Of a stretch of DNA of 51,170 bases, positions 1 to 51,170 are shown piece by piece (the first letter of the stretch is position 1; each line of letters begins with the position of its first letter). The stretch is from contig JACKFQ010000003.1 of assembly GCA_020632395.1 (NCBI GenBank), positions 1 to 51,170 on the forward strand, in the 5' to 3' direction. This stretch comes from Candidatus Nomurabacteria bacterium (GTDB lineage: Bacteria > Patescibacteriota > Dojkabacteria > SC72 > JAHDCA01). The position numbers and the translations under genes were made by a program. The notes beneath the pieces were generated by a model that saw only the letters and a list, made by a program, of their open reading frames with translations, was not told the origin of the DNA and made no database searches.

Positions 1-98
1 GCCATAAAACCTTTTGATTCATCGAAACTTGCAAGATCATAACTCGGTTTCCAATGGTCAACAGTATCGTTTCCATGGAAATAGAAAATTTTGTCCAT
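1..98 (-). CDS. Partial CDS (5' end only, runs off the window), unknown product
   Basis: ATG at 98 on the minus strand opens MDKIFYFHGNDTVDHWKPSYDLASFDESKGFM with no stop before position 1; divergent from mreB-like gene. Confidence 0.4.
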   Translation of the reverse strand, partial: MDKIFYFHGNDTVDHWKPSYDLASFDESKGFM

Positions 99-144
99 CT
101 GATTAAATAGAACAATTTAAATATTTAAATCTAATTAATGACAT

Positions 145-204
145 CAATGTCCAAATGATCAATGTTCAAGTGATCAACGCCCAAGTGATCAATGTCCATG
201 TGAT
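145..204. repeat. Tandem repeat, 4 x 15 bp (CAATGTCCAAGTGAT-like)
   Basis: Units at 145,160,175,190: caatgtccaaatgat/caatgttcaagtgat/caacgcccaagtgat/caatgtccatgtgat. Confidence 0.85.
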
Positions 205-434
205 ATCTACTTATCTGAGAGCCGATGTCATTCTGATAGCTTGTAAAAGATCATGAAAAACAGGTGTTAGTTGATGTTTGTGGATAATAGAGTATGGGAT
301 TATTAAGGAGCAAGTCTCTCAAAATCGACTAAATTCCTACCTCTACTCTAGGATCTTTCAATACTACCTGGTCGGGGAATTATCAAAAATATAATAATTG
401 GGATGTATCCTAGTATTTGTATTATAATACAAAC

Positions 435-1427
435 ATGTTTGGAAAGAAATTGGGAATAGATCTCGGAACAGCAAATTCAGTAGTATACCTCCAAGGGGAG
501 GGTGTTGTTCTTGTCGAACCTACGGTTGTGGCCCTTGATGTAAATGATATGAGTGTAATTGCAGTAGGAAGCGAAGCTAAAGAAATGATAGGAAAGACAC
601 CTGATGAGATCATTGTTAAACGACCAATGCGTAACGGTGTGATCGCAGATGCTCGTGTGACAGAAGCCTTATTGAAATACTTCTTCTCTAAGTCACTGGG
701 TGGTGTCTCAAGGCTTTTTAAACCCGATGTGATGATCAGTGTACCTGCAGGTATAACAAGCGTTGAGCGTCGTGCTGTTCTAAAGGCAGCTAACGATGCG
801 GGAGCTAGAAAGACAAAATTAATACCAGAGCCATTACTTGCGGCTATTGGTGCTGGATTACCTATTGAAACATCTTCAGGCAATATGATAGTGAATATGG
901 GGGGAGGTACTTCTGAGATTGCCGTTATTTCATTGCGGGGAGTTGTAGAGTATTCATCTCTGAGAGTTGCGGGTGATGCATTAAATGACGCAATAATCGC
1001 TCATCTTCGTAAGAAACACGGTTTGCTGATCGGAGAGCAAACTGCTGAGCAGATCAAGATCAAGATCGGTTCAGCGATCAAGGTTGAAAAACCTAGATCC
1101 TATGAGATCAAGGGGCGTGATGCTGCAGGTGGTATGCCAAGATCTCTGATCATTGATTCAAATGAAATCGCTGAGGCGTTGAGAGTCCCATTAAATCAGA
1201 TCATAGCGGCAATAAAATCTGTCCTAGAGCGTACACCACCGGAGTTGGCAGCAGATATCATAGATAGGGGAATGGTCATGAGTGGAGGAACTGCGTTGCT
1301 TTCGAATCTGGACAAGCTATTTACTAGGGCAACAGGTGTTCCTGCTTATGTTGCTGAAGAACCGATGTTTTGTGTGGCGAAGGGGACTGGTGAGGCGTTG
1401 GAGCTTTCCTTCCCCGCTAACTTATAG
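435..1427 (+). CDS. mreB: MreB/Mbl family actin-like protein, stand-alone paralog
   Basis: GIDLGTANS, RPMRNGVI, VPAGITSVERRAV, AAIGAGLP, GGGTSE, SGGTALL motifs; probable start ATG 435 (ORF opens at 417). Confidence 0.93.
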   Translation: MFGKKLGIDLGTANSVVYLQGEGVVLVEPTVVALDVNDMSVIAVGSEAKEMIGKTPDEIIVKRPMRNGVIADARVTEALLKYFFSKSLGGVSRLFKPDVMISVPAGITSVERRAVLKAANDAGARKTKLIPEPLLAAIGAGLPIETSSGNMIVNMGGGTSEIAVISLRGVVEYSSLRVAGDALNDAIIAHLRKKHGLLIGEQTAEQIKIKIGSAIKVEKPRSYEIKGRDAAGGMPRSLIIDSNEIAEALRVPLNQIIAAIKSVLERTPPELAADIIDRGMVMSGGTALLSNLDKLFTRATGVPAYVAEEPMFCVAKGTGEALELSFPANL

Positions 1428-1429
1428 TG
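1412..1429 (+). repeat. Dispersed 18-bp motif, copy 1 (CCCCGCTAACTTATAGTG), contains the mreB stop codon
   Basis: Matches the six other copies at 6937, 18421, 20285, 22057, 23354, 23420. Confidence 0.85.
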
Positions 1430-1626
1430 CGATAGCGGAGATAGGGTGAATATCGCAGAGTAACATCTATCGGTCATCAATTATCTAATGCAGATCCATA
1501 TAGTTTGAATGAATGTAGAATGGGCATGATGTCAGGATAGCTCCGAAATAGAATAGCTGGGAAAAAAGGAAACGATGGAACCGCATGACAAGAAAGCAAT
1601 TAGCAGGGAGTTAGGAAAAGCTGGAC

Positions 1627-1729
1627 GGCAATAAAGTAGGAAGCTAGAAGCAGGTAAACAGGATGGGTAAAGGCAAGAACCGAAACCGCAGGGCAATAAA
1701 GTAGGAAGCTGGGAGCAGGTAAACAGGAT
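1627..1729. repeat. Purine-rich 38-bp direct repeat, 2 copies, period 65
   Basis: ggcaataaagtaggaagct(a/g)g(a/g)agcaggtaaacaggat at 1627-1664 and 1692-1729. Confidence 0.8.
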
Positions 1730-1860
1730 CGCAACAAAGAAGTAAGCAGGAATATGCCCTCTCAAGACTACGAGTCTTGAATTATATAGAGAATGTCGCG
1801 GGTGGAGCCGATATTCTTTTTCCGATAGACCTTATTGATTATTTCTGCTACCGTCATGTT

Positions 1861-2559
1861 ATGGTTGATCCCTTAGATAAGAATATTTACGCTCCATATC
1901 AGAGGCTGGTGGATTATGCTATAGATGCATTAAAAGATCTGGGAAGAGATCCAGTACTACTCGATGCTGGTTGTGGCCATAGCACAGCCTTAGAGGAGCA
2001 GTATAAGCGATGTGGGAAAGTTATTGGAGTGGATATGGATAGAAAAGCCCTAAATCGCAATGTCCTTATTGATACAAAGGTTTTTGCTGATATGACAAAT
2101 GTTCCTCTTCCTGATGATTCGGTTGATATTATCGTATCTGCCTGGGTATTGGAACATGTAGAAAAACCCGAGATCTTCATCAAGGAGTGTGATAGGTTAC
2201 TTAGATCAGGAGGGTATTTCATTTTCATAGCGCCGAATGTTGATGGGTGGTATGCGGTGTTGGCCAGTGAGATACCATATTTTATTCACGAATTTTTCAC
2301 AAAATTACTCTATAAAAGAGGAGAAGGAGATACATACAAGGCGTACTACAGACTGAACTCGGAAGAAGATATGGATCGTTACCTGGTAGAAGATCATAAA
2401 TATACAAAGATCAAGTATGTATACAATGATGATCCTCGTTATATCGGGTTTACTATATTTACGAGACCGTTGGCTTGGTTGTGGCAAAAGATCGTTATGA
2501 TGAAGCGGATGGAAAAATTCCGTCTGCATGTAATAGGTTTGTACAAAAAGCCTAGTTGA
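1861..2559 (+). CDS. Class I SAM-dependent methyltransferase
   Basis: LLDAGCG motif I, VIGVDMD, VPLPDDSVDIIVSAWVLEHV, LLRSGGYF; probable start ATG 1861 (ORF opens at TTG 1777). Confidence 0.88.
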   Translation: MVDPLDKNIYAPYQRLVDYAIDALKDLGRDPVLLDAGCGHSTALEEQYKRCGKVIGVDMDRKALNRNVLIDTKVFADMTNVPLPDDSVDIIVSAWVLEHVEKPEIFIKECDRLLRSGGYFIFIAPNVDGWYAVLASEIPYFIHEFFTKLLYKRGEGDTYKAYYRLNSEEDMDRYLVEDHKYTKIKYVYNDDPRYIGFTIFTRPLAWLWQKIVMMKRMEKFRLHVIGLYKKPS

Positions 2560-2596
2560 TGATATTATCTTAGCAATAAAATATAGGCCATAGATT

Positions 2597-3751
2597 ATGA
2601 CCATATTCACTAAAAAAGGAAAAAAGAACATGAAGTTGGCGGAGCTTACAGAGATCCTTCACGAACTGCGTATTCCAACTTCACTTGTGTTGACGCCAAC
2701 GAATCTAAATACAGAAATGGAGAAATTCTTGAATTCTGAGGATTACAACCCTCAATTTGAATATCGGATAGTAAATAATAAGAATGACAAGCTCTTTCAG
2801 ATTCTTGCATCTCTCGAGAGTGTTACAGATGTAGACCCAAGATTATCAGAATTCTATATTCAACTAATTGAATCAAAGAAACTGTCTTCTGATCTAATGC
2901 ACGCAGTAGGTGATAATGTACGATTTACAAAATTATCCATAAAACGATTTAGGATGCCTACGCCAGTACTTTTCAGAAATGCTTGTCGTGTACTTAGGAG
3001 GTATGTGTCAATGTATGATCTGTCAGAACCAAAGAAAGATAGGCGAAAAATGGGCTTTGATGAGGTGGCTGCAGTTATAAATACTGTCCTAGAAGAATTT
3101 GAACTCAAGGAGTGGAGTGCTAATAAGTCTATGAACATAGCACAAAATGGAATGAAGGTAGGAGTCAAAAACAAGGAGATCCTGATCGATCCAAACATTG
3201 AGACCACTCCCTCCCGCTTACGCAAATCTATCGTTCACGAATTTACACATGTGATCAGATCACATAATGGTCTGAAGACAGGCTATGAGGCTCTTTCTAA
3301 GCCTACATATGGTGATTATCTGGAGGTCGAGGAAGGACTAGCTGTATATAATGAGGAGATAATGGGGTTATTGAGCTATTCTGACTTAAGAAAAGGTGCC
3401 GTTTCGGCCTGGGGGACATATATCGGTCAAGAGATGTCTTTCAGGGAGCTTCATAATGTATATAGCTCTATCTATACAAAGAAAAATGCATTCCTTCGGG
3501 TTCTTCGTGTAAAGAGAGGTTTAGGCGATACTTCAATGCCGGGGATATACTCAAAAGATGTTGCGTATTTTAGAGGTTTTAGGAGGGTAAGGAAGAAATG
3601 TGCTGAAGATGCAACATTGTATGCAAAATTGTATGCAGGAAAGATCAATTTCAAACAGGTCAGTTGGGTTGATGATGGATTGATCAGAAAACCTGCTATT
3701 GTTCCTAGTAAACAGAGATTTGAGAAGGCCTTTAAGAAAGCCGGTATATAG
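2597..3751 (+). CDS. DUF1704/MATCAP-family zinc peptidase (QEGLA/EEGLA-motif protein)
   Basis: HEFTH..R..NG, EEGLA, RVKRG, YSKDVAYFRG and LYAGKI motifs; alternative start ATG 2630. Confidence 0.85.
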   Translation: MTIFTKKGKKNMKLAELTEILHELRIPTSLVLTPTNLNTEMEKFLNSEDYNPQFEYRIVNNKNDKLFQILASLESVTDVDPRLSEFYIQLIESKKLSSDLMHAVGDNVRFTKLSIKRFRMPTPVLFRNACRVLRRYVSMYDLSEPKKDRRKMGFDEVAAVINTVLEEFELKEWSANKSMNIAQNGMKVGVKNKEILIDPNIETTPSRLRKSIVHEFTHVIRSHNGLKTGYEALSKPTYGDYLEVEEGLAVYNEEIMGLLSYSDLRKGAVSAWGTYIGQEMSFRELHNVYSSIYTKKNAFLRVLRVKRGLGDTSMPGIYSKDVAYFRGFRRVRKKCAEDATLYAKLYAGKINFKQVSWVDDGLIRKPAIVPSKQRFEKAFKKAGI

Positions 3752-3774
3752 ATCAGAAATGTGTGGTATAGCAC

Positions 3775-3857
3775 CCATGATCTGTATCTAGCCATGGTCT
3801 ATATCTAGCCCTGGTCTATATCTAGCCATGATCTGTATCTAGCCATGGTCTGTAGAG
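3775..3857. repeat. Tandem repeat, about 5 x 17 bp (CCATG(A/G)TCT(G/A)TATCTAG) between convergent genes
   Basis: Units at 3775, 3792, 3809, 3826 and partial 3843. Confidence 0.9.
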
Positions 3858-3886
3858 CCATAGAAATATTGAGTTATGGGGACGGT

Positions 3887-4855
3887 TTACGGGTTCTTTT
3901 CTTCAGAAAAGGAAGAAATTAGGGCATCTGCGATATTTACGGGATCGCCATCTAGGCACTTTGTCTCATATGCATTGAAACCGGGGTGTAGACTGAGTTC
4001 CAGAACATATGGTTTACCTTGCTTATAAATAATATCTACCGCCATAAAATCCGCCCGCAAAGCCCGCGCAACCGTTTCTGCAAGTGTTCTTTCTGCGTCG
4101 GTTGGATCGTTATGATACAGGTATGTAGAACCTTTTGTGACAGTAAGAAAGCTGTTTGGAGGGGAGATCCGCTTCCATCCTGCAATTACATGGCCTTTAG
4201 AGACAAAGATCCTGAGATCTTCCCCAATATCTACGAATTCTTGTGCAATATAGTCATTTTCTTTGATCGAATCCAAAACCTCTTCATGCCAATCCTCCGG
4301 TGATCTCACCAGATATATATTCTTTTTTATCTTTTCTTCGCCATCGATAAGCTTTATCGCGTTCTCACCCGAATTGATCTTGAGGATGATAGGGTATTCC
4401 AAAGGTCCAATGTTCAGATGGTAATCTCTATTGGCACTGAAATATGTTTTCAGATGAGGAATGTTGTACTGTAGGCAGATGTTTGCCATCCATGTTTTGG
4501 TGTATTCTTGCATCATTTTTATTGCATGAGCGTTCTGAACGAGAATTTTCTTTGAGGGATTTTCTTTGTTCCAACGGTCTATTACTGATACGATGAGCTG
4601 TTTTAACTCATAGGAATTATCAGTAACGTAATGACCTCCCAAGAGTATATGCGTGTATGAAACGATGTCTTCACCATCTACGGTAATTGTTGTTTTATCA
4701 TTAGCAAACTCGACCTGAAGGCTGTTATAGTACGCAAATGTGCTTTCATATCCATGTTTATCGATCTCCTCGAGGATGCGTGAAACTCGCTTAGGAAACT
4801 TGCCAGTTGTAGCAATTCGTTGAGTTTTATCTAATACTAAAAATCTCATTAACAT
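3887..4855 (-). CDS. RimK-like ATP-grasp ligase (divergent)
   Basis: PIILK, YIAQEFV, DLRIFV..G.VI, AVDII, YVLELSLHPGF pattern of RimK/LysX ATP-grasp enzymes. Confidence 0.8.
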   Translation of the reverse strand: MLMRFLVLDKTQRIATTGKFPKRVSRILEEIDKHGYESTFAYYNSLQVEFANDKTTITVDGEDIVSYTHILLGGHYVTDNSYELKQLIVSVIDRWNKENPSKKILVQNAHAIKMMQEYTKTWMANICLQYNIPHLKTYFSANRDYHLNIGPLEYPIILKINSGENAIKLIDGEEKIKKNIYLVRSPEDWHEEVLDSIKENDYIAQEFVDIGEDLRIFVSKGHVIAGWKRISPPNSFLTVTKGSTYLYHNDPTDAERTLAETVARALRADFMAVDIIYKQGKPYVLELSLHPGFNAYETKCLDGDPVNIADALISSFSEEKNP

Positions 4856-5265
4856 CTTGGAAGAATTTAACCTTCAAATTATAACAGGGTGGGGGAGCTT
4901 GAGGAAATATCCTGATCTAAAAATACAACAGCTTTCTGGGATGGAAAAATTCAAAGTCATCTCAAGTCGTTGTTCAGCACAGATGCTGATTTGAGAGTGG
5001 AGTGGGAGTCAGTCGATTTGTGAAACAAAGAAAAACTATCGTGGAACAAAGGGACCTTTTTCGGCATCCATTAGTTATGCAAAAATTGTGACTTTATCGG
5101 AATGGATACGGAAAGGTAAGCAGATATGTTGTCTGAACGGTGTATATTGGGCATGTACAATATATTTGAACATGGAACTTCAGAGCAAATTTGACTTGGT
5201 CGATAGCTTCATCAAATAGATGAATTCAAACGAAAAATGAGGTAAGGATGTCGGACCCGATCAGC

Positions 5266-6930
5266 TCATGCCAGGGCGATCTTTTGACTGATCAGACCAT
5301 CATGGATACGATCTTCGAAAAGCTCAGGGATATCTGTGACTAGAATATCTATCCTGTCAAAACCGGTTCCGTACATTTCTACTGATTCGATGTTGTCATG
5401 AACGATCACAATATTATCCAAAGAAGCATTGATCTTTAGTGCCCGCACTGCTACATGATGATCCATTGCATCATTCAACTTATCTCCATTCATGTAAAGA
5501 CTGTTTCGGTGGTATATACCGGTTCGTGAGTTTGGTTCTACAAGGCCTTTTTCAAGAAGTATTTGATATACATCTTCAACCTGGCCGATCATAACGATCC
5601 CTTTACAATACGGTTTATTCTGAATTAGACCCGAAACTATCTTAGAACCTATATCAGGATATTGCTTACCTAGTACCGGAAATGAGTTCAGATACGATTC
5701 CGGCATGGTGTTGAATTCTATGAAGCTTCCATTCTCTATAGTAAGAGTTTTTGAAATATCCCTGCAAATTACGTCTATACCAACAACATTGGCGTGGATA
5801 CTAGATGCGATCGATTCTGCAATAGATCTGATCTGTGGATGAACTTTATCTGTAAAGTCTTCTGTGATGCCACCTTGACTCATACTTGCAACTTTTCGCA
5901 CATATATGCGTTCTTGGTCGTTTGGTATGTGCTCTAGAGATAATCCTTGTTCCTCTAGGAATTCCTGTAGTGGGACATCAAAATTTATGGGTTTAAGTAT
6001 GTGTGCAGGATTTTCAATGTTTCTTCTGGGATCCTTGTTGATATCTTCTATAAGGCTTCGTATAGAACTTTTCCCATCTCCTACAATAAATGCGGGAATT
6101 CGCTTGGTAGCGATCTCCAGTTTTCCATTCACTACGAGTAGGCGATAATCATCCCCATAAACTTGTTGTTGGATCATGACGTTTGTTTGCCAAATGGCCC
6201 TATTCTTTTTTCCTATGATATCTTTTGCATAATTATATGCATGGATCGCATGGTCGATATCGTTGATATTTGTTGTCACTCCACTTCCTTGTGTTAAGCC
6301 TGTTGGCTTTATCACAACAGGTTTTGTAAATGTCTCAAAAAGTTCTCGGAGATGTGCTTCGGACTCGATCACGTCCCATGGGGCTATTGGCATTTTTAAC
6401 TGAGTGACTACAAGATTTGATATCCTCTTATCTCTAGAGGATTTTAATGCAAGTATTGAATCTCCACTGCTACCAGAAGATACCGTCACACCAGAATGTC
6501 TTCCCATTCCGACGCGGTAATATCGATTCCATTGTGATGGACTTCCGGTTGTATAGAGGTCGATCTCTCCATCCATAAAAAATTGATTCAGTTCAAGACC
6601 CATATCACGAGCAGCGACTAGGATAGGGATCGTGGACATGGAATATACCTGTCCACGGATGATCTTGTTGAGTAGGGAATCTTTCGCCTCATCGTATGTT
6701 ATCTGTCCGGTCGCATAGCTATTTAATGTTTTTGAGGCTTCTTTCCATAGTTGTGGCAATTTTGTTTGGATCGAAAGTACATTTCCTTCAACGGAATAGT
6801 CGTACATGAAGATGTCATGAAATCCTCGGAGAAGATCGATTAGATCTGTCTTTGGTGTTGCATCCATTTCTACGATTACTGTAGTGTAGGGGTTTTTTAG
6901 GTTAATTCCTTGTAGGGTTGTGATGTTCAT
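5266..6930 (-). CDS. Cyanophycin-synthetase-like ATP-grasp protein with degenerate Mur-ligase C-terminus (CphA2-like architecture)
   Basis: PVVIKPTGLTQGSGVT, DYRLLVVNG, KRIPAFIVGDGKSSI..LI...N.DPRR, SMSQGG, GIDVI, EFN; C-terminal GTGFDRIDILV resembles CphA GLGFDRCDVAV but no GTNGKT P-loop. Confidence 0.8.
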   Translation of the reverse strand: MNITTLQGINLKNPYTTVIVEMDATPKTDLIDLLRGFHDIFMYDYSVEGNVLSIQTKLPQLWKEASKTLNSYATGQITYDEAKDSLLNKIIRGQVYSMSTIPILVAARDMGLELNQFFMDGEIDLYTTGSPSQWNRYYRVGMGRHSGVTVSSGSSGDSILALKSSRDKRISNLVVTQLKMPIAPWDVIESEAHLRELFETFTKPVVIKPTGLTQGSGVTTNINDIDHAIHAYNYAKDIIGKKNRAIWQTNVMIQQQVYGDDYRLLVVNGKLEIATKRIPAFIVGDGKSSIRSLIEDINKDPRRNIENPAHILKPINFDVPLQEFLEEQGLSLEHIPNDQERIYVRKVASMSQGGITEDFTDKVHPQIRSIAESIASSIHANVVGIDVICRDISKTLTIENGSFIEFNTMPESYLNSFPVLGKQYPDIGSKIVSGLIQNKPYCKGIVMIGQVEDVYQILLEKGLVEPNSRTGIYHRNSLYMNGDKLNDAMDHHVAVRALKINASLDNIVIVHDNIESVEMYGTGFDRIDILVTDIPELFEDRIHDGLISQKIALA

Positions 6931-6936
6931 AATCTA

Positions 6937-6954
6937 TCCAGCTAACTTATAGTG
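6937..6954 (+). repeat. Dispersed 18-bp motif, copy 2 (TCCAGCTAACTTATAGTG)
   Basis: 6 bp from the start codon of the minus-strand CphA-like gene. Confidence 0.85.
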
Positions 6955-7083
6955 CGAACTGAGCGAATGAAAAGAATTGATATAGTAGGTATATTAAATA
7001 ATTCTAAAGAAACACATACTCACTAGTTCCCTCTCTGCATGATGTGGATCAACAGCGGTATTCTATTGATTCTATACTGTAGA

Positions 7084-8487
7084 TCAACTGTTTCCAAGTC
7101 GTTGCTCTATCTGCTCCATGATCGAACCTACTTTGACACGCTGTTGCTCCAGAGTGTCCCGATCCCTAATGGTGACGGAATCATCTTCGAGGGAGTCAAA
7201 ATCGATTGTGATACACATTGGTGTTCCGATCTCATCTTGCCTGCGGTATCGCTTACCGATACTTCCTGTTTCATCGTACTCCACAACGAACAAGTTTTGT
7301 AGTGAGCTTTTGATCTTTTGGGCAATTTCGATCAGTTTTACATCTTTGACCAACGGGAATATAGCTACCTTTACAGGTGCTAGAGAAGGCTTGATCTTCA
7401 TCACAAGCCTAGTTGAACCATCTTCCAGCGTTTCTTCCGTATAACCCTGATCTAGTACTGCTAGAACCATCCTGTTTAGACCACCAGAGGTTTCCATAAT
7501 ATGAGGGATATATTTTTCGTTCCTTTCTTGGTCGAAATATTCTAGATTCTCTCCTGAAAATTCCTGATGCCTAGAAAGATCCCAATCTCCTCTTTGGTGG
7601 ATACCTTCAACTTCTGCAAATGCCCCTAAAGTCCTAAAATTGTATTCGATATCTACAGCTGCACTAGCATAGTGGGCTAATTTTTCATGATCCTTGAATC
7701 TCAGCGACTCTTTTTCAATACCGAGCTCTTCGATCCACCATCTCATTCGCGCCTCCTTCCAATATTCGTACTTTTCATTCATCAATGAAGGATGTAGGAA
7801 CAACTGCATCTCTGCTTGTTGGAATTCTCGAGTCCTAAAGATATACTGTCTTGCGACAACCTCATTCCTAAAGGCTTTTCCAACTTGAGCTATACCAAAA
7901 GGTAACTTCACTCGCATTGTTTGCAGATAGTTCTTGTAGTTCAGATAGATTCCTTGGCAGGTCTCTCCTCTAAGATAGACAACATTTTCCTCTGTAAGTT
8001 CGGAAGTAGGGGATCCCAGATTTGATTTGACGAGTAGATCAAACTTTTTAGCGTCAGTAAGATCAGTTCCACCACACTTTGAACATTTAAGCTTTCCTTC
8101 CTCACGGAGTTTTGCTACATGCTCGTTCACCTCATCGATAGGGAGTCTGTCAGCTTCCATTATCCCAAAAGGCTCCAAAAGTTGGTCGGCTTTCATTCTA
8201 TTTTTACAGGTTCTACAGTCGATCTCAGGTTCAACGAAAGAATCTACATGACCACTTGCTTTCCATACTTTCGGATGTGTAAAAATACCAGAATCAAGGT
8301 ATTTGATCTCATCATGACTCAACATACTCTTAATCCATGAATTTTTGATATTCTCTCGTAATAATGCCCCATAATGTCCATAATCATAAACAGCTGCAAA
8401 GCCGCCATAGATCTCTGATGATTGGAATATGAACCCACGCCTTTTTGCATATGCAGAGAGTGTGTCTAATGTAATTTTCTGTTCCAT
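7084..8487 (-). CDS. glyQS: Glycine--tRNA ligase, alpha2 (homodimeric) type
   Basis: KRRGFIFQSSEIYGG, LRGETCQG, GKAFRNE, FRTREFQQAE, EVEGIHQRGD, GSIGKRYRRQDEIGTP. Confidence 0.97.
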   Translation of the reverse strand: MEQKITLDTLSAYAKRRGFIFQSSEIYGGFAAVYDYGHYGALLRENIKNSWIKSMLSHDEIKYLDSGIFTHPKVWKASGHVDSFVEPEIDCRTCKNRMKADQLLEPFGIMEADRLPIDEVNEHVAKLREEGKLKCSKCGGTDLTDAKKFDLLVKSNLGSPTSELTEENVVYLRGETCQGIYLNYKNYLQTMRVKLPFGIAQVGKAFRNEVVARQYIFRTREFQQAEMQLFLHPSLMNEKYEYWKEARMRWWIEELGIEKESLRFKDHEKLAHYASAAVDIEYNFRTLGAFAEVEGIHQRGDWDLSRHQEFSGENLEYFDQERNEKYIPHIMETSGGLNRMVLAVLDQGYTEETLEDGSTRLVMKIKPSLAPVKVAIFPLVKDVKLIEIAQKIKSSLQNLFVVEYDETGSIGKRYRRQDEIGTPMCITIDFDSLEDDSVTIRDRDTLEQQRVKVGSIMEQIEQRLGNS

Positions 8488-8616
8488 TTGAATTATATAA
8501 AAGATAATTTAACTAAAACTTGCTATAAGAGCTCTCTAGGCTCTATGGCTATTATTACGTTATAAATAGGCATGCAGCCCATAACTAACAAGAACACCTG
8601 CGTAGACCGCACCTGC

Positions 8617-8757
8617 CTAGACCACACTTGCCAAACTAGCATCTAGTAGATCCCCACCAATATCCTCGACCAGGAGAGCGTAGATAGGACCTAGCATTGC
8701 TCCAGCAACTATTATTAAAGAATTAGTAAAGAGTAGCACCTTCAGAGCCTTGTTCAT
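8617..8757 (-). pseudogene. 5' remnant of an MFS transporter gene (46 aa, premature stop)
   Basis: MNKALKVLLFTNSLIIVAGAMLGPIYALLVEDIGGDLLDASLASVV* resembles the first TM segments of small CPR/archaeal MFS transporters; stop lies in a degenerate 15-bp tandem duplication. Confidence 0.6.
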
Positions 8758-8783
8758 CTAGCAGTGAGATCTGAACTTAAATG

Positions 8784-8820
8784 AAAAAACCGTCCTCTAA
8801 CAGAAACTGATAGGGACGGT
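8784..8820 (-). terminator. Intrinsic terminator of the T-box leader
   Basis: Minus strand ACCGTCCCT-ATCAGTTTCTGTT-AGAGGACGGT followed by a T run. Confidence 0.85.
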
Positions 8821-8961
8821 AGTAAACTTCCGCGGTTCCACCCATATTGCAAATCCTATAAGGTATTTGCCACTCATGGTAATATCGATTGTATGCCATA
8901 CCTAAAGCTCTTTGCAGGGTTTTCACTATCTCCTGCTCACTCGGATAGATCTCAGTAGGTT
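8784..8961 (-). promoter_or_regulatory. T-box riboswitch (glycine) upstream of glyQS
   Basis: AATATGGGTGGAACCGCGG T-box consensus overlapping a terminator; UGGA bulge fits tRNA-Gly UCCA; Stem I-like GAGTGAG bulge plus CAGG/CCTG hairpin with AGTGAA loop; GGC codon at 8897-8895. Confidence 0.88.
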
Positions 8962-8965
8962 ATTG

Positions 8966-8995
8966 ATTATATTGGTAAACCGACCTGAGAGTCAA
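8966..8995 (-). promoter_or_regulatory. sigma70-type promoter for the T-box/glyQS transcript
   Basis: TTGACT (8995-8990), 18 nt, TATAAT (8971-8966). Confidence 0.6.
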
Positions 8996-9057
8996 TTAAA
9001 AGGGAAATAATGGTGACCTATAGGAGACTGTGTAATATCATATACAATCGAGGATTC

Positions 9058-9900
9058 TCATTCCGAGAGCACTTTATTGGTTTTGTAATACTTCTTCCAA
9101 CTACTCTCAAATAGGAGACTTTCAAACTGGTAGAGATATTCGTCTTCAATAATTATGGCATAGGAAGTGGTGGGTGATATCAGACATACTTTGCCTTCGT
9201 AGATATATTTCTCAAAGCTACCAGAATGCTCACTCGATGATCCAGGAATAACAAGAACATTTATGAACTCTTCATCTACCTCATCCTCAATATGTTTGGA
9301 CCCAGAAAGTTCACCAAAATATATCTGCCTTAATAGTATCCCTCGTACAGCACACTTTTCGAGAAATCGTTCCGACCCTGTCTTTATCGCTGTAGTACGT
9401 GATCTTTCACTCCCTCGTGGCCGTCCAGTAGTAGGGTCAGGATCAAGGTATGCTATACCCATCAGCTCCTTTGAACGGTAAACATCATCGTATGCATCTT
9501 TTAATCCTTCTTTACCAACAAGAACTCTAATTGGGGGAGATTCTGACTGTTGCCTGGCGTATAGCAATTCTAGCTGGTGTATGGATCTCTCAAGGGTATA
9601 TGCCGTATCGGAGATCCTATTTCGCTTATATTGCACCTGCTCGAGGAGTAGGTCTGGGTCATGTGCTTTGAATACAGCCGTTTTCACGCCCACATCCTTA
9701 CTAAGGAGGTCCCAGTCCTCTAAGGTCTGTACAGCATCATAGATGGTGGTTCTAGGTATCTTTGTCCTCTTTGATATTGCAGAGGCGGTTGAAGGGCCAT
9801 ATTGGAGTAGGGAAAGATATATCTCAGCGTGTTCATCTGTCATACCCAACTCTACAAACGATCTTTTCACTAGTTTTGTCGTACTCTGCGACACACTCAT
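9058..9900 (-). CDS. TrmB-family transcriptional regulator
   Basis: N-terminal wHTH LGMTDEHAEIYLSLLQYGPSTASAISKRTKIPRTTIYDAV, coiled linker, GKEGLKDAYDD and YIYEGKVCLIS typical of CPR TrmB proteins. Confidence 0.85.
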   Translation of the reverse strand: MSVSQSTTKLVKRSFVELGMTDEHAEIYLSLLQYGPSTASAISKRTKIPRTTIYDAVQTLEDWDLLSKDVGVKTAVFKAHDPDLLLEQVQYKRNRISDTAYTLERSIHQLELLYARQQSESPPIRVLVGKEGLKDAYDDVYRSKELMGIAYLDPDPTTGRPRGSERSRTTAIKTGSERFLEKCAVRGILLRQIYFGELSGSKHIEDEVDEEFINVLVIPGSSSEHSGSFEKYIYEGKVCLISPTTSYAIIIEDEYLYQFESLLFESSWKKYYKTNKVLSE

Positions 9901-10167
9901 AGATAATCTTATTGCGATAGGTTATATCTGTCGACACATTCGACAACACCAATATACAACTATACATCGACGATCAGATCGAATCAAGCGCAAAGATAAG
10001 CATCAAGGGATGGATCAGATCTACAAATGTTTCAATACAAATGTTTCAATACGATAGGGATCCGAGAGGTAAGGGGTGTCCACGATAGTAGAATAACAGT
10101 CGGAAACTAGGGCTTCCAACGATCTGAAGTAATTGTAAGTGTCCGATCGCTGAGGGATAGGGGAGGT

Positions 10168-11139
10168 CTATATATTCTCCCTGATATACTGCATTATCGG
10201 TGTTGCGACGTCAACGATCTTCCCTTTGTCAGCTTTATAATGTACGCGAAGACCTGGGTTGTAGTTGATCTCGTTGATCACGCATGGGGCCTGTTTTGTC
10301 ACATCCTCGGCGATCAGATCTACCCCTCCAACTTTCAGTCCAAGTACCTGTGTTGCCTTGATTGCGAGGTCAAGATAATATGGATCGATCTCATCTAGAC
10401 ACTCTTCTGTCGTTCCACCTGTGGATTGGTTTGAATTGAGCCGTACTTCGACTTCTTCACCTCTTTGAGGGATACTATCCAGGGTTAGATTATTTGCCCA
10501 TAGTCTTTTTTCTACTTCCTTATCTAATCGAATAGGCTTAAGAAGACGGTCTTTTCTTTGTTGATTTGTGCTAATGATAAGCTGTTCTATCGTATTTGAT
10601 CCATCACCCACAATGTAGGCGGCTCTCCTTCTTACTGCTCCTATCACTTTGTCATCACATACTAATATTCTGTAATTAGTTCCTGTACAAAATTCTTCTG
10701 CAAGGACTTTGACGTTTGTACTTGAGAGATTTGTTGCCAGTGCTGTTTGGAATCCGTGTCGTACTTCATGTTCGCTCTTTGGGAGGAGACTAACACCATT
10801 ACCACCGAGATTTTGAACAGGCTTGAGCACAATATTTCCAAATTCCTTCCAAAAATCTATAGCCTCTTCTTCATTGTTGATCTCTCTCTGCTCTGCTACC
10901 GGAATACCTCCGACCTTTAATACCTTGTATGCGAGATTCTTTCTTTTGGAAATGGTTGTGCTTGGGACATTGTTGACAGGTAGGGCGGTGTTCAAGATGA
11001 ACCAGTGTTTTCCGTTATCTGAGAATCGAGCCATTAATGAGCGTACGATGATCTCGTATTGTATTCCTAATTTATCAGCTGCCTCTACATAATAGGCTAA
11101 ATGAACATTTCCAGCTTCAGCGAGGTAATCTTTCGTCAT
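10168..11139 (-). CDS. Stand-alone ATP-grasp ligase of the CphA/GshF ATP-grasp type
   Basis: IVLKPVQNLGGNGVS, NYRILV, RRAAYIVGDGSNTIEQLI, SNQSTGG, GGVDLI, NEINYNPG. Confidence 0.85.
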   Translation of the reverse strand: MTKDYLAEAGNVHLAYYVEAADKLGIQYEIIVRSLMARFSDNGKHWFILNTALPVNNVPSTTISKRKNLAYKVLKVGGIPVAEQREINNEEEAIDFWKEFGNIVLKPVQNLGGNGVSLLPKSEHEVRHGFQTALATNLSSTNVKVLAEEFCTGTNYRILVCDDKVIGAVRRRAAYIVGDGSNTIEQLIISTNQQRKDRLLKPIRLDKEVEKRLWANNLTLDSIPQRGEEVEVRLNSNQSTGGTTEECLDEIDPYYLDLAIKATQVLGLKVGGVDLIAEDVTKQAPCVINEINYNPGLRVHYKADKGKIVDVATPIMQYIRENI

Positions 11140-11255
11140 TATCGTATTAAAGAAATTAAAATATTTTGAGTGTATAAGAATAATTTAAGGTTATTTTGAT
11201 CTTTATTCTATACAATCTACCAAACATGAAAACAAAACTAAATATTCACTAAGGT

Positions 11256-12713
11256 CTATTTTGTGAATGTCTTACTTGCATCGATAAGATAATCAGTTAA
11301 CTCGCTACGACCGATCAATAGGGGGTAGACCATATCGGTTTGTGTACTTATCACGGCTTCTATTGTTTTGATAACTCCTGCGATCTTGATCTTGATCTCT
11401 ATCACGGGGCGAACAACGATATGACCCGCTTCTGTGATCTTAGCAAGTCTTTTTATCATCGGATGTTCGATCAGATGTTCCTCGTGTAGATCTATGTATT
11501 CTTGTGCTAGGGCGAGGGTTTCGAATCGCTCAGGGATCTCGAATTGGTTGACAGTCTTAAGTGCATCAGAAAACCCTATGCGACTCGCGAGACCTTTATC
11601 AATTCGTGATGTGAGTATCCCTGTATCAAGCATACCACTAACGACATCTTTCTTTTCTTTCCTTGTGTTGTAGTAGATAGTTATGCGCTCAACCAGATTT
11701 ACGACCTGTTTACCTGAAAGTGCTTCGATCCCTTCCTCTACCTCACCACCAAAGAGATTTTTAGCAACTCTTACACCATGCTTAATACTCTTTATCTTCA
11801 AGCCTTCTACGCGCTCCAACCGTTCACGCAGTCCTGAATTGTTTGCGGTCTGTATCCCGAGGCCTGGACGAGCATTTAATTCCAATACTAAAGGTCCTTT
11901 TTCTTTGTCGATCACGATATCTACACCCAAATAACCCAAGTGACTTGCATGTTGGCATTTGATGGCGATCTCGAGTATCTCATCCCAAAATGGTACTTTG
12001 ATACCTCTTACAGGCATATTTTGCTTCAGATCCATTGTTTGATCGATACTTTCATAAGTGTCTTCAAACACTGATTTGTTTTTCATATGCATGGCATATG
12101 TGCTGATTCCAGAAGCTATGTCTATGCCTGCACAGATCCCACCGGCATGTAGATTTGCCTTCCCATCTGATCTTTTTGTCGGAAGCCTAACCATCGCCAT
12201 TACTGGTACTTGGTTGTATACGATCAAACGAATATCAGGAACTCCTTTGTATGAATATCGCTTTAACTCAGGGTGTGTTTTTATCCTTTCTTCGATTATT
12301 ACGACATCATTATTATTTCCCATGGAGAAACGACCTTCTAAGATCTTTTCCATGTGTGCACGGATATCTTCTGGTCCCATGATCTGTCCGTTTGGTCTTA
12401 TCCATGCAAGCTGATTCTTCTTCTTCCCATAAAAGATTATGATACCACTACCTATTGATCCTCGATTGGGCTTTACTACAAAGCTGTTTGGAAGAGATTC
12501 CCAATCTAGGTATTCTAATTGTTTTTTTGTACGAATGACCTTAAATGTTTCTGGTGCATCGATACCAATTTTTGCTAGTACCCTTTTTGTCAACAGCTTA
12601 TTATCAGCCAATCTCTTAGCTGATAGGGGGTTGTGAGGTCGGATATATATCTGGTTTCTGCGGTTTATAGCCAAAACCTCTTTCTTGTTGTGACTAAGAA
12701 GAGCTTTTATCAT
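11256..12713 (-). CDS. Alpha-L-glutamate-ligase-like (ATPgrasp_ST) ATP-grasp fused to a RimB-like retropepsin aspartic protease domain
   Basis: INRRNQIYI..HNP, FVVKPNRGSIGSGI, GVPDIRLIV, MAMVRLPT..SDGKANLHAGG, LELNARPGLGIQ; C-terminal LDTG..TS, RPVI, MVYPLLIGR. Confidence 0.85.
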   Translation of the reverse strand: MIKALLSHNKKEVLAINRRNQIYIRPHNPLSAKRLADNKLLTKRVLAKIGIDAPETFKVIRTKKQLEYLDWESLPNSFVVKPNRGSIGSGIIIFYGKKKNQLAWIRPNGQIMGPEDIRAHMEKILEGRFSMGNNNDVVIIEERIKTHPELKRYSYKGVPDIRLIVYNQVPVMAMVRLPTKRSDGKANLHAGGICAGIDIASGISTYAMHMKNKSVFEDTYESIDQTMDLKQNMPVRGIKVPFWDEILEIAIKCQHASHLGYLGVDIVIDKEKGPLVLELNARPGLGIQTANNSGLRERLERVEGLKIKSIKHGVRVAKNLFGGEVEEGIEALSGKQVVNLVERITIYYNTRKEKKDVVSGMLDTGILTSRIDKGLASRIGFSDALKTVNQFEIPERFETLALAQEYIDLHEEHLIEHPMIKRLAKITEAGHIVVRPVIEIKIKIAGVIKTIEAVISTQTDMVYPLLIGRSELTDYLIDASKTFTK

Positions 12714-13365
12714 TCTTGAGGATCTGCTCGAATCTTAATAAGTCTTTGAATCGCATTCCGGTATATTTACCTAATCCTAAATTGACCAGTAATAGTATCA
12801 AGAAGATCCATACATTATTTAGGACAAATTGCTGTAATTGGGGTGATCGCAATGCGAGCCAACCTGCTATTCCCACTAATACGGTTTCTCCTAAAGAACG
12901 TGCAGAATTCAAGAAATCCTTTTTAACATACTGTTTAATGAAAAAGTCAGAAAGTGTCGCTATCAGGATCACACCTAGTGGAGGTATGGTTGTAGCATCA
13001 TGATGTTCTGTGGTAAGACTTATCGGAGAGACGTCATTTAAAACTATCACACCAACTACAAGTACAGATATCAAAATGTAATTGATGGTAATTCTGGAAA
13101 GATAATGCATCCTGATCTTCTTCAGTAGGCTGTATGTGAGTAATGTTGAGAGTATAACGGCCAATGTCACAAGTAGTCCAAACCTTATACCCGTAAATAT
13201 ATAGGCAAATGAAAGTGTCATTGGCGCATAAATCCCTAGAGTCTTAAAACCTATCAAATATCGTGAAAGATTTACTATTGTTGCTATGATAGGAATAAAA
13301 AGTAGCAGGATCAGCATCTGCTCGGTAACACCATGCTGTGTGATCCAGGTTGTGATCTCGGACAT
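12694..13365 (-). CDS. 7TM_transglut-family membrane protein
   Basis: Polytopic; LLFIPIIATIVNLSRYLIGFKTLGIYAP and LGKYTGMRFKDLLRF match the 7TM family encoded with glutamate-ligase-like ATP-grasps; overlaps the downstream start. Confidence 0.85.
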   Translation of the reverse strand: MSEITTWITQHGVTEQMLILLLFIPIIATIVNLSRYLIGFKTLGIYAPMTLSFAYIFTGIRFGLLVTLAVILSTLLTYSLLKKIRMHYLSRITINYILISVLVVGVIVLNDVSPISLTTEHHDATTIPPLGVILIATLSDFFIKQYVKKDFLNSARSLGETVLVGIAGWLALRSPQLQQFVLNNVWIFLILLLVNLGLGKYTGMRFKDLLRFEQILKNDKSSS

Positions 13366-13500
13366 CTTTAGGGAGTTTGATAGTTTAGGTGGATGTGAAT
13401 ATTATACCATAACAAAGGGGTTTTATCAATATCACCCTCTGTTTCATACATGTAGTGTACATTGAATTTAATGAAACAAAAATAGACCTATAAGGTTCAG

Positions 13501-13730
13501 GCTGTATCAGGCTGTATCAGTCAGTATCAGTCAGTATCAGGCAGTATCAGTCAGTATCAGTCAGTATCAGGCAGTATCAGTCAGTATCAGGCAGTATCAG
13601 GCAGTATCAGTCAGTATCAGGCGGTATCAGGCAGTATCAGTCAGTATCAGTCAGTATCAGGCGGTATCAGGCGGTATCAGGCAGTATCAGGCAGTATCAG
13701 GCGGTATCAGGCGGTATCAGGCGGTATCAG
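13501..13730. repeat. Tandem repeat, 23 x 10 bp ((G/T)C(A/G/T)GTATCAG)
   Basis: Unbroken 10-bp register with four unit variants gctgtatcag, tcagtatcag, gcagtatcag, gcggtatcag. Confidence 0.97.
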
Positions 13731-13875
13731 CAGGCTCAGGCTGTATCAAGCAGGCTCAGCCTGTACAGAACATGATGAGCCGTTATAAGTAGAATACATG
13801 ATGAACTTTCGATCGCGAATGACCTCAATGTCATCGATCTCTGAGGTGGAGAACCGTTACCAACAAAAAGACAAT

Positions 13876-13903
13876 AAAAAAGGGGTGCTTGCGCACCCCT
13901 TTA
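13876..13903 (-). terminator. Intrinsic terminator after rplL
   Basis: AAAGGGGTGC-GCAA-GCACCCCTTT followed by T run on the minus strand. Confidence 0.85.
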
Positions 13904-13925
13904 TCGATTCAATAAAAATTGGGTG

Positions 13926-14327
13926 TTATGCCAATTCTACTGTTGCACCAGCTTCCTCCATTGAAGCTTTTAGTGCTTCTGCCTCATCCTTAGGAAGAGC
14001 CTCTTTTACTGTCTGAGGAGCACCTTCGACCATTGTCTTTGCTTCCATCAAACCAAGACCTGTAGCTTCCTTGACAACCTTGATGACACCGATCTTGTTA
14101 GATCCTGCGTCTTTGAGGATCACATCAAAAGATGATTTTTCCTCTGCTGCTTCTGCAGGAGCGGCGGAGGCTGCTACTGCTACGGGAGCTGCGGCACTTA
14201 CTCCAAATTTCTCCTCCATTACTTTCACGAGGTCTGCAAGCTCGAGAACGGTCATTTTCTCAACCATTTCAAGCACGTTCTGTGCATCTCCTGAAAGTTC
14301 GGGGAGTGTTTTTGCTTCTTCTGCCAT
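13926..14327 (-). CDS. rplL: 50S ribosomal protein L7/L12
   Basis: [46 protein letters not shown]. Confidence 0.97.
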
Positions 14328-14438
14328 ATCTATATATTCACACTAAATTAAATACTTGTTTGTTTTCATGATCCTCGTGGTGGGTGTGGATATGTTTGAA
14401 TTCACACATACCACGTGGTTCAATGACTAATTAGATGA

Positions 14439-14954
14439 CTACTTCTCTGAGACCTGCTTTAAAACTTGAACAAAACCTCGTGCATTTCCGGTAACCGCAT
14501 TCGCAAATCCTGTCAAAGGTGAATTCATCGAACCAAGTAGCTTGGCTAAGAGAACCTCCCTTGCGGGGATCTCTGCAAGTTCCATTACTTTCTGATCATT
14601 CAGGTACTGTCCCTTCAGCAAACCGTGTTTAGCAGGAAGTGCCTCGGTTTCCTTCTGTACTTCTTTGATGAGTTTCGCTGGGGCTGTTGGATCATCGGCA
14701 TAAGGGATGATTGCGGTCTGTTCTGCGAAATCCAAAGTTTCAGTAGGTTGGTTTGTCTCACGAAGTGCGATCTGGAAAAGCTTATTGCTTACAACTATCA
14801 CATTCGAACCAATATCTTTCAACTTCTTTTTAAGATTGGTTATGGATTCGTTATTTACACCTTTGACATCTACAGCAAGATATCCGCTATTGTTATTAAG
14901 CGTATCCTTATACATCTCGAGTAGCATTTCTTTCTGCTCTCTGCTTTTAGCCAT
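14439..14954 (-). CDS. rplJ: 50S ribosomal protein L10
   Basis: Position before rplL; VVSNKLFQIAL, LAEIPAREVLLAKLLGSMNSP. Confidence 0.95.
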   Translation of the reverse strand: MAKSREQKEMLLEMYKDTLNNNSGYLAVDVKGVNNESITNLKKKLKDIGSNVIVVSNKLFQIALRETNQPTETLDFAEQTAIIPYADDPTAPAKLIKEVQKETEALPAKHGLLKGQYLNDQKVMELAEIPAREVLLAKLLGSMNSPLTGFANAVTGNARGFVQVLKQVSEK

Positions 14955-15000
14955 AATATATGGTTGTTAATTTATTGAATGATTTGTAGGTTCTATGAAA

Positions 15001-15080
15001 ACCATCAGATCTCACACGGATTTATGTCTTCTATCTCAACGAGATTGGTAAGTCCACCATGTTTCTTCGATCTGAATGGA
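15001..15080 (-). promoter_or_regulatory. Possible L10 autoregulatory leader
   Basis: TCAGATC/GATCTGA closing stem with internal GAAGA upstream of rplJ; only a loose match to the known leader. Confidence 0.3.
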
Positions 15081-15156
15081 TGATACATTATCTTTGGGAT
15101 TCTTGCAAATCGTTTGATACTTAGAACATTTGAACCACCGATTGGTATAGAAAATC

Positions 15157-15861
15157 ATGTTCAGAATTGATATACTACAAGTCTATATATCAGGTATACA
15201 TACTTATATTGTTTTGCGAATTGAAAGAGTGAATTATTGTGATACAATTGGGGATTTAAGTACTGGTTGCGAGAGTCAACCACCGATGCAGATCGGTGCG
15301 CTTGATAACCCTGCTTACCTCGATATGTATTGGAGGGATAGGGATACATTCTCGCCAATTCTTGCACGATTGTACGTTCGAATCTGCTATGGAGAAGATA
15401 TTACAGATCAAGATCTTGATCATCTAACATATAATGAATGTGTTCATCTACTCATAGACCATATGCAAGAGCATATCGATGATGAATATCCACCACAGTC
15501 GTTAGAAATGCTTTGGAGATTAATTGATCTTGACGAGACATTCTCATCACCGAGTTATGTGGCTACTAGAATACAGTCTAATTCACCTGATGGACTGGTT
15601 GCGTTAAGGTGGGCATTGGGGTTCTTTGTGTATGAAGAAATCTCTAGGAAGAATCAAAGCGATTTTATCAACACAAGAGTCGGTCAATCAATTCAAATAT
15701 CATATGCACTTTTTCATTGGATAGTATGGGAATTAACTAAAGAAAGGTTATTGTATCTCAATAAAGTGTCTGCCAGAAGAGCATTGTATAATCCCTATAG
15801 CCGAATTTCACCGACCCATAAAACTGGCTTTTCGGATACTGATCTGTCTCATATCATCTAG
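15157..15861 (+). CDS. Hypothetical protein inserted antisense between rplA and rplJ
   Basis: 234-codon ORF filling the intergenic space; no recognisable motif; start uncertain. Confidence 0.55.
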   Translation: MFRIDILQVYISGIHTYIVLRIERVNYCDTIGDLSTGCESQPPMQIGALDNPAYLDMYWRDRDTFSPILARLYVRICYGEDITDQDLDHLTYNECVHLLIDHMQEHIDDEYPPQSLEMLWRLIDLDETFSSPSYVATRIQSNSPDGLVALRWALGFFVYEEISRKNQSDFINTRVGQSIQISYALFHWIVWELTKERLLYLNKVSARRALYNPYSRISPTHKTGFSDTDLSHII

Positions 15862-16063
15862 ATCCATTACATCTCGAAATCCAGTAGTGGGAGTCTTTGT
15901 CCCAGAATAGTGAAAATAGCCTCATATCCAGTACACTTCGTTGTGTTATCATGCGCGATCATTAGATCCTGATCGTATGAAAAGCATCAGATACCGAGCG
16001 GTTATGATCGGTATTCTCTGGAGAATAGCTCCTGGAATTTTCAAGATTGCGGAATAGATATAC

Positions 16064-16753
16064 CTACTTCTCAAAAACTAAAGCTACTTCTACACTGGGT
16101 CCCATAGTTGGGGAGAGATGAACCTTTTGTAGGATTTGCTCAGGTTTTTTACCAAGAATATCAGCAGCTGCATTCACACAAGCCCAGACATTTTCGATGA
16201 GTTCTTTTTCTGTTTGTGATACCTTTCCAGCTTTGAAATTCATATTACCCAGAGCATCAGCTTTAAATGTCATTTTTCCTTGTTTATACTCTTTGATCGC
16301 TGTCTCAAGATCATCTGTGACAGTACCAGTCTTGGGATTTGGCATCAAACCTCTAGGACCGAGCTCTTTTCCTAGAGCTGCGATCTGCGGCATCACGTCA
16401 GGTGAGGCGATCGCTACATCAAATTCGATCTTTCCAGCCTTTACATCAGTCATTAATTTCTCTAGGTCAGACATATCTGCACCAGCTTTCTTTGCTTCAG
16501 CCTCTCTCTCTTTTGAGGTAAATACAGCAACTTTTACTTCTGCATTGCCTGTAGAGTGGGGTAGTGAAACGGATCCCTTCAGTGATTTTGGATCCTTGTC
16601 CTTAGGAAGTTTAATTGTCAGATTAAGATCTACTGTACCATCAAACTTAGAGTATGATAGTTTCTTAACTGATGTTAAAGCTTCTTCTAATGAAAGTACC
16701 TGTGTAGGTTGAAGCTTTTTGACATTCTTATATTTTTTGCCTCGTCTTGCCAT
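16064..16753 (-). CDS. rplA: 50S ribosomal protein L1
   Basis: KFDGTVDL, LPHSTG, LGPRGLMPNPKTGTVT, SPTMGP. Confidence 0.97.
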   Translation of the reverse strand: MARRGKKYKNVKKLQPTQVLSLEEALTSVKKLSYSKFDGTVDLNLTIKLPKDKDPKSLKGSVSLPHSTGNAEVKVAVFTSKEREAEAKKAGADMSDLEKLMTDVKAGKIEFDVAIASPDVMPQIAALGKELGPRGLMPNPKTGTVTDDLETAIKEYKQGKMTFKADALGNMNFKAGKVSQTEKELIENVWACVNAAADILGKKPEQILQKVHLSPTMGPSVEVALVFEK

Positions 16754-16774
16754 TTCTTTCTGTAATTAAAGATA

Positions 16775-17212
16775 TTATTCGTAAGCTTCGACCTCGATAC
16801 CCATCTGTTTCGCTGTACCAGCGATCGTATTGTATGCCTGTTTCTCATCGGTCGTATTGAGATCAGGCATTTTTATTTCAACGATCTTTAAGATCTGTGC
16901 TTTAGACAGTTTTCCGACTTTTTTAATGTTTGGTATAGGTGACCCTTTTTTGATCTTGAGTTCTCTCCTGATCAATTCACTGGTTGGAGGGGTTTTGAAT
17001 TCCAAGGTAAATGACCTGTCCTCAAAGATCGTAATGATCACCGGAGTCAGGATACCCTGTCCTTCAGCTGTTTTCTCGTTGAATTTCTGGACAAAGTCAT
17101 TTGTATTTATACCGGTAGGCGAGAGTGCAGGTCCGATAGGAGGAGCAAGACTTGCCTGTCCAGCAGGAATAACTAACTTCATTTTCTGTTTAACTATTTT
17201 TTTCTCTGCCAT
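16775..17212 (-). CDS. rplK: 50S ribosomal protein L11
   Basis: IPAGQA..APPIGPAL, FEDRSFT..FKTPP, KMPDLN, IAGTAKQMG. Confidence 0.97.
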   Translation of the reverse strand: MAEKKIVKQKMKLVIPAGQASLAPPIGPALSPTGINTNDFVQKFNEKTAEGQGILTPVIITIFEDRSFTLEFKTPPTSELIRRELKIKKGSPIPNIKKVGKLSKAQILKIVEIKMPDLNTTDEKQAYNTIAGTAKQMGIEVEAYE

Positions 17213-17286
17213 TTTGATCCTAATTCAATAAATAAATACTATCTATACTATTGAGGGTAGAGGCCCCTCACTCTGAAACATGAATT

Positions 17287-17958
17287 TTATAGTTTGCTTA
17301 CCTGTGAGAAATCTAATTCTACTGGGGCTTCTCTGCCTAAGAAAGATATCATCACTTTGACCTTTCCTTTAGCATCGTCTATCTCTTCAACGCTTCCGAT
17401 AAAGTCTGCAAAGGCACCTTCGATGATCTTTACTGCTTCCCCAACGCTAAATGAGGCTTGGTAAGCTGGTTGCTCAACCTCCATGAATTTCATGATAGCT
17501 TGAACTTCTCTCTCAGGAAGGGGTCTTGGGTACTTATCTGTTTTCACAAATCCTTTTATCCCTTCAGTTCCTGTGATTATTGTCCATGTATTCTCATTTA
17601 GAACCATTTTTACCAATACATACCCAGGAAAGATCTTTTCTTCCTTGATCGATTGCTTTCCACCCTTGACCACTATCTTTTTTTGAACTGGGATCAATAT
17701 CCCATTGATCATTTCCTGCTGTTCGGTTGCCTCAACTCTCTGAAGAAGCGAATTATGTACACTATTTTCATATCCAGGTCTTACCTGAAGTACATACCAT
17801 TTCGAATCAGGATGCGCTTTTATCTTTTTCTTGGCTTTCTTCTCGCCTGACAAAATGCCAACTGTGGCCTTCTTTTTCGTCTTAGTCGCTTTCCCAACCT
17901 CACTTTTTATCTGTTCATCTGCTGAAGCATTTACCTTTTTTTTCTTGTCATCTGCCAT
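17287..17958 (-). CDS. nusG: Transcription termination/antitermination factor NusG with Lys-rich N-terminal extension
   Basis: WYVLQVRPGYE, KIFPGYVLV, GEAVKIIEGAFADFIGSV, LGREAPVELDF. Confidence 0.96.
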   Translation of the reverse strand: MADDKKKKVNASADEQIKSEVGKATKTKKKATVGILSGEKKAKKKIKAHPDSKWYVLQVRPGYENSVHNSLLQRVEATEQQEMINGILIPVQKKIVVKGGKQSIKEEKIFPGYVLVKMVLNENTWTIITGTEGIKGFVKTDKYPRPLPEREVQAIMKFMEVEQPAYQASFSVGEAVKIIEGAFADFIGSVEEIDDAKGKVKVMISFLGREAPVELDFSQVSKL

Positions 17959-17976
17959 TTAGTGAATTATCCAATA

Positions 17977-18153
17977 TTATAGATTTAATAAAACATCCCT
18001 TAGCTCTAGGAAAAACACATCCAAACCGAGCATCATGAGTGCGAGTATAGCACAAACAACAATCGTGAATGTAAGCAATGTTATCAATTCACTTCTTGTT
18101 GGCCAGGTGACTGCCCTGATCTCCTGAATTATTCCTGGGAAGGGATTTCTCAT
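17977..18153 (-). CDS. secE: Preprotein translocase subunit SecE
   Basis: EIRAVTWPTRSEL plus one TM; between tRNA-Trp and nusG; probable start ATG 18153 (ORF opens at 18177). Confidence 0.92.
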   Translation of the reverse strand: MRNPFPGIIQEIRAVTWPTRSELITLLTFTIVVCAILALMMLGLDVFFLELRDVLLNL

Positions 18154-26266: not shown

Positions 26267-27121
26267 ATGGAAACCCCCTCAAAACAATTACCCGATGAAG
26301 CAATATATGTCTTGGTCTCATTTATCCTAATTATTATGCATATTATTTCGCTCTCAGGATATGTAAGTATCTTCGTAGAACCTATCGGAAAGCCTTTAAT
26401 GGCGCTCTCAGAAGATGCAGGTACTTCAATTTCCGATACCTTCTCTGCAGTTGGCGAGATCGGATCTATCAGAAGAGAAAGGAATGATCTGCTAATCGAG
26501 AATGCCATACTTAGAGCTGAAAATTCGACAGTGAAATTTCTTTTGGATGAGATAGGCTTGCTACAGGTTGAACTTCAACTATCTCCTGATGAAGAATTTA
26601 GAGCAGAAACTTCGGTCCTGAGTGATGGTCATGAGACAGCTAACGAATATCTGATAGTCGATAAAGGTAGTCAAGAAGGCATCTTGGAAGGAGATATTGT
26701 GCGTTTAGGAAATATATTCATCGGTAAGGTCGACACCGTGAACAAGAGAACATCTATAGTCGACCTTCCAACTAGCGGAGAACGATACTGGAGAGTAGTT
26801 GTAGTTAGCAAAGATGAGAAATTATTGAAAACACCAGTAGATGAGCTAAAGCTCTCAGATGAAACTACAACAGAGAGTTGGCCGGGTGTGGCAATTGGAA
26901 AAGATACTGGGATCGTAGTCCAGAACATACCTAATAGTGCTACGGTTAAGGTCGGTGATTATGTTTTTGTAAATGATGCAGATGTGGGTACAGTTCTCTA
27001 TCTGGGTGAAGTTGCAGCAGTTGATTACGATCCTGCTGCGGTAGGTGTGGAGGTAGCTGTGAAATTGCCTGTAGAGTACCAGTATCTGACTAATTTGTTC
27101 GTTGTACGGCCCGGTGGGTAA
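26267..27121 (+). CDS. mreC: Rod shape-determining protein MreC
   Basis: N-terminal TM, coiled coil ENAILRAEN, IVDKGSQEGILEGDIV; position after mreB. Confidence 0.88.
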   Translation: METPSKQLPDEAIYVLVSFILIIMHIISLSGYVSIFVEPIGKPLMALSEDAGTSISDTFSAVGEIGSIRRERNDLLIENAILRAENSTVKFLLDEIGLLQVELQLSPDEEFRAETSVLSDGHETANEYLIVDKGSQEGILEGDIVRLGNIFIGKVDTVNKRTSIVDLPTSGERYWRVVVVSKDEKLLKTPVDELKLSDETTTESWPGVAIGKDTGIVVQNIPNSATVKVGDYVFVNDADVGTVLYLGEVAAVDYDPAAVGVEVAVKLPVEYQYLTNLFVVRPGG

Positions 27122-27611
27122 TATATTTGTACTAATATTTGTAGGAGTGGTCTTAGCTATGGTAGAAGTGATATTCACTTCTGCAAGTTTGATATCTCCA
27201 GTCGCAGTAGTAGCTCTGTTACTATCAAAAAGATTAACTGTCAGATCTTCTGTGATCGTATACCTTATGGTCACATTGTTGATCGATCCTTTCTATGGAC
27301 ATCTTTTAGGGGTGTATTTCATTTCCATAACAGCATTACTATTGGCTTATAATACGCTAAAACGGGTATTGCCCTATGAACAATTGTTGGTTCGGATCAT
27401 CATCCTGTTTCTATCGTTCATGATCTTCCACTTCTTTAAGATGATAATGATCGATATCAGTAGTGGTTCATTAGTTCGGACTGATGGTATAGACATACTG
27501 CTTTTCTCACTGCCAAGGTCTATAATTGAAACCGTGATATTCTTACTGCTGGATCTGCTTAATTCTAATTATCTAGGAGGTGAGAATAGGTCAGTAAAAG
27601 TTAAGATTTAG
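27102..27611 (+). CDS. mreD: Rod shape-determining protein MreD-like membrane protein
   Basis: 169 aa, about 5 TM, LLIDPFYGHLLG; between mreC and PBP2. Confidence 0.7.
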   Translation: MYGPVGNIFVLIFVGVVLAMVEVIFTSASLISPVAVVALLLSKRLTVRSSVIVYLMVTLLIDPFYGHLLGVYFISITALLLAYNTLKRVLPYEQLLVRIIILFLSFMIFHFFKMIMIDISSGSLVRTDGIDILLFSLPRSIIETVIFLLLDLLNSNYLGGENRSVKVKI

Positions 27612-27628
27612 ATCAAAAAGAATTATCA

Positions 27629-29569
27629 ATGACAGGGATATGGGATCTGGAACAGAAAAAAGTGTCGAGCTGGAATTTCATCCTCGCATTTATACTATTT
27701 GGGGCAATAATTGTTGCGTTGCTGAGCTCTGTTATAGATCTCCAGATAGTCCAAGGCGCTGATTACTCTGAAAGATCCCAGAACAATCAGATCAAAACGA
27801 GCTATGTATATCCTAATCGGGGAGTGATCTTTGATAGAGATGGAAGGAAGTTGGCAGAGAATGTTGCAGCAACAAACTTAGTATTAGAGATCGAACCTTT
27901 TTATGATGATGAAGGATTGAATATTAAAGAATTGACACCAATACTTGATAAGATCGGAACAATAACAAAAGATAAGTGGAAAGAACTCCGACCTGCTCGT
28001 GAGGCTGAAGTACAGATCGAGGACCTGAAGGGTTATGTGACATACATGATCGAACGACTTGAGAAAAAGGAAGGGGTATATGCAAGATACGGTTCGATCC
28101 TGCTGGCAGCAGATCTAGATAATGAAACTACCATCGACCTTAAAGCAGCAAAAGACGAATTACCAGGAGTTATGATAGAGGAGGGATATAAGAGATATTA
28201 CCCAGAAGGAGCATATTTCTCACATCTTTTGGGTTACACCAGTATAGTCACAGCGGAAGATCTCGAGGATCTGCAATACCTTGGATATGACGATAGTATA
28301 GCTTTTAATGGGTTCAAGGATGTTATCGGAAGGTTAGGTATCGAGGCAGTATATGATGAACAGTTGATCGGTAAGAAGGGCGTTAGTGCAAAAGAAAAGG
28401 TCACTGGGGTTGAGCGTATGGTCGAACCTGTCGTAGATGGTTTGAATCTTTACACATCTATCGACATAGATGCCCAGAAAAAGATGCAGGATCTTCTCAT
28501 CAAAGCTGTAGAAGAGCGGGATGCAACTGGTGCTTCGGGGATTGTGATGGATGTCGATACTGGAGAATTGATCGTAATGGTGTCCACCCCGTCATACGAT
28601 AATAATGATTTTGTAGGTGGTGTAGCACAAGCAACTTATGACAAATTATTGAACGATCCCAAAATTCCTCTACTGAACCGAAGCATTGCTGCTCAACTCC
28701 CACCCGGCTCAACATTCAAGACACTTTCAGCCACTGGTGGATTAGCATCAGGCGCTATAGATACAAATACCCTGTATACAAGTAGGTCAGGATATACATT
28801 TAGCAATGGAGCACCTTTTCAGGAGTATCGTGGTAACTCGTATGGAACATTGAATGTTGTCGGTGCACTATCAGTATCATCAAATATTTTCTTTTGCGAA
28901 ATGATCAGAAATTGGGATATCAATGAGTTAGCCCCATACTATGAAATGTTTGGGATAGGTTCTGTGACAGGAGTAGATCTGGTTGGCGAGATGCCCGGCA
29001 GAGTACCATCACCAGCAAATAAGATAGCTCTTTCAAAGATCCCCGGTATCACCTGGTTAGAACCTGTTTGGTATCCGGAAGGAGATGGTTGTAATTCGGT
29101 AATAGGTCAGGGAATTGCCCTGGTCACACCTATACAGATGGTAAATTGGATCTCAGCTATAGCAAATGGAGGTGTGTTGAATACTCCACATATTGGCAAT
29201 TACTTTGTTCAGAAGGATGGAGGAAAAGTGAGTATCGATCATACACCTATCAGACAGGTGGATGTTTCAGACGATGTGCTATCAGTAGTCCGTAAAGGTA
29301 TGCGTGAAGCCGTAGCCGGTTCAAGAAGGAGTATTTGGGCACTAACAGATGCCAAGGTAGATGTTGCTGCAAAAACCGGTACAGCGGAGTTCGGAGCCTT
29401 GAACGAGAAGGGGATCTATGAGCACACGCATGCATGGGTGACAGGATTCTTTCCATACGAAAAACCAAAATATGCATTTGTGTTACTTCTTGAGGATGGT
29501 GGTGAGAGTTATCAGGCTGCCGAAGTAGCCAGAGAATACATTGACTGGTGGATCCAAAATATGAAGTAG
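27629..29569 (+). CDS. mrdA: Penicillin-binding protein 2 (class B)
   Basis: PNRGVIFDRDG, GSTFK (SxxK), SSN (SxN), KTGT motifs. Confidence 0.93.
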   Translation: MTGIWDLEQKKVSSWNFILAFILFGAIIVALLSSVIDLQIVQGADYSERSQNNQIKTSYVYPNRGVIFDRDGRKLAENVAATNLVLEIEPFYDDEGLNIKELTPILDKIGTITKDKWKELRPAREAEVQIEDLKGYVTYMIERLEKKEGVYARYGSILLAADLDNETTIDLKAAKDELPGVMIEEGYKRYYPEGAYFSHLLGYTSIVTAEDLEDLQYLGYDDSIAFNGFKDVIGRLGIEAVYDEQLIGKKGVSAKEKVTGVERMVEPVVDGLNLYTSIDIDAQKKMQDLLIKAVEERDATGASGIVMDVDTGELIVMVSTPSYDNNDFVGGVAQATYDKLLNDPKIPLLNRSIAAQLPPGSTFKTLSATGGLASGAIDTNTLYTSRSGYTFSNGAPFQEYRGNSYGTLNVVGALSVSSNIFFCEMIRNWDINELAPYYEMFGIGSVTGVDLVGEMPGRVPSPANKIALSKIPGITWLEPVWYPEGDGCNSVIGQGIALVTPIQMVNWISAIANGGVLNTPHIGNYFVQKDGGKVSIDHTPIRQVDVSDDVLSVVRKGMREAVAGSRRSIWALTDAKVDVAAKTGTAEFGALNEKGIYEHTHAWVTGFFPYEKPKYAFVLLLEDGGESYQAAEVAREYIDWWIQNMK

Positions 29570-29700
29570 CGAGTGGCGAGGAGCGGGTGGAGAGATTGCA
29601 AATGGTGAGGAGTGAGTGGAGAGGAACAAGGAGCAAGCGAGTGGAGAGATTGTGGATGGCGAGGAGTGATGAGTGAATGTCAGATTGCGGATAGCGAGAT
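29570..29700. repeat. Degenerate purine-rich repeats between convergent mrdA and greA
   Basis: Recurrent gagtggagag, gattg and atgg(c/t)gaggag blocks with strong G/A strand bias. Confidence 0.55.
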
Positions 29701-29805
29701 TTGGTTAATTAAGAGTTAATGGCGCGTCTGGAATAGTAAATGGCAAGTGGCTGATTCCAGGTTACAAATGATGAATGGCGCAAAACTAACCAAGGATACT
29801 AAGAT

Positions 29806-30279
29806 TTACCGACCTCCATCGACAGATACAACTTGTAATCTTGTTTTCACACCGTTTGGAGAGGAGTAGGTCGCTTCATCGCCCTCATTAAGCCCAAGCA
29901 ATGCTTTTCCGATAGGACTCTCGTAGGAATATTTATTCTGTAACGGATCAGCCTCAATTGGGTCGACTATCATGATCTTCTGTTTCTTATTATCGATCTT
30001 CACAATCGCTGTTGATCCGATCTCTATGGTTGGGGTTATTTTCCGATCGAGAATTGTCACATTCCTAAGGATATGGTTCAGTTCGCGTCTTTCTAGTTCA
30101 TTTTCGTGTAGAAGTTTTAATGATACGGTTATTGCGTCAGTTTCTCGATCATCTCCCTCGATGACAGCTTTTTCCCAATCCTTATTTAACTGTTGACGTC
30201 TAATTTCAAGCTCTAAAGCCTTTTTCTTCAGTTGCCTATGCTTCTTTTGGGTGATCTGATAGACCCTTTGTTCTTTCAT
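29806..30279 (-). CDS. greA: GreA/GreB-family transcription elongation factor (divergent)
   Basis: GDDRE matches the GDLSE acidic pair; EADP...SYESPIGKALLG. Confidence 0.85.
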   Translation of the reverse strand: MKEQRVYQITQKKHRQLKKKALELEIRRQQLNKDWEKAVIEGDDRETDAITVSLKLLHENELERRELNHILRNVTILDRKITPTIEIGSTAIVKIDNKKQKIMIVDPIEADPLQNKYSYESPIGKALLGLNEGDEATYSSPNGVKTRLQVVSVDGGR

Positions 30280-30302
30280 TTTTGGTTAAGGAATAGTTAA
30301 TT

Positions 30303-31592
30303 ATGGAGGGGTATGATTTTATCATGATACCATCTAAACCCACAAGAGATATTGACACACCAGCGTTTATGTCTGCAATTCTATCATTTCCTGGATTTGG
30401 ACATGTCAGATTGAAAAGATTGATAGATGATGAAGTACAACGTATCGGAGAATTTCAGCATGAAAGTGTGACAGAACGTATCGAAGATCCTCGGCACAGT
30501 AAAGGTGAGCAAAGAGAGCAGGGTATTCAGCAGAAACAAAATTCTCACCAAATTGAAGCAACTGACACAAAGAAAAGGTCTCAGCAGAACAAACCAAGTG
30601 GGCAGGAAACCACTCAGGAGGGCGTAGTCACTCAGGAGGGTGTAACCACTCGGCAGGGCGTAGTCACTCGGCAGAGTGAAACTCCTCGACAGGGCGTAGT
30701 CACACGGAAGGGTGAAGTCACTCGGCAGAGTGAAACCACCAGGGAGAGTATAGTCACCTCAAATAGCGTAAAAATGCAGTTTAATGAAAGTTCTCTGTAC
30801 TCAGAAACCTCTCCGTATAGGTTTGACCTGGATAGACTTATTTTCAAGTTTTGTACAGAGAATGGCATCTCAGAGCAGGTTTTCCGAAGAAAGATGCGAG
30901 ATTTTGAAAGTACTTTTATATCAGGGGATATAATCCCCGTCATGTGCTGGTCTAAGCTCTTTCCCCAGGGATTTTTGGGCTTACGGGATGCTCCTCAGGT
31001 GATCTTCATAAGTGGTGATCCATCGATACTTTCTTGCTCGAACATAACGATTGTTGGTACTCGAAAGCATACCTTTTATGGAGGTAAGGTAGTTAGGCGC
31101 ATTATTGATTCTATCAAGAATATTGCAACTGAAAGTGCTGTGGTTAGTGGTTTGGCATATGGGATCGACTCCCAGGCACATCAATATACTTTAGATTCTG
31201 GTTTGAGAACTATTGCTGTAGTTGCGGGTGGGATCGATAAAGGATACCCAAAAAGAAATGAAAGATTATATGATGAGATAGTTCAAAAAGGAGCTGTACT
31301 ATCTGAATTTCCACCTGGTGTGGATGTCGTGAAAGGTATGTTTCCGATGCGAAATCGTCTTCTTGCAGCACTGTCAAAAATGGTTATCGTTGTGGAATCC
31401 TCGTCTAAAGGAGGGTCGATGATAACAGCAAGGCATGCTGCAGAGATGGGTGTAGACGTTCTAGCCGTACCGGGTGATATAGATAGAAGTGTTGCTGAGG
31501 GGTGTAATCTATTGATTGCACAGGGTGCTATTCCCCTGTATTCTTTTGAGGTCTTTGACGAATATTTGGAGTTGAAAAGGGGTGCGTGTTAG
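30303..31592 (+). CDS. dprA: DNA-processing protein DprA with a low-complexity insertion
   Basis: IVGTRK, VSGLAYGIDSQAH, SEFPPG, FPMRNRLLAALS, GGSMITA; precedes topA. Confidence 0.93.
   Translation: MEGYDFIMIPSKPTRDIDTPAFMSAILSFPGFGHVRLKRLIDDEVQRIGEFQHESVTERIEDPRHSKGEQREQGIQQKQNSHQIEATDTKKRSQQNKPSGQETTQEGVVTQEGVTTRQGVVTRQSETPRQGVVTRKGEVTRQSETTRESIVTSNSVKMQFNESSLYSETSPYRFDLDRLIFKFCTENGISEQVFRRKMRDFESTFISGDIIPVMCWSKLFPQGFLGLRDAPQVIFISGDPSILSCSNITIVGTRKHTFYGGKVVRRIIDSIKNIATESAVVSGLAYGIDSQAHQYTLDSGLRTIAVVAGGIDKGYPKRNERLYDEIVQKGAVLSEFPPGVDVVKGMFPMRNRLLAALSKMVIVVESSSKGGSMITARHAAEMGVDVLAVPGDIDRSVAEGCNLLIAQGAIPLYSFEVFDEYLELKRGAC
30609..30752 (+). repeat. In-frame tandem repeat, 8 x 18 bp, within dprA
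   Basis: Encodes TTQEGV VTQEGV TTRQGV VTRQSE TPRQGV VTRKGE VTRQSE TTRESI. Confidence 0.88.
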
Positions 31593-31604
31593 AATATCGC
31601 GGTA

Positions 31605-31633
31605 TTGACAGTCATTCATAGAGCAGATATTGT
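31605..31633 (+). promoter_or_regulatory. Possible sigma70 promoter of topA
   Basis: TTGACA, 17 nt, TATTGT. Confidence 0.5.
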
Positions 31634-31673
31634 GCTTACCAGATGAATTCAGATTATTGGAATGATAAATATT

Positions 31674-33788
31674 ATGAGTAACCTTGTTATCGTAGAGTCC
31701 CCATCAAAAGCTAAAACCATAGAGAAATACCTCGGTAAAGGATATAAGGTAGTTGCTACTGTAGGTCATGTGATCGACCTTCCGAAAAGTAAATTAGGAG
31801 TTGACCTTGAAAATGATTATGCACCACAGTTTACCACCATCAAAGGTAAGGGAGCTGTAATAAAACGAATTAAAAAGGCTATCCCAAAAGGGGGTAAAGT
31901 TCTTCTTGCAATGGATCCTGATCGTGAAGGTGAGGCGATCGCATGGCATGTTGCCGAGGCACTCAAACTTAAAAAACCTCAAAGAGTCGTGTTCTACGAG
32001 ATCACTAAGAATGCTGTGAATGAGGCGATCAAGCACCCTCGAGAAGTTGATATGCATCTGGTGAATGCACAAATAGCGCGCCGTGTTTTAGATAGACTCG
32101 TTGGCTATCGGGTGTCGCAAGTTCTATGGGAGAAGATCTGGTACGGTCTTTCTGCTGGAAGAGTACAATCAGCTGCCCTTCGGCTAATTGTAGAGCGTGA
32201 AAGGGAGATCGAAGCTTTTATTCCAGAGGAATTCTGGAAAGTATTTGCTGATGTCATCGTCACAAACGAAACCACTTTGGAAATGGAGTTGGTGAGGAAG
32301 AATACGAAAAAATATCGACCATCAAGTGATGAAGAATTCACAACTGTAAAGTCTGACCTCAAGAGATCCATGTTCAAAGTGATCGATATTAAGAAGAAGC
32401 AGATAAGCAAATCTCCATTCCCACCATTTACAACATCTTTGCTACAGCAGGCAGCCAACAATATGCTTGGGTTCACAGCAAAAAGAACCATGTCATTGGC
32501 ACAGGCCTTATACCAGGGGGGGTATATTACATATATGCGTACAGACTCATTCAACCTCTCAAATCAGGCTATCGATGCTATCAGAGAAACGATAGTACAG
32601 AAATTCGGAGAGAAATACCTTCCTCCGACACCTAAGTATTACAAGAACAGGAGTAAAAATGCACAAGAAGCCCATGAAGCCATAAGACCAACAGATTTCA
32701 GCAATACTGCTGACCTCATAAGGAAAGAAATGACAGGTTCTCATGCAAAATTATACGAACTGATATGGAAAAGGGCGATATCTTCACAAATGGCAGATCG
32801 AAAAAGTGAACAGATAACAATAACGACAGAGGCGATTGGTGCCAGTAAGGATAGTTATGAATTTCGAGCTGGTGCAGAGAAGGTGTTGTTTGAGGGCTTC
32901 CGAAAGATCTGGGGAAGTACGAATGGGAAAGATGATCTAGGTATTCAAGAACTTTCTGCTACATTGCAGATAGGGGAAGAATTTAAAGCTAAGAAAATAC
33001 GAGGAACCCAACATTTCACGCAACCTAAGCCGAGATACACAGATGCCTCTCTTGTGAAGGCATTGGAAAAACATGGTATCGGACGTCCATCAACTTATGC
33101 CACGATAATTAGTACTGTACAAGATAGGGGATATGTAGAAAAGATCGAAAAATACCTACATCCTTTGGAAGTTGGTACTGTTGTAAATCACTTTCTTGAA
33201 GACAATTTCGGTAGATTGGTCGATTACGAATATACTGCAGGTGTAGAGGATCAATTGGACCTGATCGCGGAAGGAAAAGAGGAGTATGTTAAGTTCATAG
33301 ACCAAGAGTTCAAGCCTCTCGAGAAGGAGATAAAAAAAGCAAAGAAAGATGTTAAAAAAGAGGATGTTGTTATTTTGGAAGAAAGTGACGAGAAATGTCC
33401 TGAATGTGGTGGTAAAATGGTAGTCAGATTAGGGAGGTATGGGAAATTCCTTAGCTGTTCAACCTTCCCCAAGTGCAAGGGAATGACAAGTTTAGATGGA
33501 GGCGAGGAAGGTCTCGATTTTGAGAAATATTTGCGTCCGGAAGAATGTCCAAAGTGCAAGAAAGCTCTCGTGTTAAAGGGTGGTCGTTACGGGCAATTCT
33601 GGGCATGTTCTGATTATCCGGAATGTAAGGGAACATTGCCATTACTACTAACTGAGAAATGTCCGGAATGTAGTAGACCTTTAGTAGAAAGAAAAAGCCG
33701 TTGGGGTAGGATCTTTATTGGTTGTAGTGGTTATCCTGATTGTAAATACATCAAAAAGACCCCAAAAAAGAAGAAAGAGGAGGAGTAA
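31674..33788 (+). CDS. topA: DNA topoisomerase I with three C4 zinc ribbons
   Basis: LVIVESPSKAKTI, DPDREGEAI, SAGRVQS, YITYMRTDS, AQEAHEAIRPT, GIGRPSTYA; probable start ATG 31674. Confidence 0.97.
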   Translation: MSNLVIVESPSKAKTIEKYLGKGYKVVATVGHVIDLPKSKLGVDLENDYAPQFTTIKGKGAVIKRIKKAIPKGGKVLLAMDPDREGEAIAWHVAEALKLKKPQRVVFYEITKNAVNEAIKHPREVDMHLVNAQIARRVLDRLVGYRVSQVLWEKIWYGLSAGRVQSAALRLIVEREREIEAFIPEEFWKVFADVIVTNETTLEMELVRKNTKKYRPSSDEEFTTVKSDLKRSMFKVIDIKKKQISKSPFPPFTTSLLQQAANNMLGFTAKRTMSLAQALYQGGYITYMRTDSFNLSNQAIDAIRETIVQKFGEKYLPPTPKYYKNRSKNAQEAHEAIRPTDFSNTADLIRKEMTGSHAKLYELIWKRAISSQMADRKSEQITITTEAIGASKDSYEFRAGAEKVLFEGFRKIWGSTNGKDDLGIQELSATLQIGEEFKAKKIRGTQHFTQPKPRYTDASLVKALEKHGIGRPSTYATIISTVQDRGYVEKIEKYLHPLEVGTVVNHFLEDNFGRLVDYEYTAGVEDQLDLIAEGKEEYVKFIDQEFKPLEKEIKKAKKDVKKEDVVILEESDEKCPECGGKMVVRLGRYGKFLSCSTFPKCKGMTSLDGGEEGLDFEKYLRPEECPKCKKALVLKGGRYGQFWACSDYPECKGTLPLLLTEKCPECSRPLVERKSRWGRIFIGCSGYPDCKYIKKTPKKKKEEE

Positions 33789-33882
33789 AAGGGTGGAATT
33801 AGAAGGAAACGGTGTTAGTTGATTCAGAAACATACTTACTTCATTAGAAAGGTTAAATAGTTGTCCATATTCTTTTGTCCGT

Positions 33883-35022
33883 ATGATCAAAGCAAATATT
33901 AATAATATATACTCATTTCTCCCACCCGGTGTTGATCAGTTTGGGTTTCAAATAGTCCGAAATACAGAATATGCAAAATATCTTGCCGAGATCGTTGGGG
34001 CAGAGTATTCAGGTATGATATCAACTAATACAAGGCTTCCTTCTGATAGCTACTTGTTTTCATTCTGTCCAGTAACTGTTGAACAGTATGATCAGCTTCA
34101 GATTGATCCGACAAGGTTGTGGGGAGGTATGGTGAAATTCTCATTCCCACTAAAAGGTATCATTCACCCATTAGTTAAGGATACACAGAGTGTACCGGCG
34201 AATTTCCCCCGAGAATTCTCAGAAAAGCTGTACGAACAACATCTCTCGGTACCAGGGATCACCTGCTTTTCAAAGAAAGACATTCGTAGAGCTTATTTTG
34301 ACCTGTCAAAAGATGGTTTTATTGTTAGACTTAAAGATTCGCATGGTTCGGGTACTGTAAAACAGTACAGATTGGAGAACCTTGCACGTCTGGAAGAGAT
34401 CTTATTTGGGTATCAGGATGGATATATAGAACGGTCTGGTATGTTGGTCGAACTAAATATTGTTGATCCAGAAGGTAGTGCACTACCAGACTCATATTCC
34501 ATAGGAGTCTTGGAAATACTTGGAAACGTATACTCATATATCGGTCATCAAAAGATCGTGGATAGCGGTCTTTTTGGATATTTAGGAACAAGGTTATCAT
34601 TATATAACGGTGGTTTTAAAGAGGAGATCAGTTCTCACGGTCTTTATCAAATAATTGAAAAGAAAGCTAACTCGATGATTCAATTGATAACAGAATATAA
34701 GCCATTTCGTGTTGGTTCAAGATTAAATGCTGATTTGATCTATGGTGTTTTCGAAAGGGAAGATCTTCAAGAAACTATCTCGCAGAAACCTGAAATGTAT
34801 TTTACTGAGATCTCGACTTACCCAGGGGGAGCTACGGCTGGTGAGTTAGTAGCAGTAAGATATTTAAATGAAAATCCGAATAAAAGAAGTATCACAATAG
34901 ACTCTTTGACCGATCACGCATATACAGGTCTATATGATAGAGACTATGTGAAGATCTTTTGTGATACAGTAGATCCAATACTTGGACACACTCGTGTCGG
35001 TGCAGTAATAGTTGACGAATAG
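33883..35022 (+). CDS. DUF3182-like ATP-grasp-fold protein
   Basis: LWGGMV..., IIHPLV, PGITCFS..D, VRLK...G.G..Q, SIG, YSYIGHQ, YLGTRL, PGGATAGE pattern. Confidence 0.6.
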   Translation: MIKANINNIYSFLPPGVDQFGFQIVRNTEYAKYLAEIVGAEYSGMISTNTRLPSDSYLFSFCPVTVEQYDQLQIDPTRLWGGMVKFSFPLKGIIHPLVKDTQSVPANFPREFSEKLYEQHLSVPGITCFSKKDIRRAYFDLSKDGFIVRLKDSHGSGTVKQYRLENLARLEEILFGYQDGYIERSGMLVELNIVDPEGSALPDSYSIGVLEILGNVYSYIGHQKIVDSGLFGYLGTRLSLYNGGFKEEISSHGLYQIIEKKANSMIQLITEYKPFRVGSRLNADLIYGVFEREDLQETISQKPEMYFTEISTYPGGATAGELVAVRYLNENPNKRSITIDSLTDHAYTGLYDRDYVKIFCDTVDPILGHTRVGAVIVDE

Positions 35023-35026
35023 TACT

Positions 35027-35605
35027 TCAATTTTTATCAAATTCTTGCCAATTAGTGTCATTCTTCATCTTTGTATCTAGTAATTCTCGTAGAATATCAA
35101 CCATAGGTCTACCAGACGTTTCAGAATCCCATTGTAAATAACGGGCCATTTCTGGTGTGAGATTGAATAAATATTTTGTATTTACTAGTTTTCTGGCCCT
35201 TTTTAAGAAGCTTGATATAATCTCTTCGAGGTCTTTCTCGTTTGTGTATTCAGCAAACTCAAATTTATTAGACTCTTGGTATGATCGTATCACCACAGAA
35301 GGGATGTTCTCCTCCCCCTTTTTGAAAAAGACTAATACAGGTTTTTTCATCTCAGCCGCTTTTCCAATGATGAATCCGATCCCATTGCTGTAATCTGTGT
35401 TTTCGATTATCGCGACATCTGATCTGAGGAGGATCTTATTGAGTTTCTTATATAATCCATCGAGGTTTTCTTTGTCTGCAGTCGTACTAGAATCAAAGTA
35501 CGAATCATCAGGGTGTACTCGATTCTTTTTGATCACCTTTTTTGTGATCTTTCTGAATTCATTTAGAGAATCGTTATATTTCACACCAAATATTGCAGCT
35601 CTCAT
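35027..35605 (-). CDS. Nucleoside 2-deoxyribosyltransferase-like domain plus C-terminal ribbon-helix-helix-like segment
   Basis: SDVAIIENTDYSNGIGFIIGKAAEMKKPVLVF (NDT-like); YLFNLTPEMARYLQWDSETSGRPMVDILRELLD (RHH-like); ORF opens at 35644. Confidence 0.55.
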   Translation of the reverse strand: MRAAIFGVKYNDSLNEFRKITKKVIKKNRVHPDDSYFDSSTTADKENLDGLYKKLNKILLRSDVAIIENTDYSNGIGFIIGKAAEMKKPVLVFFKKGEENIPSVVIRSYQESNKFEFAEYTNEKDLEEIISSFLKRARKLVNTKYLFNLTPEMARYLQWDSETSGRPMVDILRELLDTKMKNDTNWQEFDKN

Positions 35606-35704
35606 AGTAAGTTTGCTAATAAAAATCTTATATATCTCATACATATTATATCATGCAATATATACTTCAGACAAATTTAATACTTTCCTTGTATCGTACA
35701 ACAT

Positions 35705-36337
35705 ATGCGTCCAAGAGAAAAAATGACCCAACGGGGAGTAGAAAGTCTCTCTGTAATAGACTTACTGTCCTTAATCGTAGGGTCGGGTACCAGCAAACAA
35801 AATTACCAACAAATTGCCAAGAAGATAACTGAGATCCTTAAGAAACAAGATCTTGAGGATCTCCAGGGGACATTTGATGAGATACTTCAGATCAAGGGAA
35901 TAGGAGCATCAAAGGCATGTGCAATTGTTGCTAGTCTGGAGATCGGTAGGCGATTGTATGATCCATCGTTAAAACAAAGAAAGAAAGTGACTACTTCATC
36001 TCAGGCAGCAGAATTGTTCAATGATATTCGTGAAAAAAGAAATGAAGTGCTGCAATGTGTGTTCTTGAATGCTCGATATGAGTCTCTCAGGTGTGAGACT
36101 GTATCAATTGGGTCGATCGACCAGGTAGGAATACATCCTCGAGAGATAATCAGTAGAGCCCTAGAACTAAATGCTTATGGAATAATCATCTGCCACAACC
36201 ATCCTTCTGGAGACCATTCCCCAAGTGTTTCTGATAGACAAGCCACCCAAAGACTAAATAAAGCATGTGAATTGATCGGGATAAAACTGATCGATCATAT
36301 TATTGTAAGTAAGAACGGTTGGACTAGTATTCTTTAA
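35705..36337 (+). CDS. radC: RadC/JAB-domain protein
   Basis: HhH IKGIGASKA, HPREI, HNHPSGDHSPS..D, IDHII. Confidence 0.93.
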   Translation: MRPREKMTQRGVESLSVIDLLSLIVGSGTSKQNYQQIAKKITEILKKQDLEDLQGTFDEILQIKGIGASKACAIVASLEIGRRLYDPSLKQRKKVTTSSQAAELFNDIREKRNEVLQCVFLNARYESLRCETVSIGSIDQVGIHPREIISRALELNAYGIIICHNHPSGDHSPSVSDRQATQRLNKACELIGIKLIDHIIVSKNGWTSIL

Positions 36338-36550
36338 GTTTAGTATTTAACAATATGAAGGATCCTCCTTGCAATTAAGGTGAAGCAAATACCTTATAAA
36401 TGACTTCATTATGATCTGTCAAAAGTGTTGGGGCATCAGCTGCTTTGTGCGGCAATGGATCAAAACATCAAAGTGCTTTTTCAAGATATTTCCGTATCTT
36501 ACAGAATATTGCTATCATTCTGGTGAAGTAAGTTTTCTACTGCCTACAGA

Positions 36551-37258
36551 ATGTATGAAGCATTGCTGGTCGATCTTGACGATACTCTGATCCGTTCGAG
36601 TACACTTTATAACCGAGCTACAAAATTTGTTGCGACGTATCTAGCAAGGAAATACTCATTGGATCTAGACCCTTTTTATGAGGTAGTTCAAGAGAAACAC
36701 CAGATCGTTCAGCGAAATTTCCCTACTGTTCACACACGACATAGTAGAATATTGGTTTTTAGGATGGCTTTGGATCAGGTTGTGCAGAAGTATGACCTCT
36801 CTTTGCTTCCTGATATTGAGGATATGTATTGGAATTTCTTCTTAGACCATATTACGACATACCCAGAGGTGGAGAGTACATTAACGAAACTGAAAGATCA
36901 CAATATTAAGATTGGTGTCGTATCAGATGGTAGCTTGAATCTCAGGATCAGAAAGATCAAAAAGGCCGGCTTGTTGCATTTGATAGATGAAGTGATCGCT
37001 TCAGAAGAGGTGATCTTCGAAAAACCGTTTAGCGCGATCTTCACACTTGCGTTATCTAGATTAGGTATTGAGGCTTCGGAAGCCATAATGGTGGGTAATA
37101 ATTTTAAAAATGATATCCGAGGAGCTCAGCTTATCGGAATTCGTACAGGATTGTATGATCCTCCTGTAGATGGGAATGTTGAGGGTCAAGATGGTACTAT
37201 CAAGGCAGATTTTGTTATCTCTGCCTGGTCAGAACTCCTTCCCGAATTTGGTATCTAA
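36551..37258 (+). CDS. HAD-family hydrolase
   Basis: DLDDTL, VVSDG, EKP, MVGNNFKNDIRGA. Confidence 0.92.
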   Translation: MYEALLVDLDDTLIRSSTLYNRATKFVATYLARKYSLDLDPFYEVVQEKHQIVQRNFPTVHTRHSRILVFRMALDQVVQKYDLSLLPDIEDMYWNFFLDHITTYPEVESTLTKLKDHNIKIGVVSDGSLNLRIRKIKKAGLLHLIDEVIASEEVIFEKPFSAIFTLALSRLGIEASEAIMVGNNFKNDIRGAQLIGIRTGLYDPPVDGNVEGQDGTIKADFVISAWSELLPEFGI

Positions 37259-37466
37259 CCTGATGTGGGTTGAATTTAAAGATCATTATCCATCTCATCT
37301 CCGCGGTCTATCTCGTGTCTGCCACAGCTCCTTTCCTGTCATACACCCCCATATCTACCCCAGCTACATCCCTGTAACCAATCTCGTGTCTGCAAGCTAA
37401 TCCTATACCCATGATCGACCCCATGCCTATTATCCATTTACCGATTTCATGTCCACCACTAAATTT

Positions 37467-37743
37467 CACTCTCCATAACTGACCACTCTCCATAGCTGAC
37501 CACTCTCCATAACTGACCACTCTCCATAACTGACCACTCTCCGTAACTGACCACTCTCCGTAACTGACCTCATGCCTGCCTTTGTGCAAACCCCGGGATC
37601 CACCTCGTGCCTGCCTTTGTGCAAACCCCGGGATCCACCTCATGCCTGCCTTTGTGCAAACCCCGGGATCCACCTCATGCCTGCCTTGATGCGAATCCCG
37701 GATCCATCTAGTGTCTGCCTTCAAGTTAAACCCCAGGCTTAAC
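37467..37743. repeat. Composite tandem array: 6 x 17 bp then 3 near-perfect plus 2 degenerate 35-bp units
   Basis: CACTCTCC(A/G)TAACTGAC at 37467-37568; CTC(A/G)TGCCTGCCTTTGTGCAAACCCCGGGATCCAC at 37569, 37604, 37639, decaying to 37743; no spacers. Confidence 0.95.
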
Positions 37744-37950
37744 CTCGCACCTGTTTCGTTCCAATGTCTTTCAAACTGTCATCCTTTCTACAACCGTTCT
37801 CGAGTTAGTTTCTATCATGATCATTCTTTCAGCTTGAAAACGACTCTTTCATCTGTTATTATCGCCTGGGAACTAATCTCGCATACCTAGCAAATTTCCT
37901 GGCAATATGCCTGCTAGGTAGGTGTAAATTAATTATAAGGAAAAATTATC

Positions 37951-39084
37951 ATGGCAGATACACAATCTGTGCAAATTCCCGCATTAGAAGAATTCTTAAA
38001 AGCAGGTGTCCACTTCGGTCATCGCAAAAGTCGATGGAATCCCAAAATGGAGGAGTATATTTACACCGAAAGAAATGGTGTACATATAATCGACCTCGTT
38101 AAATCAATGAAGATGTTGAAGTCGGCTTTGGAAGCGATGCAAAAAGCTGCTGATACAGGGTCTATCCTACTTGTCGGTACTAAAGGGCAAGCAGCATCTA
38201 TGGTCCAAAAGGTTGCTGAAGATAATGGTGCTTTTTATGTGAACACAAGGTGGCCCGGAGGGTTATTCACAAATTATGAGATGATACATAAAAGTGTTTC
38301 AAAGCTAGTGAGTATGGAAGAGCGTCTAGCCAGTGGAGCCGAAGATCTTGTCAAAAAAGAACAGTTGTTATTGGATCGAGACGTTGCTCGACTCAACAAA
38401 CTTTACCAAGGTATCAAGTTCATGGATAAACTCCCTGCAATGATCGTAGTTATCGACAGTAAACTTGAAAAGAATGCGATCAAAGAATCAAGGTTAGCTG
38501 GTATTCCTATCGTTGCATTGATAGATACGAATTGTGACCCTGATCTTGTAGATTATCCGATCCCTGCTAATGACGACTCGATCAGAAGTATAGGAATGTT
38601 CTTAGAATTGTTTGGAGAGGCTATAAAAGCTGGAAAAAGATCTGATAGGGTTATCTCATTAAGGCAATCTCATACAGCTAAACTAGATTCTCTTCGAGCA
38701 GAGTTTGAAAGAAACGAAGAACAGAAGAGACAGCAAGAAGAAGCTGAAAGAGAGAGAATGAAGAAGTTAAGAGCTGGTTTAGAGGTAGCTGAGGCTGCAA
38801 GATCTTCTGCGTCAGAGGCAAAAGTGGAGGAAAGAACAACAGTTGTTCGTGTGACAAAGAAAGATGACGGAAAAGAAACAGCACGCAAGGTAGAACCTAA
38901 GAAGAAAGAGAAAACACTCGAAGATCTTGGCATCAGTGGTAGAGTAGCATCAGCGCTCGAAACAGCAGGATATGCTAAGGTTTCCCATCTGGTAGAGCTC
39001 ACAAAGAGCGATCTAAAAGCAATAAAAGGAATAGGTGATGTGGCCGCAGATGAGATCCTAAAGGCGATCAAGAAAATGAAGTAA
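37951..39084 (+). CDS. rpsB: 30S ribosomal protein S2 with coiled-coil and HhH C-terminal extension
   Basis: AGVHFGH, WNPKM, RWPGGLFTN, DTNCDPD, PIPANDDSIRSI, plus about 150 extra residues. Confidence 0.97.
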   Translation: MADTQSVQIPALEEFLKAGVHFGHRKSRWNPKMEEYIYTERNGVHIIDLVKSMKMLKSALEAMQKAADTGSILLVGTKGQAASMVQKVAEDNGAFYVNTRWPGGLFTNYEMIHKSVSKLVSMEERLASGAEDLVKKEQLLLDRDVARLNKLYQGIKFMDKLPAMIVVIDSKLEKNAIKESRLAGIPIVALIDTNCDPDLVDYPIPANDDSIRSIGMFLELFGEAIKAGKRSDRVISLRQSHTAKLDSLRAEFERNEEQKRQQEEAERERMKKLRAGLEVAEAARSSASEAKVEERTTVVRVTKKDDGKETARKVEPKKKEKTLEDLGISGRVASALETAGYAKVSHLVELTKSDLKAIKGIGDVAADEILKAIKKMK

Positions 39085-39152
39085 AGAGTAAATTATCAGA
39101 TGCATTGGAATTCAATGTTATCTGATATTCAATAAAATTAGCTAGATCAAGC

Positions 39153-39866
39153 ATGAGTTACACAGCAAAAGATATAGTCGCACTTCGCAGTAAAACATCT
39201 GCCGGAATGGCATTATGTAAGGAGGCTTTGGAGAATGCCGATGGTGATATGGAGAAGGCAGTCGTATATATTAATGAAAAAAGTGATGCGGTAAGTCGAT
39301 TACATAATATGACAGGAGCCAAGATCGGTCTTTGCAAAATAGCGTTCAAAGATGCTGAGGAGGATTTTGAAAAAGCACTTGATTTGATCGAAGAACGTGG
39401 ATGGGCTTCTGACCCTGTTGATACAGTAGAAAAACCTAAAGAGGGTATGATCGGTTCGTATGTTCATGGTACTGATCGCAAGACAGTTGCTCTAATAGAG
39501 GTAGAGTGTGTAACAGATTTTGTGGCTAAAAATGAAGATTTTATCCAATTTGCAAATGAATTAGCCAAGCAGGCTGCTGCTATGAAACCTGAATATGTTT
39601 CTGTCGATAGGATCCCGGAAGACAAACTCTCTGAACTTAAAGATCTGTTCAAAAGAGAGGCTTTGGAGGAAGGGAAGCCAGAAAATATCGTTGAGAAGAT
39701 CATCGAAGGTAAATTGAACAAGTTCTATGAGGAGAAATGTCTATTATCCCAAAAGTGGTTCAAAGATGACACCAAGACGATGCAGAGTTTACTTGATGAC
39801 GCAATTGGTAGATTAGGTGAGCCTCTGAAGATCGGAAGATTATTGGTCTGGGAATTTGGTAAGTAG
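39153..39866 (+). CDS. tsf: Elongation factor Ts, short form, with duplicated N-terminal UBA-like domain
   Basis: LRSKTSAGMALCKEAL, EG.IGSYVH, TDFVA, KPENIVEKIIEGKL; follows rpsB. Confidence 0.93.
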   Translation: MSYTAKDIVALRSKTSAGMALCKEALENADGDMEKAVVYINEKSDAVSRLHNMTGAKIGLCKIAFKDAEEDFEKALDLIEERGWASDPVDTVEKPKEGMIGSYVHGTDRKTVALIEVECVTDFVAKNEDFIQFANELAKQAAAMKPEYVSVDRIPEDKLSELKDLFKREALEEGKPENIVEKIIEGKLNKFYEEKCLLSQKWFKDDTKTMQSLLDDAIGRLGEPLKIGRLLVWEFGK

Positions 39867-39938
39867 GTAAGGGATACTTCGTATCGATCCGATACTAAAT
39901 GTCGGTCAGATGGGATTCCTATCTGTACTGGTGCTGGG

Positions 39939-40012
39939 TGAGGTTCAGCCACCGAGTACATGACGGAGATAGGCACGAAGTACACGATGAGGTTCAGCCA
40001 CCAAGAACATGA
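39939..40012. repeat. 25-bp direct repeat, 2 copies, period 49
   Basis: tgaggttcagccacc(g/a)ag(t/a)acatga at 39939 and 39988. Confidence 0.75.
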
Positions 40013-40077
40013 TATAGATCAGTAGGGGTGTTTCGATAGCGTCAGATAAGTATTTTTATCGAGGAGATGAGTTTTTG

Positions 40078-40104
40078 GGGTGGCTTTGCCACCCGTTTTG
40101 TTTT
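40078..40104 (+). terminator. Intrinsic terminator after tsf
   Basis: GGGTGGC-TTT-GCCACCC followed by GTTTTGTTTT. Confidence 0.7.
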
Positions 40105-40331
40105 ATTGTGAACCAAACATGATACCCCATTGGTAAGTAAGGCGATGAGGTTGGGTTTCGCGAAGCGGGGTGTTAGCCTGTAAGGGCTGGTGAATAACAC
40201 AAATACTCCGATCGTAAGGTTGAGGGGATTTTGATAGGTTCGATCCCACGGTAAATTCAAAAATGAAAATTCCAATCTACACGTTTCTGATGTAAAATCT
40301 TTAGGGTGTGAGTAATGTTTTTATGTAAATT

Positions 40332-40898
40332 TTGACTACAAGAAACTTTATGGATTTTGATCTATTTGATTCTGACCTTGAAAAATGTATTGAACACTTG
40401 AAAGAAGAGTTGGCACAGATACGAACAGGGAGGGCTACTGCCGAGTTGATCGAACCAATAAAAGTCGAGGCTTACGGGACTATTAGTCCGTTGAAGAATC
40501 TTGGAAATATATCTGTTTCTGACACAAGAAGTCTTTTTGTGCAGGTTTGGGATAAAGGGGTGGTCGAAAGTGTAGCAAAAGGTATAGATGCAGCTAATCT
40601 TGGGTTGAGCACAAGTATTGAAGGCGATGGAGTTCGCGTTCATGTTCCCGAGCTAACGGAAGAAAGGCGAAAAGACCTGGTCAAGGTAATGAAAGAAAGG
40701 GTAGAAACAGCTAGGATAAGTGTCAGGAATGTACGCAGAGATTATATCAAAATGATCGATGAGATGGTTAAGGAAGGAGAATTACCTGAGGATGACGGTA
40801 AAAGGTTCAAGGATGATATTGAGAAGAGGGTAAAGAAGACAAACGAGGTGATCGAAGATATGAAGGATACAAAAGAAGGTGACTTAATGAGCATATAG
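40332..40898 (+). CDS. frr: Ribosome recycling factor
   Basis: IRTGRA, VEAYG, PELTEERRKDLVK, ISVRNVRR; start TTG 40332 or ATG 40350. Confidence 0.96.
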   Translation: MTTRNFMDFDLFDSDLEKCIEHLKEELAQIRTGRATAELIEPIKVEAYGTISPLKNLGNISVSDTRSLFVQVWDKGVVESVAKGIDAANLGLSTSIEGDGVRVHVPELTEERRKDLVKVMKERVETARISVRNVRRDYIKMIDEMVKEGELPEDDGKRFKDDIEKRVKKTNEVIEDMKDTKEGDLMSI

Positions 40899-40926
40899 CT
40901 CTTTTTTAATATCAGTTGTGAACTAA

Positions 40927-42102
40927 ATGGGTTTTATAATAAATATCGTTTTGGTCATTTTGGTGCTTGGGCTTCTGATCTTCATCCATGAACTTGGACA
41001 CTTCTTGGTTGCTAAACTCTCCAATGTGAAGGTAGAGGCTTTTTCTATAGGGATGGGGCCGAAGATATTCTCAAAGAAGAGAGGGGAAACAGAATATCGT
41101 CTATGTCTGCTTCCTATCGGTGGGTATGTCAGTATCCTGGGAGAGGTAGTAGATGAGGAATCTATGTCAAAAGCAGACATCGATGATCCTCGAAATTTTC
41201 AAAATAAAAATGTATTCGTAAAAATAGCGATACTTCTGGCTGGAGTCACATTCAATCTTTTGACTGCAGTTATCATATACTACGTTTTTCTTAGTATGTC
41301 AGCATTTAGTTTCGTTTATCCTTCTGACGTTGTAGGGTATGAGCCTACTTTTGGCAATAAGGTAGAGAAGGTTTTGGGAGAGCTGTACTATTCTGAATTA
41401 TCCGAAGATGGTAATGCTATAAAAGAGGGTTGGCCTGAAGATGGTTATATCAGAGCTGTAGGTGATAGCGAATCAGACCTAAAAGAGATCCAGACCTCAA
41501 GAGAATTTTCAGAATTCACCAAATCAAGGGCAAGTGAACGGATCTATGTTGAGATATGTGACTATATCGACAAGGCAAAGGTATGCGAGGTGTATCCAAG
41601 TGATCTATCCGAAGAAGGAAAGGTAGGTATCCTGCTAGAAAATAATGTCATCGATCTGATCGAGTATCGTGGTTGGGAAAAGTATGCGGGTGGATTTGTA
41701 CATTCTGTAAATATGCTAAAGTTGGCAGGAGTACACATAGGAAATATCTTTAATGATGCCTCTGATTCCGGTGATTATACTCAAGCAGTTAATACTTTGG
41801 CGGGTCCTGTAGGGTTGTATTTCATTGTTGATTATCTAAAAGGTTTAGGGATATTGGGAATATTAGATCTGATAGCAAATCTAAGTCTCACGCTATTCTT
41901 TATGAATCTTCTTCCGATACCTGCATTAGATGGTGGGCGTATCGTATTGGTGATCGCTGAGAGGATCATGGGTTCCAGATTTAATAAGAATATTGAAGCA
42001 TGGCTTATTCGTATAAGTTTCATTTTACTGATGTTACTGATGGGGGCTGTCCTGATAAAGGATTTCATTTACATCGACCTGTTGCGAGATCTCTTTGCTT
42101 GA
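40927..42102 (+). CDS. rseP: RseP-like M50 intramembrane metalloprotease
   Basis: IHELGHF, FSIGMGP, LLPIGGYV, AGPVG, NLLPIPALDGG. Confidence 0.92.
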   Translation: MGFIINIVLVILVLGLLIFIHELGHFLVAKLSNVKVEAFSIGMGPKIFSKKRGETEYRLCLLPIGGYVSILGEVVDEESMSKADIDDPRNFQNKNVFVKIAILLAGVTFNLLTAVIIYYVFLSMSAFSFVYPSDVVGYEPTFGNKVEKVLGELYYSELSEDGNAIKEGWPEDGYIRAVGDSESDLKEIQTSREFSEFTKSRASERIYVEICDYIDKAKVCEVYPSDLSEEGKVGILLENNVIDLIEYRGWEKYAGGFVHSVNMLKLAGVHIGNIFNDASDSGDYTQAVNTLAGPVGLYFIVDYLKGLGILGILDLIANLSLTLFFMNLLPIPALDGGRIVLVIAERIMGSRFNKNIEAWLIRISFILLMLLMGAVLIKDFIYIDLLRDLFA

Positions 42103-42138
42103 TGTACATTGGTATATAGATAATTATCAAAAAGCCTC

Positions 42139-44121
42139 TTGATGGCATACAATGTTCGATTAACTAAGAAAGGATCTGTATTTCTAGCTGTTGTAGGATT
42201 TCTTCTATTTGGCGCTGGCTTAGCGTTTACAGTTGTTTATTTAGGGAATCGTGATAATCAGATCGGTACGGGAGATAGTGATGCATCAGGGATCTGTTGT
42301 AATGGGGGGGAATGTAACGACGGATGGCAATTTGGACCGGATGCAAACTATAAAGGTGGTACATGTGATCAACGTAATATTGCTGCTTGTGCTGAACACG
42401 GTGGAATCGCATCTGGAGGAGAGGAGTGTGAGGCATCTGCATGTGGTACTTTGAATCAACCGTGTTGTCAGCCGGGAAATGGATGTGGAAATGGAATGAA
42501 TTGTGAAGGTGGTACGTGTGTATTGCCTAATACAGGAGGGAATCCCGATTGTGCTACATGTGTTGGTACCTGTACTGCCACAGGTTGTAGTACGACTTGT
42601 GGAGCAGGTATAAACCCTCGTGATGATTGTGGGATATGGAACTCAGGTTTTATGTGTGATGGATGGTCACAATCAGGGTGTAACGATGCTAATGGTACTA
42701 CAGTAGGTACACCTGATTATTCTAATCCAGAATATTGGTGTAAAACCTATCAATTTGATAGTAATGCACCAAACGGTGCTTTCTCCGTAGTATTTGTAGG
42801 TGATAAAGGGGATTACTGTATAGACTTTGAGCCAGGTTGCGACCCGTCGCAACTCGATTGGGATTGTTCACAAGAGTATTCCTGCAATGTTACAGCTACT
42901 GCTGTGTGTGAGATTCTACCGGATGATACAAAGATCGATGTATCCTGGAATGTCACAGACGCTAATTTTACATTGGGTCCTGGTGATACACTTGGAACTA
43001 CTATAGTAAGGATCGATAATATAGATGACGGTCATTGGTTCACGGATGGAAATGACTTCTGGTGGTCTACCGATAATCAGGCATTCATTGATTCGGGGGG
43101 GAATCCAAGTAACGCAAGTTGGACTTACAACGGAGATGAGATAAGACCCGATGTTAATTATACAGTGAGGGTTGCTGTAAATTCTCCAAACTATACCGGC
43201 GATTATCAAGGTACATGTTCAACGACTGAGATCCCTGTCAGATGTGATTCTACAAAACTTCAGTGTGATGAACAGGGTTGTACTTCAGATGATCAGTGCT
43301 CGAGCGGTCTTGCTTGTACGGATGGTAGATGTCGAAATCCGGATTGTCCGACGCAGACAAACTGTCAGTGTCCTTTAGGAGCATGTAACGAAACATGTAA
43401 GGCAGATGAGGATTGTAGGGGTGAATTAGTTTGTACAAATGGACAGTGTCGTGAATCAGCATGTACAGAACAAGCAGATTGTATCTGTCCAACAGACACA
43501 CCTGTTTGGAGGATCTCTAAGGATGGTGTATCGAGCTGTATCAACTCAAATACATCTGCACAGGTCTTTTATACTGTAGTGGTAAGAAATGGAGGTGGAG
43601 CAACTGGAACGATTGTGGATGTTGTTGATACTCTTGATCCGAAAGTGGATCCAAGCTGGGTGAACCAAGGTTCTATCAGTAATGGAGGGGTACTAGAAGG
43701 AAAAACGATCGTCTGGAAATTGAGTGGTGATGATGCACAATTTGAACCTGGTGAGGAGTTGATGTTGACATACTCAATGCTGATCCCGAAGGAATCCTTT
43801 GGGGAATATACAAATATCGTGGAAGCAACACCGCAGAACGGAGAGAAATTCTCAGCTCAAGAAACAGTAAATGTAGCCTGTCTGATCCCTGTCACCGGAT
43901 TGTTTGATGACACAAGTGGAAAGATCGTAGGTGCACTCATCCTGATACTTGTAAGCGGACTACTGCTTGCCTTCAATAATACCGATAAGAAAGTCTTGTT
44001 ATTAGCTGGGGGTGTAGAGAGGGTTGCTGGATATTTTAGTAGGGATTCTCGAACCGAAAGATCGATCAGAAAACACAGAAGCCGTTTTGAACAAGACCTC
44101 GTAGAGGATGACGATCGATAG
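42139..44121 (+). CDS. Cys-rich surface protein A: N-terminal TM, Cys-rich repeats, DUF11-like domain, IPVTG plus TM
   Basis: Many CxxxC/CC motifs; YTVVVRNGG..VVDTLD..WKL..EPGE..YTN; C-terminal IPVTG, hydrophobic segment and charged tail; start TTG 42139 or ATG 42142. Confidence 0.8.
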   Translation: MMAYNVRLTKKGSVFLAVVGFLLFGAGLAFTVVYLGNRDNQIGTGDSDASGICCNGGECNDGWQFGPDANYKGGTCDQRNIAACAEHGGIASGGEECEASACGTLNQPCCQPGNGCGNGMNCEGGTCVLPNTGGNPDCATCVGTCTATGCSTTCGAGINPRDDCGIWNSGFMCDGWSQSGCNDANGTTVGTPDYSNPEYWCKTYQFDSNAPNGAFSVVFVGDKGDYCIDFEPGCDPSQLDWDCSQEYSCNVTATAVCEILPDDTKIDVSWNVTDANFTLGPGDTLGTTIVRIDNIDDGHWFTDGNDFWWSTDNQAFIDSGGNPSNASWTYNGDEIRPDVNYTVRVAVNSPNYTGDYQGTCSTTEIPVRCDSTKLQCDEQGCTSDDQCSSGLACTDGRCRNPDCPTQTNCQCPLGACNETCKADEDCRGELVCTNGQCRESACTEQADCICPTDTPVWRISKDGVSSCINSNTSAQVFYTVVVRNGGGATGTIVDVVDTLDPKVDPSWVNQGSISNGGVLEGKTIVWKLSGDDAQFEPGEELMLTYSMLIPKESFGEYTNIVEATPQNGEKFSAQETVNVACLIPVTGLFDDTSGKIVGALILILVSGLLLAFNNTDKKVLLLAGGVERVAGYFSRDSRTERSIRKHRSRFEQDLVEDDDR

Positions 44122-44191
44122 GAGTACTTGTCACCAGAAGATTCATTGTGTAGATTGATAGTGTAATACTATTATTCAACAAATTATCATT

Positions 44192-46435
44192 ATGAAAATT
44201 ACCAGAAAAGGATTAACCTTTATAATCGTAGGATTTTTCATTATTGCCATACCGGTTATCATTTATGTTGTCTATCAACTTTCCCGCCCATCTACACAAG
44301 TAGGTCCATCAGATAGTAGTGCGGGAGATTATCCACCCCCAGTATTTAATGAGGAGTGTAGTGATCTTGCAGGTCCAGGGGTTACATGTGTAGAGGATGG
44401 GGCGTATTACTGTGAGACCGGAGAAGGTAAGGGTTGTACATATAAACAGAAATGTAAGTGTACCGAATCATACAACGGTAATATTTATTATCAATGGATC
44501 GACAGTGGTGACCAGTGTGCGGATATGTCCGAATGTCCCGCTGCCGGTGGAGGAACATGTACTCAAGCGGAGTGTGATGCAGCAGGTAATGGTCCTGGCC
44601 CCGGTGCGGGTACTACATCCGGTATCTACTGTTTCTGTGATAATTTCCAATGTAGTACTGTGAACGGATCACAGTGTAGTAATAGATGCGATACTGGTTG
44701 TGAAAGCTTTACTGGTGTCTTAGGGTGTGGTGATGATCCAAGACCTGCTTCAGAACAGGATATACCACTTGATTGTTTTGCCCGACAGATCGATTATTAT
44801 GGAGGTACAGGAGGGTATACTCTATGTCCAAGATCTCTTTCTGGGGATGACTGTGAGCCATCAACCCCACCTCCACCTACAGCCGATGTATGTGATATCA
44901 CGGTAAGTGCAGCCTGTGTCGAATCTTCCTCTGCACCTGCCACAATAAATGATGGTGTAAGTGCAGATGTTTCTTGGAATGTGACTGGGGAGAACTTCAC
45001 GATCGGTGAAGGTCAAGGTAGGGTTGTTATCAGGATAAATGATCAAGCAGATGGGTGGTTCACCCAAGGATCAGATACATACTGGGCAACAAGTTATCAG
45101 GATTTCATCACGAGTGGTAAGAATGCAAAATCAGCGACACAAAACTTTGATTTTGGTAGGACTGACGCAGGGGTACAGTACGATAGGATAAAAACTGGTC
45201 ATACATATGAAGTATGGGCAACTGCCTATAAGACACCTGATTCTACTACTGCGATTTGTGAATCACCCAAAGTACCCTTAAACTGCAATGTGACACCACC
45301 ACCACCGCCAAGTACAAGTTGTGGGGATGGTAACTGTGATACTGGTGAAAGATGTGAGGTAAGTAATGAAGGAACGGCATTCTCATGCCCGATAGGTGGT
45401 CCAAACAAAACGATCAAATCATGTAGAGCGGACTGTACATATTGTGGTGATGGGATAATAGATGCAGGTGAGCAGTGTGATGATGGAAATTCTGATAATG
45501 GGGATGGTTGTAATTCAAGCTGTCAGACCGAGGCAATAACAAAAGAGCCATATTGCGGGGATGGTGTCTGTAATCAAACAACTGAGATGTGTGAGGCAAA
45601 TAAAAGCTGTATTGATGATACCCAACAAAATGTTGAATGTAGAGTGAATTGTACATATTGTGGTGACGGAGAACTGAATGGTGATGAGCAGTGTGATGAT
45701 GGCAATGATAATGATGATGATGCTTGTCGAAATGACTGCTCTCTACCAAGTTGTGGTGACGGTGTGATAGATGATGGGGAAGAGTGTGATGATGGCGCTA
45801 AGAATGGTGGAGATACTTGCACGATAGATTGTAAACTCCCTGCACCATCTGACTGGAGTATTGTGAAGAATGGTACTCCTACATGTACAACTGGCAAAGA
45901 ATTAACCGCACAGATCCTTTACAAGATAACTGTGAAAAATAATGGTACAGGATCAGGTGAGATCGATCGTGTGATCGATACTTTGGATGATGCAGTCGAT
46001 CCGACATGGGTGGATAAAGCTTCGATATCACCTTCATACGGTGTTCTATCCGGAAATATCATTACTTGGACTGTACCCGTTGCTGAGAGGGTACTACAGC
46101 CTGGTGAGAGTAAAGATTTTGTGTATAAAGTGAATGTTCCTTCAGGGTCATTTGGCACTTTTACCAATACTGCAGAGATAATCCCTGTAAGTGGGAATCC
46201 AAGTTCTGTAACCAATCAGACAACCGTTACCTGCTCAACATCGGGAGAACCACTTCCTGATACAGCTATCTTTGATAATATGCTTGGAAGGGTAGGAATA
46301 GGATTACTGCTGATCTCTATCAGTGGTCTGTACTTCTTCATGGATAGTACAGATAAGGTCTTGTTGAGATTCATATCGAAAGATGAGAGATTGGGTTATG
46401 AGAGAGAGAAGTTTGAAAAGAGAACCAAGAAGTGA
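44192..46435 (+). CDS. Cys-rich surface protein B with CGDG/CDDGN (Myxococcus Cys-rich, DUF4215-like) repeats, DUF11-like domain, LPDTA plus TM
   Basis: Repeated CGDG...EQCDDGN..D.DGC...C units; YKITVKNNG..VIDTLD..WTV..LQPGE..FTN; LPDTA, hydrophobic segment, KRTKK tail. Confidence 0.82.
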   Translation: MKITRKGLTFIIVGFFIIAIPVIIYVVYQLSRPSTQVGPSDSSAGDYPPPVFNEECSDLAGPGVTCVEDGAYYCETGEGKGCTYKQKCKCTESYNGNIYYQWIDSGDQCADMSECPAAGGGTCTQAECDAAGNGPGPGAGTTSGIYCFCDNFQCSTVNGSQCSNRCDTGCESFTGVLGCGDDPRPASEQDIPLDCFARQIDYYGGTGGYTLCPRSLSGDDCEPSTPPPPTADVCDITVSAACVESSSAPATINDGVSADVSWNVTGENFTIGEGQGRVVIRINDQADGWFTQGSDTYWATSYQDFITSGKNAKSATQNFDFGRTDAGVQYDRIKTGHTYEVWATAYKTPDSTTAICESPKVPLNCNVTPPPPPSTSCGDGNCDTGERCEVSNEGTAFSCPIGGPNKTIKSCRADCTYCGDGIIDAGEQCDDGNSDNGDGCNSSCQTEAITKEPYCGDGVCNQTTEMCEANKSCIDDTQQNVECRVNCTYCGDGELNGDEQCDDGNDNDDDACRNDCSLPSCGDGVIDDGEECDDGAKNGGDTCTIDCKLPAPSDWSIVKNGTPTCTTGKELTAQILYKITVKNNGTGSGEIDRVIDTLDDAVDPTWVDKASISPSYGVLSGNIITWTVPVAERVLQPGESKDFVYKVNVPSGSFGTFTNTAEIIPVSGNPSSVTNQTTVTCSTSGEPLPDTAIFDNMLGRVGIGLLLISISGLYFFMDSTDKVLLRFISKDERLGYEREKFEKRTKK

Positions 46436-46498
46436 ATCGTATTGCAATGTGAAGATGAGAATTGCTAACATCCCTTGTGGATGTTTGCATTGGGGATA

Positions 46499-46507
46499 TG
46501 CTATAAT
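46499..46507 (+). promoter_or_regulatory. Extended -10 promoter element for the rpsU operon
   Basis: TGCTATAAT 35 nt upstream of the rpsU ATG. Confidence 0.45.
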
Positions 46508-46541
46508 CCCGTGCTTTGAGATTACTTTATAAGTAGGTTAG

Positions 46542-46742
46542 ATGGCAGTAATTGTCCATTCGAACGAGAGTATAGATAGTGCATTGAAAAGGCTTCATCG
46601 TGAGGTTCTTAGGGAAAAGATCCTTGAGACCTTTAGAAATCGGGTCTATCACATTGCACCTTCTAGTCTAGACTCTCAAAAGAGGCGTGAATACGCCAAG
46701 ATGAAAAGACGAAGGAGAACAGCAGCACGAAGAGCTAAGTGA
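46542..46742 (+). CDS. rpsU: 30S ribosomal protein S21
   Basis: NESIDSALKRL, PS...KRRE..K..RR. Confidence 0.9.
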   Translation: MAVIVHSNESIDSALKRLHREVLREKILETFRNRVYHIAPSSLDSQKRREYAKMKRRRRTAARRAK

Positions 46743-46777
46743 TCTTATGATCATCTAAGTTTTTATTCGTTCAAATT

Positions 46778-47224
46778 ATGTCCGAAATTCTGGAAAGAAT
46801 GAGAAAAGATATGTTCAAGGCCGTAAAAGATCACGACCAGGTCATTTCTGGGATCATTCAATTAGCTATAGCAAGTGTGAAGAATTTTGAGATATCAAAG
46901 GGTGAAGATGTATCAGAAGAAGAGATCATAGAAGTACTTCGCAAAGAATCTAAGAAATTGCAAGATAGTATTGATCAATTTACCTCTGCAGGTAGGACAG
47001 ATCTTGTAGATTCCACTCGTATCCAATTAGAATATATCAAACAGTATCTCCCTCAAATGATGAACCTAGAAGAGATCGAGGGATTTGTTGATTCAACAAT
47101 AAAAGAGATGGGGGAGGTGAGTATGAAAGATATGGGTAGGGTTATGGGTGCAGTAATGGGTAAGTTACAAGGAAAAGCAGAGGGAAATGCAGTAAAAGAT
47201 ATAGTGATCAAGAAGTTAAGCTGA
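46778..47224 (+). CDS. yqeY: GatB/YqeY domain protein
   Basis: DSIDQFTSAGRTDL, YLPQMM, KDMGRVMGAVM, GKAEG. Confidence 0.92.
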   Translation: MSEILERMRKDMFKAVKDHDQVISGIIQLAIASVKNFEISKGEDVSEEEIIEVLRKESKKLQDSIDQFTSAGRTDLVDSTRIQLEYIKQYLPQMMNLEEIEGFVDSTIKEMGEVSMKDMGRVMGAVMGKLQGKAEGNAVKDIVIKKLS

Positions 47225-47237
47225 ATGTTTCTGCCCA

Positions 47238-47753
47238 ATGAAAAAAGGTCAGCCAAAGATCGTGTTATTTGGTGTTAGATCCCTTCCACCCAATATCCAA
47301 GAACATACTCTTCTGCAAAATATCGAAAAGATGATCGATCTGATATCCGCCGAGATCAAACTGGTTGTTGATGTGATAGAAGTATCCTTTGTAGATGAAG
47401 AAGCTATAACTGAGATCAATTATGAAACACGAGATATTAGCTCCTCGACAGATGTACTTTCATTTGAGGCAGGAAAACTCGACAGAGAAAAAATAGCGGA
47501 GGTATACGTTTGTTATCCTGTTATTGAGGCAAAGATGTCAGAAGTTGTTCATGATGTTACAGATGAGGAATTTTTAGAAGTTGTAGTAAAAGAACTGATC
47601 CGTATGCTCATACACGGCTTATTGCATACAAATGGATATGATCACAGTACGGAATTAGAGTATGGGTATGAGGATGACAATCCGGAGGCTATGTTCATAG
47701 AGCAAGAGCGAATACTAAAGATCATCCTAAAAACATATCAGAAAAGTAATTAA
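47238..47753 (+). CDS. ybeY: rRNA maturation endoribonuclease YbeY
   Basis: TDVLSF, HGLLHTNGYDH. Confidence 0.92.
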   Translation: MKKGQPKIVLFGVRSLPPNIQEHTLLQNIEKMIDLISAEIKLVVDVIEVSFVDEEAITEINYETRDISSSTDVLSFEAGKLDREKIAEVYVCYPVIEAKMSEVVHDVTDEEFLEVVVKELIRMLIHGLLHTNGYDHSTELEYGYEDDNPEAMFIEQERILKIILKTYQKSN

Positions 47754-47768
47754 TTTATATCAATACAG

Positions 47769-48329
47769 ATGTATCTTTTTGCAGGTTTGGGGAATATTGG
47801 TGATAAATACAAAAATACACCGCATAATGCGGGATTTATGTTTGTAGATCAGTTCCGTGAGTACCTTGGATATGACACATTGTATAGTGTGAATGATTGG
47901 GTATATGACAAATACCTCAACGCCGAGCTTTCTATCGGAAAGGTTGGAATGGAGGAGAAAGTACTTTTTCTAAAGCCAATGACAATGATGAATGCATCAG
48001 GCCTAGCAGTTCGAGAGACATTAAATAGATACGACCTAAAAGCCTCAGAATCCCTTGTAGTTATACATGACGATCTGGATATACCCCTGGGGGAATATAA
48101 GATACAGCGTAATAAAGCTCCCAAGTCTCACAATGGTATAAATAATATCAAGCTAATGATCGGCACATCAGATTATCTTTCTGTACGGATCGGAGTAGAA
48201 AATCGCGTAAACAAAGATATTTCAGGAGAAGATTATGTTCTGATGAAATACAAGGACCAAGACCTTTTGTTACTCAATGAGGTCATCTCAGATGCCTGTC
48301 GTTCGCTACGAAGTCATTTGCAGGTCTGA
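47769..48329 (+). CDS. pth: Peptidyl-tRNA hydrolase
   Basis: GLGNIG.KY..TPHNAGF, KPMTMMNASG, VIHDDLD, HNGI, RIGV. Confidence 0.95.
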   Translation: MYLFAGLGNIGDKYKNTPHNAGFMFVDQFREYLGYDTLYSVNDWVYDKYLNAELSIGKVGMEEKVLFLKPMTMMNASGLAVRETLNRYDLKASESLVVIHDDLDIPLGEYKIQRNKAPKSHNGINNIKLMIGTSDYLSVRIGVENRVNKDISGEDYVLMKYKDQDLLLLNEVISDACRSLRSHLQV

Positions 48330-48333
48330 TCCT

Positions 48334-50832
48334 ATGTTCACGATCAAAGATATCCAAAAGGAATTTGACCCGTTACTTTCATCTCAAGCACGGATTGCTC
48401 TACTTACCGGATTTCCAGACCACTTGGACCTATATACCGTAAGATCTCTCGCCTCTGATCTGCAGAAACGAGTCCAGATCCTCTTTTTTGATGATATTGA
48501 ATCATTTGAATCGTATTCTGAAGGATTATATTCCAATAAAGTTAAGGCATATCTACTGGAGGTAGGAGGAGCTCTCTCGGAGATAGATCTCGTCAAGCAA
48601 GGCTTATCTAGAGTGAATAGAGTTTGGAAGCCTGGTGAATTTTCAATATATGGAGATGTTGCTGTGATTTGGCCAATTGGATTTGTTGATCCTGTCAGGG
48701 TAAGTATGTTTGGGGATGAGATCGAAAATATCAGTATCGTTGATGCAGAAACGCGTAGGCGAATAGAGGAGATCTCCAAGATAGAGATATCACATGGTGG
48801 ATACGATACAGATGATCTTGTAGTGGATACGATAATTGAAGGAGTGCAGTATACAGAGAATTTTCCACTGATGTTGGCAAAGGTTAGGGGAGTAAATAAG
48901 TTCCATGGAGAAGATATCTCTGCTCCAGTCATAGATATTGGTTTCCGAGCACTTCCTCTCGTAGGTGAGAATGTGTTAGCCAGTAGTATCTTAGAAACAT
49001 TGATAAAGACATATACTACAAAGGGTTATTCAATCCAGGCGATCGACACTTCACGTGATAGATATGATTCAGCGAGTGGATATGTGAAAAACATGTCCGA
49101 ATTCAAAAAGGTAGTGGGAGATACACTAGCTATCATCCCGAAAGGTTTTATTGATGAAAGGGAAAAGACCGTTATCCTGACACCATATGAGACATTTGGT
49201 GAATTAGATCTTTCTGATCATTATCATACTGGGGAATCTGTCCATGAGGGGACAGTTGCCTCTATACAGAAGGTTCAAAGAGAAGAGATATTCAAAAAGA
49301 TCGTTCCTGGTGATCATATTGTGCATGATGATCATGGAGTAGGTCAGTACAACGGTGTCATTGAACGGGAAGAAGGTGTTTTCATCGAGGTACGATATGC
49401 CGGTAAGGATCGGTTGTACGTTCCCCTAACCCAGAGCAAGAAGTTGACGAAATATATCGGTTCTGGCAAGGATCCTGTTTTGACTTCGTTAAATAGTGGG
49501 TCTTGGAGACGGATCCGAAAGAAAGCAGAGGCTGATGCTGAGAAATTGGCTATGGAACTCATCCAACTGTATGCAATGCGTAAACTGATGAAGACAGAAC
49601 AGAACGAAGTGAAGCAAAGCGACTTTCAGAACTTTATTGATCGGTTTGAATATCAAGACACCGAAGATCAGATCGTAGCCACAGAGGAGATCATACGAGA
49701 TATGCGCTCCGGATCGCCTATGGATCGTTTATTAGTTGGTGATGTGGGTTTTGGAAAGACAGAGGTTGCAATGAGAGCTATGTACTGGGCTACATTACAA
49801 AAAAAACAGGTGGTGATGCTGGCTCCGACAACCGTATTGGTAGAGCAACATCGGGCAGTGATCGAAGATCGGTTTGAAGGTACTGGAGTAAAGATTTCTG
49901 CAGTATCGAGGTTTTTGCCACCGACCAAACAGAGAGAGGCTATCGAGAGTGCAAAGAATGGTGAGGTCGACATCTTGATCGGTACTCATTCATTACTTAA
50001 TCCTTCGATCAAATTTAAGAATATCGGTCTGATAGTGATCGATGAAGAACAGAAATTTGGGGTTTCTCAGAAAGAATCCTTAAAGCAGAAACGTGTAGAA
50101 TCACATGTACTTTCACTTAGTGCAACACCCATACCTCGTACATTAAATATGTCACTATCTGGAATCCGTGATATCTCTGTAATTGCCACACCCCCTCATA
50201 GAAGACGAGCTATAAAAAATATGTTTGCCAAGTTTGATTGGAGTCTAGTTAATCGTGCTATCAGCAAAGAGCTTGAAAGAAAGGGTCAGGTATATTACCT
50301 CCACAATCGCGTCAAAGACATCATTGATGTTAAGAACAAGTTGCAGAAGTATTTCCCTGGAAGTGTAGTGGAGATCGCTCACGGTCAGCTATCCGACCAT
50401 GAACTCTCTGAGGTAATGTATCGTTTTGGTAAAGGACATATAGACATCCTAGTCTGTACTACTATAATCGAGAATGGTCTCGACCTGCCAAATGTAAATA
50501 CTTTGGTTGTTGATCGTAGTGAGATCTTTGGACTCTCACAGCTATACCAGATACGTGGAAGGATAGGGCGTTCAGACAAACAGGCATATGCATATTTCTT
50601 CCACACCAAGCTTGTAGGACAGGCTGGTGATAGATTGGAGGCACTTGAAGAGGCAGAATCACTAGGTTCAGGTTTCCTTCTAGCCAATCGTGATATGGAG
50701 ATCAGAGGGGTAGGGGAACTACTCGGCAGAGAGCAATCCGGTGCGATCTCTAGCGTAGGATACGGTTTGTATATGACTCTGTTGCAGGAGAAGGTATTGG
50801 AACTGAAGGAAGGGGTCGAGCCAACTTTGTAA
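48334..50832 (+). CDS. mfd: Transcription-repair coupling factor Mfd, shortened
   Basis: CarD/RID PGDHIVHDDHGVGQY, MDRLLVGDVGFGKTEVA, IDEEQKFG, SATPIPRTL, GLSQLYQIRGRIGR, DMEIRGVGELLG; probable start ATG 48334 (ORF opens at 48277). Confidence 0.94.
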   Translation: MFTIKDIQKEFDPLLSSQARIALLTGFPDHLDLYTVRSLASDLQKRVQILFFDDIESFESYSEGLYSNKVKAYLLEVGGALSEIDLVKQGLSRVNRVWKPGEFSIYGDVAVIWPIGFVDPVRVSMFGDEIENISIVDAETRRRIEEISKIEISHGGYDTDDLVVDTIIEGVQYTENFPLMLAKVRGVNKFHGEDISAPVIDIGFRALPLVGENVLASSILETLIKTYTTKGYSIQAIDTSRDRYDSASGYVKNMSEFKKVVGDTLAIIPKGFIDEREKTVILTPYETFGELDLSDHYHTGESVHEGTVASIQKVQREEIFKKIVPGDHIVHDDHGVGQYNGVIEREEGVFIEVRYAGKDRLYVPLTQSKKLTKYIGSGKDPVLTSLNSGSWRRIRKKAEADAEKLAMELIQLYAMRKLMKTEQNEVKQSDFQNFIDRFEYQDTEDQIVATEEIIRDMRSGSPMDRLLVGDVGFGKTEVAMRAMYWATLQKKQVVMLAPTTVLVEQHRAVIEDRFEGTGVKISAVSRFLPPTKQREAIESAKNGEVDILIGTHSLLNPSIKFKNIGLIVIDEEQKFGVSQKESLKQKRVESHVLSLSATPIPRTLNMSLSGIRDISVIATPPHRRRAIKNMFAKFDWSLVNRAISKELERKGQVYYLHNRVKDIIDVKNKLQKYFPGSVVEIAHGQLSDHELSEVMYRFGKGHIDILVCTTIIENGLDLPNVNTLVVDRSEIFGLSQLYQIRGRIGRSDKQAYAYFFHTKLVGQAGDRLEALEEAESLGSGFLLANRDMEIRGVGELLGREQSGAISSVGYGLYMTLLQEKVLELKEGVEPTL

Positions 50833-51170
50833 AGAGAAGTGTGTATCAGTAACAAAATACGCCGAGAAGATTCAGAACGAATCCTATTGATCTTATAGGA
50901 TTAATATGATAATTTGCATTTGATCCCGTTATACTCGATAAAATGATGTAAAACGTTCTGATCTCTCCTTAGCTAATATCGCCCCAACCCTTTCCGAGTC
51001 AACTTTTTTGGCGGAAATCTCAATCTTGCGAGATCCAGTATTGCGACCCAAGATATAACCTGTCGAATACCATGCTGTGGCAACACCTCCAAGACCAAGT
51101 AAATCACGTTCATTTCTTTCAATATACTCTTGCTAATACAGGCATAATGTCCGGAGTTAGAAGTCAGAGT

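Follow-up and report, generated by a model that had tools for sequence, protein, structure and literature searches.

The rloABC operon of Pseudomonas aeruginosa encodes an ATP-grasp enzyme (RloC, PF14397/TIGR02291), a seven-transmembrane (7TM) protein (RloB, PF14402), and a retropepsin (RloA, PF05618). Genetics in Pseudomonas has shown that a product of the ligase and the 7TM protein must be processed by the protease (Lormand et al., mBio 2025, PMC12239564), and 96% of RloB hits come from Proteobacteria (PMC12239564). RimK is a cytoplasmic ATP-grasp ligase bound by a cytoplasmic retropepsin, RimB, that cuts its poly-Glu; the product of RimK is poly-α-Glu, and RloA and RimB cut runs of at least 8 Glu (PMC12239564). 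The G domains of CphA extend a poly-Asp backbone (PMC10273328). In eukaryotes, MATCAP/TMCP peptidases (PF08014), which remove C-terminal Tyr and Glu as well as polyglutamylation (PMC10499314), are paired with ATP-grasp amino-acid ligases of the TTL/TTLL type, following a writer/eraser logic on acidic C-terminal chains.

We analyzed a 51,170-nucleotide stretch of DNA (the window) that contains a block in which these families occur together. Its host, a tiny uncultured Dojkabacteria bacterium from wastewater, belongs to the Patescibacteria (CPR). The seven genes listed in an initial annotation of this DNA are intact ORFs located where it had placed them, and its domain assignments were borne out by Pfam, NCBIfam, and PDB sequence matches. 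As in rloABC, the RloC, RloB, and RloA families share one operon, with the 7TM gene adjoining the ligase gene. Unlike the secreted Pseudomonas retropepsin, that of the block is fused to the C-terminus of a cytoplasmic ligase and, because it is located behind a cytoplasmic domain, lacks a signal peptide. The 7TM protein also differs in lacking the inactive extracellular transglutaminase domain, and the block adds three ligases and a MATCAP-type peptidase. The fusion mirrors the RimK-RimB complex, whereas the block always has a membrane partner and its four ligases all fall under RimK cut-offs (PRK10446, ≤33 bits vs. 331; TIGR00768, ≤69 vs. 143). The pairing of a PF08014 peptidase with ATP-grasp ligases, and the presence of a cytoskeletal protein gene (MreB2) beside the peptidase gene, resemble the eukaryotic system, but the ligases belong to the RloC, CphA, and RimK types rather than to TTL.

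The ligase operon opens with the gene for a 223-amino acid 7TM protein (12694–13365, minus strand; PF14402, 7TM_transglut, 61.8 bits). Its RloB-type 7TM domain aligns with positions 310–508 only of the 508-position RloB profile NF052267 (48.5 bits, cut-off 900). The AF2 model of this protein (pLDDT 90.4) has seven transmembrane helices and no fold match in the PDB. The positive-inside rule predicts an N-out, C-in topology, which is consistent with the C-terminal fusion of a 7TM protein to ATPgrasp_ST in the cyanobacterium Oscillatoria (P0240) and with the N-terminal PKD domains of the 7TM protein at another CPR locus (L085). The following ORF (11256–12713, minus strand) encodes a 485-amino acid fusion. 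Residues 1 to ~330 constitute an RloC-type ATP-grasp ligase domain (11724–12713, minus strand; PF14397, ATPgrasp_ST, 234 bits), which scores 274 bits against TIGR02291, under the cut-off of 314. Residues ~340–485, with the stop codon, span the RimB/RloA-type retropepsin domain (11256–11696, minus strand; PF05618, 29.3 bits; NF052264, RloA3, 32.8 bits), which has an LDTG motif and matches PDB entries 2pma, 9g58, and 9g59. Among 19 aligned homologs, the Mg ligands of the ligase (D..E-x-N) and retropepsin residues D363, T364, and G468-R469 are invariant, and G365 is nearly so.

The three further ligases are also encoded on the minus strand. A stand-alone 323-amino acid ATP-grasp protein of the CphA G-domain/GshF type (10168–11139) has CphA1 G domains as top PDB matches (7lgn, E 3.8e-34), scores 204 bits against PRK14016 (cut-off 877), and has invariant R157, D206, R233, N237, E290, and N292. 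A 554-amino acid CphA2-like ligase (5266–6930), in which E405 and N407 are invariant, aligns from residue 140 to 536–538 with its top PDB matches, the CphA2 structures 8fxh and 7ta5 (E ~1e-40). Like CphA2 (PDB 7ta5, 8fxh/8fxi), it is composed of an N-terminal region, a G (ATP-grasp) domain with an intact active site, and a truncated M domain, here a stump of ~115 amino acids that aligns with the beginning of the Mur-like M domain. By analogy, it would be expected to catalyze ATP-dependent extension at a C-terminal carboxylate. The last gene of the operon encodes a 322-amino acid RimK-like ATP-grasp ligase (3887–4855; PF08443, 40.6 bits; TIGR00768, 45.8 bits, cut-off 143). Its K159, D274, and E286 are invariant, and an atypical E-x-S replaces E-x-N (position 288 is Ser in 56 of 59 orthologs and Gly in 3 of 59). 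Since Ser takes the place of the canonical Asn Mg ligand, this protein may have weak enzymatic activity or none; the other three ligases retain intact Mg-ligand motifs.

The resemblance to CphA2 raises the question of whether the 554-amino acid protein polymerizes β-Asp-Arg dipeptides into cyanophycin (an Asp-Arg polymer), with the other enzymes being accessory. Besides the alignment with CphA2, which reaches the vestigial M domain, three of four putative dipeptide-pocket residues are kept, with D318, R345, and S351 found in 62–63 of 63 orthologs. However, a pocket Asn (StCphA2 N393) is Ser in all orthologs, and the Asp that forms a salt bridge with Arg (GcCphA2 D197/StCphA2 D212) aligns to K163, a variable column in the 63 orthologs (K 22, E 14, N 11, T 6); the equivalent position in the 323-amino acid ligase is Thr in 67 of 74. 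The 554-amino acid protein also scores far under family cut-offs (224 vs. 877 bits and 223 vs. 850 bits) and is without an active M domain for Arg addition. Its gene sits in an Rlo-type operon beside a second, G-domain-only paralog, and cyanophycinase and isoaspartyl dipeptidase are absent from all loci. Cyanophycin metabolism was rejected on the missed cut-offs and the lack of conservation of the arginine-binding acidic residue, and we consider it very improbable.

Convergent with the ligase operon is the gene for a 384-amino acid MATCAP/DUF1704-family zinc metallopeptidase (2597–3751, plus strand; PF08014, 84.7 bits). This protein matches the human MATCAP structures 7z5g/7z6s; in the alignment to 7z5g, HEFTH corresponds to HEIGTH and the EEGLA motif is common to both. 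HExxH and EEGLA are conserved, whereas the eukaryotic enzymes have HExxxH. The latter form is carried by fused MATCAP domains of CPR (HEILTH, HEIETH, and HEIDTH). Upstream of MATCAP and co-oriented with it is the gene for the MreB paralog MreB2 (435–1427, plus strand; PF06723, 431 bits), the two being parted in the window by an inserted methyltransferase gene. MreB2 is just 46% identical to the canonical MreB of the window (25090–26205), which adjoins MreC.

Gene order was compared in 80 species-level Dojkabacteria genomes, with partners counted only where the contig has room for them. The order kept is rplJL, then the 7TM, ATP-grasp–retropepsin, CphA-G-like, CphA2-like, and RimK-like genes, facing MATCAP and the MreB paralog; each partner was found in 93–100% of informative loci. 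The 7TM gene is upstream of the fusion gene in 73 of 73 informative loci (median overlap 14 nt), and the two are translationally coupled. The CphA-G-like, CphA2-like, and RimK-like ligases occur in 74/74, 63/65, and 58/62 informative loci, respectively, and MATCAP in 53/55; MreB2 adjoins MATCAP in 45/48 (median gap 18 nt). Median gaps within the ligase operon are -14, 8, 10.5, and 2 nt, and its five genes are uninterrupted in locus L003. By these counts the clustering is well past chance expectation, with the caveat that synteny inside a single class could partly mirror slow genome rearrangement. The genes are thus clearly linked in relatives, counter to the unlinked arrangement that the initial annotation had named as evidence against its proposal.

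In the window the block is broken by glyQS, a TrmB-like gene, the methyltransferase gene, and a 411-nt spacer. The GlyRS ORF (7084–8487, minus strand) is accompanied by a T-box (8809–8976, minus strand), the latter being a sub-threshold Rfam match only (45 bits vs. a gathering score of 93; E 1.8e-8 in a 1-kb search). The presence of glyQS and its T-box had been suspected to be coincidental, and glyQS is indeed shared solely by the window and its closest relative (L001/L002). TrmB is absent from all related loci. The SAM methyltransferase (1777/1861–2559, plus strand; PF08241, 72 bits), counted earlier as a co-oriented member of the system, has no homolog in the 80 related loci. All three are lineage-specific insertions. 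An assembly artefact is ruled out, since the same gene order is found in independent DNA runs from other studies, one of which has an identical 10.5-kb contig. In run X25 (possibly RNA; type not on record), coverage of the block was low and patchy.

A promoter-like site (13401–13429, minus strand; TTGATA, 17-nt spacer, TATAAT, and TG extension) precedes the 7TM start by ~35 nt. This site, a match to the consensus only, has the highest score in 15 kb (11/12), and promoter-like sites overall are no more numerous than in shuffled sequence. Immediately behind rplL, between the ribosomal operon and the ligase operon, is a terminator-like hairpin (13879–13902, minus strand) with a 10-bp stem, including six G-C pairs, followed by a T-run.

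The same families are joined in other organisms. Fusion of the ligase to MATCAP occurs in many other Patescibacteria: ~45 of the best 150 50%-identity clusters are 745–860 amino acids in length, and all that were checked carry PF08014. ATPgrasp_ST is combined with both retropepsin and MATCAP in P0130 (L089), and with retropepsin and an additional ATP-grasp domain in P0159 (L086). A 7TM gene lies ahead of the ligase gene at L085, L086, L088, L089, and L090. L090, a divergent Dojkabacteria locus, likewise has an MreB paralog as a neighbor and is the sole independent support for the two CphA-like ligases.

Chance proximity of unrelated genes, or an island for anti-phage defence or secondary metabolism (graspetides), would fit the interruptions in the window as well as the multi-ATP-grasp clusters that occur in RiPP (ribosomally made, modified peptide) pathways (PMC8939145). 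This explanation is contradicted by the synteny counts and by the domain fusions in other phyla. The order is class-wide, with genes overlapping or nearly abutting at a fixed position behind rplJL; no PADLOC defence model matched any core gene, and no precursor-peptide gene was seen. We give it hardly any credence. As had been proposed, the 7TM protein belongs to a single functional unit with the ligases and the two peptidase domains, as indicated by synteny (45–74 of 48–74 informative loci per gene) and by the fusions elsewhere.

Our main reading, to which we assign a probability of roughly 50%, is that the ligases build a probably acidic chain at the membrane, which the retropepsin cuts and MATCAP trims. 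The ligases would be located at the cytoplasmic membrane face, docked on the 7TM protein at its conserved, basic cytoplasmic loops. Each would convert a C-terminal carboxylate to an acyl-phosphate and then add the next amino acid, and their joint product would be a non-ribosomal chain or polymer of amino acids, short and probably rich in Glu and/or Asp. The M-domain stump of the CphA2-like ligase is dead. The fused retropepsin would make an internal cut, and the MATCAP-type metallocarboxypeptidase would trim at the C-terminus, setting chain length or recycling the chain. An acidic chain is likely because of the activities of RloA/RimB, RimK, MATCAP/TMCP, and CphA G domains, together with the basic pI (9.4–9.7) of MATCAP, the 7TM protein, and the ligase-retropepsin fusion. 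For the three non-RloC ligases, a polyanionic substrate is not favored by their acidic pI (5.5–6.0). The Pseudomonas retropepsin acts in the periplasm, so its logic may not transfer directly. We lean slightly toward a chain on a free primer, handled or exported by the 7TM protein, over a chain on a protein end.

A chain on a protein end would amount to a reversible tail code, in which residues added by the ligases to one specific protein, at its C-terminus or on Glu side chains, are erased by the retropepsin and MATCAP, in the manner of TTL/TTLL and MATCAP on tubulin and RimK/RimB on ribosomal protein S6. Candidate targets are the 7TM cytoplasmic tail, the MreB paralog, and S6. Protein C-termini are the site of action of RimK, TTL, and MATCAP (PMC12239564, PMC10499314), and fused writer and eraser domains would be a sensible length-setting device. 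The 7TM protein ends in Glu-Glu at loci in which the ligase is fused to MATCAP (...RFHEE in L085 and ...SNTEE in L090), but among 76 orthologs in the lineage of the window, 48 end in Lys and only 3 in Glu, and the protein of the window itself ends in ...NDKSSS. In Oscillatoria, the 7TM C-terminus is joined to the ligase and hence not free. Similarly, MATCAP lies directly behind the actin-like MreB paralog in the same orientation in 45/48 loci, yet MreB2 C-termini are of varying length and end in different residues (RR, IT, N, S, KE, L), and no conserved acidic end was found among the tails compared. A simple tail would also need fewer than the four different ligases present, of which two are of the polymerase-like CphA type. 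We regard a tail code as possible but doubtful. The writer/eraser logic put forward in the initial annotation finds partial support: the linked and fused unit of ligases, peptidases, and 7TM protein stands, whereas the MreB paralog and the 7TM tail gained no support as acceptors.

The enterococcal D-aspartate ligase is an ATP-grasp enzyme that adds a cross-bridge or side-chain residue to the peptidoglycan precursor. The ligases of the block could likewise build or edit a peptide (cross-bridge or side chain) on a peptidoglycan precursor or another envelope component, with the 7TM protein handling a lipid-linked substrate and MATCAP serving as a carboxypeptidase. Consistent with this, the MreB paralog is a conserved neighbor (45/48 loci and the divergent L090), the unrelated CPR loci L085 and L091 both have a gene for a class A PBP no more than ~3 kb (two to three genes) away from the ligase-MATCAP fusion, and Pseudomonas rlo mutants have altered cell shape and hypo-osmotic and β-lactam sensitivity (PMC12239564). 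These neighborhood hints are few, however, coming from two loci and one class. Mur, MraY, FemX, and flippase genes are all absent from the block, an ordinary MreB-MreC-PBP2 set occurs elsewhere in the window (25090–29569), and the known substrates of both peptidase families are cytosolic proteins or peptides. An envelope peptide thus appears unlikely.

Returning to the membrane-associated chain, the block is an enlarged, fused, fully cytoplasmic, membrane-linked variant of the Pseudomonas rloABC/rimKB kind. It is a conserved functional unit of Dojkabacteria, comprising a promoter-like site and a five-gene operon that converges on an mreB2-MATCAP pair. Its fixed site behind rplJL in nearly every species suggests that it serves a housekeeping function and is not a mobile island.

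The ORF list and family scans recovered every gene that the initial annotation had named in this region. On the plus strand lie a SAM methyltransferase (1777 or 1861–2559; PF08241) and a MATCAP/DUF1704 peptidase with HEFTH and EEGLA motifs (2597–3751; PF08014, 84.7 bits). The minus strand carries a RimK-like ligase (3887–4855; PF08443), a 554-amino acid cyanophycin synthetase-like protein with CphA2 matches in the PDB (5266–6930), GlyRS (7084–8487; NF003211, 571 bits), a TrmB-type HTH protein (9058–9900; PF01978), a 323-amino acid CphA-G/GshF-type ligase matching CphA1 G domains in the PDB (10168–11139), a 485-amino acid ATPgrasp_ST ligase with a C-terminal retropepsin domain and an LDTG motif (the fusion protein, 11256–12713), and a 223-amino acid 7TM_transglut protein (12694–13365; PF14402). 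The first 20 nt of the fusion gene lie within the 7TM ORF. Homolog names assign the window to the Dojkabacteria (WS6, Patescibacteria), and its sequence turns up again in metagenomes of activated sludge and wastewater from several independent studies. An identical 10.5-kb contig spanning 3043–13543 was found in one independent run, and a second run contains a strain ~99.6% identical with gene order unchanged, and hence the arrangement, including glyQS and the TrmB gene, is real. In a candidate RNA run of unrecorded type, depth over the block is low and patchy.

The core genes had no match in PADLOC. The methyltransferase (1861–2559) gave a PADLOC mad2 match of 54 bits, which is probably generic methyltransferase similarity.

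Conservation of the block was followed by scanning one genome per species with an alignment of the fusion protein, which yielded 326 genomes with a relative. The best 80 of these 326 loci were kept, all with full-length matches of 53–73% identity, and the window proteins were then placed on them by tblastn. Among these 80 loci the recurring order is rplJ–rplL, then the 7TM gene, the fusion gene, and the genes of the 323-amino acid, 554-amino acid and RimK-like ligases, with MATCAP and an MreB paralog (MreB2; 435–1427, plus strand, in the window) running convergently toward them. Counted over those of the 80 loci with room on the contig, the 7TM gene is present in 73/73, the 323-amino acid ligase in 74/74, the 554-amino acid ligase in 63/65, the RimK-like ligase in 58/62, MATCAP in 53/55, the MreB paralog in 45/48, and L12 in 57/63. 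Median intergenic distances in the ligase operon are −14, 8, 10.5, and 2 nt, and the MreB paralog lies a median of 18 nt from MATCAP. All five ligase-operon genes are contiguous in the related locus L003. The linkage proposed in the initial annotation, which unlinked genes in relatives would have contradicted, is thus borne out, with gene order kept in the best 80 of 326 loci.

Three genes of the 11-kb span are lineage-specific insertions. Neither the methyltransferase, which had been listed with the block as co-oriented, nor the TrmB gene has a tblastn homolog in any of the best 80 of 326 loci, and the methyltransferase is accordingly removed from the set. Among more than 80 related loci, glyQS occurs at this site only in the window and its nearest relatives, L001 and L002, in keeping with the earlier suspicion that its presence, with a T-box, is coincidental. 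The T-box (8809–8976, minus strand) matches Rfam with 45 bits, short of the gathering threshold of 93 (E 1.8e-8 when 1 kb was searched). Its leader lies ~320 nt upstream of glyQS, with a strong promoter-like site (TTGACT, 18-nt spacer, TATAAT; 8995–8966) ahead of it.

A canonical elongasome set, MreB-MreC-(MreD)-PBP2, is located at 25090–29569, 12 kb from the block. The MreB adjoining MATCAP is 46% identical to the canonical MreB and is therefore a second, divergent paralog. Three further genes elsewhere in the window have unusual assignments. A 379-amino acid DUF3182 protein (33883–35022; PF11379, 120.8 bits) belongs to a family that we take to be part of the Pfam ATP-grasp clan, on which basis the window may have a fifth gene of the ATP-grasp type. 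The ribosomal protein uS2 (37951–39084) carries at its C-terminus a domain resembling the alpha-CTD of RNA polymerase (PF03118, 39 bits, residues 313–374). A 362-amino acid protein (20785–21873) has a weak match (26.7 bits) to PF00233, the 3'5'-cyclic nucleotide phosphodiesterase family, whose members are unusual in bacteria.

A hairpin followed by a T-run lies downstream of rplL, and the top promoter-like site of 15 kb is ~35 nt upstream of the 7TM gene, so that the 7TM operon is probably transcribed on its own in the window's genome. From the rplL terminator to the 7TM operon promoter, the spacer measures 560 nt in the window versus a median of 150 nt in relatives. It is filled by ~26 tandem copies of the 10-nt unit TCAGGCAGTA (13497–13753), and the contigs of one independent run fragment exactly within this array. 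A second tandem repeat, of the 17-nt unit CCATGGTCTGTATCTAG (3775–3854, 4.7 copies), occupies the gap between the convergent MATCAP and RimK-like genes; the related strain of sequencing run X13 has one extra unit after position 3831. The RimK-like and CphA2-like genes are separated by a 411-nt non-coding spacer (4856–5265) against a median of 2 nt in relatives. No convincing ORF was found in this spacer, which has an extended −10 box (TGtTATAAT) ~30 nt ahead of the RimK-like start.

The ligase domain of the fusion protein scores 234.4 bits against PF14397 (cut-off 31.4) and 274 bits against TIGR02291, just under the hypothetical-equivalog cut-off of 314. By these profiles it is a member of the RloC family, yet not an equivalog. 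The ATP-grasp Mg ligands, D363, T364, and G468–R469 are invariant in 19 homologs, and G365 is nearly so. The retropepsin domain, with its conserved DTG, comprises residues ~340–485 and lies at the C-terminal end of a cytoplasmic ligase, making an N-terminal signal peptide impossible. An RPV arginine (in most homologs) and the invariant GR arginine are conserved in this domain, their match to the poly-Glu-binding residues K46, R92, R114, and R137 of the Pseudomonas retropepsin RloA being uncertain. The residue two before the catalytic Asp is hydrophobic and not Lys.

The 7TM protein (223 amino acids) matches PF14402 with 61.8 bits, and only the 7TM part is present: the match to NF052267 covers profile positions 310–508 of 508, with 48.5 bits versus a cut-off of 900. 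Its model, from a 40-sequence alignment, is confident (pLDDT 90.4), and a fold search of this model against the PDB gave no match (best E 2.2, TM ≤0.37). The positive-inside rule predicts an outside N-terminus and an inside C-terminus. The conserved motifs SRYxxGxK, RMHYxxR, and GLRxKDxFRF all fall on the predicted cytoplasmic side, an arrangement that would suit a docking surface for the ligase or an anionic substrate.

The closest described system is rloABC of Pseudomonas, which encodes a retropepsin (RloA), a 7TM protein (RloB), and an ATP-grasp ligase (RloC). All three families are common to both. However, the block lacks the secreted protease of Rlo, marked by the RloA signal peptide, as well as the inactive transglutaminase domain that RloB carries on its 7TM part, and it adds three ligases and the MATCAP peptidase. 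A literature search, which covered sources other than the 2009 amidoligase survey, found no description of such a cluster in Dojkabacteria or Patescibacteria.

Identification of the block as RimK or as cyanophycin synthetase was considered and rejected, as the curated cut-offs are missed in both cases. The top PDB matches of the 323-amino acid ligase are CphA1 G domains (7lgn, E 3.8e-34), and those of the 554-amino acid protein are the CphA2 structures 8fxh and 7ta5 (E ~1e-40). Both are far under the scores that define cyanophycin synthetases; the 554-amino acid protein has 223 bits versus 850 for TIGR02068 and 224 versus 877 for PRK14016. In phmmer, residues 173–536 of the 554-amino acid protein align with 222–581 of 642 in 8fxh, and residues 140–538 with 174–567 of 629 in 7ta5. 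Both alignments continue past the G domain for ~100 residues and take in part of the vestigial M domain, which gives the CphA2 layout of N, G, and truncated inactive M; this call was made from sequence alone, a single-sequence AlphaFold2 model having a pLDDT of only 30.6.

In StCphA2, D212 (D197 in GcCphA2) forms a salt bridge to a polymer arginine (PMC10273328). The 554-amino acid protein has K163 in this column, where alignment confidence is moderate, and its 63 orthologs have K (22), E (14), N (11), T (6), and others; the 323-amino acid ligase has Thr at the equivalent position in 67/74. Of the putative dipeptide pocket's four residues, three (D, R, and S) are kept in 62–63 of the 63 orthologs of the 554-amino acid protein, and all 63 have Ser in place of the fourth, Asn. 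Overall, both CphA-like ligases should still extend a C-terminal carboxylate, and Arg-decorated cyanophycin is unlikely to be their primer. No cyanophycinase or isoaspartyl dipeptidase was found within the window or the related loci.

The RimK-like ligase scores 45.8 bits against TIGR00768 (cut-off 143.4) and 25 bits against PRK10446 (cut-off 331), and the other ligases likewise fall under the RimK cut-offs. It keeps K159, R215, R229, D274, and E286, with K159, D274, and E286 invariant. Where the canonical E-x-N has Asn as the third Mg ligand, 56/59 orthologs have Ser and the other 3/59 Gly. MATCAP is well above its PF08014 cut-off of 27, its HEFTH and EEGLA motifs are conserved in 53 sequences, and it aligns with human MATCAP (7z5g), with HExxH in place of the eukaryotic HExxxH. 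Carboxypeptidase activity on C-terminal Tyr or Glu is established for eukaryotic MATCAP members only (PMC10499314).

Across Patescibacteria, where the initial annotation had called for a check of neighborhood conservation, the same families are joined or adjacent at other loci, and the fusions are independent evidence of the link. The fusion protein was searched against 1.84 billion cluster representatives, followed by Pfam scans and a named-homolog search. Of the top 150 clusters, some 45 have the length of ATPgrasp_ST–MATCAP fusions (745–860 amino acids), every one checked having PF08014, with Gracilibacteria, unclassified Patescibacteria, and one Dojkabacteria among the sources. Other architectures are ATPgrasp_ST–retropepsin–MATCAP (P0130), ATPgrasp_ST–retropepsin–ATP-grasp (P0159), and, in Oscillatoria, 7TM–ATPgrasp_ST (P0240, NER32963.1). 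At the related locus L085, a PKD–7TM protein is followed by a ligase–MATCAP fusion. At L086 a 7TM gene precedes a triple fusion, with two more genes alongside, one RimK-like and one for another ATP-grasp protein; at L088 it precedes a 481-amino acid fusion and RimK, and at L089 a ligase–retropepsin–MATCAP fusion. L090, from a divergent Dojkabacteria, has rplJL, a 7TM gene, a ligase–MATCAP fusion, two CphA-G-like ligases, and a convergent MreB2-like gene. MATCAP-fused forms carry a degenerate retropepsin-like middle segment, with DTS or the motif lost (L085:4990–7377, L090:9001–11430, L091:9001–11373). The zinc motif of the ligase–MATCAP fusions is HExxxH, as in eukaryotes, versus HExxH in the stand-alone MATCAP of the window. 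Domain content, conserved catalytic motifs, linkage, and fusions are all directly observed. A DUF3541 protein lies beside the 7TM/ATPgrasp_ST module in the CPR locus L086 (11672–12607) and the Oscillatoria locus L087 (11633–12811), and may be a further accessory component of these systems.

The chemistry of the block would follow entirely from that of its families. In the RimK, CphA-G, and TTL types, an ATP-grasp ligase converts a carboxylate to an acyl-phosphate and then adds an amino acid. The most economical reading is that membrane-docked ligases build an amino acid chain, probably rich in Glu and/or Asp, which the endopeptidase and exopeptidase would subsequently edit. RimB, the retropepsin partner of the S6 ligase RimK, and RloA cleave runs of at least eight Glu, and the RloBC product requires processing by RloA (PMC12239564). 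C-terminal Tyr, C-terminal Glu, and polyglutamate branches are all removed by MATCAP/TMCP enzymes (PMC10499314). A basic pI (9.4–9.7) is common to the fusion protein, MATCAP, and the 7TM protein; the other three ligases are acidic.

Such a chain might grow on a free primer or on the end of a protein, and the MreB paralog and the 7TM protein had been put forward among the acceptors. The protein-tail alternative is weakened, because neither tail has a conserved acidic end. Of 76 orthologs of the 7TM protein, 48 end in K, 8 in N, 6 in D, and 3 in E. The 7TM proteins of the two ligase–MATCAP fusion loci checked (L085 and L090) do end in Glu-Glu, but this does not hold in the window's lineage and was rejected as a general feature. 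MreB2 was likewise rejected as an acceptor: its last residue varies, and the tail GERxFSFN(R/K)DFRR, common to many orthologs, differs in the window's MreB2. A role of the block in the cell envelope is hinted at by its conserved neighbor MreB2, by PBP1a genes near two distant loci, and by the Pseudomonas phenotypes, although no wall-precursor gene is present in the block.

A bolder reading of the ligase-built, peptidase-edited chain, with a probability of roughly one in five, is that Dojkabacteria, and Patescibacteria more widely, make a hitherto undescribed poly(amino acid) or protein tail, non-ribosomal and associated with the membrane, on an assembly line consisting only of ATP-grasp enzymes. 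The 7TM protein would be the site at which the RloC-type ligase begins the chain, the two cyanophycin synthetase-derived ligases and the RimK-like ligase would extend or branch it, and its editing would fall to the fused retropepsin and the MATCAP-family carboxypeptidase.

Four ligases and two peptidases are kept at a fixed site in genomes of ~1 Mb, in nearly every species of the class, which argues for a core physiological role. In Pseudomonas, Rlo-type systems influence cell shape, sensitivity to antibiotics, biofilm formation, and osmotic tolerance. In the CPR versions, one or two soluble proteins combine the ligase with the endopeptidase and exopeptidase, alongside a small 7TM partner, and this compactness makes them good material for reconstitution. 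The wide occurrence of ligase–MATCAP fusions in bacteria bears on the origin of the eukaryotic MATCAP/TTL writer–eraser pairing. If the proposed assembly line is correct, it would become possible to identify what the Rlo family as a whole produces chemically, and a MATCAP-type peptidase paired with ATP-grasp ligases beside an actin homolog would represent a prokaryotic precursor of the tail code of eukaryotic tubulin.

Follow-up and report, generated by a model that had tools for sequence, protein, structure and literature searches.

A ligase–retropepsin fusion encoded beside an RloB-like 7TM gene in Candidatus Nomurabacteria, and its relatives across Patescibacteria

The window, a stretch of 51,170 nucleotides from a contig of Candidatus Nomurabacteria, a very small uncultured bacterium placed in Dojkabacteria, carries on its reverse strand a three-gene unit bracketed by a single promoter-like and a single terminator-like site. 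Its middle gene encodes a two-domain protein.
13401–13429, reverse strand: promoter-like match to the consensus only (11/12), TTGATA-17-TATAAT plus extended −10 TG, 36 nt ahead of the 7TM start codon
12694–13365, reverse strand: 7TM membrane protein, 223 aa (PF14402, E = 8.9e-17; NCBIfam RloB)
11256–12713, reverse strand: ligase–retropepsin fusion ORF, 485 aa
10168–11139, reverse strand: another ATP-grasp ligase, 323 aa, similar to the cyanophycin synthetase and GshAB ATP-grasp domains
10099–10120, reverse strand: terminator-like hairpin closing the three-gene unit (pattern match only)

The stop codon of the 7TM gene (12694–12696) lies inside the fusion gene, whose ATG is at 12713–12711. The two thus overlap by 20 nt, and the tight coupling claimed in an earlier note on this DNA is borne out. 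In some 60 CPR loci the 7TM gene is always the adjacent upstream gene of the fusion. The gene of the 323-aa ligase also comes after the fusion in Dojkabacteria relatives.

Are the two halves of the middle gene joined by chance? We think not, because the fusion has more than 4900 homologs, the best 120 of which are full-length (480–497 aa, query coverage 97–100%). Within the ORF we distinguish the following parts.
11748–12713, reverse strand: predicted RloC-type ATP-grasp ligase domain, residues 1 to about 322 (PF14397 and TIGR02291 matches)
11709–11747, reverse strand: acidic linker EVEEGIEALSGK, joining the RloC-like part to the peptidase domain (alignments)
11259–11708, reverse strand: predicted RloA/RimB-family retropepsin domain, residues 336–485 (PF05618, PDB profile matches, AlphaFold2, Foldseek)
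11619–11627, reverse strand: catalytic motif D363-T364-G365 (translation)
11472–11597, reverse strand: two-helix insert, residues 373–414, between the post-DTG strand and the flap hairpin (AlphaFold2 secondary structure)

What kind of ligase is the first domain? PF14397 matches residues 18–303 over model positions 1–277 of 278 (E = 1.9e-69; 234 bits, gathering score 31.4). The ATP-grasp is intact, as the earlier note had read the first 320 or so residues. The ELN motif on which that reading drew (E278-L-N280) is invariant in 45 homologs, as are K81, E141, R162, N187, H189, D265 and R282. TIGR02291 scores 274 bits (E = 1.3e-81), below its equivalog cutoff of 314.2. The RimK family model (TIGR00768) scores 69.3 bits, far under the TIGR02291 score and under its own cutoff of 143.4. 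From the difference between these two scores we conclude that the domain is, as judged from its sequence, RloC-type rather than RimK-type. Over residues 13 to 320 or so it is 42–45% identical to the rloC products of Chlorogloeopsis, Guyparkeria, Hydrogenophaga and a Nitrospirales MAG. These reference genes pass the TIGR02291 cutoff at 415–452 bits, and they have rloA (186–191 aa) and/or rloB (about 510 aa) as separate neighbours. Homology suggests glutamate as the amino acid the ligase may use. The Pfam families used here were reportedly defined by Iyer et al. in 2009, who are also said to have foreseen that ATP-grasp, 7TM-transglutaminase and peptidase are linked.

The C-terminal domain had been described as a RimB-like protease with its catalytic Asp retained. 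The motifs cited for this, LDTG..TS (D363-T364-G365, S369), RPVI (R435-P436-V437) and MVYPLLIGR (G468-R469), are all present. Residues D363, T364, R370, R422, A424, P436, V437 and G468 are invariant across the 45 homologs, and G365 is found in 43 of them. The PF05618 score, 29.3–31.8 bits, exceeds the gathering score of 27. The NCBIfam models RloA1, RloA2 and RloA3 match at 4.9e-8 (RloA3) to 4.5e-5, the best score of 32.8 bits falling short of their equivalog cutoffs (210–280 bits). On the other hand, the RimB model NF052261 gives no match to the fusion at E ≤ 0.1, yet it detects a cyanobacterial RloA. The retropepsin part of the description therefore holds; the RimB part does not, since the domain scores with the RloA models instead. 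A profile of the domain matches the PDB entries 9g59, 9g58 and 2pma (4.6e-6 to 4.7e-5). A second, weak PF05618 match in the same genome (on contig C5, E = 0.009) falls inside an ABC-F ATPase and was discarded as noise.

The earlier note had named structure prediction of this domain as the test of its reading. The AlphaFold2 model of residues 336–485 (pLDDT 90.7, pTM 0.84) finds only retropepsins among its best 50 Foldseek matches in the PDB (50/50). The RloA structure 9g58 ranks first (6.7e-6), followed by 9g59 and 2pma, then by Ddi1, HIV protease and APRc, although the TM-scores against solved retropepsins reach only 0.45–0.55. The model displays the clan AA hallmarks: D-T/S-G on a psi-loop, a flap hairpin, the G-R/K helix motif and a beta-barrel half-domain. 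At the level of a predicted structure, the retropepsin fold is thus confirmed. So is the helical insert that had been placed after the DTG loop: residues 373–390 and 400–414 are modelled as helices, and compact CPR relatives lack about 45–50 residues at exactly this point. The 2pma entry is Lpg0085 (DUF785) of Legionella pneumophila, which shares the PF05618 retropepsin-like fold and ranks high in both the sequence and the structure searches; it differs in being free-standing, 146 aa long and without the helical insert.

Neither a signal sequence nor a TM segment precedes the domain, which starts near residue 336, and the domain contains no cysteine. Since it also sits inside an ATP-dependent enzyme, the peptidase is presumably cytoplasmic. 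Clan AA retropepsin-like peptidases act as homodimers to which each chain contributes one Asp; RimK-type ATP-grasps are oligomers, which makes homodimerization of the peptidase plausible. What might it bind? In RloA, three conserved basic residues contact poly-Glu, R114 and R137 among them (PMC12239564). Two arginines of the fusion align with these, R435 (37/45 homologs) and R469 (41/45). However, the position two residues ahead of the catalytic Asp, a Lys in RloA (K46), holds M, L or F in the host's order, and the net charge of the peptidase domain is −1 in this protein against a family median of +4. The specificity may for these reasons differ.

The 7TM protein is matched by the RloB model at positions 310–508 of 508 only, with a score under the equivalog cutoff, and by PF14402 at positions 51–247. 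PF14400 finds no match in it, and an inactive-transglutaminase or PKD ectodomain is absent. By these profile matches the protein is the C-terminal membrane half of RloB. Its cytoplasmic tail carries the motif G-K-Y-T-G-M-R-x-x-D-L-L-R-F, common to cyanobacterial RloB and to other CPR partners. The AlphaFold2 model is of high confidence (pLDDT 93.6). A Foldseek search with it found no relative in the PDB (best E 2.2; best TM-score about 0.40, to RnfE/NqrE), so that structure neither supports nor opposes a role as exporter. In a proteobacterial RloB–RloC fusion of 812 aa, the ligase is attached to the C-terminus of the 7TM module, on the cytoplasmic side.

RimB and RimK, taken as the reference system in the earlier note, must accordingly give way, both on the ligase scores and on the RloB-like partner. 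The closest system is the RloABC operon of Pseudomonas aeruginosa and P. fluorescens (Lormand et al., mBio 2025, PMC12239564; structures 9g58 and 9g59). Rlo is an envelope-stress system in Pseudomonas, with effects on osmotic tolerance, on the shape of the cell, on biofilms and on sensitivity to beta-lactams; the rloA1-3 mutant is rescued when rloB or rloC is lost (PMC12239564). Here as there, an RloC-like ATP-grasp (PF14397/TIGR02291), an RloA-family retropepsin (PF05618, with DTG, RPV and GR) and a 7TM module (PF14402) lie adjacent in one operon, and the C-terminal tail motif of the 7TM protein is identical in kind to that of RloB. The RloA structures are, moreover, the best structure and sequence matches of the fusion's C-terminal domain.

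There are several differences. Here the ligase carries the peptidase at its C-terminus, whereas rloA is a separate gene in Pseudomonas. Pseudomonas RloA is secreted, with a signal peptide and a disulfide pair, and is periplasmic; the peptidase here has neither and is predicted to be cytoplasmic. The two-helix insert stands where RloA has a beta-hairpin segment, and the Lys at −2 from the catalytic Asp is lost in the host's order. The inactive transglutaminase ectodomain of RloB is missing, a PKD domain taking its place in other CPR lineages. The gene order is 7TM then ligase–peptidase, as opposed to rloA-rloB-rloC. The system here also includes further ATP-grasp ligases and a MATCAP-like peptidase, and the RloA, RloB and RloC scores all lie under the NCBIfam equivalog cutoffs.

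How might such a protein work? We consider it probable that the gene is the CPR form of Rlo, an RloC-type ligase joined to an RloA/RimB-family retropepsin endopeptidase and encoded beside the 7TM module of RloB. The fusion protein would be docked at the membrane, on the cytoplasmic side, and would both build and cut an acidic peptide. The fusion gene would be co-transcribed with the 7TM gene, which it usually overlaps, and is followed by the cyanophycin-synthetase-like ATP-grasp. The conserved basic tail at the C-terminus of the 7TM protein would be its docking site at the cytoplasmic face. At the expense of ATP, the ligase domain and the neighbouring ligases would lengthen a peptide, or a peptide tail, that is acidic (Glu-rich) and alpha-linked. 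The peptidase, a dimer formed between two fusion chains, would cut this acidic chain and so limit its length or release it. It may also stimulate the ligase, as RimB does RimK. Cutting would take place in the cytoplasm, unlike that by Pseudomonas RloA. The coupling of writer and eraser, and the presentation or export of the product by the 7TM protein, remain inferences of the earlier note.

Could the peptidase instead act upon its own chain? The fusion may be a self-processing polyprotein in which the retropepsin dimer cuts its own acidic linker (FGG-EVEEGIEA), as retroviral proteases do, freeing a cytoplasmic peptidase and a ligase; the fusion would then mainly serve stoichiometric co-production. 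Trimming of a product at a later stage would be compatible with this. The linker ahead of the peptidase is acidic in every CPR fusion aligned, and free RloC proteins stop just ahead of its position. Both RloA and RimB cut poly-Glu, and they attack Glu-rich stretches that are internal as well as C-terminal (PMC12239564, PMC11957791). In some CPR loci (L036 and L065) a free cytoplasmic paralogue directly follows the fusion. However, the linker contains no run of five or more contiguous Glu, the reported minimum being five for RimB and eight for RloA, and the RimBK of Desulfotalea psychrophila was purified as the hybrid protein (PMC11957791). We regard self-processing as unlikely.

Alternatively, the peptidase domain may serve mainly as a non-catalytic dimerization or allosteric module that activates the ligase, and not as an eraser. 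RimB stimulates both the ATPase of RimK and its synthesis of poly-alpha-Glu (PMC11957791). In triple fusions of ligase, middle domain and MATCAP, the middle domain is degenerate (DST, DLS or DPT in place of DTG), and NTG is seen in one relative, so that loss of catalysis need not entail loss of the fold. But D363 and T364 are invariant in the 45 homologs, and D-T-G is retained, together with RPV and GR, in 57 of 58 two-domain CPR fusions of 424–500 aa. Degeneration occurs mostly where MATCAP is fused, the NTG relative being the two-domain exception. From this pattern we argue that selection keeps a peptidase activity; a mainly non-catalytic module is quite improbable.

A third alternative takes the operon's neighbours seriously. 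In all Dojkabacteria examined, rplK-rplA-rplJ-rplL lies directly upstream of the operon, and the fusion may be there for that reason, as a RimBK-type enzyme that glutamylates and deglutamylates RpsF (S6). RimBK hybrids do exist. That of D. psychrophila, DP2392, was described together with the RimB/RimK pair (Little et al., JBC 2025, PMC11957791) and is proteolytically active. Like the fusion, it combines a retropepsin-like poly-Glu endopeptidase with an ATP-grasp ligase in a single cytoplasmic chain, and its RimB-type peptidase, like the domain here, has neither signal peptide nor cysteines. Yet RimB is N-terminal in the hybrid and the peptidase is C-terminal here (residues 336–485). The hybrid's ligase is RimK-type, whereas the ligase here is RloC-type and stays beneath the RimK family cutoff; the RimB model does not match the fusion. 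The Rim system, whose target is ribosomal protein S6, has no 7TM partner, which is the obligate neighbour here. The operon has a promoter-like site of its own beyond the rplL terminator, the ribosomal neighbourhood is not kept in other CPR lineages, and a separate RimK-like gene is present at 3887–4855. On ligase type, domain order and 7TM neighbour we rejected the RimBK reading and hold a role in RpsF modification to be very improbable. The fusion is independent of RimBK and arose in a paralogous ligase–peptidase pair. That adjacent genes were joined by an assembly or frameshift error is refuted, and next to inconceivable, given the same continuous frame in thousands of independent assemblies and in about 100 sampled CPR genomes; nothing was found in its favour.

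How widespread is the fusion? An RloC-like gene occurs in 127 of 401 sampled Patescibacteria genomes (about 32%). Some 99 of the frames are 429–530 aa long; 25 are 623–922 aa long and mostly add a MATCAP-like peptidase. Nearly all RloC-bearing Patescibacteria sampled have the extended, fused form. Sampling outside CPR, which the earlier note had proposed, found the ligase–retropepsin fusion in none of 52 RloC-bearing Pseudomonadota genomes. Three long proteobacterial RloC frames (542–815 aa), searched for a hidden peptidase, turned out to be two overlapping upstream frames and one RloB–RloC fusion. Relatives were assigned by the taxonomy of a GTDB scan, and fusion loci labelled ‘Bdellovibrionales’, ‘Gammaproteobacteria’ and ‘Fimivivens’, in genomes of 0.5–1.2 Mb, were judged by that size only to be probable CPR bins and were not counted as occurrences outside CPR. 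We conclude that the fusion is the standard form of the Rlo system across CPR and not a one-off. Of the 320 CPR genera sampled, 95 have an RloB-type 7TM module together with an RloC-like ligase, which changes the reported distribution, where 96% of RloB matches fall in Proteobacteria (PMC12239564).

Further genes of the window belong to a wider cluster.
5266–6930, reverse strand: cyanophycin-synthetase-like ATP-grasp protein, 554 aa
3887–4855, reverse strand: RimK-like ATP-grasp of 322 aa, conserved in the cluster among Dojkabacteria
2597–3751, forward strand: MATCAP/DUF1704 (QEGLA) metallopeptidase of 384 aa, in convergent orientation to the cluster

In relatives the 554-aa protein is encoded directly after the 323-aa ligase; in this window TrmB, T-box and GlyRS genes separate the two. 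In other CPR lineages the MATCAP domain is fused onto the ligase–retropepsin protein, as in the triple fusion L015:3474–5876.

What does the CPR form mean for Rlo? It provides natural experiments that narrow down the product of RloC, the in vivo target of RloA and the role of RloB. Since ligase and peptidase are covalently linked and predicted to be cytoplasmic in CPR, cutting need not be periplasmic, and the transglutaminase ectodomain appears dispensable. Rosetta-stone fusions (ligase–retropepsin–MATCAP, ligase–retropepsin–second ATP-grasp and RloB–RloC) tie the modules to one pathway. Tentatively, and as speculation, we suggest that about one third of Patescibacteria, although their genomes are about 1 Mb in size, possess a modular, membrane-docked, ribosome-independent peptide machine, whose core of 7TM protein and RloC–RloA fusion is supplemented by ligases and a MATCAP-type carboxypeptidase as neighbours or as domains. 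The product of RloC would then be the physiological substrate of the Rlo retropepsins, made and cut in the cytoplasm, and Pseudomonadota would have elaborated on this later with a periplasmic RloA and a transglutaminase ectodomain. The acidic linker may act as an autoinhibitor, or as a substrate carried by the protein itself. As a small, soluble, two-domain enzyme, the CPR protein could offer a convenient in vitro handle on the Rlo product.

A parallel, by analogy only, is found in eukaryotes, where TTL/TTLL, an ATP-grasp ‘writer’ of C-terminal tails, is paired with an ‘eraser’ of the MATCAP family. Some CPR relatives hold RloC-like ligase, retropepsin and MATCAP in one chain; in this window the MATCAP homolog is a separate, convergent gene.

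Does the fusion protein really join two enzymes? Its gene is as follows.

11256..12713, minus strand: fusion gene, an ORF of 485 aa

ATPgrasp_ST (PF14397) is complete at residues 18–303 (model positions 1–277/278, E 1.9e-69) and K81, E141, R162, N187, H189, D265, E278, N280 and R282 are invariant in an alignment of 45 homologs, which bears out the intact ATP-grasp claimed in the earlier note. More than 4900 homologs of the whole protein were found. The best 120 of these are all 480–497 aa long, with 58–73% identity and 97–100% query coverage; the named entries among them are Dojkabacteria/WS6, and the public names of the best homologs ignore the peptidase domain.

To which type does the ligase belong? 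Among the NCBIfam models, TIGR02291 (‘alpha-L-glutamate ligase-like’) scores 274 bits against 69 bits for the RimK family. Among the GTDB species genomes scanned, the fusion ligase shares 42–45% identity over residues ~13–320 with genes of Chlorogloeopsis fritschii, Guyparkeria and Hydrogenophaga and with genes of Nitrospirales and Myxococcales MAGs; two of these genes were scored with TIGR02291 and both lie above its cutoff (415–452 bits). Around these genes the arrangement is an ordinary rloA–rloB–rloC, with a free retropepsin of 186–191 aa carrying a signal or lipoprotein sequence, an RloB of ~510 aa and an RloC of 309–326 aa. The acidic linker of the window protein starts exactly where free RloC ends. 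By these comparisons the ligase domain appears to be of the RloC type. In C. fritschii PCC 6912 the rloB region (L095:4346-5994) consists of two overlapping ORFs of 129 aa and 439 aa, which could reflect a frameshift or a mis-set true start. The window's own genome carries, outside the cluster on contig C5, an ATP-grasp ORF of at least 277 aa (L002:2-835), cut by the locus end and adjoining an ABC-F ATPase.

In the whole protein, residues 410–484 match the C-terminal half of the Pfam model PF05618 at 29.3 bits (gathering score 27), rising to 31.8 bits when the last 174 residues are scanned alone. Though named ‘Zn_protease’, PF05618 is the RimB/RloA retropepsin family. Since the NCBIfam retropepsin models RloA3 (4.9e-8), RloA1 (2.4e-5) and RloA2 (4.5e-5) match the fusion protein and the RimB model NF052261 does not, the peptidase domain is closer to RloA than to RimB; NF052261 does detect one bona fide cyanobacterial RloA. 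Nine peptidase residues (D363, T364, R370, I371, R422, A424, P436, V437 and G468) are invariant among the 45 homologs, and G365 is kept in 43, R469 in 41 and R435 in 37. Conservation in both domains shows that all the motifs quoted in the earlier note, which are indeed present, are real and under selection. R370 is invariant where aligned RloA sequences carry Ser or Leu, and this order has lost the Lys that stands two positions ahead of the catalytic Asp. The window's own peptidase domain carries a net charge of −1, the family median being +4.

The fold of the C-terminal domain had been set beforehand as the check that might refute the earlier reading. An AlphaFold2 model of residues 336–485, built on 31 homologous segments, is that of a retropepsin (mean pLDDT 90.7, pTM 0.84), and the domain passes this check. 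Its best 50 Foldseek matches in the PDB are all retropepsins, headed by Pseudomonas fluorescens RloA (9g58, E 6.7e-6), P. aeruginosa RloA2 (9g59) and Legionella Lpg0085 (2pma), and then by Ddi1, HIV-1 protease and Rickettsia APRc. Searching with a sequence profile of the domain recovers 9g58, 9g59 and 2pma at 4.6e-6 to 4.7e-5, in alignments that are collinear both around DTG and over the half holding RPV...GR. TM-scores to solved retropepsins are only 0.45–0.55, because two helices (residues 373–390 and 400–414) fill the space between the post-DTG strand and the flap hairpin. Free RloA has a beta-hairpin segment here, and compact CPR relatives of 438–451 aa lack these 45–50 residues entirely. 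We conclude that the helical insert described after the DTG loop is real and varies between lineages, and that a catalytically competent-looking ATP-grasp shares one chain with a retropepsin.

How widespread is this fusion? Among 401 evenly sampled Patescibacteria genomes (320 genera), a profile of the C-terminal domain matches 109 genomes in 82 genera, almost always in frames of 430–530 aa; all 21 sampled genomes of the same order, the window's own included, are matched. RloC-like frames (TIGR02291 at E<=1e-30) occur in 127 of these genomes (95 genera). Their 129 frames comprise about 99 of 429–530 aa, 25 of 623–922 aa, one of 368 aa and four cut by contig ends. For the survey outside CPR proposed in the earlier note, the TIGR02291 family is present in 52 of 401 sampled Pseudomonadota genomes and the retropepsin fusion in none of the 52. 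Of the three long Pseudomonadota frames, two proved on inspection to be reading frames that overlap and the third an RloB–RloC fusion. GTDB-scan matches covering the C-terminal domain are all labelled CPR or, where checked, lie in genomes of 0.5–1.2 Mb. MAGs titled ‘Bdellovibrionales’, ‘Gammaproteobacteria’ and ‘Fimivivens’ carry CPR-type loci in genomes of that size (L034, L040, L043, L063, L065, L072, L076); their labels are probably wrong.

The gene upstream and the sites around the operon are these.

12694-13365, minus strand: 7TM gene (223 aa), PF14402, covering RloB model positions 310-508 only, the membrane half
13902-13879: strong terminator after rplL
13429-13401, minus strand: promoter-like site, near-consensus with extended -10 (consensus match)
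10120-10099, minus strand: terminator-like hairpin 3' of the 323-aa ATP-grasp gene
9058-9900: TrmB-family regulator, between the second and third ligase
7084-8487: GlyRS, between the second and third ligase

The upstream gene corresponds to the membrane module of RloB: one tail motif, G-[KR]-[WY]-x-G-x-[RK]-x-x-E/D-x-x-R-F, is common to the window 7TM protein, cyanobacterial RloB and all CPR partners examined. The fold model of the 7TM protein (m15df09b9d73a, pLDDT 93.6) has no significant Foldseek match in the PDB (best E 2.2); the protein may export or present something, be modified itself, or serve simply as an anchor for the enzyme. The 20-nt overlap with the fusion gene, noted earlier, can be read directly from the coordinates; other Dojkabacteria have an overlap of 8–17 nt or a small gap. 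From the rplL terminator, the promoter-like site and the hairpin a three-gene unit is predicted (7TM, fusion, cyanophycin-synthetase-like ligase). The conserved Dojkabacteria order runs rplK-rplA-rplJ-rplL, 7TM gene, fusion gene, ATP-grasp (~326 aa), cyanophycin-synthetase-like gene (~565 aa), RimK-like ligase (~315 aa) and a convergent MATCAP/DUF1704 peptidase. All are present in the window, where the ATP-grasp cluster is split at 7084-9900; in relatives, L005 and L023-L027 among them, the ligase genes follow one another without a break. A tandem array (13497-13753) lies in the interval separating the rplL terminator from the promoter-like site; in it a 10-nt unit, CTGATAC[C/T]G[C/A] on the minus strand, is repeated 25.8 times with 89% matches.

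The fusion is obligatorily adjacent to an RloB-type 7TM module. In other CPR lineages its partner is a 516–553-aa protein combining a PKD domain with the 7TM module. Three such partners of 516–530 aa have the PKD at the N-terminus (L013:3832-5382, L014:3829-5421, L019:7882-9459) and no match to PF14400, the inactive transglutaminase; the module's ectodomain is therefore interchangeable. In a proteobacterial genome an 812-aa RloB–RloC fusion (ectodomain, 7TM and ATP-grasp; L103:3197-5635) links the ligase to the 7TM C-terminus, which supports direct contact of the ligase with the module's cytoplasmic C-terminus.

Which known system is the proper comparison? RimB/RimK, named in the earlier note, is not the closest, given the TIGR02291 and NF052261 results. 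With an RloC-type ligase, an RloB membrane module and an RloA-like peptidase, the proper reference is the Rlo operon that Lormand et al. described in 2025 (PMC12239564), in which loss of rloA1-3 is suppressed by loss of rloB or rloC and for which Proteobacteria supply 96% of RloB hits. RloA and RimB both work as dimeric endopeptidases with specificity for poly-Glu (PMC12239564, PMC11957791), and RimB stimulates poly-alpha-Glu synthesis by RimK (PMC11957791). Unlike its Rlo counterparts, the window peptidase is fused to the ligase and lacks both signal peptide and cysteines, and is therefore predicted to be cytoplasmic; the 7TM protein lacks the transglutaminase ectodomain, and its gene comes first, followed by ligase::peptidase. 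The RimBK hybrid (PMC11957791) has RimB at the N-terminus and a RimK-type ligase, the other order and the other type, and is an independent fusion of a paralogous pair. In the literature searched we found no description of an RloC–RloA fusion or of Rlo systems in CPR. On sequence grounds we regard the fusion, here in a CPR genome of 0.99 Mb (96% complete), as a real, conserved feature, a variant of the Rlo type described in 2025 and no new category. The fusion protein would dock on its 7TM partner's basic cytoplasmic tail and polymerise an acidic peptide or tail, to which neighbouring ligases might add other residues and which dimerised peptidase domains would cut.

Within CPR, D-T-G is kept in 57 of 58 fusions of 424–500 aa, mostly as the canonical A-K-I-D-T-G-A; the remaining one, a Dojkabacteria-like two-domain protein (L030:5992-7452), has N-T-G. 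Longer forms occur in other CPR lineages.

L015:3474-5876 (also L069): ATPgrasp_ST, retropepsin and MATCAP, 800 aa
L016:4408-7173: ATPgrasp_ST, retropepsin and a second ATP-grasp, 921 aa

Rosetta-stone fusions thus link the ligase to retropepsin, MATCAP and a second ligase. Several MATCAP fusions (L080, L088, L093) carry a degenerate retropepsin motif (DST, DLS or DPT), as would be expected if selection acts on peptidase activity from whichever domain. Directly 3' of the fusion gene in some CPR genomes (L036:7131-7667, L065:2843-3334) stand free retropepsin paralogues of 163–178 aa without signal peptide, possibly heterodimer partners.

Follow-up and report, generated by a model that had tools for sequence, protein, structure and literature searches.

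Ribosomal protein uS2 of a Dojkabacteria (CPR) bacterium ends in a predicted alpha-CTD-type (HhH)2 domain, a candidate tether to nucleic acid or RNA polymerase

In the 51,170-nt window, by which we mean the whole stretch of DNA analyzed, the rpsB gene (37951..39084, + strand) encodes a ribosomal protein uS2 with a C-terminal extension, which raises the question of what this extension is and what it might do on the ribosome. The ORF list and the translation give a single ORF of 377 aa plus stop, to which Pfam assigns the families PF00318 and PF03118. The extension reported by the first-pass annotation is real: positions 38620-39084 correspond to residues 224-377, position 38620 marks the end of the uS2 core, and the tail peptide that was quoted occurs in the translation exactly as written. 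Membership in the uS2 family is indicated by the gene order rpsB-tsf-frr, with tsf (39153-39866) downstream of rpsB and frr (40332-40898) downstream of tsf, followed by an RseP-like gene, and by a match to PF00318 over profile positions 2-216. The host, an ultra-small CPR bacterium, has a genome of 0.99 Mb that is 96% complete, and among named taxa Candidatus Dojkabacteria stand nearest to it. A 690-nt gap separates a HAD-like hydrolase gene from rpsB and contains two adjoining tandem-repeat arrays, one at 37467-37569 (17 nt x 6.1 copies, 96% matches) and the other at 37567-37721 (35 nt x 4.5 copies, 90% matches). Rfam assigned no leader family to rpsB in the window, where tRNAs were the sole Rfam matches.

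We consider the anatomy of this protein, as well as its conservation, to be close to certain. In the AlphaFold2 model of the whole protein, which was built on a 30-sequence alignment and has a mean pLDDT of 89, the uS2 core of residues 16-228 (37996..38634; PF00318, 259 bits; pLDDT 94-98) is followed by a charged helical arm of residues 229-287 (38635..38811), a disordered linker of residues 288-320 (38812..38910) and an alpha-CTD-type (HhH)2 domain of residues 321-377 (38911..39081), all on the + strand. The arm is modeled as two helices, one at residues 230-274 (pLDDT of 94 or higher) and the other at residues 277-287. Its residues 229-252 are conserved with an LR....A.L pattern, the remainder is rich in E, R and K, and 26 of the 58 residues at 230-287 are charged (45%), with few hydrophobic ones among them. 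Judging from the monomer model, which gives one continuous helix at 230-274, an ER/K-type single helix would fit the arm at least as well as a coiled coil. The stretch of approximately residues 288-320 is predicted to be disordered (pLDDT below 50) and includes the conserved motif VVRVTKK at residues 298-304 (38842-38862, + strand; top-residue frequency 0.72), which may be a docking motif. Residues 323-376 are predicted to form a five-helix domain with pLDDT of 90-96.

By its sequence and its predicted fold, this terminal domain is of the alpha-CTD type. The best Pfam family on the tail is PF03118 (RNA_pol_A_CTD), which matches residues 313-374 with about 39-41 bits and an E-value of 7e-10 at a gathering cut-off of 23.8 bits; HHH_5, SAM and HHH_2 score lower and stay below their own cut-offs. 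In a phmmer search against PDB sequences, the Thermus alpha-CTD 1doq is the top match of the tail (E 2e-6); numerous RpoA chains come next, and the N-terminal domain of RAD51/RadA matches less well (E 0.004-0.02). A Foldseek comparison of the tail-only model with the PDB gave the RNAP alpha-CTDs 9dvu/9dvt, 5i2d, 1doq, 1lb2 and 3n4m as best matches. The alpha-CTD and RAD51 N-terminal matches have an rmsd of 1.2-1.9 Å over 55-58 columns and a Foldseek probability of 1.00, and the alpha-CTD chains reach a TM of up to 0.86 by target, while no E-value reaches 0.001, as is expected at such a small domain size. The five-helix (HhH)2 fold is found in both the full-length and the tail-only models as well as by Foldseek, the second HhH motif of the tail has the textbook form, and the G-x-G hairpin is invariant. 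The first-pass annotation had read the uS2 core as being followed by a charged coiled coil, a linker and an alpha-CTD/NusA-AR-like HhH domain; apart from the coiled coil, in place of which the model has a charged helix, this succession agrees with Pfam, phmmer and AlphaFold2, as does the proposed HhH/alpha-CTD fold of the tail with structure prediction and Foldseek.

The domain is not linked to RpoA: it is carried by uS2, a separate RpoA of 354 aa with its own alpha-CTD is encoded at G000:C5, and these two proteins are the only ones with PF03118 in the genome. The tail HMM additionally detected a C-terminal HhH, preceded by a K-rich linker, in the NusA protein of the same genome (444 aa; L124:544-1878, - strand). 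In a poorly resolved phylogenetic tree of 106 domains and 67 columns, the 16 RpoA domains constitute one clade (SH-aLRT 90), and all 60 uS2 tails fall outside this clade and are intermixed, without strong support, with the tails of bS1 and NusA. In HMM cross-scores, the uS2 tails reach a median of 46 bits against NusA tails, 45-48 against RpoA and 48-55 against bS1 tails, and the bS1 and NusA tails score only 20-28 bits against RpoA. From the tree separation and the cross-scores we infer that the uS2 tail, although alpha-CTD-type, is not a recent copy of the RpoA alpha-CTD and is one member of a wider set of accessory (HhH)2 domains at protein ends.

To compare these groups residue by residue, we used the alignment positions that we take to correspond to R265, G296, K298 and S299, presumably the ‘265 determinant’ of E. 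coli. The R265-equivalent arginine is present in 100% of RpoA domains, 73% of uS2 tails (28/29 in the order), 45% of NusA tails and 0% of bS1 tails, and the K298-equivalent lysine in 75% of RpoA domains, 82% of uS2 tails, 58% of bS1 tails and 18% of NusA tails, whereas the G296 hairpin glycine is invariant across all four groups. As to net charge, the tails of uS2, bS1 and NusA have medians of +1, +3 and -3, respectively, and the RpoA alpha-CTDs a median of -4; the acidic surface of the AR-type modules of NusA is not found in the uS2 tail. In the protein studied here, R331 matches R265, G360/G362 form the invariant hairpin, the K298-equivalent position is occupied by V364 and the S299 position by A, and the tail domain has a net charge of +2.

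The uS2 fusion is conserved well beyond this genome. Among 40 relatives, uS2 covers the query to approximately residue 375 in nearly all same-order genomes; split genes, which were considered for matches with stops inside, were rejected, as these stops are terminal stop codons only. Across 27 members of the order, the mean top-residue frequency is 0.76 in the core, 0.59 and 0.53 in the arm, 0.68 in the HhH domain and 0.72 in the VVRV(V/T)K motif, and 0.18 in the gap-rich stretch that precedes this motif, which places the HhH tail only slightly below the core in conservation. The first-pass annotation had made its reading depend on the tail adopting this fold and being conserved, and the tail is conserved across the order. 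The linker, in turn, ranges from basic to acidic depending on the family, and the leash is variable in length. In a collection of 5.8 billion proteins, the best 120 clusters at 90% identity all contain PF03118 together with PF00318 and, where named, are called ‘ribosomal protein S2’ only. The best 150 representatives of 50%-identity clusters from an exhaustive search have a median length of 336 aa, and 28 of them have the tail as detected by an in-house HMM; many of the other uS2 representatives among these closest 150, for which no taxonomy was available, show the arm but lack the HhH domain. In two relatives (G017 and G005; loci L019 and L032), uS2 ends just past the VVRV motif and has no HhH. 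Long uS2 matches at loci from outside the CPR, such as Mycoplasmatota zrk2, had no HhH tail either. A neutral appendage without a function of its own would be consistent with these two truncated proteins and with the absence of the tail from most sampled Patescibacteria; however, we consider it very improbable, given that HhH conservation across the order comes close to that of the uS2 core, that over a hundred 90%-identity clusters have the fusion, and that separate lineages have the module attached to various ribosomal proteins.

The latter point comes from a survey of 301 Patescibacteria genomes, a sample that includes the unpublished G185, on which no claim rests. End-to-end matches to the uS2 plus tail profile were obtained in the order of the studied genome (family f4: 15/15) as well as in families f7 and f25, and direct inspection identified the same architecture also in families f12, f18 and f60. 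In at least 32 of the 301 genomes, the module is found on bS1, with four S1 domains followed by HhH and the profile covered to its end; these genomes belong to families f56, f29, f26, f42, f53, f21, f23 and f80, and include L119:391-1731 (+), L120:439-1740 (+) and L121:393-1709 (+), with 16 further tails at L125-L140. The uS2 fusion was found in none of the families with bS1 + HhH, and in the four such genomes inspected rpsB has no adjoining tail. The domain is present on bL21 in a genome of family f8 (G041:C3; L197:1492-2085, - strand; PF00829 + PF03118, 33 bits), where both uS2 and bS1 are without a tail. In one representative, the protein P0062 (L191:113-1018, + strand; PF03118, 52 bits), HhH stands at the N-terminal end of uS2, and its 2.2-kb contig shows the usual gene order rpsB-tsf-frr. 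Two ribosomal carriers occur together in no sampled family and in 0/10 genomes inspected gene by gene, and most of the sampled Patescibacteria have no detectable ribosomal tail. Since the module also occurs on bS1, on bL21 and at the uS2 N-terminus, its function is presumably not tied to the exact C-terminal position on uS2. A function specific to the uS2/bS1 site, considered as a separate candidate, is weakened by the bL21 fusion.

The variety of carriers also bears on possible roles within the ribosome, in which the arm and the domain would bind rRNA or a neighboring ribosome and thereby serve assembly, the stabilization of the reduced CPR ribosome, or the pairing of ribosomes in hibernation. 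In favor of such a role, several proteins and rRNA segments are missing from CPR ribosomes (PMC9297842), the ribosome could offer a docking site to the conserved beginning of the arm and to the VVRVTKK motif, and many uS2 representatives have the arm without HhH. Nevertheless, we regard it as quite improbable, because the leash is disordered and of variable length, and a module that is also found at the uS2 N-terminus, on bS1 and on bL21 is ill-suited to a fixed structural site.

The NusA proteins differ between families in the structure of their C-termini. In the family of the studied genome NusA ends with a linker and HhH, in family f4 it has long acidic Glu-rich tails without HhH, and in two f2 genomes an internal HhH is followed by an acidic tail (NusA loci L161-L190). 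NusA carries the module in many lineages and does not carry it in family f4; a pairing of the uS2 tail with the C-terminal HhH of NusA was thus rejected as a general mechanism. A broader form of protein-protein coupling is that the uS2 tail docks on the RpoA alpha-CTD, in the same way as NusA AR2, or on the alpha-CTD site of NusA, and would constitute a hard-wired bridge between RNAP and the ribosome. We find this possible, albeit on the whole doubtful. It agrees with the grouping of the uS2 tails with the C-terminal (HhH)2 tails of NusA and not inside the RpoA clade, and with the presence of the RpoA alpha-CTD in every genome, which makes a partner always available. In the E. coli TTC-B complex, the KH1 domain of NusA contacts S2 and S5, and AR2 and NusA-N each hold an alpha-CTD (bioRxiv 10.1101/2020.03.01.972380), in line with the location of uS2 near the RNAP contact surface in coupled complexes to which the first-pass annotation had drawn attention. 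A uS2-tethered domain could reach these alpha-CTD sites, and the second frequent carrier, bS1, comes into contact with RNAP when mRNA is delivered (PMC12820379). However, the uS2 tail is kept in family f4 although NusA there is acidic and without HhH, and the HhH of NusA is therefore not a general partner; the large-subunit carrier bL21 is difficult to reconcile with a single, fixed mode of docking; and the uS2 tails, unlike AR2, are not acidic.

A further line of evidence concerns the translation initiation signals. The 16S rRNA of the studied genome (3' end on C12, - strand) keeps ACCUCCUU, that is, the anti-SD is kept. On crude ORF calls, SD-like 4-mers are present upstream of 61 out of 554 well-defined starts (11%) compared with 46/554 in a control window (8%), and G is not enriched at positions -12 to -6; the same script gave 64% vs. 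15% for non-CPR loci, which served as a positive control, and 24% vs. 8% for loci from the order. On the same crude calls, TANNNT hexamers peak at -21/-20 from ATG (60 each vs. a background of about 20), and also at -12/-11. The genome has almost no Shine-Dalgarno signal. The TANNNT peaks suggest -10 boxes at a fixed distance from ATG, and therefore very short leaders or leaderless mRNAs. The near-absent SD signal fits the idea that the tail aids SD-independent initiation. One variant of this idea is an mRNA-capture arm, in which the tail would bind the 5' end or leader of the mRNA beside bS1, the target being single-stranded or structured RNA. The scarcity of SD signal in the genome and the location of uS2 and bS1 together at the mRNA exit side, where each of them is the carrier in different lineages, are in accordance with such an arm, which we nonetheless judge unlikely: to our knowledge, (HhH)2 domains are duplex-DNA or protein binders and not single-stranded RNA binders, the four S1 domains of bS1 already serve RNA so that a further binder would add little, and bL21 is far from the mRNA path. 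The tail was also considered as a substitute for a missing bS1, which was rejected because the genome encodes, at G000:C3, a tail-less bS1 that has four S1 domains.

Altogether, the tail is most likely a flexible tether on the ribosome, directed either to nucleic acid (DNA) or to RNAP/NusA. The proposal of the first-pass annotation, a tethered module for binding nucleic acid or RNAP that may aid transcription-translation coupling or SD-independent initiation, is plausible. Our tentative preference, to which we give somewhat less than an even chance, is a non-specific tether to duplex nucleic acid, and most likely to the DNA beside RNAP. We infer this function because the HhH hairpin and the basic contact residues are kept, the charge is positive, and several attachment points are tolerated; a module that reaches its target from several attachment points would fit an extended and abundant ligand such as DNA or RNA. 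The rigid charged helix (about 58 residues) and the disordered leash (about 33 residues) connect the compact (HhH)2 domain to uS2, and the ribosome would use this flexible tether to grip duplex nucleic acid without sequence specificity. The likeliest target would be the DNA next to a transcribing RNA polymerase, the backbone or minor groove of which could be bound in the same manner as by the (HhH)2 domains of alpha-CTD and RAD51-N. Such a tether would keep ribosomes at the sites of emergence of mRNAs with a short leader or none, in an organism in which Shine-Dalgarno pairing plays hardly any part, and both the near-absent SD signal and the fixed-distance TANNNT boxes are consistent with it. 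Several observations make us cautious about the duplex tether, namely (i) the valine at the K298-equivalent position in this very protein, (ii) the R265-equivalent arginine, which never occurs in bS1 tails, (iii) the linker charge, which varies from basic to acidic between families, (iv) the existence of (HhH)2 domains such as NusA AR2 that work via protein contacts and not via DNA, and (v) the tail-less state of most sampled Patescibacteria and the truncation in two relatives, which indicate that the module is dispensable in some lineages. A more far-reaching scheme, which we regard as rather unlikely, is that in some Patescibacteria each ribosome has exactly one leashed alpha-CTD/AR-like module, mounted interchangeably on uS2, bS1, bL21 or other ribosomal proteins, which docks on the RpoA alpha-CTD, NusA or promoter-proximal DNA and makes a hard-wired ribosome-RNAP unit for loading leaderless or very-short-leader mRNAs where Shine-Dalgarno has been lost.

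Among known systems, the RNAP alpha-CTD (PF03118; 1DOQ, 1LB2, 5I2D, 9DVT) has the same five-helix (HhH)2 fold on a flexible C-terminal linker, and the uS2 tail retains its R265-equivalent arginine and the G296 hairpin; however, the uS2 tail is not attached to the alpha N-terminal domain, falls outside the RpoA clade, has no counterpart of the extra C-terminal segment of RpoA, and is slightly positive where RpoA is negative. The AR1/AR2 domains of E. coli NusA and the single tail of Patescibacteria NusA are, similarly to the uS2 tail, accessory (HhH)2 domains on a flexible linker of a gene-expression protein, and the NusA tails are mixed with the uS2 tails in both the tree and the HMM cross-scores, whereas the uS2 tail is not acidic and its carrier is a ribosomal protein. 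AR2 binds alpha-CTD and relieves the autoinhibition of NusA, a role known for NusA and not for the uS2 tail. In TTC-B, the ‘coupling pantograph’ of NusA links RNAP, NusA and the 30S body at S2/S5 through flexible (HhH)2 domains on long linkers, and the uS2 tail could reach the same S2/S5 region; in E. coli, however, it is RNAP and NusA that supply the flexible domains, with the ribosome serving only as a surface, whereas here the ribosome itself would carry the domain. The N-terminal (HhH)2 domain of RAD51/RadA, which is a non-specific DNA-binding module, constitutes the second-best group of fold matches (rmsd 1.5-1.7 Å), but its sequence match is weaker than that of alpha-CTD and its protein context is unrelated. 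Finally, extensions of CPR ribosomal proteins have been described, such as the Ala/Lys-rich tail of uS19 (Tsurumaki et al., 2022; PMC9297842), and the uS2 tail likewise extends the C-terminus of a universal ribosomal protein in a manner specific to CPR. The described extensions match no Pfam domain, whereas that of uS2 ends in a recognizable folded domain, and uS2 is absent from the enlarged CPR ribosomal proteins of the same study (PMC9297842).

The pair of PF00318 and PF03118 is visible in precomputed Pfam annotation and in this respect already known, while full-text literature searches, the coverage of which is incomplete, found no paper on a uS2-alpha-CTD fusion. New are the occurrence of the module on bS1, bL21 or the uS2 N-terminus in other Patescibacteria families, the non-overlapping distribution of the carriers, the position of the tails outside the RpoA clade, and the near-absent SD signal. 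These observations touch on two open questions, namely transcription-translation coupling outside E. coli and the finding of start codons without Shine-Dalgarno pairing, in a group of bacteria for which knowledge of the gene-expression machinery otherwise comes almost entirely from sequence. Here the ribosome itself would include an (HhH)2 domain of the transcription type, as a candidate tether to DNA or RNA polymerase in CPR. Even a mere non-specific nucleic-acid anchor, with one carrier per ribosome and a changeable attachment, would represent an unusual case of modular ribosome evolution. In a different type of architecture, three uS2 cluster representatives of 557-605 aa (P0045, P0052, and P0094) combine PF00318 with PF00889, and these uS2-EF-Ts proteins could be either real fusions or the products of rpsB-tsf read-through.
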